Source: Cyanophora paradoxa CCMP329
Taxonomy: Eukaryota; Plantae; Glaucophyta
Length of the DNA stretch: 64,000 bases
Assembly: GCA_004431415.1 (NCBI GenBank)
Contig: QPMI01000039.1
Location: 124,001 to 188,000, forward strand
Direction: 5' to 3'
Shown here: piece after piece, positions 1 to 64,000 of the stretch
Position numbering within the stretch: the first letter of the stretch is position 1
Layout: every line of letters begins with the position of its first letter
Translations under genes and position numbers: made by a program
The notes under the pieces: generated by a model
Told to the model about the DNA's origin: nothing
Databases searched by the model: none
What the model saw: only the letters and a program-made list of their open reading frames with translations

Positions 1-83
1 CCTTGAAGCTAGCTTTAGTTAGGAATTTAGATTCGGTGATAGTAGTTTATGTTTGTGTTTCCGATCTATCAACAAAAATTTCG
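1..83 (+). repeat. Left terminal inverted repeat (visible part)
   Basis: CCTTGAAGCTAGCTTTAGTTAGG...AACAAAAATTTCG is the exact reverse complement of 21044-21126. Confidence 0.95.
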
Positions 84-178
84 ATATCAACAAAAGTAGC
101 AATGAAGTCTTCCTTTACCTTTTCATCATCACTTAAAGATTTCTCGATTTCTAATTAGAAAAGAGAAACCGCGCGCAG

Positions 179-481
179 ATGGCAACTGAAGTGATTACGA
201 TTCCAGCAGTGAACAGGCTTCGTCAAATAGAATATATAACGATCGATGCTAGCAAAGCTGATCTCTTCAGGAGTTTCAATTGGAAAATCAGTGAAATGGG
301 AAGGGCCTATGGCACTAAAAAGGGTTATCGTGGTAGAGTAGCAGCAACGCATTTGACTCTAGGAGTTGTTGGGAAGGGAGCACTCGGGAACTATGAAATT
401 GATATCATAAATGGTAACAAATTGGACATGCGTGCAGAAAATTTGAGAAAGATCTGGAGAAGCAACCCCATGTATTATTAG
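179..481 (+). CDS. Degenerate HNH-like protein (no AP2 domain; catalytic motif altered)
   Basis: IDIINGNKLDMRAENLR aligns with IDHINRNTLDNRRENLR of the two HNH-AP2 ORFs, but with H->I and N->M. Confidence 0.65.
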   Translation: MATEVITIPAVNRLRQIEYITIDASKADLFRSFNWKISEMGRAYGTKKGYRGRVAATHLTLGVVGKGALGNYEIDIINGNKLDMRAENLRKIWRSNPMYY

Positions 482-995
482 TTGAACAAAAATTTCGGTG
501 ATAACAAAAGAAGCAACACGTTGTGTTCAACATCAAAGTACTAGCTAGCAAGCTTTTACGGACACCTTTTATTTAAAATAAATGAGTTCTGGAACCTTCT
601 GTACTGAGTTGGCCAATCAGAATTTAGATGATCAAAAAACCGGTTCGGTCACAAAAAGGGCTTGGAGCCGTCTTTTTTTTTCGACTTCGAACCGGCAGCC
701 GGAGCCATCGAGCTCTTTAAAAAAATAAGGTCGATAGCTGGACTTTGCGAAACGTCAAGACACTTTGTGTCCAACCAATCACAATCCGAGTTCCGTGCAA
801 ATGCAAAGGATTATCGTGCTGCGATTGGCTGGAAGTCGACACCATGTCCAACGATCCCTTGATTTTGCGACAGCTAGAAATCGAGCGCGCCCGAGAGTTA
901 TCTAACTCGATCCATTCCAAGCCCAAGCCACAGTGTGGGCTAGCCGTAGCCGCTGGTGCGTATTTATTTACACCACTTAAAGAAATCGCATATAT

Positions 996-3900
996 ATGAT
1001 GCATCGCGCGGTTTATTGCGCAAAAAATCAGAAAATTCTTTCTGAACATAACTTAACCGAACACAAGATGGATCGTCGTTTTGAAATTGCCAGATTTAAA
1101 GAACAAATCGCATCTAAGGCCGAAACACTTTATGCTAGGGGTTATATTCATAAAGCATTTAGTAAATCTCTGATTAATTTGACAAATCGAAATACTCGCT
1201 TGGAAACATTGCAGAAGAATGCTTCACTATTGGATGAACTATCAAACCTCCCCAGACCTGCAAAGAGAGTATCTTCAAAGACACTGGAGGTTTCGATTGC
1301 AGCAGCCCAGGCCGATCTTGTGGCCAGTTTTAGTGAGCTGCCAGAGGCAGGTGCAACACAGGACACTTCGAGAGCAGTAACTGAGCAGGATGGCTCTGTG
1401 ACAACAGCACTCAATGGAACTTTAGCTGAGGGCACCTATCGCCTTTCCAGGGGTTCAGGAAGGGTGACAGCCATTCAGGCTCACTATGATAACAATCAGC
1501 ATTTTCGAGAGTGGATTACTGTGCCTATCAGTGGAGAGAGGGAAAGGGCTAATGCAGCTCGAATGGGGATAGCATTGAAGATATATGGGAATGGACTGTT
1601 TAGAAAAGTAGATTCAGATGCAGCACAATCTAGGATGATTGAGCTGCACCAGTATATCAGAATCGAGGCAGGGGCTGATTTGACCGAGATTATTAGAAAA
1701 CAACTAATAGATCTTGATGTCAAAGCTGCTGAAGCCACAACAGATTCCTGGTATTTCGATTCCTGGATCTATATTCAGTGGCAGACAATTCGCTACTTCA
1801 GGAGAATGGGAGGCCGTGGGTTGAGATTTAAACTACCAGAATGGCTGAGAGAAAAGCAAGCATTAATTAACATAGATGCACCAAGTAATAAATGCTTTCT
1901 ATATTCAGTTATAGCAGCCAAGCACTCTCTAGAGTCAGGACAAGACCCTCGAAGTGCCTGCCACTACAGGCCTTTTGAGGGGGAATTTGATTGTAAGATG
2001 TTAACATATCCAACCCCACTTGACTCCAAAATGTTCTCAAAGTTCGAGGAGGCAAACAACTTGAAGCTGTGCATTTACACAGTGGCTGTGGATGAGCAGG
2101 ACATCATCCCAATCCACATCAGTGCAGGTACTGATGCTATTCCAATCCTGTATGTCCCTCCTGTTGAAGGAACCAGCCCGGTTGGTCACTATCTGTGGAT
2201 TAAAAGTGTTTCGAGGCTGTTCAACAAACATGGCCAGCATTCCCTACACTACTGTTTGGCTTGTCAGAGGGGTTTTGTTACCCAGGAAGTTTTGAAAAAA
2301 CATATTGACACAGACAGGTGTTTAGAAAGGAAGGAGCATGGAAGGGACAAACTACCCAAAAAAGGGGATCACATTATAAAATTCAAGCGATGGGAAACAA
2401 CAATTCAACAAAGGCTAGCCATGTATGCAGACTGTGAAACACTATGCACTCAAATTGCAGAGATAAACCGAACAGATTCAAAGACTAAACAAACAGGTGT
2501 CCACCAAATTGCTTCTATAGGGGCAGTTGCTGTATCCACTAGTGGAGAGACAGAGTGGTTTACTAAAATGGGTGGACCTGAGGATGATTCCGCGGATGCC
2601 TTTGTTAGATGGTTGGATGCAAAGGAGCCCGAGTTCATTAAAAAGCTGAGTGAGAAAAAAGGAATGAATGCACTAACAGATCAGCAGAAAGAAGCCCACT
2701 ATTCAGCTATGGCATGCTATATGTGTGGCTATGTATTTGAATTTCTGAATGAAAAGGTAATGGACCACTGTCATGATACAGGAAACTACCTTGGTCCAGC
2801 ATGCAAATCCTGCAACAAAATCAGGTCGAAGCCAAAGTCAATCTCAATCTGGTTTCACAATGGCAGGGGTTTTGACTTTCACCTGCTAGTGCGTGCATTA
2901 TCAGCAGGGTATAATCGCAGGATGGTAGCGCACAGGGCCTTTAAACAAGAGATTGAGAGAAAGGTTGAAGAGAAAAGGCCAAGAATAATCAGAAACATCG
3001 AGGCTTGCAAGGCGCGAATAATGCATAAAAATAAATGGAGTGAGCAGGAGTTTGAGCAGCAGAAGGAGAAACTTATTAAGGAGAAACTGAAACAAGCTTT
3101 TGATGCGCTCGAGGAACAGTTCAGACCAGCAGACCTGCTTTCGATTAAATTCGACCAGGTTTTCCAGAACTCTGAGAAAATCTCCCAATTTGTGTATGGT
3201 ATCTATATATTTCGCGATTCCTGCCAGCATTTGCTAGGAAGCATTGATGAGCTTTCGAAAGCTTTACCAGATGATCTGAAGAAAATAACTCAAGCTTTGC
3301 ACCCTGATGAGGCTAAATTTCAGCTGATGACCAAGAAGGGGACTTACCCCTATCAGTATATGACATCATGGGAGAGAATGTTGGAGACTCAGCTACCAGG
3401 TCGTCGTCAGTTTTATAATGAGCTCAAGCAAGAGAAATGCTCTAAAGAGGACTATGCTCATGCCCACAATGTTTGGAGGGAGATGGGATGCAGTACACTG
3501 GCTGATTACACTATGGCATATATGAAGACAGACATCTCACTGCTGGCAGATGTGTTTGAGAATTACAGGAAGAAGTGTCTTGAGAAGTATAAAATAGATC
3601 CCAGCCACTATATGAGCAGCCCCGGGTTTGCCTGGCAGGCAGCTCTGAAACATACAGGTCAGGCGTTGGAGGTATTCTATGATGGCCAGCAGGATATGCA
3701 CTCTTTCATTGAGAATGGAATCCGCGGGGGTATCTCTATGATTTCTAAAAGGTATGCTAAAGCAAACAACAAATGGGTTGACAAGTATGTGGTTGGTCAC
3801 AAACAAAAGCAAGGCTGGCTACTTTACCTTGATGCCAACAATTTGTATGGCCTTGCAATGAAGCAGAAGCTTCCAACTGGAAGATTCAAATGGGAGGACC

Positions 3901-5141
3901 TGGAGGGTATTACAGACCTGAAGCAGTACATCACAGACTTAGATGCAGAGGGAAGCAGAGGCTATGCCTTGGAGGTTGACATGCACTGCCCAGAGGAACT
4001 GCATGATTATTTCAGTGATTATCCTCTAGCCCCAGAGCGCATGTGTGTTTTGAAAGAGCATCTATCAAAAGCTCAGAGCGATATGATTGAAGCAGAGAAG
4101 CTCAGCTCGATAGAGAGAACTGAAAAGTTGGTACCAAATCTGCTTCCAAAAGAAAAGTATGCAGTTGATGTGAGGGCACTGCAGTTTTACATTTCACAAG
4201 GAATGGTGGTAACTAAAATTCATAGGGTACTCTCCTATGATCAGTCAGCCTGGCTTGCCCCATTCATTGATTTCAACACACAAGAGAGGCAGAAAACACC
4301 ATTCAAACATGAGCAAGATTTGTATAAACTGATGAACAACTCAGTGTATGGCAAAACCATGGAGAATGTGAGGAATCACTGCAACTCAGAGTTGGTGACT
4401 GATGGTGAAAGATTGGCCAAAATAAACACTGAACCTAACAGGTTAAAACAGGTTGTTGTTTATGATGAAAACTTAGTTTATGTTTCAAAACGAAAAAGTG
4501 AGTTTAATCTCAACAAACCCATTTACTGCGGCTTCTCGATTTTGGATGTATCAAAGATTCACATGTACAGGTTCTACTATGAAGTACTTAAACCGCTGTG
4601 GGGGCAGCGAGTTAGGCTTCTGGGTACTGACACAGATAGTTTGATGTTGGAGATTGAAACAGAGAACATGTATGTTGATTTGAGAAACATCAAACAATAT
4701 CTTGATGTTGGAGATTATCCTGACAACCATCAGTTCTTCGAGGGGATGACTACTGATGAGATTAAACATCTAAAGAGCCTAGCTAAAACACCAGGGCTTT
4801 TCAAGGATGAGTTAAAGGGCATTCAGATGATTGAGTGGATTGCTAATCGACCTAAATCATACCACTGGACCTCAGAAGATAAAGAGAAGACAGTGTGCAA
4901 GGGTGTTAAAAAAGCGTTCAATAAGGAGCTTACCAGAGACAGATACTATGACTGCATTTTCGGAGGGAAGGCCTGTAATATTGAGGGCATTGTTGGATTT
5001 AAATCGAACAAACATCACATTTATGTTCAAAAATCAACTAAACAAGCCCTGCACCCCTTGGATACAAAGAGGTACCTTTGTGATGATCAGTTCACCACCA
5101 GAGCGATTGGACATTACTTAAACAAAAATCTCGCTGATTGA
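996..5141 (+). CDS. polB: Protein-primed family B DNA polymerase (start may be the in-frame ATG at 1068)
   Basis: Exonuclease motifs YADCE, HNGRGFD, YMKTD; polymerase motifs YLDANNLYG, KLMNNSVYGK, GTDTDS; KGTYPY; embedded EndoVII-like CYMC...DHCHDTGNYLGPACKSCN; N-terminal NKCF...GHY (vOTU-like) and Zn finger CLAC...H. Confidence 0.97.
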   Translation: MMHRAVYCAKNQKILSEHNLTEHKMDRRFEIARFKEQIASKAETLYARGYIHKAFSKSLINLTNRNTRLETLQKNASLLDELSNLPRPAKRVSSKTLEVSIAAAQADLVASFSELPEAGATQDTSRAVTEQDGSVTTALNGTLAEGTYRLSRGSGRVTAIQAHYDNNQHFREWITVPISGERERANAARMGIALKIYGNGLFRKVDSDAAQSRMIELHQYIRIEAGADLTEIIRKQLIDLDVKAAEATTDSWYFDSWIYIQWQTIRYFRRMGGRGLRFKLPEWLREKQALINIDAPSNKCFLYSVIAAKHSLESGQDPRSACHYRPFEGEFDCKMLTYPTPLDSKMFSKFEEANNLKLCIYTVAVDEQDIIPIHISAGTDAIPILYVPPVEGTSPVGHYLWIKSVSRLFNKHGQHSLHYCLACQRGFVTQEVLKKHIDTDRCLERKEHGRDKLPKKGDHIIKFKRWETTIQQRLAMYADCETLCTQIAEINRTDSKTKQTGVHQIASIGAVAVSTSGETEWFTKMGGPEDDSADAFVRWLDAKEPEFIKKLSEKKGMNALTDQQKEAHYSAMACYMCGYVFEFLNEKVMDHCHDTGNYLGPACKSCNKIRSKPKSISIWFHNGRGFDFHLLVRALSAGYNRRMVAHRAFKQEIERKVEEKRPRIIRNIEACKARIMHKNKWSEQEFEQQKEKLIKEKLKQAFDALEEQFRPADLLSIKFDQVFQNSEKISQFVYGIYIFRDSCQHLLGSIDELSKALPDDLKKITQALHPDEAKFQLMTKKGTYPYQYMTSWERMLETQLPGRRQFYNELKQEKCSKEDYAHAHNVWREMGCSTLADYTMAYMKTDISLLADVFENYRKKCLEKYKIDPSHYMSSPGFAWQAALKHTGQALEVFYDGQQDMHSFIENGIRGGISMISKRYAKANNKWVDKYVVGHKQKQGWLLYLDANNLYGLAMKQKLPTGRFKWEDLEGITDLKQYITDLDAEGSRGYALEVDMHCPEELHDYFSDYPLAPERMCVLKEHLSKAQSDMIEAEKLSSIERTEKLVPNLLPKEKYAVDVRALQFYISQGMVVTKIHRVLSYDQSAWLAPFIDFNTQERQKTPFKHEQDLYKLMNNSVYGKTMENVRNHCNSELVTDGERLAKINTEPNRLKQVVVYDENLVYVSKRKSEFNLNKPIYCGFSILDVSKIHMYRFYYEVLKPLWGQRVRLLGTDTDSLMLEIETENMYVDLRNIKQYLDVGDYPDNHQFFEGMTTDEIKHLKSLAKTPGLFKDELKGIQMIEWIANRPKSYHWTSEDKEKTVCKGVKKAFNKELTRDRYYDCIFGGKACNIEGIVGFKSNKHHIYVQKSTKQALHPLDTKRYLCDDQFTTRAIGHYLNKNLAD

Positions 5142-5800
5142 TATTGTCAGATTCACAAGTTTTATTACTTAAAGACAAAGCTTATATGAAAAGAAAGAAG
5201 AAATGGCATCAATTGAGATACCTGTTATTCCTGAGGGAGCAGTCCTAATTCCAATTACAGGTAAGCAAAATGGAAGGTATGGTGTTGTTGTCGCCTATTC
5301 TCTAGTATCACAAGAAGATGCTGCTAAGGTTCTTGAGAAACGGTGGTACAAGAGTAAGGAAGGCTATGCACGAGCCTGGTGTAATGGGAAATTGATGTTT
5401 ATGCACAACTTCATCAGTGGACACCTCGAAAATGGTCTTACCATAGATCACATTAACAGGAATACTTTGGATAACAGACGTGAAAATCTTCGACTAGCAA
5501 CAAAACGTCAACAAATTATGAATCAGAATAGAAGAATATCAAATTCAAGCGGTTATATTGGTGTTTCTTTCCATAAACTATCCAGTAAATGGCATGCTCA
5601 ATGTATGATCAATGGATCTAAAAAACACATTGGTCTATTTGAAACAGCAGAAACAGCAGCAAAAGCCAGGGATACATATTTGGTTCAGCATACCTCAGAG
5701 GATGACAAACCGTTCCTCAGATTAAACTTCCCAATTGTTTCAGTGGAACCTCAAAATGTTTAGATAGAGTTGTTAGCTATTACTTAAACAAAAATCTCGC
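5113..5800 (+). repeat. 22-bp perfect direct repeat ATTACTTAAACAAAAATCTCGC (5113-5134 and 5779-5800) flanking the HNH-AP2 gene
   Basis: Read directly from the sequence. Confidence 0.9.
5203..5763 (+). CDS. HNH-AP2 homing-endonuclease-like protein 1
   Basis: IDHINRNTLDNRRENLR (HNH_3) followed by SSGYIGVSFH...W.AQ...KKHIGLFETAETAAKARD (AP2). Confidence 0.92.
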   Translation: MASIEIPVIPEGAVLIPITGKQNGRYGVVVAYSLVSQEDAAKVLEKRWYKSKEGYARAWCNGKLMFMHNFISGHLENGLTIDHINRNTLDNRRENLRLATKRQQIMNQNRRISNSSGYIGVSFHKLSSKWHAQCMINGSKKHIGLFETAETAAKARDTYLVQHTSEDDKPFLRLNFPIVSVEPQNV

Positions 5801-5809
5801 CAATAAACA

Positions 5810-6745
5810 ATGGCCCCGAGATTCATAATAACTGCTCAACCAGGGGCATATCAAGTCGACATACTATTCATTGGGAAATTTCGTTTATTTGCAGCCGTGG
5901 AAATAGCAAGCAGATTTGCAATTGTTAAAAAAATGGAAGACGCAAAGCAAATCCCTGTGTTTATATCCAAGCTTCCAGGCATTTGGGGTTTTTCAGGAGA
6001 CAATGGATTTAATACAGCAGCAATAAGAGCAATGGCAGAAGAGAAAAAGCTAAAAATGCACACTGACGTTGCAAAGGATGATCACATTTCGAAGGGTGAT
6101 AGGCTAGGAATTATCGATCGATTTGCAAGGACATTGCGGGCGATTATAGAGAAAGACTCAGAGTCCAGAGGCTCCCCGCACTTCCTTTCAAGGCTGCCAA
6201 CCCTGGTCAGAGCTTATAATGAAACAAAGCACTCAGCCTTTGGAGGGGAGTACTCTCCAGCATGGATGCACAGCCATAGGCAGGTTGCAACACAGCTGCA
6301 TTTAGTGAGGCAGAGGCAAAACGATATTGAGAGGGATGCAATGAATGTACCAAAACCAGGCACAGAAGTTCAAATATTGGAACCCAAGCCAAACATATTT
6401 GCAAAGGGAACAACAAAACAAAGCAAGGAAACCTATGTTGTTGTAGGTCAGGAAGGCAACCGCATTAGAGTGGCAACAAAAGACGGGACTGTTTTAAGTC
6501 GCAGAGTCAAACCATCCGAGATTAAAACACCTAAACAGCTGCCAGATCAAACAAAAATAATCAAAGCAAAAGCAAAGGCCAGGCAAGAAACTCAATTACG
6601 TAGAGAGGGCTTGATCGATTCCAAAAAGTTTAGTTCTCAGACCAAACAGGCCCGAGAACTTAAGAGATTGGAAATTGCAGGAGAGTCAGCTCTGCGTGCT
6701 GGTGCGAGAGTTGATCGCGGCTACAGCAGCTTGAAGAGCAAGTAA
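5810..6745 (+). CDS. Retroviral-like (rve) integrase
   Basis: YQVDILF...AVEIASRFA, SGDNG, GIIDRFARTLR, YNETKHSA...SP; C-terminal SH3-like segment (PGTEVQIL...FAKG). Confidence 0.85.
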   Translation: MAPRFIITAQPGAYQVDILFIGKFRLFAAVEIASRFAIVKKMEDAKQIPVFISKLPGIWGFSGDNGFNTAAIRAMAEEKKLKMHTDVAKDDHISKGDRLGIIDRFARTLRAIIEKDSESRGSPHFLSRLPTLVRAYNETKHSAFGGEYSPAWMHSHRQVATQLHLVRQRQNDIERDAMNVPKPGTEVQILEPKPNIFAKGTTKQSKETYVVVGQEGNRIRVATKDGTVLSRRVKPSEIKTPKQLPDQTKIIKAKAKARQETQLRREGLIDSKKFSSQTKQARELKRLEIAGESALRAGARVDRGYSSLKSK

Positions 6746-7021
6746 CCTTTGTTTACACCTCAACCTATAGGCGCGATCTAATTCCCTTTTACGCTCAATA
6801 TGTGCAAGCCTGTATTCGTTTGAACAGGCGATTTGTCTCCTTCGATATTCCTCATTGTTATGGTAACGAATTTTTTGTTGTTCAGCACGTTTTTTGCGTC
6901 TAGCTTCTACAATTTCTGGAGTAACTTCAATTTGTGGGCGCCCACGCTTGGGTTTAATGACAGAGTCGCTATCAGTAAAGTGCACCATAAGCTCTTCGTT
7001 GTTCATATAGATGATCGACAT
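6686..7021 (-). CDS. Small basic DNA-binding protein (AT-hook plus basic helix); likely start at 7006
   Basis: KPKRGRP AT-hook-like motif, then an R/K/E-rich helix; ACTTAAAGA motif just upstream. Confidence 0.55.
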   Translation of the reverse strand: MSIIYMNNEELMVHFTDSDSVIKPKRGRPQIEVTPEIVEARRKKRAEQQKIRYHNNEEYRRRQIACSNEYRLAHIERKRELDRAYRLRCKQRLLALQAAVAAINSRTSTQS

Positions 7022-7102
7022 ATCTTTAAGTGATAGAAACTTTTTGCAACTTTTAGCGCGTTATATTTCGAAAAAATAAAACCCGCGATTTATATAAATA
7101 AA

Positions 7103-7465
7103 ATGGTCGCAGACAAGCAGCGACGCTGCGCCAGCGGAACACAAATGCAAAACGAACCTCAAGCGAAACTCGCAACGATTAGAATAGGGAAGTATCGAGG
7201 GTTGACTCACCTGGAGGTAGCTTTCTGTGATCCTAATTATGCTCGGTGGCTGATGAACTGGAGCAAGCTCCGGGAAACGGACCGAGACCATTTTCAACAG
7301 GCTTTTAGGTTAATCAGTGAATCAAAACCAGAAATTCTATGGAGAGTGTATCAAAATGAAAAGCAAGCCAGGACTGCCCAGCAGCGTTCAGAGAGGCCGC
7401 AGGCAACTGTTGAGCCAACTGACCTTGATCTGGACTTATCAGAGGTGGATGCGCCGGGCTTTTGA
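7103..7465 (+). CDS. Small protein with a GKY(K/R)G...Y..WL (DUF3820/exonuclease X C-terminal-like) motif
   Basis: IRIGKYRGLTHLEVAFCDPNYARWL. Confidence 0.6.
   Translation: MVADKQRRCASGTQMQNEPQAKLATIRIGKYRGLTHLEVAFCDPNYARWLMNWSKLRETDRDHFQQAFRLISESKPEILWRVYQNEKQARTAQQRSERPQATVEPTDLDLDLSEVDAPGF
7106..7134 (+). repeat. Dispersed hairpin repeat, copy 1 (GTCGCAGACAAGCAGC-GAC-GCTGCGCCAG)
   Basis: Further copies at 7509-7537, 11908-11936 and 14762-14788. Confidence 0.9.
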
Positions 7466-7508
7466 ACTCTGAACTAGGCTTAAAGAGATCGCAATCTCAG
7501 ATTGTAAA

Positions 7509-7537
7509 GTCGCAGACAAGCAGCTCGGCTGCGCCAG
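7509..7537 (+). repeat. Dispersed hairpin repeat, copy 2 (loop TCG), abutting the ATG of HNH-AP2 gene 2
   Basis: GTCGCAGACAAGCAGC-TCG-GCTGCGCCAG followed immediately by ATG. Confidence 0.9.
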
Positions 7538-8098
7538 ATGGAGGTCACAATTCCAGAAGGCGCTGTTGCTATCCCGCTTGGTGGTATCCGGAATCATCGT
7601 CGAGTAATTGTTGCCTACGCACTAGTTAGTCAGGATGATGCTGAGCGCGTGCTTGGATTTCGCTGGCGTTTAGATAAAGGATATGCTCGCGCTACTATAA
7701 ATGGAAAGACCGTGTATTTGCATAACTACATTAGTGGTGATCTCGAGAACGGGTTAACCGTTGATCATATAAATCTGAACAAGCTTGACAATCGTCGCGA
7801 GAATCTACGTTTGGCAACGAAGCGACAGCAGAATTTGAACCAAAACCGGCGGGTCACAAACACATCAGGTTTTATTGGTGTTAATTTCCATCAGCAGCAT
7901 GGTACATGGCGGGCACGTTACAGGATCAATGGCCGTCAAAAGCACATTGGTTACTTTGCAACCGCAGAAGAAGCTGCTCGTGCCCGTGATGCCTACGCTC
8001 TAGAACATACCAGTGAAGATGATAAGCCGTTCTTGCGGCTGAATTTTACAAACGAATCCTCCGTCCACCCATCGCATTCTTCATCTGTGAGCTCGTAG
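7538..8098 (+). CDS. HNH-AP2 homing-endonuclease-like protein 2 (paralogue of 5203-5763)
   Basis: VDHINLNKLDNRRENLRLATKRQQ; SGFIGV...KHIGYFATAEEAARARD; shares HTSEDDKPFLRLNF with paralogue 1. Confidence 0.92.
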   Translation: MEVTIPEGAVAIPLGGIRNHRRVIVAYALVSQDDAERVLGFRWRLDKGYARATINGKTVYLHNYISGDLENGLTVDHINLNKLDNRRENLRLATKRQQNLNQNRRVTNTSGFIGVNFHQQHGTWRARYRINGRQKHIGYFATAEEAARARDAYALEHTSEDDKPFLRLNFTNESSVHPSHSSSVSS

Positions 8099-8678
8099 AA
8101 TTTGGTTCAGAGACATAAGGTGATGCAGTTTTAACCTCGGCAGAATCAAGCGATTGCTCTGCCTTTATTTTTTCATTTTTCAAATAGCGTAAATCTGGTA
8201 CGTCCATAGGTCTGTGCTTAAACATCTCGCTTCGCAACATATCGCGGATCTTTGCTCTCTCTTGCTTGTCTTTTACATACGATTCGATATTAGCTGATCG
8301 AGCCTCGAGATCTCGCAATTTAGCTGTTAGTTCCTCGATCTGACTCTTTGATACTGTTGGTTGTTTAATCTTCGGGCCAGAGTACCGCGATTCGCTAGCC
8401 ATTGCTTGTATAATTCTAGCAGCATCATTGTCGATATCGGACTGCATTTCAGTAACAGTTTTAGCCTGTGCGTGACGGTCATCAATCGCACTGGCATTAG
8501 CAGTTGCCGAGGCGATCATTTTAGCAACGGGTGCATTAAGACGTGGGTCACTAGCTAGTTCACCGCTAGGAGCAGCAACAGCTGCGCCCTCTGTCGCACC
8601 ACTTTCGATGAGAGGGGCGTTTGGCTCTGGGAGCACCCTTCGTTCACGAAAACCCTTTCTTGGAATCCCACGGGGCAT
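8046..8678 (-). CDS. Hypothetical viral protein, basic N-terminus and coiled coil
   Basis: 210-aa ORF co-oriented directly downstream of the ATPase; no recognised motif. Confidence 0.6.
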   Translation of the reverse strand: MPRGIPRKGFRERRVLPEPNAPLIESGATEGAAVAAPSGELASDPRLNAPVAKMIASATANASAIDDRHAQAKTVTEMQSDIDNDAARIIQAMASESRYSGPKIKQPTVSKSQIEELTAKLRDLEARSANIESYVKDKQERAKIRDMLRSEMFKHRPMDVPDLRYLKNEKIKAEQSLDSAEVKTASPYVSEPNSTSSQMKNAMGGRRIRL

Positions 8679-8687
8679 CTTCTGTTC

Positions 8688-9437
8688 TTAAGCTAAGATT
8701 TTAAAACGCTTCTTTTTAGAGACAACAGGCGAAGACTCTTCTTTTTTAGACTCTTCTTCTTGTCTTAGCCACTTTGTAAAGCGAAAACTCTTATCTTCAA
8801 TCGCTTTATCAATATACCAGGCAGTATCATACTTCGTTCCATCAAGGACTAGACACTGATAATCGTGAGCCCAAGTTTCGAACAAGGCTAAGAACTCATC
8901 CTTTGGGAGATGACTGAACTCTCTATAAATTGCCTCAAGTTCGGTGTGATTTGAATAACTAAAGAAAAAGCAGTAATCGCTGTTTGATCTTATCGATTGA
9001 CTTAATGCTGTTAGCTTTTGCGTCATAAGAATCGTACTGATATTAAAATGGCGCCCCTGCGTAAAAAGTCGATTTACAGCTTTGCTGTTTCGCAGATCCA
9101 CGGTTTCAGAGGCGGCGACAAGATCATCCAAGACAAGCAATATCTGCGGCGCTTTCTTTTTGTTTTCGATCAACTTGCGCTGTGAATCAATGATCTCTGC
9201 AACAATGGAGGGCTGAAAGTCGTCGTAAAGCTCTTTAGTTATTGATGAATACTCTCCATTGAATTTTGTGGCCGTAAACACGACGACTCGGTTAATCTTT
9301 GGATACAGCAGCCGCAGCAGATGCTTGGTGCAATAGAAAGACTTGCCGCTATTAGACTTCGAAATAAACAGGGCCTTAAATGGGACCCTCATTTCTTCTG
9401 GCTGGAACTTTGCGAGTTCTTGAGACTCATCCATCAA
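8688..9437 (-). CDS. A32-like (FtsK-HerA) genome packaging ATPase
   Basis: Walker A SKSNSGKS, Walker B LLVLDD, LFTQGRHFNISTILMTQ, IRSNSDY. Confidence 0.95.
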   Translation of the reverse strand: MMDESQELAKFQPEEMRVPFKALFISKSNSGKSFYCTKHLLRLLYPKINRVVVFTATKFNGEYSSITKELYDDFQPSIVAEIIDSQRKLIENKKKAPQILLVLDDLVAASETVDLRNSKAVNRLFTQGRHFNISTILMTQKLTALSQSIRSNSDYCFFFSYSNHTELEAIYREFSHLPKDEFLALFETWAHDYQCLVLDGTKYDTAWYIDKAIEDKSFRFTKWLRQEEESKKEESSPVVSKKKRFKILA

Positions 9438-9485
9438 AAAATTAAGTACTGATATTCGCAGGCGAACACAACCGCGACACTTCGA

Positions 9486-18924: not shown

Positions 18925-19770
18925 ATGGGTGAATATAATCGAGTTCAACTTCCAATATATTCCCTTGGATCCCCTGCTATGCACTTTCGCCAGCATGAAG
19001 TAAATGATGAGGTTCGTGGATTAGAATCCACAGAGAGACCCAATTCCAATGGTAACTCCTTTGATAAGAATTCGATTATTCGAGTTAAAGAACTTCGAGC
19101 CGACAAAAACTCAGGTGTGGTTAAAACAACTCGACTTCTTGTGACTAATGCCAACTTCTTTCAACCTACCAATGGAGGCCCTGATGCTTACAGTGTAAAT
19201 CTGAAAGCTCTTGATTTCGATAAAAACACTGCTGCTGCTACAATTCGTTCAGGCGGTGCTTTTATTGGTGGAGGTTGCCGTGTATCCGGTCAACTCTCTT
19301 CATCTGTTTCGTTTAATGATGTCCCTGATACTCTCGATCAAAATGTAGAGAATCCACAGCGTATTAGATTATATACACCTGTTGCACAGCAACCATTTGT
19401 TCAATTTTACGTAGGTTATACAGTTACACTTGCAACCTCTGAACTAATTGAAGGAACCAAAAGAGTAATGAGAGGTCTCGCCATTCCAAACGCCATGCTC
19501 TCTTTATGTAGAGCCAACAACAACCAGCCAGGTCACAGGTACTATTTCAGTGTGCAGGGATATGATCATTTCGGCACAGGCTTCTGTGTTTATAACAATA
19601 ATTTCACTTACGATTTGTTTGTTACAGACATTGGCAAATATACTATAACAATTATCGGTTTGAGAACAGATATAGCAGCTGTTTCAGTTCTCAGAGGTGT
19701 TACTCCTGATACTCTTTCAGTATCAGGGTTTTACCAGGAACCAGATGTGATCGATGACCCCACTCCCTAA
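18925..19770 (+). CDS. Putative spike protein, paralogue 2
   Basis: IIRVKELRADKNSGVVKTTRLLVTNANF...SGGAFIGGGCRVSG shared with paralogues 1 and 3; C-terminus unrelated to C1q. Confidence 0.7.
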   Translation: MGEYNRVQLPIYSLGSPAMHFRQHEVNDEVRGLESTERPNSNGNSFDKNSIIRVKELRADKNSGVVKTTRLLVTNANFFQPTNGGPDAYSVNLKALDFDKNTAAATIRSGGAFIGGGCRVSGQLSSSVSFNDVPDTLDQNVENPQRIRLYTPVAQQPFVQFYVGYTVTLATSELIEGTKRVMRGLAIPNAMLSLCRANNNQPGHRYYFSVQGYDHFGTGFCVYNNNFTYDLFVTDIGKYTITIIGLRTDIAAVSVLRGVTPDTLSVSGFYQEPDVIDDPTP

Positions 19771-19794
19771 AATATATATATATGTTTAATATAA

Positions 19795-20627
19795 ATGGCT
19801 GAACCACCTCCAATTGAGCGTATTGTTACAGCACAGCTTTCATTAGCTGCACCAGCTAACCACGTTCTGCAGCATGCTACTTTCGATGATGTAGAAGGTC
19901 TGCAATCAACAGAGGTTCAACCTACGATGAACACCTTCGGTTCCACCCATAAACTGAGATTGCAGGAACTCAGGTGCGATAAAAATAATGGTATAGTTAA
20001 GACCACGAAATTACTTGTAACTAATGCGAATTTTAGTGCCCATTATGGTGATCCAGACAGTTATGGCGCCCCTCTTTCGACTTATTCTTTCGAGTCTAGG
20101 TCAGGAGCTATTAACTGCAAGACGGGGGAGCATATATTGGTGATGGTTTGCGGGTTGGTGGAGCTGTTGGTGCTCCTCTCTTTGTTAATGATCAACCAAA
20201 CCCTATTGATCCTAACACGAGAATTCGAACCTATTTGCCAAGTATGAATGCACCATATATTATAAAGATCTTCCCAATCGTTGTTAATGAGCAGACATCA
20301 GTAGTTGATTCTCTTGTGGAAATTGGTGACCACTACAAGGTGGTTGTTGATATCCCTCCAGACGTCTACGCTGTTTGTCAAGTAGAGGGTGGAACCCCAA
20401 ACATTGCTGTGGTGATTACTCCATATGATAATTTCGGGATCGCTTATCATGGTGTAAATTTCGGCCTTGAAGACTACCAGTTCTTGGTGAGAGCTACAAA
20501 ATTCGGTATTTATAAATGCATTCTCTATGCAGAAAGAACCGATGCTATCGCAAGGCAGAATACCTATGCGGAGTACTACGGCACTAATAGGTACTTCCCC
20601 ATTTTCGGACAGGATACTGCCCCGTAG
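19795..20627 (+). CDS. Putative spike protein, paralogue 3, split by a 1-nt frameshift at the G5 run 20124-20128
   Basis: LRLQELRCDKNNGIVKTTKLLVTNANF; adding one G restores TGGAYIGDGLRVGG and joins ORFs 19795-20247 and 20148-20627. Confidence 0.75.
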
Positions 20628-20662
20628 AGAATATCCCTAATTATTTGCCGAGGCCTCTGATA

Positions 20663-20908
20663 ATGGCCTCATGTCTTGCAGGGCTGTTTGAGTTGCTACA
20701 TCATTTCCATGCACACTCCCGCTTGCAATCCCAGTGCTGCACAGCGGATCTTGACCTTTCCTTTGGTGGTGATCATGACAGCAACAGCGCCAACCGTGAA
20801 GCTGAACGCGAAGCTCTTCAGCACGCAGAAGATCTAGCACCGCCCGGTGCGCACTACCAGAGGCCCCGGACTCCGTCAATAACGTACCATCTATATCAGG
20901 ATGCTTGA
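20663..20908 (+). CDS. Small hypothetical viral protein with an H.RLQSQCC motif
   Basis: Last ORF before the right TIR; hydrophobic start followed by a di-cysteine motif. Confidence 0.4.
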   Translation: MASCLAGLFELLHHFHAHSRLQSQCCTADLDLSFGGDHDSNSANREAEREALQHAEDLAPPGAHYQRPRTPSITYHLYQDA

Positions 20909-21043
20909 AGGCTCGCTGAGGCGGCCTGGACATCCTTTTTGTTTGCTTTTGAAAAATAAACAGCTAGCCGTTTTGAACAGTCCAGCTGCTGCAGCTCGGA
21001 TAGATCGGAAACACAAACACAAACTACTATCATCGAATCTCGC

Positions 21044-21126
21044 CGAAATTTTTGTTGATAGATCGGAAACACAAACATAAACTACTATCACCGAATCTAA
21101 ATTCCTAACTAAAGCTAGCTTCAAGG
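21044..21126 (-). repeat. Right terminal inverted repeat (part matching the window start)
   Basis: Exact reverse complement of 1-83; preceded by an imperfect tandem copy of its inner unit (20999-21040 vs 21057-21098). Confidence 0.95.
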
Positions 21127-21530
21127 AACATCTAAAGCACACACTAAATAATCACATAGGAGATAGCTGGTAGACCGGCGCATGGGGGGCCGCCTCTCTC
21201 TTCCTGATTTTTCAATAGAAAACTCTCCAAAGTACTCCTATAATACTCCCTCAAAGGGAACAGGGCCGGTGTTGACCCTAGGGTCTAGGGTAGACGTAGA
21301 TCCAGAGAGCTCAAATGAGGGGGCTGGGGACGTAGCTAGGGTGTGTGGGAGGGGCGGGGATCTGGAGAGAGGGTGGGGGTCGGGGGCTGGGCCCACCGCG
21401 GCAACGCAATTTACATTTTTTAACCTGCAGCTGCATTCGAATTCGATTGCACAGCGCATCAAGTGCATCATGATCAGGTGCGCCTCAGGCCTTGCCCAAG
21501 CTGGTTAATCATCAACTATATCCGCTGCGC

Positions 21531-23613
<2,083 letters not shown>

Positions 23614-24397
23614 ACAACGGCGCCGTTGACGTCGACGTCGACGTCGCTTCTGACTTCAAATGATCATAATCATGGGCAGCTCTCTGTGTATACGTATTTT
23701 CCCAGCTCATCAAGATTGTTATCAATGCATCAAAATACTTGACGTATTCTGCATGCATCCAGTCAATTAAATTACAATTGGGGGTCAAGCACAAACTGAG
23801 AGGAATTCCCCGTTTGAATCGTTCGAATTCGAATCGTTTGAATTCGAATCGTTCGAATTCGAACGAGGCGGCTGCACGTTTCATTTTATTTACAGTCTGG
23901 TCATTTGATTTACAGTCCGACGGTCTGGCATCATGGCATGCGCATATCTCATTCCACGGTTGTTCGCATTCAAAAATGATTTTTCTCCGAGACTCTTCAG
24001 GCTTGCTCAATTCCCAGGCTGCCGCGCGCGGCAGCACGTGTATATCTGCAGCACACTGTGACACGTACAAAGACACTGATCATGACTGATCATGAGATCG
24101 AGTCGAAGCGAAGCGATCATGATCATGAGACTCTGAGAGCGGCGAGACGTTCTAGCGATTGCTGCAGCTGTGCGCTCAAAATCGTTATTATGTAACGAAT
24201 TTAATTCGAAGTCGACATCGACTTGCCCACAGAATGCGTCAACGTTGCATTAATATTGCATCCGAGTCACAATTGCGAGCTGCAGACGATCATATGTACA
24301 CATGCACACTCGAGCTGAATCGAAGGGATGCATATCATTGTATGGCGCCGGCCCCGGCCCGCTTGAGCCCAAGCTAAGCTCGAGCTCGAGGGGCTAA

Positions 24398-25422
24398 TTA
24401 TTTATTTATAGTTATAATTAGGCCGTGCCGGTCGCGGGCTGCGCGGCGCTCCCGAAGTTCCCCAGGACCTCCACAGAGGGCGCCGGCCCCGCTGCGACGC
24501 CGGCGGCCGCGGCCGCGGCCGCCGCCACCGATGAGCTCTAGATCTGGACTGAGGGGACCCGAGGCAAACGAATCGGGCGCACTGTTCCAGATGAGGTTGG
24601 CACGGATCTCGCCGTCGGGAATTTTGGGGAAGGCCTCCGTGTGCAGATTGTAGTAGTACTGGTTCGCAGTGATATTCTTGAACTGCTCCGCCGTGATGTC
24701 GATCCGGACCTGCATGAAAATTATCATAATCAGGAGCGCATGCGCATGTAATATTAAATTAAAGGCGATTCGATCGGCCTCTCCCACGCACAGCCGTGAG
24801 CTCTTTCTCCGCAGGCAGGGGGATCTGGATATCGGCGTTCTGAGCATTTCGCACATCATGATTAGTCGACGTCGCGATGGCGATCGCGCAGCATCGGATA
24901 ATAATTTAGGATTCGATCCAGCGGGGGAGGGGGCTTCTTCTTCGAAATTCGCACGTTAAAGACTTGGTGCGGCCCGTGGAGGTGCGAAAAAACGGGATTC
25001 GTCGCCGGCCTGCGCATGGGCGCGATTTTGCGGTCAACGCTAGCGCTGGCACGTTAACGTTGCGCATGCGCGTTCAGCTGCGCATGCAGCGCCAGGGCTT
25101 ACGCCTTCGCGAGGCGCGTCCAGATGAGGCCCACGAAGGCGTCGCCCGATGAGTTCACGACGAGGAGCGCCCGTCCCCACGCCGGCGTGACCACGAACCT
25201 GCGCGGTCGCGCGCGCGGCCCGATCCGATCGAATTTAATTCGCGCCCTGATCGCGAGTTTGAAACGGATGCCGACGCGGGCGCACGGGACTGCCTGGAAG
25301 CCATCGGACACGCCGATGGCGAAGCCTTGGTACGTCCCCCCCGCGGCCGCGGCGCCGGCGGAGGCGGCCGCGAGGCCGGCGCACACCAAGGCGGCGAGCA
25401 GAAGGGCGGAGCGGGGAGCCAT
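24398..25422 (-). CDS. Secreted CHRD-domain protein, multi-exon
   Basis: Signal peptide MAPRSALLLAALVCAGLAAASA; GFQAVP..VVTPAWGRA; YYNLHTEAFP...GEIRANL matches the CHRD signature. Confidence 0.65.
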
Positions 25423-25837
25423 ATTTTGCGATTTTCGCGCGAATTCGATCGACTTCTGCCCGGCGCGCGGAGAAATCGAAATCAGCGCGAATTCTATCGA
25501 AATCGGCGGCGAGCGCGTATACGTAGCGCTATAGCTATAGCTATAGCATGCGCATGCGCAGCCACCGTGTGCATGATTATGCGCGCGACGCCGCGTCGAC
25601 ACACCGGCCGGCTCGGAATTCGAATCTCGAAGCTCGAATTTTAAGAGACGTCGACCGGCGGCGGGATTCCTCGATCTACATTTCCCATGGCCACCCCCTC
25701 TAGATTTCCGATGGGAGCATGCATATGCATTTTGCCACCCTCGCTCGCGGTAGTCTCATGTGCACGCTCCAATCCGAACACACGTGACATTTTGTTTCTC
25801 ATGGCGTGATTTGTCGATCGTGAGCAACAATTGCCGC

Positions 25838-28800
25838 TCAGCCGGCGAAGGCGGCGGGGAGGAGGGAGAGGACCCGCGACTCCAGCGCCCGCGCGCACCG
25901 CCCCGCGTCCGGCGACTGCGGCGGGGCCCCGGAAGCCCCCGCCCCCGCCCCGGATCCCCCCGCCGCGGCCGGCGCGGGGGCCGAGAGGAGCTGCGCCGCG
26001 CGCGAGGCGAGCGGGAGCACTGCGGGGGTCGGCCGGGGGTCATGATCAGGACCGGAAATTCGGCGGAAATTCGAGGCGGAGCGCACCCTCCTCGGCGACC
26101 CAGGCGCGCCACTCGCGCGCGGCGGCCGTCGCGGCGCCCGACCCGACGACGGACGCCACCGGCGCGGCGAGCACGCCCGCCTCGCCCCCCGCCTCGCCCA
26201 TCGGCTGCGGAGCAGTAAGCTTAAGCCTCGTAGCAACCAAATACTGAATCTAGAAATAGATGGGGACCTGGGGTGCGGCGGGGGCGGGGAGGGTGCGGCC
26301 GTAGGCCCCGACGTGGGCGACGAGGAGGCCCGTACCCATCTCCAGCGCCAGCCGCGCCGCGTCCGCCGCCTGCGCGAAGAACTCAGAGCGGGGCGTAGCT
26401 ATCTAGGCGCGGAGGGGTACGGACCTCCTCCTCAAGGGCGGCGGAGGCGGAGGCGGAGGCGGAGGCGGAGTGCGCGTGAGAGCCGTGGCCGTGGCCGTGG
26501 CCGTGGCCGGCGGGGGCCGGGGGCGGGGGCATCGCCTCCGCCTGCGCCCGCTGCTGCTGCGCCTGCACAGCGCCTCAGATCCCGCCGGAAACAGACGCAG
26601 TCGAATGAGGTCTAATACTGTCTCATACTGTAAGGTTAAGAACAGCAGGAGATCTAGCTCCAGACTTTGACTCCGGGAGGGGCCGGGGGGGACGGGGGGG
26701 GGGGGGGGGGGGAGGGGGGGGGACCTGGGAGAGGGCGGCGGCGGCCATCTGCGTCACGGAGAGGAGCAGCCCCAGCGGCGCCTGCGGGGCAGAGAAGCTC
26801 AGGTGAGAGAAGCTCAGGCGAGAATGAAGGGCTGGTCGGAGAAAACAGGGCGGGCCGGGGCGTGGGGGCGGGGCGGGCGGGTGCAGCGCGCCGGGCGGGG
26901 TGAGAGGGAGGGAGGGGACGGGGCGGGCAGGGCGTGGGGGCGGGCGAGGCGGGAGGGGCGGGCGAAGGTAGGAGCTCGATAGAGGAATCTCTAAGAAGGC
27001 TCTGAGAGGGGCGGCGGGCCCGGGGCGTGCGCCCAGGCCAGATGCGAATCTAATCCAGGGGCGACAGGGAGTGACGGGGCGGGCGGGCGGGCGGGCCTGG
27101 CCGTAGGCGAAGCGGGAGGTGGAGAGGGGCCGCGTCTCCGGGGAAAAGGGCAGCGCCGCGAGCTCCCGCGGCCCGGGGCCCTCCGCCACCTCCGGGTACG
27201 CCTGGTACCTGCGCATGCCCCCCGGCGGCTCAGAGGGGGCCGGGGCGTCTAAAAAGTCTAAGAGCATATTCGCTTGGCGAGGCGAGGCGGGGCGGGGCGG
27301 GGCGGGGCGGGCGCGGGCGGACAGGTGGCGGAGGGCGGAGGCGACGAGGCGGAAGAGGGCCGCCCGCCCCCGCGCCGCGTGGTCCTGCGCCGCCGCAGCG
27401 AGCTCAAGGCGGGGCGGGGAGAGGGGGGCCGGGGGGAGCGCACGCGCTCGCCGCCGGTGCCGGCGGGGGCCGCTCGTCCGCGGAGGGGCCCCCACCGCGG
27501 CACCCGAGCGCCGTCGTCGCCTGCGCGCGCGCGGGCCGGCGCGTAAGAGGCCGAGTCGGCTTGGGTTGAGACTGGCTATTGATCATTAATATATTAAGGG
27601 GGGGGGGGGGGGGGGGGTGGGGGGCGGGGGGAGGACCTGGAGGCCGGCCCGGACGAGGGACTGGAGGGCGGAGAGGAACGCCCCGTGCACCGCAGCGCAA
27701 GCCCCGCCCCCTCTGCGCGGCGAAAGAGTAGTCAGAGGTGGCCAGAGTGAGTCAAGCTACGTTGCGCTTAGATTAGAGCAGTCCAGTGTGGTTCGGAGAG
27801 GTTTCGCTCGTTTAGTTCGGTTCAATTCGGTTAAGTAGTCAGTTGTTTGGTTAGAAAGGCTTAGCGCGCCGTCGAGGTGGCCGTGGCGGCGGGGAGAGCC
27901 GAGCGACGCGAGGAGCGCCGCCGCCGCCTCCGACGCCCGCAGCGTCCCGAGGGTCACGCCGCCCCCGCCCGCCGCCTCCGCCGCCAGCGGCGAGAAGAGC
28001 GCCGGGGCCGCCTCCATGAGCCAGCCTGGGTACGGGGTTGAAGGGGGGAGGATTGAGGTAGATATATAGGTGGAGCACGGACGGACCGGCGGCGGGGGCG
28101 GGGGCGGCCGGGGCGATGTGCGCCAGCGCGTCGAGCGCCGCGCACCAGACGCGGTGCGCGGGGGCGCGGCGGGGGGCCCGGGGGCGCGTGCGCGTAGGCG
28201 GCCGGCGGCGTGCCGCGCGGGCCGGCGGGCCGGCGGCCGTCAGCGCGTCCAGGAGGCGCAGGAGGACTTCGCTGGCGCCGTGGGCGGCCAGCGCGGGGTG
28301 CAGGGGCGCCGGGGCCGCCAGCAGCAGCAGGCACGCCGCCTCGGCCTCAGCGTCGGCGGCGGGGTCCGGGGAGGCGGGGGGGTACGAGGCGAGGCGGGCG
28401 AGGGAGGCGGGGATGAGGGCGGGGCGGAGGAGGAGGTCGCAGGATAGGGCGCCGGAGGAGGGGCCGGGGCCCGGGGGGGAGAGGGCCGCCCACTTGGGGC
28501 CACCGAGCGTCCGCACGAGCGCCTGCGCCACGAGCCTGGCGGGCCGCGCGTCGGAGGCGTCAGGATACAGAGGAAGGGCGTCGAGGAAAGGGAAGGATCT
28601 CTAGGCGGGGCGGCCGCACCGGACGTCGCGCTCGAGGGCGTCGCCGGCCGCCTGCGCCGCCCCGCACCCCGCCTCCAGCAGCGCCCTGCGCCAAGGGGGA
28701 AGGATCAGATGGAGGATGCGGACGGAAGAGAAAGCTAGGGGGGGCACCGCGCGGCGGCGGCGAGGTCGGAGGAGGGGGCCGGGGGCGCGGGGGAGCCCGG

Positions 28801-31800
28801 GCCGGCCCGCGCCGCGAGCAGCGCCGCCGTCAGCAGCGGCACCCGCACCGCCCGCAGCTGAAGAGAAAGAGGTAAGAAGGGGAGCAGTAAGAAAGAAATG
28901 CGTGGGTGTGGCTCGCCTGGGGCGGGGCGGCGGGGCCGGCGCCCGGGTGCGAGTGGGCGGCCTCGGAGGCGGCGACGAGGGCGCGCTCGAGGGCGCGCAG
29001 CAGGGGGGGCGACGCAGCCCCGCTCTGCGGAGAAGGCAGGGCCTCAGACGGGCGGGCGGGCGGCTCCTTCAAAGGAGGAGGAGGAGGGGCGAGGCGGGGC
29101 CTCGAAAGGGGCGGGAGGGGCGGAAAGGGAGGGCGCACGGTGCGGCGGACGACCTCGAGGGCGGCGGAGGCGGCCGCCGCCAGCGCGGGGCCCGACGCCG
29201 GCGCCCACATCTCCCCGCCCTCCAGCTGCGGGGGGGTAGAAGAGTGAGGGGGGAAGAGAGAGGAGGGGGGTACGGGTACCGGCTGCAGGAGGGCCCTGGC
29301 CAGCGCGTCGCTCGCGGCGGGCGCCAGCGGCGGCGCCGGCGACCTGCGGGCGGGCGAACGAAGTCAGCGGGGGGGGGGTGGAAGGCAGGGGGGGGGTACG
29401 CGCGTCGGGGTTGGCTTGGCGCAGAGGGCGGCGACGAAGAGGGCCCACTGGGCCCCGAGCGCCGCGCGGGCCTGCGGGGGGTACGTGAGAAGAATACAAA
29501 TAAACAAGAACACCTAAGATAAAAGATACAGAGAATTTGAAAAAATGTCGAGCTATACATAGCGCACCTCGGCGAGGCTGCAGGCGGCGTTGGCGCGCTC
29601 CGCCGCCTCCCGCAGCGCCGTTGCTCCTTTGGGGACGGGGGGCGGCGTCAGAGGGGTACAGAACGAGAGATGAGGGCGAGGGCCGGGGTACCGGGGCCGG
29701 GGCGGGCGGCGAAGGGGGCGCGGGCGGGATCGTAGAGGGGCGCGGGGGCGGGAGGGGGAGGGGCCTGGAGCCTGCCGGCCGCGGAGAGGGCGGACAGGGG
29801 TACCCCGACGGCCTGGCGGGGGAGAAGCGTGAACAGGGGGGGGGGGATCGGCGGCGGGGGGTACCTCTGCGGCGGCCTCGAGACGCGCGAGGGCGGCGGC
29901 GGGGGCGGAGGGGGGTACGAGGCGCAGGGCGCGCCGCGTGAGGGAAACAACGGCCTTCTCCCCCCCCGCCTCCGCCTTGAGAAGCGGCTCCACGGCCTGG
30001 GAAAACAGGCGTGAGTCACGGATTCAGTGATTGAGTCGGCGAGTGAGTGGGTGAATTTTCGTACCGCAGTGACGAGGGCCGCGGGGGGCGCCGGGCGGGA
30101 GGGGCCCCCAGGAGCCAGCTCAGCCGTCAGGACCTGCAAGGGGGAATCGAACGGGGGTACGGGGAGGAGAAGTAGCGGGAGGGGGGTACCTGGAGTGCGC
30201 AGGCGCGGGCGGCGGCGTCGCAGGCGTCGGCGGCCGCCAGGGGCGAGTGGGGCGCCGGCTCCCCCGGGCCCCCGCCCTGAGCAAAAGAAGCGCCTCGAAA
30301 AGGAAGCAAAAGGAAAGGAAAGGAAAGGAAAGGGGGCTGACCTGGAGGGCGCAGGCGGCGAGGGAGGACCAGAAGCCCGGAGCCCCCCGCAGGTGCGCCA
30401 CGACCGGCGCCTGCTCCGCGCCCTGCCGCCCAGGCGCTCAGACGAGAGAAGCAGGAGAGATAAGGGAGATGAGAAGGAGAGAGCGCACCGCGGCCCAGAG
30501 GGCGCGGACGGCGGCGAGGAGGCGGAGGCGGATGGGGGCCGGCAGCGACGCGCAGCGGGCGAGGAGCGGGGGCAGCGCCGCCGCACAGCCCTCCCTGCGG
30601 GCGGGCACGACCGTAAGACCGGGCCGGGCCGGGCGTCTAGCTCAAGAGAAGAGGAAGCGGACTTGGATCCGTCCTTTGCAGAGTCCGAGGCGGAGGCGGA
30701 GGGGGCCGAGGGCCCGTCGCCCGTCGCCATCGGCTCCCGCGGCGCGTTGTAGAGGTAGTCCGCAAGCTCGGGCTGGACGGGGGTACACGGATACACTCAG
30801 CTCGACCGAATCGTTTTTGGGTTGGGGGGGTACAGCGGCACCTGGTGCATGGTGGCATCGTGGAGCAGCTCGAGGGCCGCGGCCAGGCTACCGGCGTCCT
30901 CTGCGGGGGGTACGCTCGCGCCGGAGCCGGGGGTACGAATGGCGAGCGCGGGGGGTACCGGGGCCCTGGGAGGAGAGGTGGGAGGCGACGGCGTGGCGAA
31001 GACCCGCGGCCTGCGGGAAAGGGGGTAAGGCGTTGGGGACGAGCAAGCTGGCAGGGGCATTTGGGGGGGGGGGGGGGGGGAAGGGGTACCTGGTCGCCGA
31101 GGAGGGCGAGGAGAGACGGGGGCGAGCGGGAGGCGCCCCGGGCGAGGCGGGTGAGGGCCGCGAGCACCCGCAGCGTCAGCCGCCCCACCCGCTGCCGAAC
31201 ATAAGGCAAGAAAAGGAAACGAAAGGAAAGGAAAGACAAGGAAAGGAGAGGGGCCACCGGGGTACGGGGCAGGCGGGCGTGGGAGGCGATGGCGGGGAGC
31301 AGCGGGGGCCGCCCCCCCGCCGCCCCCGCGTCGCTCGCGAGGAGCGCCTCCACCAGCGCAGGCGCCCCGGACTCTGCTCGAAGCCGTCAGCGAGGGGGAA
31401 AGAAAGATTCGAAGAGGGTACAGCTACCCGGGGGGAGCGGGGCGGCGAGGGCGGCGAGGAGGGAGAGGCCGGCCTCGACGCAGGCGAGCAGCGCCGCCAG
31501 CGCCGCGTCCGGCACCTGCCGCAAAGGAAAGGGAAGGGTCAGGAGGAAGGCAAAGGAAAGGGCTGTGAGACCGGGGGCGGGGGCCAGCGGGCAGGAGACG
31601 TCGATCCGGCTTAGCGGCCCCCTAGCCGCAGATCTCGAGCTACTAGCTATAGGATACTTACGAGATACTAGCAGACGGCTTGCGCGCAGAGCGTCCGAGA
31701 AGATAGGGAGTTCCCGATCTCGAGCTACTAGCAAGTGGGGGCCGAGGGCCCCGGACTAGGGGCCTAGGATACTATAGGATACTAGGCTACTATGGGCTAC

Positions 31801-34800
31801 AGGACCTCGAGCCCCATCTACTAGGCTAACTATAGGATCTCGAGCCCCGGATGGGCGCGGCGGACCTGGCGGGGGGCGGCGAGAGGCGGACGGCACAGCC
31901 GGGCACCTATAGGATACTATAGGATACCTAAAGGAAAGGCGGACTTATAGAATACTATAGGACCTCGAGCTACTAGGAAGCGGGGGTGGGCGGACCTGGC
32001 GGGGGGCGGCGTGGGCGAGGCGGAGGCCGGCGAAGGCGGAGGAGAGGGCGGCGAGGAGGGCGGCGCCCCCGCCCTCCCGCAGCAGCGCGCCCCGCAGCGG
32101 CGCCTCCAGCCCGGAGCAGAGCAGCGCCCCCTCGCACAGCGCCAGGCTCTGCCGGGACCGGGCGGTCGGTTAGATGAAAGATGGGCCTAAGCTAGGGGCC
32201 TGGTACAGCGCCGGGCTCTGTTCTTGGGGTTTCTTGGGGTGGGGGTGGGGGAGGGGCCGGACCTGGGCGGCGAGGCGCCAGCGGTGGGCGGGGACGGCGA
32301 AGGGGCGCGTGGCCGCCCCGGGCAGCAGCTCCGTCGCCGCCACCTGCGCGCCCGGCCCCGCTCAGCGCGCCGCCGCCGACAGCGATGCGACGGGCCGCCC
32401 AGTCTCGAAGCCTTCCATTAAAGCCGAGTATCTCGGCCCCGGCGCTAGGAGAGGGCCGGGCGCGCATCCGCCCGAAGGCCCCCCTTCTCGCCGCCCCGGA
32501 GGGCGCCCGAAGGGTAGGAGACGCTGGGGGCCAAGAAGGGCGGGCGGGCGCCCCAGGGGAACAGGCGAGGGAAGGGCGCTGGCCGTCCGCCCCTAGATTG
32601 AAGCCTAGCCTCTCGGCCCCGGCGCTAGCGATAAGACGGGACCAAGAAAGGCGGGGCCCCCGTCCCGTCGTATCCGTCCGTCCGTCCCAGAATGCGCGCG
32701 AAGGGCGCGCTGGGCCGCGGGCAGCACGCTCCAAGGCCCTAAGGAGGCGCACCTCGACGACGCCCTCGGACCCGCTCTAAGGCTTCAAGGGGGCGGGCAG
32801 TGCTCTAAGGCTTCGAGGGGGCGGGCAGTGCGCTCTAAGGTTCCCGTGAGCGCCCGCCAGGTGCGCGCATTTCTGCGCCCCCGCGAACGGGGGACGCCGC
32901 CGCTTCTTGAACGGAAGCACGCCTAGCGCCTCCGCCACACCCGCGAGGGACCTAATTCCCTCGCCTAAATTCTACCGCGCACCTGGACGACGCCCTCGGA
33001 CCCGCCGCGGGCGAGGGCCGCCCGCGCCGCCGCCAGCAGCCCCGCCGTCGCCCCGTACTCCCCGACCCCCGCCTCCGCCTGCGCGCGCAGATTTGATCTC
33101 GGATTCGATCCGGGATTCGAGAGATTCGATCCGGGGAGGGGGTACCTGGAAGACGCGGAGGACGGTGGCGGCGTCGAGATGCAGGGCGGCCCCCGCGCGC
33201 GCCGCGGCCGCCAGCACCGCCGCGCACTGCGCCGCCAGCGGCCGCGCCCCCGGGTGCGCCTTGAGGGCCGCCAGGGCGCGCCCGGCCGCCCCGCGGGGCC
33301 TGTCCGCCGGCTCGTCGGGGGTACGGAACGCCGCGTCGAGGGCGGGGGCCAGGCTCGGGTCCGAGCGGAGGAGGGCGGCCAGCAGCCCGAAGACGGGGGC
33401 CAGGAGCTCGGGCGCGTCGGGGGTACGGCGCGCCGCCGCGCTCGCCAGCAGCGCCCACGCGCTGTACGGCATCTGATCGATCGATCGCGCACCCCTATGA
33501 GGAACGGGCGGAAGGGGAGGGGGCTGGGGAGGGGTACGCGCCTCCCACTCGACGATGCGTGGCTCCCCGTGGGACACGAGGCGGCCCGGGGTACCGCAGC
33601 GCAGGAGCGCCCCCGACGCGGGGTCTGCGAACGAAGTCAGCGGGGACAGAAAAAAGGAAGCGGGGGTACGCAGGATCACGCGCCGACGTAGCCGCCCGGG
33701 GCCACGACGAGGAGGCCCCCGAGGGAGTTGAGCTGTACCCCCCGCGAGGCGGGGTCCCCGGGGGGTAGAGGGGCCGTGTAGGTCGGGAGGCGGGAGAGGT
33801 ACTCGAGGACCGAGCGGGCGGCCAGGGGGCTCCCAGGAGCCTCCGGAGCGGACGGCCCCGGCGCCCGCGGCGGCGTCGCGGGCTCCAAAGAGGGGCCCGG
33901 GCCCTCCCCCCCCGCCTCCCCCTCCTCGTACCCCGCGAACGGGTCGGATTCGGGGGCGCCGCTGGGGTGGGTGGGGGGTACAAGGATCAGAGCCGATCTA
34001 CGGAGCCCGGGAGGGGTACGGCCGGACCTGAGGGCGGCGCAGAGGCGGAGGAGGGGGTCCCACTGCGCGGGGGGCGGCTCAGGTCAGATCTGAGGCGCCG
34101 CCGCCGCGTCCAAGGAAGGAGGGCGGGACAGAACAGACAGAACAGACAGAACAGAACAGACAGACAGAACAGTCTTAAAGCGCGGGGCGGGGCGGACCTG
34201 TGCGGGGAAGCGCGAGGCTGCGTACTCGAGCAGCTGCACCGTGCCCCGGCCCCGCCGCCCCTGCGCGGGGAAGCCGCGGCTCAGAGGGGGGGGCGCGGGG
34301 GCGGGGGAAGAGGGAAAGGGGGGTACGGCACCTCCTCCCAGAACTGCTCGCAGAGGGAGGGCGCCCCCTCGAAGATCTGGCGGCGCCCCGGGTCGGAGGA
34401 GGAGGCGGAGGAGGTGGGGGGGGGGGCGGGGAAGGGGGGTACGGGTGCGCACGGCGACGGCGAGGTCGGTCATGCGGGCGACGTGCAGCGGCGCCGCCTC
34501 CGGCTGCGCCTGCGCAGGAACACGGAACCTCAGCTCGGCTCAGCCGAACCTGAACCGAGCCGGTGCAGGGTGCTGCGGGAAGGCGAGAGGGCGGGGGCCT
34601 AGGCCTAGGGGGTCGCGGCCGGTCTAGCTCGGCGGAGAAGCCGGCGGCTCGACGGCCCGGCTAGGCTTGGGCGGGGCGGGGCGGGGCCGGGGGGGTACGG
34701 GGACGCACGGCGACGTTCTCGAGGAGGTCGAAGCCCGAGAGGAAGGCCTCCAGCAGGCCCTGCGCCCCCGGGGGGTGTCGGAGGGGCCCGCAAGCCAGGC

Positions 34801-36965
34801 CGGCCGGAGCGGCCGGGGCTAGAAAAGAGCTAGGCCAGGGGGGACAAGGCGAGAAAGGCGCCCGGGGCCACCTGGCGCGAGAGCGCCGGCAGGCGAGCCG
34901 GAGCCAGCGAGGAGGGCGCCGGGGGCGGGCGGGCGGGCGGGTTTGCGGGGGTGGGAGGCGGCGTACCTTGAGGACGCTGCGGTAGGCGAGCAGGTTCCCG
35001 TCCCGGTACTGCGAGGGGGGAGGAGGGCCCGTCAGGAGAAGGGAGGAGGGGGAGAGAGGGGCGGGGGCGGGGCGGGGGGGGACGGGGGCCCGTCCCTAAT
35101 GGATTCTCAAATCGGCTAAGTATGAGCGCGGAGCGGGGCGGGGCGGGGCGGGGCGGGGCGGGGCGGGGCGGGGCGGGAGCGGGGAGCGTACGGAGGAGGC
35201 GAGGCGGGAGAGGGTGCCGAGGGCGGCGGCGAGGGCCCCCACTGCGTCCCCCGCGAAGGCCCGCGCCTGCGAACGAAGCGTAAGAAGAAGGAGAGGGTAG
35301 GGGGGAGAAGGAGGGGGGGGGAGAGGCGCACGAAGAGGGGCCTGGGGTCGAGGCGGGCGACGGCGGGGGCGCCCAGCTGCGGAGCCCTCCATTAGCTACC
35401 GTAAAAACACAATAGTAGTGCGCTCTATCAGAACGCATTGGGGGGCTGCTGGAGGCCTGCCCGCCCGAGGCGGCTTCATACTAGGGTCGAGCGAGTCGAG
35501 TCGAGCAGCGTCCCCTTCTGACCATCCCCTTCCGGGGCTGGAGGCCCGCCCCCGCCCCCCTGGACTCGCGAGGCGCACCTGGTCGCCGAGGAGGAGGAGG
35601 CAGGCCCACGCGAGGGTCCCCGCCGCCTCCCCGGGCCCCTCCCCGCCCCACCCCCGCACCCCCTGCCAGCAGGTCAGAGAGCTGGGGGGAGGGGAAGGGG
35701 GGGGGGTACGCGCCTGGTCGACGAGGGCGACGCCGGCCTCGTCGGAGAGGAGGGGGTGCCCCTCGGCCGAGCCGCGGGCGGCGCCGGGGAGCAGCTGCTC
35801 GAGGCAGAGGCACTCGACGAGGGCCAGCGTCGCCAGCGGCGGGAAGCGCGCCGCCGCCGCCCGCGAGGCCTCGTCCAGCGGCGCCCCCGCCGCCGCCTCC
35901 AGCCCCGCCCCGAACCCGATCTCCGAGAGGACCTGCGCGGCGGGCGCTGGGCTCGAGCCGGGGGCAGCTGCAGGGGGGTACCGTACCTTCGTCAGCTCCG
36001 CGGCGGCCTGGGCCGTGCACGCCGAGGGGTACGTGTAGTAGTACAGGAAGAGCGCCTGCGGGCGGCTCGGTCGGGGGGGGGGGAGGAGTCCGGCCGGGGT
36101 ACGCCGCACCTCGATGCTGGCGGTGGCCTCCTGCACGCAGGCGCGCGCGTGGGGGGCGGCCGCGGCGCCCGCCGGGGGCGCCTGCGAGGCCGCCTGCACG
36201 CGCTGCCGCGCCTGCTGAAGGAGCGCCCCCGCGAGGCCGGCGTCCGCCGCTGCCTTCACGGCGCGCTCCGTCCGCTCGCGGTACGGGTGGCCCTCGTCCC
36301 CGACTGAGGCGCGCGGGTCAGCGGCTCGCCGGGGCCGGGGCGGGGGCGGGGACGGGGGCGGCGTGCGCCGCGGGCGCACCGATGCGGAGCAGCGAAGCGA
36401 CGCACTGCATGAGCGCGAGGCGCTCCTCATAGTAAAAGTCCAGAAGCTGTGCCCGGGGCGGCTCGGCCAGAGCGCGGGAGGGCGGAGCGCGTCGCAGGCG
36501 GGGCGCACCCGCGCGACGAACGCATCGTCGACGGATGAAAGCTGCTGCGTGATGCCGCAGTCCGCCTTGAATGTCTTGAGCAGGTCGGCCGCCTGTGCGC
36601 TGTCCAGGTTCTGCGGCGGGCGGCGATCAGGGCGGCGGGCGGCGCCTGGAGTGGCGGCACGTTGGCTCGCGCACAGCCTGGCGGCTGAGTCGCGACGCGA
36701 TTGCCTTCTCGTCCTCGCCGGTGGGCGCGCTCGCCGCCGCTCCCGGCGGAGCTGGCTTGAAGTGGCCGAGCAGCGACTTGAGCGTGCTCTCTAGCGTCTT
36801 GAATGCTGATGCCTGCGCGTGCAGGATGAGTCGGTGCGAGGCGATTACTGTCGCGCGTGGCTCGCGAACCAGCTCCTCGTCCGGGATGCTCTGCTGCTCG
36901 AGATCAGCGAGCAGCCTCCCGAACGACGGCTGCCCCGGCGGCGCGGGAGCCGCGGGAGGCGCCAT
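25838..36965 (-). CDS. NUP188: Nucleoporin Nup188-like, many exons
   Basis: N-terminal FKPAPP...NLDSAQAADLL...FYYEERLALMQCVASLLR...DEGHPYR matches the Nup188 pattern (YYEER..L.C...DERHPYR); ~11 kb of Ala/Leu-rich helical exons; 3' end approximate. Confidence 0.72.
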
Positions 36966-37044
36966 CGGCTCGCTCTGCTGCTCGAGGGGGGAAGAAGCTG
37001 ACTACCCGACCGTCTACCCGGAACCCGAAGAAGCAAGCAGCAGC

Positions 37045-39979
37045 ATGCGGCCCGCCTTCGCGCTCCCAGCGGCGACCGCCCAGCATGCCGGCCTAGGATC
37101 GGGAGCTGTCAGCGTCCCGCTTCCTAGCCCCGCGGCGCGATCGCAGCAGCGGCCCGCCCAGCACCTGCGCAGCTCCTGGATTCCCGGCTCCGGGGCGCGG
37201 ATCCCCAGGCCGGCGCGGCATGAGCAGCAGGAGCGCACATTTATCGCGGCCCGCGCTGAGCGGGAGCCAGCGCGGGCTCCGCGGGTGCGGCAGGCCGGAG
37301 ACGTAGATCTCGTCGCTACGGGCGAGTCCCCGCTTCTTTCCCTTCGCGTACGTGCTTCGCCGACGCTCCCCTCGCAGTCGGGCAAGGTCTCGAGGCAGTC
37401 GTAGCCCGCGAGCTGCGGGAAGGGGTGAGCAAGCGCTGCGCTGCCGCAGTGCCTGCTTCCGTCATCGTCCCAGCGCAGGCGCTGGGCTACGCGGACTCGG
37501 TGACGGTCTCCAACGGGCGCTGCGTGCTCACGGTCCCCGAGAAAGAAGTCCCGGAGGCGGCGGCGCGCTCCGCCGTCTGGCTCCGCTCCGCGCACCGCCT
37601 CTACGTCCGCCTCGGGAGCTTCCCCGCGGAGACCTTCGACGACCTCTTCGACGGAGTGCACGCGCTCGAGTGGGAGCGCTACCTCCCGAAGGACGCCGAG
37701 GCGCCCCCCTACCCCCCGCAACCCTTCCTTCCTCGTACCCCCCGCCAGCTGCTCAGCCGCGCCCCGCGATCGGACAGGTGCCCGTCGACTTCAAGACGTT
37801 CCGCAGCCCGCTCGTCTCCGTCCCGAATGCCCAGGCCATCATCAAGAAGGCGAGGACGTACCCCCCCCCCCGCCCCCCGGTCAGCCCCATGTTCCTTACG
37901 CACCGGTACCCATCCTCCCGCGCAGGCGATCGTCAGCCGCATGCAGAAGGCACGCCCCCCGCCCCCCGTCCCGCCGCATCCCTTCGCGCTCCTGTACCCC
38001 CCTGACTCCGGGCAGGCCTACCCGACGCTGAGGGGGGGAGACCTGCCCGAGGACGGGCCCCTTTGCTCCGTCCTCGTCGCCGCGAAGGACGATATGGTTG
38101 AGGTTCTCCTCGACGTCGGGGGGTACGCGAAGCTTTTTTGAATTCCGATTTGATTCGAGCCGGATTCGATCTCGGCGCGAAGGCGCCACGGGCTGCACAA
38201 GCGGGGGTACCGCAAGCTCGTCGGCGAGGCGCCCATCAAGGAGACCCTCGCGTCGGGTACGCTCGCCCCCGCTTCCGCCCCGGTACCCCTCCTCCCGCAC
38301 GCCCTTGAGGCTCCGCGGCGGCAGCGATCCTGGCGCTGAGCGTCTGGCGGCCGGAGCGGCCCCTCGTGGACCCCGTGCGCCCCCGCCCCCGCCCCGCTCG
38401 ATCAAGAGCTCCAAGCCCTGACTCGGACCTGTACCCCCTCCCCAGTTCTGCGGATCGGGCACCATCCTCCTCGAGGCCGCGCTGATGGGGGTACGCTTGC
38501 GCAGAGCCCGATCCCCAACCCGCGCCCCGGTCCCGCTCAGCCCGCCCCCCCGCAGTGGAAGATCGCGCCGGGCCTGCGCCGCCGCTTCGCCGCTGAGGCG
38601 CGCGCTCTTTCCCCCCTCCCCTCCTCCCCCACCCTCCCCCCTTCGAGCCGCCTCGCCCTCCGCAGGGCTGGCTCGGCTTCGACGGCGCCTTCAAGCGCGC
38701 CAGGTGCGAGAGAGAGGACGCGGCCCTCTAAGCGAGAGAACGCCCCCGACGCCTTCGCGGGGCCAGGGAGGAGGGGCGGGAGGCGGCGGACCTCTCGGCG
38801 CCCCTGCGGATGCTGGGGACCGACATCGACCCGGAGGCCATCGACGCGCGCCTCCCCCCTCAGTTTTTCCCCTCCTCCCGCCCTTGAGCGGCCCCTCAGA
38901 TCGCGCGGGAGCACCTCTCGGTGCTGGGCTTCCCCCGCCGCCGCGTCGAGCGCCTCATCGTGCGCCCGCGAGGGAGGAAGGGAGGGAGGGGGTTGGGGGG
39001 AGGTGGTCGGAGCTTACGCCCAGGGCTGAGGCTCCGGGGCGGCCCTGCCCCCGCCGCCTCCGGGCCCGAGCGCTGAAGCAGCCGGCCTCGCCCCTCGCCG
39101 GGCCTCACCTCTCGCCGCCCCCCGCCCCCGCGCAGGAGTTCGAGCGGTGCGGGGTGGAGGCGATGCACGCGGGGCGGCACCCCCTCCTCCGCGAGCAGGT
39201 CGGCCCGTACCCCGCCCCGCCCCGCCCCTCTGCGTTTAGTTTGGATGACGCCCATGCACTTACGCCCCGCCTGCCCGCCCGCCGCACGCAGTACGGCGTC
39301 ATCATCACCAACCCGCCCTACGGTCCGCTGCTCCGCAAATTCGATCCCCCGTCCGTCCACTCCAACCCCGCCTGACTCTCCGGCCCCCCGGTCCTCCGCA
39401 GGGGAGCGGATCGGGGAGCTGCGGGAGGCGCAGGCGGCCTTCGGGGACCTCCGCCGCCTCTACTCCAAGGTGCGCGGGTTGGAGACGAGCGAGGGGCCTT
39501 CTTCCTTCTTGGGCTCCCTCCTCCTCGAAGTAGTAGGAGGCTAGATGATTCGAGAGATAAAGAGGGGAGGGATGAGCCGCCGCCCCTACTGGCCTCCTCG
39601 GATCACCCGATATAGCTACACCCGGCCCTCTGGCCCCTCCCGCCCCCAACCGGCCCCCGCGCCCCCCGGGCAGCTGCCGACGTGGTCGGCGTCGGTGATC
39701 GTCGCCCGCTCCGCCGAGTTCCAGAAGCACTTCCGCAAGCCCGCCGACCGCATCCGCAAGGTGCGCGAGAAGTAGATTAGATCTATAAATCTGCATTAGA
39801 TCTATATCTGAGCACAGGTCTACAACGGGCGCATCGAGTGCGGGCTGTACCAGTACCTCGGGCCCCGCCCGCCCCGTCCCGAGCAGGCCCTCTCCGCGGC
39901 CGAGGGCGAGGGCGAGGCGGCGGAGCCGACGGCGGACGCAGAAGCGCCGCCCGCGGCGGCGGCCGCCGCAGCGGAATGA
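37045..39979 (+). CDS. THUMP-domain RNA guanine-N2 methyltransferase, bacterial RlmL/YpsC-like, probably organelle-targeted, multi-exon
   Basis: WLRSAHRL...FPAETFDDLFDGVHALEWERYLP, GLHKRGYR...APIKETLA, FCGSGTILLEAA, GTDID, IITNPPYGERIG, YNGRIEC; N-terminal extension MRPAFALP. Confidence 0.85.
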
Positions 39980-40285
39980 GGGGCACGCGCCGGCTCGCGC
40001 CTGTTCTCGAAATAAGCGAATTCATTCCTATTTCAGGCTGAAGAGCCTGTCTACGTAGTCTACGCAACAAAATTGAAGGAGCGAATACAAGAAAACTAGC
40101 CTAAAAGGCACGCGCACGTTGCCGCTGCACTGCGTGCGCAAGAAACAGTGCAGCCTGTCGGACAGAGCCAGCCGCTGCGCTGCATGTCCCACCTCAGATC
40201 TCAAGCCGTACTACTCTCTAGTGCTATTGTACAAGGTGGGTGCGGTCGGGGCTGGCCAGGCCCGGGGCCGCCCCCGCCAGCCTCT

Positions 40286-41282
40286 TCAGTCGAGGTCGGG
40301 CTCGTCCGCGGGGGCCGCCGGGGCCTCAGCCGCCGGCGCCGGAGCCGCGGCCGCCGCGGGGCGCCCCACGGCGGCGAGGACGGAGCGCTCGAGCTCGTGC
40401 CAGCGCTCCGCCAGCCCCCGCTCAAACTCGTGGTACCTATGAAGAGAACGGGTGAGGCGGGGCAGCCGCTGGGATGGATGGGCGGCGCGGCGCGGCGCAC
40501 CCGTCGAGCTTGTTAAGCTCGCGCGAGACGAAGGGGGCGAGGGCGAGGGTCAGGCCGAGGCGGGCCGGCTCGGTGACCGTGCTCCCGGCCCAGACGCCGA
40601 CGAGGACCTCGAGGAGGGACTTGGCCTCGCCGCGGATGAGGTAGATGGAGTAGAACGCCACGCTCAGCGCGATCGTGTAGTAGATCGTGTTGATGATCAG
40701 GTACGAGAGGACGCCGGCAAAGCCCAGCTCCCGCAGGACGGTGAGGAGCTCCGCCGCCCTCCGCGGGATCGATTTGATGAGGTCGACCAGGCGATTCGGG
40801 TGCAAGGCGTGCGCATCCGGCGGAGGGGGCGCCGACGCGTGCGCGTGGAGGCTCGTGTGCGGTGCTTCTATAGAGCTCGTCCCCTGTGGCTAGCGTCAGG
40901 CTTGGCGCGGGCCGCCGCGCCACTAGACGCCAAGTGCGCTCTTGTGCAGCGCTCGTTGCGCAATGCGCACCGCACGGTCGCTGCCGCGGTCCTGTTGCTG
41001 TTGTTCAGTGTTAAGATGAGCGATACAAGTGACCACGAGCCGGTGCGCGCGGCGTTGCGGCGGGAAGGTCTTCAGCACTGGGGCTGACGAAATGCTCGCA
41101 ACGTCTAAGCGCCATCCATGGAGGAAGACGCGCTCTCCGCTGTGCTGGTGCAGTCCGAACGAGCGGGACGGAACTGCCAGGGCCCCTCGACATGTCTGGC
41201 TGCAGTACGCGCGCGGTCGGAAATCGACTCCAGCGCATGCGGAGCGTGCCGGGTATGCTGCACAGATGGGTGCGAAAGCCAT
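40286..41282 (-). CDS. Plastid-targeted membrane protein, DUF1279/FAM210-like
   Basis: MAFAP- transit-peptide-like start; LRELGFAGVLSYLIINTIYY...VWAGSTVTEPARLGLTLALAPFV. Confidence 0.6.
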
Positions 41283-41449
41283 CGGTGCGCTATCGATCGT
41301 CCTGCGCGCCGAGGCTGGCAGATCCGCTCCAAGAATCACAGATAGATCTGCAAGCTACAGCTGATCTACTGGTCCCAATCCAGCACAAAGAACGTTAGGC
41401 ACTCACTGAAGCCACCGGAGACGGCCAGATCGAGAGGCGCTGCGCCTCA

Positions 41450-41973
41450 GCCGCGCGGGAGGAAAGGGGCCGCGGGGGGGTTCGAAGACAAAAAGGGCGC
41501 CCGGCCGGGGTGGACCCCCGTCGCGGACGTGGCAAACCGTGAAGGGTGAGATTCGAACTCACGCGGGCAGAGCCCACTTGCTGGCAGCCTCGGAAGAGAT
41601 AGCAGGCAAGCGCCTTAACCACTCGGCCACCTCCACTTGCGAGCATGGGTCTCCGCAAGCGTGCTGTACGGCTGCCGGACGCTTTTTTTCTCGCCGAACT
41701 CAATCGCCACCAGCTCGATGAGCGCCCGCCTGCGCGCTGCGCGCCGCGGCCTGCGCCCGCTCTCGCGCTTGCTTGAAACAGCGCTTCTCAACTTTTCCGC
41801 ACGCGCGGATCGGCCCCAGCAGCCGCACGCTCTCGCGCGCGTGCCAAGTTTTCTCGAAAGCGTGCCAGGGGTTCAACGGTTTTGACTGCCTCTGTTTCCC
41901 GGCTCGAGTTGGCCGCAGCAGGTGACCGGTACCAGAACCGCTGCTTACGCACTTGTAGACGCTAGTTAGGGTT
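41450..41973 (-). repeat. Inverted repeat arm L (524 bp)
   Basis: Reverse complement of 44675-45190; differences seen are an 8-bp indel (TTCAACGG) and one substitution. Confidence 0.95.
41538..41636 (-). tRNA. trnS: tRNA-Ser(GCT) with 17-nt intron
   Basis: Exact reverse complement of 45004-45102. Confidence 0.93.
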
Positions 41974-42860
41974 AGGGACGTCCTGTACGGCTGCCGGACG
42001 CTTTTTTTCTCGCCGACTTGCATCATTCATTGATCATGAGCTACCGAGAGGCGAGGGTTTTATAGCGCGGCCAAGTGGATCCGACTCGGTCGCGTGCTGC
42101 AATGCAGCCTGCAGCTCAGCGGCCGACGGGGGCTGGCGCTAGCGCCGGCGCCGGCAACCCGCGCTAGCGCCGATATCGATATCGATATCGATATCGCGAT
42201 ATCGGTACCGGTGATCATGATATCGCGTCCGACCCGGTGACGGCCGCGGTCGAGCCGGCCGGGCGCCGGCGCCGACGGTACCAGTCCAGCTGCAGCCGTG
42301 CCGGTACCGATACATATACGGTACTGGTACCAGTCCGGGCGCGCCGGCCGCGGCGCAGCGCGCGCGCCGGGCCAGGCCTCGCGCGCAAAGCGTACATATG
42401 CATCGAGTGATATCCGACGTCGACTCGGTGACCTTGATCATATGCATGATTATGTATTCAGGGTCACAACCGATTTACACCGCAAAGGTTGAAGTTGCAT
42501 GGATAGAGACTGTGTGTCCGAATCCGAAAATTAATTGGAAGCTGCTGAAAAAGGGCATTAGCTGTAGCTTAATTTAGTAAGTAAGCCTGCATGATAAATT
42601 GATAAACTAAAGAGCAGAAACCGAAATGGGGATGAACAACTTTTGGCAATCAAGTACGTAGCTATAGTACAGTAATGACACTCAATTCCAATGCACATGA
42701 CGAGTCACTGAGTTCTGCCTGAAAGGATATCGATCTGAACCACTCAATGAAAGAGAAAAATACATTATGCGATGTAGCTCCTGGCTCAGAGAAGCTTTAA
42801 GATGCATATGTGTTAAAAAACGTTGCACTTGCTCGGCATGAAGCCGGAGTTGGAATCAAG

Positions 42861-44104
42861 TCACGGGAAGCGCCCGCGGCCGCGATTCTGATGGAAAGGG
42901 TCTCGCGATCGCCCGCCGTTGCCGTCCGGCCGCTGGGCAGGCGAGTGCGGAGGGAGGGGAGGCATGACGAGCCACGGGGCCTGCGAGAGGTGCAGGTGGG
43001 GCCCGGGGGCGGGCGGGGTCTCGCCGTGCAGCGCCGGCCCGTCGCCCGGGTGGCCGTGGCCGGGGGCGCGGTCGTGGCTGAAGTGGCGGGCGGTGGAGAG
43101 GGACTGGAGGAGTTCATGGGGGAGGGGTTGCGGGGCCGACTGCAGGTGGCTGAGGAGCCCCGGGCCCAGCGCGAGCCCGTGGAGGCCTTGCGAGCCGACG
43201 TGCGCGAAGGGGCCCAGGTGCAAGAGCCCGTACGCGTGCGCCGGGCCGGCGCCGGCGCCGTGGCCCGAGCTCGAGCCCGCAGCCGGAGTTGGCACCGGAG
43301 CCGCCTGCGGCTGCTCCGCCGCTTTCTTCGAATTCTGAGTCTCGCCGCTGTTCATGAAGCGCTTGCAGGTCTGTCGCCACGTTGGGTGCGCGGCCTGCCA
43401 GCGTCCCAATCGCGTGTAAGCGGGGCGAGGACACGGCTGCGCATGCGCATGCGCAATGCAGTTGCGGGGGCAGGGTCGCGCCTTCAACTCGGCGCGGCGC
43501 CGCGCCGCCTCCTCGTGGTACGGCCGCCGCTCGGTCTCCGACAGGGATCGCCACTCCTTTGAGATGAGGGTGCTCAGGAATCCGTTAGACGCTTGCGGGT
43601 TCGCGGTCCGCAGCAGAGGCCGGCGCTCTGCACTGTACAGGAGAAACGCCTGCGGGGAAGTGAGGGGCGCGGCGACACAGGCACAGGGCGCGTGGACGAG
43701 CGAACGTTCGGGGGGCGACGGATGGTCCCTTCCGCGGGCTCGGGCCGACGCCTTTTGTTGGTCTTCGAATTCGAACTTGAGCCCTTGGCGAGGTCGCCTG
43801 GCTTCGGGGAGGTTCCGCCAGCCTCCTCTTGCTCTGCGCTCGCAGCGTCCTCGCTCCCGCTCCCCAAATCGTCCTCGCATTTGACTTCGGCTGGGGCCGC
43901 CGTTGGAAGCGTATGTATTTGAATCGCGGTAGGGGCTCGACCCCTGCGCGAATAACACGAACATGACGTCGATAAGATAACGAATGAAAGCGGCGCGGCC
44001 AGGCGAAACGCGCACCGGCGAACTTGCTCGTCGGGGAGCTCTAGGGACGATTGAATTTGCTTGTCAGCATCCTGCCCTTCCGACAGGAGAAAGCCGAGGG
44101 ACAT
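42861..44104 (-). CDS. HMG-box transcription factor (SOX/MATA_HMG-like) with His/Pro-rich C-terminus, multi-exon
   Basis: IRRPPN|AFLLYSAERRPLLRTANPQASNGFLSTLISKEWRSLSETERRPYHEEAARRRAELK|AAHPTW. Confidence 0.88.
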
Positions 44105-44192
44105 CTTCGTCTCGGGCGCATTCTGCCGCTCTCGCGGGGACGAGCCCGCAGGGCGCATATGCATCGATATCTTGAGGCCTCGTGTCGCGTGG

Positions 44193-44251
44193 AACGAACG
44201 CGCCGCAAGTTCCGCGCCTGCAATCTAACGAACGCGCCGCAAGTTCCGCGC
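44193..44251. promoter_or_regulatory. 25-bp direct repeat AACGAACGCGCCGCAAGTTCCGCGC (44193-44217, 44227-44251) upstream of the HMG gene
   Basis: Repeat is read directly; a regulatory role is inferred from its position ~90-150 bp upstream of the ATG. Confidence 0.4.
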
Positions 44252-44674
44252 GCGGCCCAGCGGCTGTCGCTGCACTTCGGTTCACAGGTCACGGCGATGG
44301 TTGGAGATGGCGAGCGCTAAAGAAGCTGGGCGCATGCTCCGGGCGCTGACCGTCGCGTGAGTATACGCGACTAGAGCCGCCGTGCTGCTCCAGCGTGCTG
44401 TCGGAGGAGCTTTCGGGTCGGCTTGATTGAGCCCCGAACGTTCAAGCGAGAATGGCCGTCCCGTCAAGTGATTCGGGGCCCCGGCGCGGATCCTCCGATG
44501 CTAGCTAGCTACAGCAGAGCTCATGACCTTGGGCTGCGAGAACAGCGATGCGCGCGTCACCGCGGTCACCGGGCTGGCGTGGTTTCGCCCGTCGGTCTGG
44601 TTGCAGGCGCTTCCGATCGAAGCCTGAACAGTGCCAGTGCTCGCGCTGTTGTTCCGTTACTTATCGCAGAAGCA

Positions 44675-45190
44675 AACCCTAACTAGTGTCTACAAGTGCG
44701 TAAGCAGCGGTTCTGGTACCGGTCACCTGCTGCGGCCAACTCGAGCCGGGAAACAGAGGCAGTCAAAACCCCTGGCACGCTTTCGAGAAAACTTGGCACG
44801 CGCGCGAGAGCGTGCGGCTGCTGGGGCCGATCCGCGCGTGCGGAAAAGTTGAGAAGCGCTGTTTCAAGCAAGCGCGAGAGCGGGCGCAGGCCGCGGCGCG
44901 CAGCGCGCAGGCGGGCGCTCATCGAGCTGGTGGCGATTGAGTTCGGCGAGAAAAAAAGCGTCCGGCAGCCGTACAGCACGCTTGCGGAGACCCATGCTCG
45001 CAAGTGGAGGTGGCCGAGTGGTTAAGGCGCTTGCCTGCTATCTCTTCCGAGGCTGCCAGCAAGTGGGCTCTGCCCGCGTGAGTTCGAATCTCACCCTTCA
45101 CGGTTTGCCACGTCCGCGACGGGGGTCCACCCCGGCCGGGCGCCCTTTTTGTCTTCGAACCCCCCCGCGGCCCCTTTCCTCCCGCGCGGC
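44675..45190 (+). repeat. Inverted repeat arm R (516 bp)
   Basis: Reverse complement of 41450-41973. Confidence 0.95.
45004..45102 (+). tRNA. trnS: tRNA-Ser(GCT) with 17-nt intron (45041-45057)
   Basis: Acceptor GTGGAGG/CCTTCAC, A-box TGGCCGAGTGG, anticodon stem CTTGC/GCAAG with GCT at 45037-45039, long variable arm GGGC/GCCC, T-arm GTGAGTTCGAATCTCAC. Confidence 0.93.
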
Positions 45191-45588
45191 ACAGGAGCGT
45201 CCCCGGCCGGCGCCTCGCGTCGTGCCTCGCTCGCCCGCACCCTGGACACGCCCGGGCGCGCCCGGCCGCCGCCGAACTCGCCGCCTCCACCCAGCGTTCT
45301 CGGGCGCGCCAGGTCCGCCCAGCGTTCTCGGCGCAGCGCGCGCCATCGGCGGCGTCATCCGGCACCTCGCTCGCATTGATTCAAGCAGCAGCAGCTTGCA
45401 TTTCGGCCCGTTCCTTGTGATCGTGGCAGACGAGCGGCAGCGCGCTCTGGCCGGATTTGCGCGCGACTCGGAGCCCTGTTCTCGCAGGAGCGCCACGGCA
45501 ACAGGCATTTAGAGCGGCGTGAGCTGCATCCGTAGCCTCAAGTTCGAGCTCGGCAGCCCGCGGGGGCAGCGGCTTCCCGCAGCTTGCG

Positions 45589-47766
45589 ATGGAACGATTC
45601 GCACTCCTCGATCAGTACGAGCGAACGGTGCTGCGGGCGTCGAAGTTCTCCAGCTTCCCGCCGAAGGGAGTCAAGACATTCGCTACGCTGTTGTTCGCGT
45701 GCGCCTGCGCGCGCGCCCTCCAGCGATCCAACTCTAACCGACGGGCCCGGGGCCGGGGGCGGGAGCAGCTTTCCCCTGGCCGCGCTGCGGCGCTGCGTGC
45801 CTCGGGGAACGCCCCGCTACGCATTGGACGCTTTTTTCGGCCTCGTGCTGCTCGTCCTCCTGTGCGGGAGGGACGCCGCGCACGCCCTCGCCCTCGGTAC
45901 GTTTGCCGTCGGTTTGCGTCGGGCGGCCCCGGCCCGCGTCCGTTGCATGTGTTCAGGCGTTCGGCAGCCTTCATCGCGTACCTTCTCATCGCGCTCTTCC
46001 CGCGGAGCCCGTTCCTCACCTTCGCCGCCGCCTTTGCGTACCTGTCGGCCGTGTGCGCGGGCGCGAGCGGCGACTCCGCACGCGAATTCGAATTCGAATT
46101 CGATGACTGATGTTTGATGCGGCTCTCAGGCACGCGTACAGGATAGCGGACCCCTCCCTCTCGTACGACGGCGTCATCATGATCCTCGTGCTGAAGGCGC
46201 CCTGCCCGCCCTCCCTCCCCCGTCCCCTTTCGCTGTACCCCTCACTTCCTGTGGCAGGTTACAAGCCTGGCGTTCGACGGGGCGGACGTCGCCGCGCGCG
46301 GGAAGGCCGCCGGCCCCCCCGCCCCGCTGCCGTACCTGGGGTACTGCTTCTTCTTCGCCGGCTTCGCCGTCGGACCCTGGTTCGAGTTCGACGCGTACGT
46401 TGCCGCTACCGGGGTACGCGCGCGATCAACGACGGGGGGAAGGGCGTGACGCAAGCGACTCACCGCGCGCGTGCCCGCGCGCGCACGCAGGCCGGGTCGG
46501 ACCCGCCGCCCTCCCCGCCGCTCGGGCGGGCCGTCCGCTGCGTTCTCGCCTCCCTCGCGTGCCTCGGCGTAACCCTCGCCGCCCCCGCAGCCGGCCTCAA
46601 GGTGCCCGAACTCAGTACCCCCTTTCCTTTGCCCCATCCTTTCGGAATCCCCGATCGCTGTACCCCAGATCGACCGCCTTTACGACCCTGCGTTCCTCGT
46701 CGACACATCCTTCCTGCACAGGCTCGCCGCAAAGTGTGGGTACCGTAACCCCCTTCCGCACTCATACCCCCTCCCAGATCCCTGTACGCGTGGGCAGCCA
46801 TCATCTGCATGCGGTTCAAGGTGCCTCCTCCGCCTCGGTACCCCGTCTGCTTGCTTACACCCCTTCCGACCCGTTCCGTTCGCTTCGCAGTACCATCTCG
46901 TATGGTACCTATCGGAGGCTGCCTGCCTTCTGGCCGGCCTGGGGTACAACGGCACGGGGCCAGACGGCAAGCCGCGATGGTGGGCCTCCTACTTCCCCTG
47001 TGCTTTTATCGCTGTACCCCCCTCGATCCCCGATTCCGTACCCAGGGACCGCTGCCAGAACGCGGACGTGGTGGGGGTAGAGCTCGCGGAGAACTTCAAG
47101 GAGGCGAACAGCAAGTGGAACCGCACCGTCGCCACGTGCGTACCCCCCACCCGCTATAAATAGACGTACCCCGACGCCCTCGCAGGTACCTCGAGAGGTA
47201 CGTGTACCGGCGATGCGGTAGGGGCCTCCCCGCCACCGCCGCCACGTTCTTCGTCTCCGCCTTCTGGCACGGCTTCTACCCCGGCTACTACGTTCGCGCC
47301 TTCCCTTCCCGTACCCCCCTTTTCCCTCGGGAAACGGCTTACCCCCACCCGCGCAGATCTCTTTCGTCAGCGCCGCTTTCGCGGTCCAGGCCGCGCGATG
47401 TGCGCGCCCATCTTCTTACCTCTCTGTACCCCCCGCGTGCGTCGGCCTGATGGGCCGTCCCTCCGCCTCTGCGCAGACCTGCGGCGCGTCCTCCGCCCGC
47501 GCTTCGTGCGGCGGGACGCGGGGACGGGGGCGGAGCTGCCGCCGGGCCCGGCCAAGCGCGCCTACGACGCCGCCGGCGTCCTCCTCACGTCCCTCGCCCT
47601 CCAGTACTTCGGCGCGCCCTTCGTCCTGCTCCACGCGGGCCCCAGCCTCGCCCTCTGGCGCTCCCTGGGTTACTGCGGCCACGCCGCCGTCGCCCTCCTC
47701 CTCCTCGCCTCCGCCCTCCGGCCCGCCCGCGAGCCGCGGCCCAAGGCCCCCGCCAAGGCCGCCTAG
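45589..47766 (+). CDS. MBOAT lysophospholipid acyltransferase (LPCAT/LPLAT-like), multi-exon
   Basis: YLGYCFFF...GPWFEF, GLGYNG...W, WNRTVATYL.RYVY, TFFVSAFWHGFYPGYY. Confidence 0.9.
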
Positions 47767-48425
47767 CGAGGAGTCGCTGCAGCTGAGTTGTCTCCATGGG
47801 CGACGGTTAAGCTTTCTTTCTTCACCCCGCGGCCAGCGATCAGTTATGAACTAGGAAATTATTGAAGCGATCCATCTTTATCCGTATACGTAGCTGTAGG
47901 TTTAAACAAGCTTACGATTCGTACTACGAGCCATATGCATTCGCATTCAGAAGTCTGTTGAATCAAGCGATGCGTAGCCGTACTTGCACTCATGATCAGA
48001 TGTATTCCTCTGATCAGGCCTAGGTTCTTTCAATCGTTTTCACTGGGCCACACACTACCTGTCTATATATAGCTAACCTTTGTAATTTTAATTTTCTGGC
48101 AGTGGCCAGGCTACGTTCTCGTGCATTACTAATTAAAAGTTAGAAGCAATCCGTATACGTACTAGCTGTACGGTAGCCGGCGCCGTGTTTGCAGTCGCGA
48201 TCGCGATCGGGTACACCTCTGCTTTGTCCCGCGCGCTCATTCAATTTTGGATCTTGAATGTCTGCAGCCTAGTGCGTTAGCTTTAGATATAGGAGCAATG
48301 TCTTGCAGCCATAAAACATAAGCTTGAGCTTAAGCTTTGTACGATCAATTCCACACTGACATATGTATTCGAATTCATGTTCATCCGCAAGGAGCCCATG
48401 ACCATGGCCATGGCCAGGACTGCAG

Positions 48426-51400
48426 CTACGGGCGCGCGCCCCCGCCGGCGCCCCCGCCCCCGCCGTCGCCGTCGATGGAGACTCCCTCGATCGCGACGAC
48501 GTCGAGCTGGATGATGTCGGCCGGGGTCCCCAGCAGCGTACCCAGCGAGGGCTCCGTCCTCCCCCGGTCCGAGTGCACGAACTCCTGCGCATGCGGGTTC
48601 GAATCCGCGGGGGATCGCTCTCATTTCGAGCTCGGAGCGGCGCGGCCGACCTTGATGTAGGTGCCGCCCTGGGCTTCCACGTCGACGAGGAGCCAGCGGG
48701 GGTTGAGGCGCGTGCACGTGACCGCGTGCACCGTCTTCGGCCGCGTCGCCAGCGAGCGCCTGTGCCCCGGGCCCCGGCCGCTCAGCGCTACGTATACACC
48801 GGGTGTCTGCATCAGAGACGGGACTCGCCTGTGGAGGACCCGGATGGGGGTGCGCTGCTGCACTACCAGGTCCTGCGCGAGGGTCACGAAAGGGCGGAAG
48901 AAGGGGAGCGGCCGGGGTACGCGAAAGAAAGAAAGAAGGATTGCCTTCACGGCGTTGGCGCGGGCGAGGGCCTCGTCCGATACCGGCGAGGCGGTCATCA
49001 CCACGCACCTGCGGGGGCGCGGGCGGGTTCGAATTCGCGGGGCAGCGGCAACCAGAGACGACGACGGAGGAGACGGAGGGGCGAGCACGCGCGCTTCTTT
49101 CTAAGGGAGGCCTAGGACTTTATCTTAGGCGAGGGAAGGAGGCCTAGGACGGAGGAAACGGAGGGGCGGGGCCCAAATTTAATCTTGAGCGAGCGCGCGC
49201 GCGCTGCTCTTCGCGAGGCCGCGGATCCCTTAGGCCAGAGGGAGGGAGGGAGGGGGGAGGGAGGAGGGAGGGGGGGGGAGGGGGGGAGGGAGGGGGGGGG
49301 GTGCGCGCGCCGGTACGTCTTGCGCTTCGACTCCTCCACCGCCTTCATGCGCGCCGCGGGGTCCCTGCGGGCCGTACGTGTTAGGGCCCCAGGGGCGAGG
49401 AGGAGTAGGGGGCGCTTCGGACACTTCTGGACGCAAAACATTTAAGAGCGGAATGGGCCGCGCGCACGAGGGGAGACGGCAGAGGCCGCGGATCTCGACC
49501 AGCTCGCCCCCCGCGTTTTCCCCCGCCGGCGACGCCTCCGCGAGCTTCATCACCTGAGCGGGCGCCGTTGGAGCCGGGGGGGGTACAGGGGTGTACAGGG
49601 GGGTAGGGGCACCTTGGAGCCCGGGCTGAACCCCGCCTCGCGCGCGAGGTCGGCGCAGCCCGCCGCCCCGTTCACGATCGCCTCCTGAGCCCCGCTCGGT
49701 TTGCTCTCGGGAACAAAACGTCCCGCGGGGATCCGAGCCCGCGCGCTCACCAGCGCCCGCAGCTTCTCGTCGCTGAGCTTCGTCCTCCTCGCCTCGATCA
49801 GCTGCGGGGTACCGGGTTGACCGAATCCGACGCCTTCGGGGGGGGGGGGGGGGGTACAGTCGCGCCTGGAGGACGAAGGGCCGTCCGGTGCCGAGCATGC
49901 GCACGTCGACGTCCTCCCTCCCCGCCGTCGAGAACCGGTAGTCTGGGGGAGGGCAGGGAAGGCTGAGCGACGGGAGGGGTACGGCGCGGCGCGGTCCGGG
50001 GGGGGGGAAAGGGGGCAGGGGGTACCGGAGCATCCGTAGGCGGCGAGGATCGCCGGCGCGAGGACCTCCTGCGGGACGGGGGGGGGGGGGGGGGGGGGGG
50101 GGGAGGCGGCGTCGGGACGAAGTCTTCCTGCGCGGCGCAACGGGGGGCGGGGGGAAAGAAGGGGGTACCTGGACCGAGGTCTCGCTCTTGCGTACCCCGT
50201 TGATGATCCAGGGGGACTGCGAGAGGCCGCGCGCGTACTTGTGGTAGATGCCTGCGCGCCCCGCCCGCCCGCCCGCCCCAGCTTGAGGGAATGTTCGTCT
50301 AGGCCCGGGCGGGGCCGGGCCGGGCCGGGCGGGGGCGTACCGGATACGAAGATGGGGTCGTGGCCGCAGGTGACCACGGGTACAGCCGGCGCGTCCACGG
50401 GCCGCGGGGGGCACCCCGGCCCCTCCCCGTTCTCCCCCGCCCTGCGGCACCCGTACCCGGGTCAGACTACCCCCGACCCAAGATTGACTGTTTGAGCGCC
50501 GCGCGCCTGAGGAACTCGCGGCGGGTCATGAGGGGGCAGAGCTTCGCGGCAGTCTGCAGCGAGTCCGAGTGCACGTGGATCCCCTTCCTGCGCCCGGGCG
50601 CCAGACCGGATCAAATTGCATTCGTGGCGTTTGAACGTAACCTTTCGAGAACCCTCGCCTGGAGTTGTGCACGAGGCCCCGCCACCTCTCGGCCACGGGC
50701 CCCGCCGGGTCCGTCCGCTCGAGCGCCTCGATTTCCTGTGTGTGTGTGTGTGTGTGCGCGCGCGCGGAATCGAATTCGAAATTCGAGTCCAGCTGCGCCC
50801 TCGCAGCCGCGCCGCGCCCCTGTGCGGACCTTCGAGCTGCCGACGTGCTCGAAGCTCAGGGAAATGACGAAGTCCGCCTGCGCGGCCGCGTCAGCCGAGC
50901 GAGCCTCCGCCGATCCCAGAGCCGTCCTGTCGACCCCCGGCCCCGCCCGCACCTTGAACTCGAAGTCGACGCCGAGGGCGGCCTTGAGGCGGTCCCCAAG
51001 CGACCACTTTAACGCCTCTTTCATGTCGATGGCCTCCACGTTCAGCTTCTGCAGCTGCGTGTCGCTGCGGCGCGCGCGCGCGTGAGCCGGGCGGCGCCAA
51101 GCGGATCAGACGACGCGGATCCGCACTCAGGGACGCCCTGCAGCGAGGCAAGGTGCAGCAGCAGGCTGCAGTGGCGGAGCGTAATGACGGGTAGCGTCGT
51201 AATGGAGCTGCGGGGCAACATCGCTCAGCTGGACGAGGCCGCGTGTACGAGGGCGCGTCCCCACGCACAGGCTGAAGCTGGACGGCGAGAAGTTCGAAGC
51301 CTTCACATGCTCAGCGATAGCGTTCGCGATCGCACCAACGTTGGAGAGCACGCCCAGGCACAGGGGACACACCACACTCTGCGACCGTCGTGAGCGCAGC

Positions 51401-51620
51401 GGGGGGCGCGTTCCCTGACGCAGACCGCTAGATCGTTCATAGCTAAGCTCGCACGCGGCAACGCGAAGGCGCTTACCCCGTCGGGCCGCTCCAGCTCGGC
51501 GCTTCCATACTTTTGATAGTCGCGCGAGCCTTGGAGGCGGAGTAGGCACCGTGGGCATACGTCCAGCTGCTCCGCGCAGACGCGAAGCGCCTCGGCTTTG
51601 CGTTCGCCGCTCCAGTCCAT
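48426..51620 (-). CDS. PUS10: tRNA pseudouridine synthase Pus10, multi-exon
   Basis: CPRCLLR, YHKYARGLSQSPW, AGREDVDVRMLGTGRPFV, QQRTPIRVLHRR, AQGGTYIKEFVHSDRGRTEPSL, LDVVAI. Confidence 0.93.
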
Positions 51621-51727
51621 CGGCAACTTTTCGAGGCGGTACCCGTGAAGCGAGACCCTGAGACCCTCTGACCCAGAAGCGCTACAGCTCAGCCAGAGAG
51701 GCGAGCGGGGTTAGGATCGCAGGCAGG

Positions 51728-52963
51728 ATGGCGTCGAGCGCAGTCGCGCGGGTCTTGCTGGCCGTTCTCGCGCTGCAGGCCCTCTGCGGCGCGTCGGCGC
51801 TCTACTTCAAGCTGGGCAGCGGCGACACAAAGTGCGCTATGCCGCTCGCGATATTCGCATGTCGCGCTGACCTGTGCCTTCCCGGTGGCTTTCCTAGGTG
51901 CATTTTTGAGGACCTCGGTCGGCATCTCGCCCGCCCTGCTGTCGCTGCGCGTCTGCTGACGCCTCTTTTGCATATCAGGCCAGCATGTGCCTGCGACGGT
52001 GACCTACAAGTCCAGCATGAAGGTGCCGGTGCCGAAGGAGAAGCAGACGGCAGAAGACCCAGCAACGTTCGGCCCGCCCATCACCATCACTGTCCGCGGT
52101 GCGCTCCTTGCATCTAGAAGGCTTTGACGGCGAGCACGCATGCGGGCTCGTCGCGCGGCCGTTGTCCTGGACCTCCCTTCAAATTGCTTGCTGAGTTCAT
52201 CCCTTCAGCTCCCAAGGGCCGGGTGCTCCTGCAGCAGACTGGCGAGAAGGGCAAGTGGAACTACGCGTGAGCACCCTCGAGCGCTGCAAGGACCGCGCGC
52301 TGTTCCCTAAGCGTCATCTCGCGCAGCCACTTCGAGGCGTCTGAGGACGGCGCGCACCAGATCTGCTTCACTGCCGGTCGCAGCGGTATGCTCGGCTTTG
52401 GCAGCGCCGAGGTGGTGCGTTCCTTCCTTCTTCGATCGGGCTGTCGGGCCTCGCGCAGCATCGGGATCGCTGCCCAGCTTCAATGTCTTACCCATTGCTC
52501 CTCGCCCGCAGAACCTCGAAGTCGTCACGGAGTCTGGCATAGAGTCCGAGAAGTATCGGCTTGTCGGCGGCGCCGAGGAGATTGACGGTGGGCCGAGCGC
52601 CGCCCCGTCCCTGGCGGCTGCGCGCTCATGTGTCTCTTGCCCGCAGCCCTGCAGCAGCAGGTCAATTCCCTCATCGGGCGGACGCGCTACATCCACGATG
52701 AGCAGGACCAGATCAAGGTGCGGCGCCTGCTTGCTGGGCCTCTTGCCGGCCCCCGCGGCCTCGCCCCTTCCTTCGCCACCGCCTCACTTCCTTCTCCGTC
52801 CTTTCCGCAGAACCGGTGGGAGTCGCACCTGGAGCTGCAGGACTCGACCCTGCGCCGCGTCATGTTCTCAGCGATCATGAAGGCGGTCGCCGTCGGCGCC
52901 ATCGCGTACTGGCAGAGCAGCCACATGAAGCGCTTCCTTAAGAAGAAGAAGGTCATCGACTGA
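51728..52963 (+). CDS. p24/emp24 (TMED, GOLD-domain) cargo receptor, multi-exon
   Basis: Signal peptide, LYFKL...KCIFEDL, DGAHQICF, coiled coil, TM helix, WQ..HMKRFLKKKKVID. Confidence 0.88.
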
Positions 52964-53513
52964 TAGGTAGCTAGCTCCGCGGCAGCAGTAGTTTGCGTTC
53001 TTCGTAGTCGAGTTAGAAAGAATATCGAACCGAATCCTTTGCAATTGCGCATGCGGACATGTACAGGCCTTGCGGCACGGGGCGCCGGCGTTGCCGGCGC
53101 CAGATGCCAGGCGCGTCGGATCCGGAAGAGGCCCAGGCCCTCATCTCGAGCTCCCGCGCGCTGCATATTAGTGGTATGCCTTGGCCCGGCTCATGACTTC
53201 TTTCTCTCTCCATGGCGTTTTGATCTCATCGACCTCCATAGCAATCAATCTCCAGCTCGGAGTAAGCTAGACCAGCCCAACCCATACAAACCCCTCTCTG
53301 CTTCTCTTGCAGGACGCTTCCGAGCGAATTTCAATTAATCACTGCACATGGTTTGGTACATTGAAGAAAGTGCTGCATTCCTGTTGCGCCCCGTATCCGG
53401 GAAAAAAGCAGCGCCCGATGAGGGGCGCCCGTCTAAGGACGGGAGAAATAGGCAACGCTTCCATCAAAAATCGGCGCAGGGCCGACCCTGCTGACTAGAT
53501 TACAGCAAGGGAA

Positions 53514-55343
<1,830 letters not shown>

Positions 55344-55489
55344 TTTTCTCACGACGAACTGAGGGCTGAGGGGGGTGGGTAACGTTTTTATAGTCGGACC
55401 AGTTCGCAACCTGCCTCGGGTACGCCTCTCCACCTGTTTGAGTGGCGCGAACCTGCTGGAGGCCTCGCACAGCGCCGCCTGGCACGCGG

Positions 55490-57303
55490 ATGGCGGCTGC
55501 GGTCTTTCCGGCGCAGGGCACGTCGTCCCCGGTCCTCTTCGGCGACGGCTTCAGCAGCACGGACTTCAAGCTCATCGAGCTGCCGCCGGACGTGCTCGGA
55601 GAGCTCAGGGACGGCATGTGCGCTCCGCGAGCGCTCTCACGGCTCGCCCGCTCACCGCCGCCGCGCAGCGTGAGCATCCGCGGGTCCGAGGACGAGGAGG
55701 CGGTCCTCTGCACGAGCGCCCGCACCTTCCAGCTGCGGCTCGTCGAGTCTTCCAACACCACGCTGCTCTTCCGGCCGCGTGGCGAGTCGGACGATGCGGT
55801 GAGCGCGCCTCGCCGGCCGCCGGCCGCCGGTTGCCGCGGCTTAGCTGCGGCAGGAGAAGAAGGGCGCGGAGGTGACGAGCGCGGTCACGGGCCACCTGGA
55901 GATAGTGGAGATCGCGCCGCGGACGGAGAAGCTGCGGCGGCTGCTGCTGGAGCGGCCGTACGCCGGCCCGGAGCCCGACGCGGTGCGGCGGCTGGACGAC
56001 GGCGCGCTGGACGAGGCCGGTGCGTGCGCGGCGCGCGCCTTGGGCCGGCTCCGAGCGGCCGACGGGCGGCCGCGTGCAGCCGAGGAACCGGCGGAGGCGG
56101 ACGGGGCGGAGGGCGCGGGGGAGGGGCGGCGGGTGCGGAGGCGGACGGGCGAGGGGCGGCCGCAGCGGCGCGGGCTGTACACGTTCGCGGAGCTGCGCGG
56201 GCACGTGCAGGCGAGCGACGAGCAGCTGCGGGCGGCGCTGCGCGAGCTGCACGCGTTCGAAGTGGACGGTGCGGCCCCCGGCGAGCCCCCGCCCCGCCCT
56301 CCGCGTCCCCAGCGTCCCAGCGGCGGCAGGGTACTGGCGCGTGCTGGACCCGAACGCGCTGCGGGAGGCGATGGACCTGCTGCTCCTCACGGCTGTCGAG
56401 CGGGCGCGCCGGGGGCCCGCCTGCGGTCGCGCGCGTGCGGCGGGGGCGCTGAGGGCGGGGGCAGGACTGGCGGCTGGACGAGCTGAGCCTGCGGGAGGCG
56501 CTGGAGGCGCTGGCCTCGGACGTGGACGCGCTCGTCCTCGAGCACACCGTCCGCTCCCACGCGGCGCCCGTCGAGGCGCCCGCCGCCGGGTCCGCCCCGC
56601 CCCGCCCCGCCCCGCCCGCGCGGGCCCGGGCCGGGGCGACGGGCGGGGCCAGGGAGCGGGCGGGGACCTCTTCCGCGTGGACCTGGACCGCGTGTGCGTC
56701 TTCCGCGCCCGCCAGCTCCTCGCCGCCGGCCCCGTGCGCCCCGCCCCGCCCCGCCCCGCCCCGCCCTCGCCCTGCGCCGCGTGAGGGGGCGGCAGCGGAT
56801 GCGACTGGACGACTTCGTGGAGGCGTGGCGCGGCTGCGTGCCCGAGGGCGCCCGCCCGACCTCGCCCTCCTGCGGGCCCGCCCCGCCCCGCCCCGCCGGC
56901 CGCGCCGCCGGGGCTGAGGGGCGGCAGGGGCTGGCGATCACGGAGGGCGCCGGGGCGGATGCCTTCGTGCTCCACTACCCCGCCTCGGCCCTCCCCCTCG
57001 ACCCGCCCCAGGCCCGCCCCGCCCCGCGCCCCGCGCCCGCGCTGGGCGGGCGGGGGCGAGCGGGGGCGCAGCGGTTCGCGGCGCTCTTCCGGCAGCGGGC
57101 GCGCTGGGCGCTGGCGGACCTGGAGCCCTACGTGAGGCGCGCGGGGCGGGGCGGGGCGGGGCGCGGGGCCGGGGGCTGAGGGGGCGGGCAGGGGGCTGGT
57201 GCAGCCGGGGCAGACGCTGGAGCAGCTGCTGCTGAAGCACACGCGCGCGAGCCGCGACCTCGCGCAGCGCGGCGCCCCCATCTACTACACCGCCCGCGAC
57301 TAG
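55490..57303 (+). CDS. DCC1: Sister chromatid cohesion protein Dcc1, copy 1, multi-exon
   Basis: FKLIELP...IRGSEDEEAVLCTSARTFQLRLVESSNT.LL, VQASDEQL, RFAALF.QRARWALADLEPY. Confidence 0.88.
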
Positions 57304-58028
57304 CCGCCCTCCCTTGCAGGCAGCTTTTGGATGCAGCGCCTTCTAAGCATGTAGTCTGCTCTTTCCGCCCGCGACTAGCCACCCTCCCTCGCCGGCTCGA
57401 TCCGCTGAGCGTGAGCTCGATAGCGTGAGCTCGCGGGAGCTTTTTTTTGGGGGGGGGAGGGGGGGGGGATGGGCCGGGGGCCCGGCGGGGGTTCTTGTAT
57501 GGGGTGGGTATCAGGGGAATCTTCTTGAGCACATAGTCGACTGGACAGGCTAACTAAATCTTTGATAGGTCTTGCCTGGTTGTTTAATTAAGGCCCGTGC
57601 TATGGGGGCTGCTGAGGAGAGTGGAAAGAAAAGGCTGCAGTGAGCCGAAAGGTGACAGGAGCTCGAAAAATGAAAGAGGGAGTCGCGGGGGCTGCTAACC
57701 CGGCCGCGTCTGCCTGGCGGGCGGCCAGGAGGGCGGCGAACTTGGCCGCAGCCGCGGCGTTGGCCACGTCTTCGGCGTCGTTGGGCGGGGTGGGGGCGGG
57801 CCGGGGGTCTCCACCCCCGCCTCCTTCGCGGACTCCGCCGCCGCCGCAGCGGCCGCGCGCTTGCGGGCGCCCGCAGCTTGCGCCGCGATGGTCACCGAGT
57901 CTTGAGGGCAGCGTCGAGGGGCTCGAAGGCGAGCACCATGGAGATTTCGAGCATGTGGCGGGCCTTGGTGGAGTAGCCCGTGGACTTGGAGACGCGGCCG
58001 CCGATGCCGTAATGAACTACTATCTATG

Positions 58029-60128
58029 CTATGCTACGAACTTATACATACTTATGACGTCACGGCGCGGCAGAACTACTATGCTATGAACTGGGTACAG
58101 CACGACTCGATCAGAGCTGTTCCCCTGCACGACCGGGGTACATCCATTCTGGACGATTAAGCCGCCAGCTGCAGGTCCAAAGATGGGGTCCGAGATGCGC
58201 TCAATCATGTTTCCTGTGATGGTCCCATGGCCGGCCCTCAGCACGAAGATCCCGTAGTGCTGGTCGTGGATCCTGCCCCATGTCAGCGGAGCCCTTCAAG
58301 GGAGGGATCTCAAGAGGGGGAGGAGAGGGGGGGGGGGTCGGGGTTCAGAGGATTGCGCACTTATTGCCACTTATGACGGGGTCACCACCGTCTTGAATGA
58401 GGATGGCCGGGCCAGCATTGCCGCACACGTTGTTGCCTTCCAATGTGCCCCTTCCGTTCTTGTCCACAGAAATTCCGACATGCTTGCCGTTGAAGACTCT
58501 GCAGGATGAGGGCGTTAGAGGAGGAAATAGGTCACCAACGGTGGGCCCTAACTCCGAGTAGAAATAGGTCGCCCGTGGAAGGGAGGGGATGGAGAAGGGG
58601 GGACGGGAGGGGGGGGGGGAAGGGGGGAGGAGGATGGGGGGGGGGGAAGTGAGGGGACGATATCAGGCAGGGGAAGGGAAGGGAATGACGCTAGGAGAAT
58701 GAAGGGTGACTTAAGGGAGGAAAAAGGGAGCACCGGTTGCCCTTCACAAGTGGGCCCGCGCTTGTCGAGATCTGGATGCCCGCCAGCGCGTTGCCGTAGA
58801 CGTCGTTGCCCTCGACCGTGCCCCGCCCGTTTTCGACCACAAGTATGCCGGCCTGCTTGCCGTCGTGGAACTTGTTGCCCCGCACGACGGGGTCCGCGCC
58901 TGTCGAGATCTGGATGCCCGCCAGCGCGTTGCCGTAGACGTCGTTGCCGTCGACCGTGCCCCGCCCGTTTTCGACCACAAGTATGCCGGCCTGCTTGCCG
59001 TCGTGGAACTTGTTGCCCCGCACGACGGGGTCCGCGCTTGTCGAGATCTGGATGCCCGCCAGCGCGTTGCTGTAGACGTCGTTGCCCTCGACCGTGCCCC
59101 GCCCGCTCTCCCACACGAAGATTCCGCCCTGCTTGCCGTCGTGGACCTTGTTGCCCCGCACGACGGGGTCCGCGCCTGTCGAGATCTGGATGCCCGCCAG
59201 CGCGTTGCTGTAGACGTCGTTGCCCTCGACTGTGCCCCGCCCGTTCTCGCACACGAGGATGCCGCCCTGCTTGCCATCGTGGACCTTGTTGCTCCGCACG
59301 AAGGGGTCCGCGCCGGTCGAGATCGCGATGCCTGTCTTCCCGTTGCCGAAGACGTCGTTGCCCTCGACCGTGCCCCACCCGTTATCGCACACGAGGATGC
59401 CGCCCTGCTTGCCGTCGTGGGCCTTGTTGCCCCGCACGACGGGGTCCGCGCCGGTCTGGATCTCGATGCCCGTCTTCCCGTTGCCGAAGACGTCGTTCGC
59501 CTCCGCGACGCCCTTCGCCGACCTGTAGAAAACGATGCCCGCCCCGCCGCAGTCGTGCACCGCGTTTCCTGCGCAACACCGAGTCGGAAAAGGGTTGTGC
59601 GTAGGCAGAAGCGGAGGTGGGGTGCCCACCGCGCAGTTTCGGGGCCGTCTCCTCGCCCCTCACTAAAATGCCATCACCCTTCGCGCAGGACACATCGCAG
59701 CCCTCCACGTCCGCCTGACTGCCACCTCTGATCATCACTGCCCTGCTCTCCGAAAGCAGCGACGTGTTGCGGATCGTGATGCCCTTGACGCTCGGCGCCG
59801 TGGGCGTGTTGCACAACAGCGTGAAGCGCCCGTCCCACTCGAGCACGGCCTCCCGCGGCCCGACGATGTGCACATCCTGGCCCAGAACTACTTCTTCCTT
59901 GTACCTGTAGGGGTGGATCAGCGCCTGGGAGCGGCTGGTAGCGGGAGACGCGCGCGGCGCACCGGCCAGGGGCGAGGCGGATGGTCTGCCAAGGTCCGGC
60001 CCGCGCCACTGCGGCCGCGATGCTCTCCCCTTCCTGTACCTGAATCTCTCCATGGGCAGTAACCGTCTGCTGCAGGCATCAGCGAAAGTATGCGCGTGCG
60101 CCTTGCGCTGGCCATGGGAAGATTCCAC
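58029..60128 (-). CDS. Right-handed beta-helix repeat protein, multi-exon (5' end uncertain)
   Basis: YKEEVVLGQDVHIVGPREAVLEW; about six 46-aa units [30 protein letters not shown]. Confidence 0.8.
58740..59560 (-). repeat. 138-bp coding tandem repeat (~6 units)
   Basis: Near-identical nucleotide units within one exon. Confidence 0.9.
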
Positions 60129-60646
60129 TCACTGAGGCCGGAGCGACCTGCAGCTGGCGAAGCCAAGCGTGGATATTCCCTGCAGCGGCCTGGGAATATC
60201 CACGCTTTTGAGTATGTGTGTGTGAAGCTCCACGCACCGCGGCCGGAGCGACCGGGCCGCAGGCAGACATGCGCGAGCTCTTGGAGCGCTCTGTGCTGGT
60301 AACAGGTTTAACGTGCACTGGAGGCAGTGATCTACCCTGCGGTGGGTCGGAGGACCCTGTACCCTGGCAGGGGTGGCGGGCCACTGGCGGCCCTGGCGGG
60401 CCACTGGCGGCCCTGTCGGCCCAGTGGCGGCCCACTGGCGGCCCACTGGCAGGCACTGGCGGTCCACTAGCGGAGCCGCTCGCCGCTTGCCTGGGCTTCG
60501 CCTAAACTTGCTCTGCAGCCCGTTAGCAATGCGCTCGATGGCGCGACGCGGGTCCAGCCGCTCCACGCGCCTCCGCTGCCTCTCAGAGCTCCTCGTCGCG
60601 GCGTAGCGATCGCCGCAGCGTTCCCCGTCTCCCCGACACAGCTCGC

Positions 60647-62445
60647 GTCGTCCGCGGTCCCCTCAGCGATGGCTTCCGCAGCACGGACCTGAAGCTCATC
60701 GAGCTGCCGCCAGACGTGCTCGGGGAGCTCAGGGATGGCATGTGCGCTCCGCGAGCGCGCTCACGGCTCGCCCGCTCACCGCCGCCGCGCAGCGTGAGCA
60801 TCCGCGGGTCCGAGGACGAGGAGGCGGTCCTCTGCACGAGCTCGCGCACCTTCCAGCTGCGGCTCGTCGAGTCTTCCAACACCACGCTGCTCTTCCGGCC
60901 GCGTGGCGAGTCGGACGATGCGGTGAGCGGGCCGCGCGCCTCGTCGGCCGCCGGTTGCCGCGGCTTAGCTGCGGCAGGAGAAGAAGGGCGCGGAGGTGAC
61001 GAGCGCGGTCACGGGCCACCTGGAGATAGTGGAGATCGCGCCGCGGACGGAGAAGCTGCGGCGGCTGCTGCTGGAGCGGCCGTACGCCGGCCCGGAGCCC
61101 GACGCGGTGCGGCGGCTGGACGACGGCGCACTGGACGAGGCCGGTGCGTGCGCGGCGCGCGCCTCGGGTCGGCTACGAGCGGCCGACGGGCGGCCGCGTG
61201 CAGCCGAGGAACCGGCGGAGGCGGACGGGGCGGAGGGCGCGGGGGAGGGGCGGCGGGTGCGGAGGCGGACGGGCGAGGGGCGGCCGCAGCGGCGCGGGCT
61301 GTACACGTTCGCGGAGCTGCGCGGGCACGTGCAGGCGAGCGACGAGCAGCTGCGGGCGGCGCTGCGCGAGCTGCACGCGTTCGAAGTGGACGGTGCGGCC
61401 CCCGGCGAGCCCCCGCCCCCGCCCTCCGCGTCCCCAGCGTCCCAGCGGCGGCAGGGTACTGGCGCGTGCTGGACCCGAACGCGCTGCGGGAGGCGATGGA
61501 CCTGCTGCTCCTCACGGCGGTCGAGCGGGCGCGCGGGGGGCCCACCCGCGGGCGCGCGCGTGCGGCGGGGGCGCTGAGGGCGGGGGCAGGACTGGCGGCT
61601 GGACGAGCTGAGCCTGCGGGAGGCGCTGGAGGCGCTGGCCTCGGACGTGGACGCGCTCGTCCTCGAGCACACCGTCCGCTCCCACGCGGCGCCCGTCGAG
61701 GCGCCCGCCGCCGGGTCCGCCCCGCCCCGCCCCGCCCCGCCCGCCCCGCGCGGGCCCGGGCCGGGGCGACGGGGCGGGGCCAGGGAGCGGGCGGGGACCT
61801 CTTCCGCGTGGACCTGGACCGCGTGTGCGTCTTCCGCGCCCGCCAGCTCCTCGCCGCCGGCCCCGTGCGCCCCGCCCGCCCCGCCCGCCCCGCCCCACGT
61901 GGCGTGAGGGGCGGCAGCGGATGCGGCTGGACGACTTCGTGGAGGCGTGGCGCGGCTGCGTGCCCGAGGGCGCCCGCCCCGACCTCGCCCTCCTGCGGGC
62001 CCGCTCCGCCCCCGCCCCGCCCCGCCCCTCCGGCCCCGCCGCCGGGGCTGAGGGGGCGGCAGGGGCTGGCGATCACGGAGGGCGCCGGGCCGGACGCCTT
62101 CGTGCTCCACTACCCCGCCTCGGCCCTCCCCTCGACCCGCCCAGGCCCGCCCCGCCCCGCGCCCGCGCCCCGCGCCCGCGCTGGGCGGACGGGGGCGAGC
62201 GGGGGCGCAGCGGTTCGCGGCGCTCTTCCGGCAGCGGGCGCGCTGGGCGCTGGCGGACCTGGAGCCCTACGTGAGGCGCGCGGGGCGGGGCGGGGCGGGG
62301 CGCGGGGCCGGGGGCTGAGGGGGCGGGCAGGGGGCTGGTGCAGCCGGGGCAGACGCTGGAGCAGCTGCTGCTGAAGCACACGCGCGCGAGCCGCGACCTC
62401 GCGCAGCGCGGCGCCCCCATCTACTACACCGCCCGCGACTACTAG
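60647..62445 (+). pseudogene. DCC1: Dcc1 copy 2 (near-identical duplicate, original ATG region diverged)
   Basis: Colinear with ~55522-57300 including introns; the MAAAVF start is not preserved; ends IYYTARDY*. Confidence 0.65.
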
Positions 62446-62599
62446 GCTAGCCGCCTTCCCTCGCCGGCGGCTTCTTGACGTAGCGCCTTCTATGCATGTG
62501 GCCAGCTCGAGCTCCATGTGTCCCCTCTTTTCTAGTGCTGCTGAATGACTGGCGGCGCTACGCTTTAATTTGTTGACTCTTCTACGACATGTTCACATA

Positions 62600-64000
62600 T
62601 TATTGTCTGAACGTGTTCCCCTGCACGATTGGGGTGCAGCCGTCGAGGACCATCACGCCGCCGCAGGGCGCGAAGGACGGCGCAGAGATGCGCTCGATCG
62701 TGTTTCCTGTGAATGTCCCTTTGCCAGCCTTCCGCACAATTATCGCGCCCTGCTGGTCGTGGACCCTGTGCACGTGGAGGCGGGCTTCAGGGAGAAGCTC
62801 GGGCAGTGCGAAGGAAGGTGTGAAGGGGAACTCGGAAGGGGGTGGGGGGGTGGGGGGGGGGGGGGGGGGGCGGGCGGGGGGCGGGGCAGGGGCAGGGACG
62901 GGGGGGGGGGGGGGGGGGGGGGCTGCCGATGGGAGAGAGGGGGAGCTCGAGGGGAAAGAGGTGTAGAGGAGCTAGCGGTCGCACCTGTTGCCCTTGACTA
63001 CGGGGTCCCCATCATTTTGGACGTAGATGGCCGCGAGCGCGTTGCCGTAGACATCGTTGCCCTCGACTTTGCCCCGCCCGTTATCGAGCACGACGATGCC
63101 GGCCTGCTTGCCGTCGTGGACCTTGTTGCCCCGCACGACGGGGTCCGCGCCGGTCTGGATCTCGATGCCCGCCATCACGTTGCCGTAGACGTCGTTGCCC
63201 TCGACTATGCCCCGCCCGTTCTCCCACACGAAGATGCCGCCCTGCTTGCTGTCGTGGACCTTGTTGCCCCGCACGACGGGGTCCGCGCCTGTCGAGATCT
63301 GGATGCCCGCGAGCGCGTTGCCGTAGACGTCGTTGCCCTCGACCGTGCCCCGTCCGTTCTCGTACGCGAGTATGCCGCCCCGCTTGCCGTCGTGGACCTT
63401 GTTGCCCCGCACGACGGGGTCCGCGCCTGTCGAGATCTGGATGCCCGCCAGCGCGTTGCCGTAGACGTCGTTGCCCTCGACCGTGCCCCGCCCGTTTTCG
63501 GACACCGCGATGCCGCCCCGCTTGCCGTCGTGGACCTTGTTGCCCCGCACGACGGGGTCCGCGCCTGTCGAGATCTGGATGCCCGCCAGCGCGTTGCCGT
63601 AGACGTCGTTGCCCTCGACCGTGCCCCGCCCGTATTCGGACACCGCGATGCCGCCCCGCTTGCCGTCGTGGACCTTGTTGCCCTTCACGACGGAATCCGC
63701 GCCAGTCGCGATCAGGATGCCCACAAACGCATTGCCGTAGACGTCGTTACCCTCCGCGACGCCCTTCGCCGACGTGTAGAAGCAGATGCCCGCCCCGCCA
63801 CAGTCGTGCACCGCGTTCCCTGTGCAATTCAGAGTCAAGGGGGCGGGGGCGAGGGTGGGAAGACGAGGGCGAGGGTGGGAAGCCCACCTCGCAGCGTCGG
63901 GGCCGTCCCCTCGTCATGGACTATGATGCCGCTTATAATTAGGCCCGTGCTGGACACGTCGCAGGCCTCCACGACCGCCCGGCTCCCGCCCATGATCAAC
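62600..64000 (-). CDS. Right-handed beta-helix repeat protein, 5' part beyond the window
   Basis: About six 46-aa units homologous to 58.7-59.6 kb, with matching flanking exons (HDQQGAI...GCTPIVQGN). Confidence 0.8.
62990..63815 (-). repeat. 138-bp coding tandem repeat (~6 units)
   Basis: Near-identical nucleotide units within one exon. Confidence 0.9.

What the first reader, a model, noticed from the sequence alone, without database searches (positions are those of the whole stretch)
1..21126. Near-intact endogenous Polinton-like virus with an unusual gene set in an algal (probably glaucophyte) genome
Seen: identical TIR halves, about 20 intron-less ORFs with only one visible frameshift, and an abrupt compositional break to GC-rich host DNA. 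Known: pPolB, rve integrase, A32 ATPase, MCP and penton define Polintons/PLVs. Unusual combination: two pentons, patatin, three HNH genes, a multi-gene fibre cassette, and no recognisable adenain-type maturation protease. Inference: a recently integrated, possibly reactivatable virus of a distinct lineage.
Basis: partly seen in the sequence, partly recalled or inferred. Interest (0 to 1): 0.85.

Follow-up and report, generated by a model that had tools for sequence, protein, structure and literature searches.

The report
Intact alga-embedded Polinton-like virus, catalogued family
This is a nearly undamaged 21-kb DNA virus genome lying next to host-type DNA of what is likely the alga Cyanophora, probably one of about ten near-identical copies; it belongs to a large virus family already counted in that alga, so it is mostly ordinary, although its repeated DNA signals hint that it may wake up with help from a giant virus.

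Summary
The element is real: 20 intron-less genes, 44% GC against 68% in the flank, and identical inverted ends. The right repeat runs past the stated end, to at least 21349, and the true terminus is unresolved. The single frameshift is probably an assembly error or private to this copy. Contig depth suggests roughly 8-13 near-identical copies. The capsid protein is 63% identical to a Cyanophora paradoxa capsid published by Bellas 2023, which counts 366 such genes. A 2025 table of 156 complete glaucophyte PLVs lists 0 with a protease, 89 with a lipase, 85 with rve and 40 with HNH_3. Two pentons have precedent in Trimcap B. The 'unusual gene set' is therefore largely the family norm. Not found in the papers read: three adhesin paralogues with a shared N-terminal domain; a phage-type C1q gene pair; HNH genes between direct repeats; a motif upstream of 6 of 8 replication-side genes and 0 of 12 structural-side genes; a 29-bp motif present four times. 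The best reading is a recently amplified, probably silenced provirus, more likely than not helper-dependent. No listed contig bridges the junction, and reactivation is untested.

The parts
1..83 (.). Left terminal inverted repeat, cut by the window edge (at least 223 bp more expected to the left)
   Evidence: 100% complementary to 21044-21126; length inferred from the right end
179..481 (+). Short degenerate HNH gene (motif His and Asn lost), between 32-bp 84% direct repeats at 71-102 and 485-516
   Evidence: HNH_3 E 2e-4, below cut-off; alignment; repeats
996..5141 (+). [quoted passage not shown]
   Evidence: motif positions (motif names recalled; vOTU architecture from PMC11161782); Endonuclease_7 E 1.8e-6; no Pfam PolB hit at E<=10
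5113..5134 (+). 22-bp exact direct repeat, first copy (last codons of pPolB); second copy 5779-5800 is the integrase upstream motif; together they flank HNH-AP2 gene 1
5203..5763 (+). HNH-AP2 endonuclease 1, probably a later insertion
   Evidence: HNH_3 E 1e-10; PHROG 99 E 1e-38
5810..6745 (+). rve-type integrase, triad D17-D64-D103 (Asp at the usual Glu position), no N-terminal zinc domain
   Evidence: 35 of 39 PDB hits at E<=10 are retroviral integrases, best E 0.04; positions
6686..7021 (-). 111-aa basic protein, probably DNA-binding
   Evidence: sequence only; no Pfam or PHROG hit
7103..7465 (+). 120-aa protein with a weak ExoX-like_C match
   Evidence: E 0.0024, below cut-off
7106..7134 (+). 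29-bp motif with a palindromic core; further copies at 7509-7537, 11908-11936 and 14762-14790, in different frames and outside a gene
   Evidence: 4 matches, 0 expected in 100 shuffles; no conserved RNA fold
7538..8098 (+). HNH-AP2 endonuclease 2, 66% identical to endonuclease 1
8046..8678 (-). 210-aa coiled-coil-like protein with no cysteine, so not a cysteine protease
8688..9434 (-). A32-type genome packaging ATPase
   Evidence: Pox_A32 E 8.6e-10, above cut-off
9486..10874 (-). Major capsid protein, predicted double jelly-roll
   Evidence: 63% identical to P0001, listed in PMC10120064 Table S2 with HHpred 98.47% to iridovirus MCP; ESM Atlas 0.97-0.98 to Capsid_N/Capsid_NCLDV clusters
10921..11877 (-). 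Penton-like protein 1 (weaker evidence; start at 11877 chosen to avoid overlap with the next gene)
   Evidence: DUF5901 E 0.11, only Pfam hit; hand-picked core aligns to penton 2, z 4.2, 3 of 500 shuffles
11905..12822 (+). Penton-like protein 2
   Evidence: ESM Atlas 0.97-0.98 to DUF5901 and Sputnik V18/19 clusters, recognition below the tool's mark
12814..13080 (-). 88-aa ORF of unknown function
   Evidence: no family hit
13083..14297 (-). Patatin-like phospholipase with GGGxRG, GxSxG and DGA motifs intact
   Evidence: Patatin E 1.5e-25; motifs
14322..17531 (+). 1069-aa fibre with phage tail-fibre repeats
   Evidence: PHROG tail-fibre hits; 309 phage records match, best 15 over residues 792-968; tandem repeats
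17552..18508 (+). Adhesin paralogue 1: shared N-terminal domain plus C1q head
   Evidence: C1q E 6e-10; N-terminal 35-42% identity to paralogues
18530..18793 (+). 87-aa phage-type protein; follows a C1q-domain gene in both phages where it was found
   Evidence: 45-49% identity to proteins of phages DC33 and S-SRM01; upstream genes carry C1q
18925..19770 (+). Adhesin paralogue 2 (281 aa): shared N-terminal domain, head of no known family
19795..20627 (+). Adhesin paralogue 3 (277 aa when read through); frameshift in the window at the G run near 20123
   Evidence: 34% identity over 246 aa to paralogue 2; contigs of 4 of 4 runs differ from the window by one gap here
20663..20908 (+). 81-aa ORF, doubtful
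   Evidence: no family hit
21044..21349 (.). Right terminal inverted repeat, at least 306 bp; true end further right and unresolved
21455..23115 (+). Host flank: multi-copy host gene with short GT-AG introns and right-handed beta-helix exons; the element possibly sits in or just before one of its introns
   Evidence: Beta_helix E 6e-8; three-frame translation and donor scan; paralogous contigs

Best explanation
This is a near-intact Polinton-like virus genome, likely integrated recently in the nuclear DNA of what is probably the glaucophyte Cyanophora, likely kept silent by host methylation and predicted to form particles when a co-infecting giant virus supplies transcription. Shown: inverted ends, 20 open genes, intact catalytic motifs, kinship with the published Cyanophora capsid cluster. 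Inferred cycle: genes carrying the CTTAAA[GC]A motif (polymerase, integrase, HNH genes) are expressed first. The polymerase copies the linear genome from its ends by protein priming, and its vOTU domain would cut off the terminal protein. Structural genes, many with TATA 1-17 nt before the start codon, follow. The ATPase fills a double jelly-roll capsid that needs no maturation protease. Two penton-like proteins, one long fibre and three adhesins with a common base and different heads would bind the cell, and packaged patatin would breach a membrane. The integrase puts new copies into the chromosome. The HNH-AP2 genes are probably selfish insertions.
For: Identity. Recent amplification: TIR 83 of 83 identical. 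Contigs identical to the window lie at 8-13x and the TIR contig at 4.8-5.5x the median host-side contig depth in 4 of 4 runs dated 2012, 2019 and 2024; this is a rough figure, since the tool warns that depth is no copy number. 20 of 24 listed runs hold at least half the words, from 17 named studies under one species label; one may be the window's source. Silencing: C. paradoxa methylates repeats and virus-derived genes and holds giant-virus insertions (PMC12344493 passages). Helper dependence: none of the 20 genes hits a transcription enzyme. TATA ends 1-17 nt before the ATG in 7 of 12 structural-side genes, too near for a Pol II TATA box and like the late TATA initiator with short 5' UTRs of one giant virus (PMC7163114 passages). 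Lipase and fibre are in Gezel-14T virions, and that PLV depends on a giant virus (10.1101/2022.07.28.501842 passages).
Against: No listed contig piece bridges the virus-host junction, though the table was cut (32 shown, 1689 not shown), and no target-site duplication could be read. The TATA signal does not separate gene classes significantly (TATAA 7 of 12 against 1 of 8, Fisher p 0.07). Both promoter motifs were chosen after looking, and intergenic DNA is AT-rich. The mimivirus-type AAAATTGA used by Gezel-14T occurs only twice, both inside genes. My two structure models failed (pLDDT 37), so the jelly-roll folds are not shown by structure here. The integrase has Asp for Glu and no zinc domain. 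Autonomous nuclear PLVs exist (TsV). Methylation of this copy was not examined.
Confidence: 0.6

Rival explanations
1. Same provirus, but autonomous: after induction it is transcribed by host RNA polymerase II in the nucleus, like Tetraselmis virus TsV-N1, and needs no giant virus.
For: Own polymerase and full capsid module; TsV is described as a nuclear lytic virus; the mimivirus early motif is absent from upstream regions; the TATA contrast is not significant.
Against: TATA lies too close to the start codons for a Pol II TATA box; PLVs tested in Phaeocystis and Tetraselmis were helper-triggered.
Confidence: 0.22
2. It now spreads only inside the genome as a self-copying transposon, or has just died; the capsid genes are intact simply because the insertion is young.
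For: Hundreds of related copies in one genome (366 MCP genes, about 7% of the genome, PMC10120064 Table S4); no close relative found in virome or metagenome collections.
Against: Capsid paralogues 63% identical are both full-length and open, which points to selection on protein function over long times. The cassette holds phage-type attachment genes of no use to a transposon. Those collection scans find only close relatives.
Confidence: 0.12
3. The virus-host join is an assembly chimera, and the virus is a free linear episome or belongs to a co-cultured organism.
For: No bridging contig among the listed pieces; left flank outside the window.
Against: Virus and flank are both covered, 30 of 30 bins, in 4 of 4 runs from three years, with a near-constant TIR-to-host depth ratio. 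The family is described as integrated, with 156 TIR-bounded copies.
Confidence: 0.06

Closest known systems
Endogenous PLVs of Cyanophora paradoxa (PMC10120064 Tables S2 and S4, MCP clusters 21 and 29 by my column count; PMC12220804 Table S6)
   Same: MCP 63% identical over its full length to a listed seed; pPolB, rve, A32, mCP, lipase and HNH_3 all tabulated in the group; protease in 0 of 156.
   Different: Those tables give presence or absence only. Two pentons, the adhesin paralogues, the C1q pair and the DNA motifs are not described in the passages I read. I did not test whether this very copy is among the 156.
Monoraphidium neglectum integrated PLV (PMC4642659)
   Same: pPolB plus rve integrase with a PLV-type capsid module and no maturation protease.
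   Different: Its MCP is PgVV-like; no sequence comparison was made here.
Gezel-14T / PgVV (10.1101/2022.07.28.501842)
   Same: Linear genome of about 20 kb with TIRs, MCP, mCP, A32, lipase and phage-like fibre; two promoter types.
   Different: Uses TVpol and a tyrosine recombinase and the AAAATTGA motif; shown to be helper-dependent, which is only inferred here.
Maverick-Polintons (Polintoviricetes, group 1)
   Same: pPolB with vOTU, rve integrase, A32, MCP, mCP, TIRs.
   Different: No Ulp1/adenain protease; MCP not shown to fall in a Mavpol cluster; large fibre cassette.
Trimcap B PLVs (10.64898/2026.06.19.733378)
   Same: Several members have two mCP genes.
   Different: Three MCP genes; here only one.

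Membership tests
Polinton-like viruses (Yutin 2015 definition) | Double jelly-roll MCP | tested here: met
   63% identity to a protein with published HHpred 98.47% to iridovirus MCP; ESM 0.98. Own model failed; its Foldseek ranking favours adintovirus and NCLDV capsids but TM-scores are about 0.2.
Polinton-like viruses (Yutin 2015 definition) | Minor capsid protein (penton) | tested here: met
   11905-12822: ESM 0.97-0.98 to DUF5901 and Sputnik V18/19 clusters; a lead-grade test, recognition 2025 is below 2300.
   DUF5901 E 0.11; core alignment z 4.2 on hand-picked segments, full-length z 0.4; BLASTP E 0.035 out of register; model failed.
Polinton-like viruses (Yutin 2015 definition) | A32 packaging ATPase | tested here: met
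   Pox_A32 38.9 bits, cut-off 22.8.
Polinton-like viruses (Yutin 2015 definition) | 15-30 kb with TIRs, no maturation protease | tested here: met
   At least 21.3 kb; TIR; no protease family hit in 21 proteins; six-frame motif scan empty and the only free ORF of that size has no Cys.
Maverick-Polintons (Polintoviricetes) | pPolB with TP-vOTU-exonuclease-palm | tested here: met
   Motifs including vOTU Cys300/His398 present; the terminal-protein domain itself was not tested; no Pfam PolB hit.
Maverick-Polintons (Polintoviricetes) | rve integrase | tested here: met
   Aligns with retroviral integrase cores, best E 0.04; triad D-D-D.
Maverick-Polintons (Polintoviricetes) | Ulp1/adenain maturation protease | tested here: not met
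Maverick-Polintons (Polintoviricetes) | 5-6 bp target-site duplication | not testable with these tools
   Left flank outside the window and no genome held.
Cyanophora PLV MCP clusters of Bellas 2023 | At least 25% identity over 30% of the length to a cluster member | tested here: met
   63% over 100% to the seed in Table S2 row 106; which of the two clusters was not determined.
Virophages (Virophaviricetes) | Virophage-type MCP and maturation protease | tested here: not met
   MCP resembles NCLDV/PLV capsids; no protease.
Virophage lifestyle | Replication only with a giant virus | not testable with these tools
   Only indirect promoter evidence.
Aquintoviricetes or NCLDV-like PLV groups | Placement in MCP or A32 trees | not tested
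   Too few relatives recovered for a tree.

The most novel reading that the evidence does not exclude
An intact, recently amplified latent virophage of an unnamed capsid lineage in a cultured glaucophyte. Its two promoter classes would be the fingerprint of a still unisolated glaucophyte giant virus, and its vertices would carry two pentons displaying interchangeable adhesins built on one shared docking domain with phage-type heads. A glaucophyte culture would then be an inducible source of the first particles of this lineage.
Probability: 0.25. Interest if true: 0.75.

Novelty: new member of a known kind. Interest (0 to 1): 0.4.

Why it matters
The family is counted in print but, in the papers I read, not dissected. 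An intact copy in an alga that grows axenically makes an open question testable: whether protist PLVs with their own polymerase and integrase are autonomous viruses, helper-dependent virophages or transposons. The upstream motifs give a search key for the helper giant virus, and the adhesin paralogues offer a small model of how PLVs vary their attachment proteins. As a discovery of a new system it ranks modestly, because nearly every listed oddity already appears in published tables.

Tried and rejected
No genome was held, so the left flank, the target-site duplication and a direct copy count were out of reach. The precise right terminus stayed open: one search's tables were cut and no finer view of the junction was obtained. 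No RNA holder listed. AlphaFold2 models of MCP (2 sequences) and penton 1 (single sequence) had pLDDT 37; Foldseek on the penton model gave nothing at E<=0.001. The complex job for the two penton-like proteins gave no answer, score 0.00, folded without alignments. Homolog searches: MCP 1 hit among 7990 candidates scored; penton 2, 0 of 1212; ATPase, 0 of 442. The profile search gave 6 hits, of which P0004 is a repetitive unrelated protein and was left out of alignments. Locus scans of viral contigs and metagenome contigs found no relative; they reach only close relatives. None of 10 element proteins is in the collection by exact sequence. PDB sequence searches for pPolB, MCP and both pentons gave nothing significant. 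The 29-bp motif as a conserved RNA hairpin was rejected: z from -1.9 to +1.1 with different folds. Patatin read-through into the 88-aa ORF was rejected: a 2-nt gap puts them in different frames. Trees were not built for lack of relatives. Earlier scan findings: none returned. bioRxiv supplements were closed; HMM tables there may place this MCP in a named group.
Full report
Observation. The first 21.3 kb of the window hold 20 intron-less genes covering 92% of the sequence at 44% GC, beside 68% GC host-type DNA. Positions 1-83 and 21044-21126 are perfectly complementary. In 4 of 4 sequencing runs laid on 19000-23190, one contig without differences runs from about 21073 to 21349-21351, so the right TIR is at least 306 bp. 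A probable host intron acceptor lies at 21454, which puts the terminus between 21352 and about 21410 by inference. No listed contig piece bridges the junction, but only 32 pieces were shown and 1689 were not; all 30 bins are covered in all 4 runs. The target-site duplication could not be read because no genome is held.

Copy number and age. Contigs identical to the window in the fibre region lie at 8.2-13x the median depth of host-side contigs, and the TIR contig at 4.8-5.5x. One 89%-identical relative lies at about 28x in two runs. The tool warns that depth is no copy number, and the host flank is itself a gene family, so these are rough figures. They fit about ten near-identical copies, of which two or three share this end type. 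The only frameshift lies in a G run at 20123, where the matching contig of each run has one gap and the only listed indel is one more G. It is probably an assembly error or private to this copy. Read through with N at the break, the gene gives 277 aa, 34% identical over 246 aa to its neighbour. Twenty of 24 listed runs hold at least half of the sampled words, all under one species label, from 17 named studies; one may be the window's source.

Core genes. The A32 ATPase, patatin, C1q and two HNH genes pass Pfam cut-offs. The 1381-aa polymerase has no Pfam PolB or PDB hit but carries exonuclease and polymerase motifs, an EndoVII-type insert and a vOTU-like Cys300/His398 pair (motif names recalled; architecture from passages of PMC11161782). 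So the element has a probable protease domain, but not an adenain. No protease family hit was found in 21 proteins, a six-frame motif scan was empty, and the only unassigned ORF of suitable size has no cysteine. The MCP has one close relative, P0001, 63% identical and named by its source as a Cyanophora paradoxa protein; more distant ones are 24-40% identical. The ESM Atlas places it with Capsid_N/Capsid_NCLDV clusters at 0.97-0.98, with recognition below the tool's mark. My model failed. Penton 2 matches DUF5901 and Sputnik V18/19 clusters by features. Penton 1 has only a DUF5901 hit at E 0.11 and a hand-picked core alignment to penton 2 (z 4.2; full length z 0.4), so 'two pentons' is likely, not shown.

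Attachment cassette. The 1069-aa gene carries phage tail-fibre repeats. Three further genes share an N-terminal domain of about 120 aa at 35-42% identity and differ in their heads, one being C1q. The 87-aa gene after the C1q gene is 45-49% identical to proteins of two freshwater phages (3 records), and in both phages it follows a C1q-domain gene. A two-gene module shared with phages is the simplest reading; the direction of transfer was not tested.

DNA signals. CTTAAA[GC]A occurs 8 times in the element; it lies upstream of 6 of 8 replication-side genes and 0 of 12 structural-side genes (Fisher p 0.0007, motif chosen after looking). TATAA lies within 25 nt of the start in 7 of 12 structural-side genes and 1 of 8 others (p 0.07). 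TATA ends 1-17 nt before those starts, closer than a Pol II TATA box allows and like the late initiator of one giant virus (passages of PMC7163114). AAAATTGA, used by Gezel-14T, is not upstream of any gene. A 29-bp motif with a palindromic core occurs four times, in different frames and once outside a gene, against 0 in 100 shuffles. It has no conserved RNA fold, so it is more likely a protein-binding site or a recombination scar. HNH-AP2 gene 1 sits between exact 22-bp direct repeats, the first being the polymerase's last codons and the second the integrase's upstream motif; the degenerate HNH gene sits between 32-bp 84% repeats. Both look like insertions.

Mechanism. See Best explanation. 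Shown are the anatomy, motifs and kinship. Integration is likely (about 0.9). Silencing by CpG methylation is inferred from the host's known behaviour (passages of PMC12344493, which also reports giant-virus insertions in C. paradoxa). Helper dependence is inferred from the lack of transcription genes and the promoter spacing, at a little over even odds.

Comparison with what is known. P0001 appears as an MCP seed in Table S2 of PMC10120064 with HHpred 98.47% to iridovirus MCP (supplement rows). Table S4 counts 366 MCP genes in C. paradoxa in two clusters marked 'new' and without a group name, about 7% of the genome (main-text passages and section 5). Table S6 of PMC12220804 gives 156 complete glaucophyte PLVs: A32 139, lipase 89, rve 85, PF03175 49, HNH_3 40, all nine protease columns 0 (supplement rows). 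Its sections 9 and 13 describe fibres and patatin in these elements. PMC4642659 (passages) states that PLVs lack the protease, often carry lipases, and that the Monoraphidium element joins pPolB and rve. PMC8502044 (section 10) already noted such proteins in Cyanophora contigs. Preprint 10.64898/2026.06.19.733378 (sections 6 and 7) reports two mCP genes in several Trimcap B members. Preprints 10.64898/2026.10.13.758929 and 10.1101/2025.10.09.676808 were seen as passages only. Searches for a description of this family's gene map or of an isolated glaucophyte virus returned no such paper in the listings; subscription journals and bioRxiv supplements were not searchable. It works like a Polinton-type integrating virus, passes the PLV definition, and fails Polinton and virophage membership on the protease.

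Verdict. A real, near-intact, multi-copy provirus; a new member of a known and catalogued kind. Interest 0.4, carried by the intactness, the DNA motifs and the adhesin paralogues and not by the gene list.

Noticed in passing
window 41442-41973 and 44675-45198: Inverted repeat arms of about 530 bp, 99% complementary, 2.7-2.9 kb apart, with a GC dip between them; possibly a young DNA transposon.
   Followed up: no
window 55539-59626 and 60663-63877: A direct duplication about 5.1 kb apart, 94-98% alike, each ending in an array of 138-bp repeats.
   Followed up: no
window 22584-23101 against 59012-59916 and 63263-63998: The host gene beside the virus is 70-82% alike, on the opposite strand, to the 138-bp repeat genes, so a beta-helix gene family is clustered here.
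   Followed up: partly
window 23205-23338: Pure (AT)n run of about 135 bp inside host DNA.
   Followed up: no
window 20999-21040 and 21057-21098: A 42-bp, 95% identical internal repeat at the inner edge of the right TIR; only one copy at the left end.
   Followed up: partly
window 19000-20540: Diverged relatives of the adhesin genes reach far higher summed contig depth than the rest of the stretch, so this cassette is probably shared by many family members; from about 20650 this copy's letters are the minority variant.
   Followed up: partly
window 1-21349: CpG observed/expected is 0.71 in the element against 1.09 in the flank; whether this reflects methylation history was not tested.
   Followed up: no
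P0003, P0005, P0006, P0008: Metagenome proteins 23-25% identical to the MCP, on contigs of 1-12 kb; possible free or other-host relatives whose neighbourhoods could not be fetched.
   Followed up: partly
L001:933-3800 and L002:2614-3767: In phages DC33 and S-SRM01 an unannotated C1q-domain gene is followed by an unannotated small gene; the pair may be a fibre tip and its helper.
   Followed up: partly
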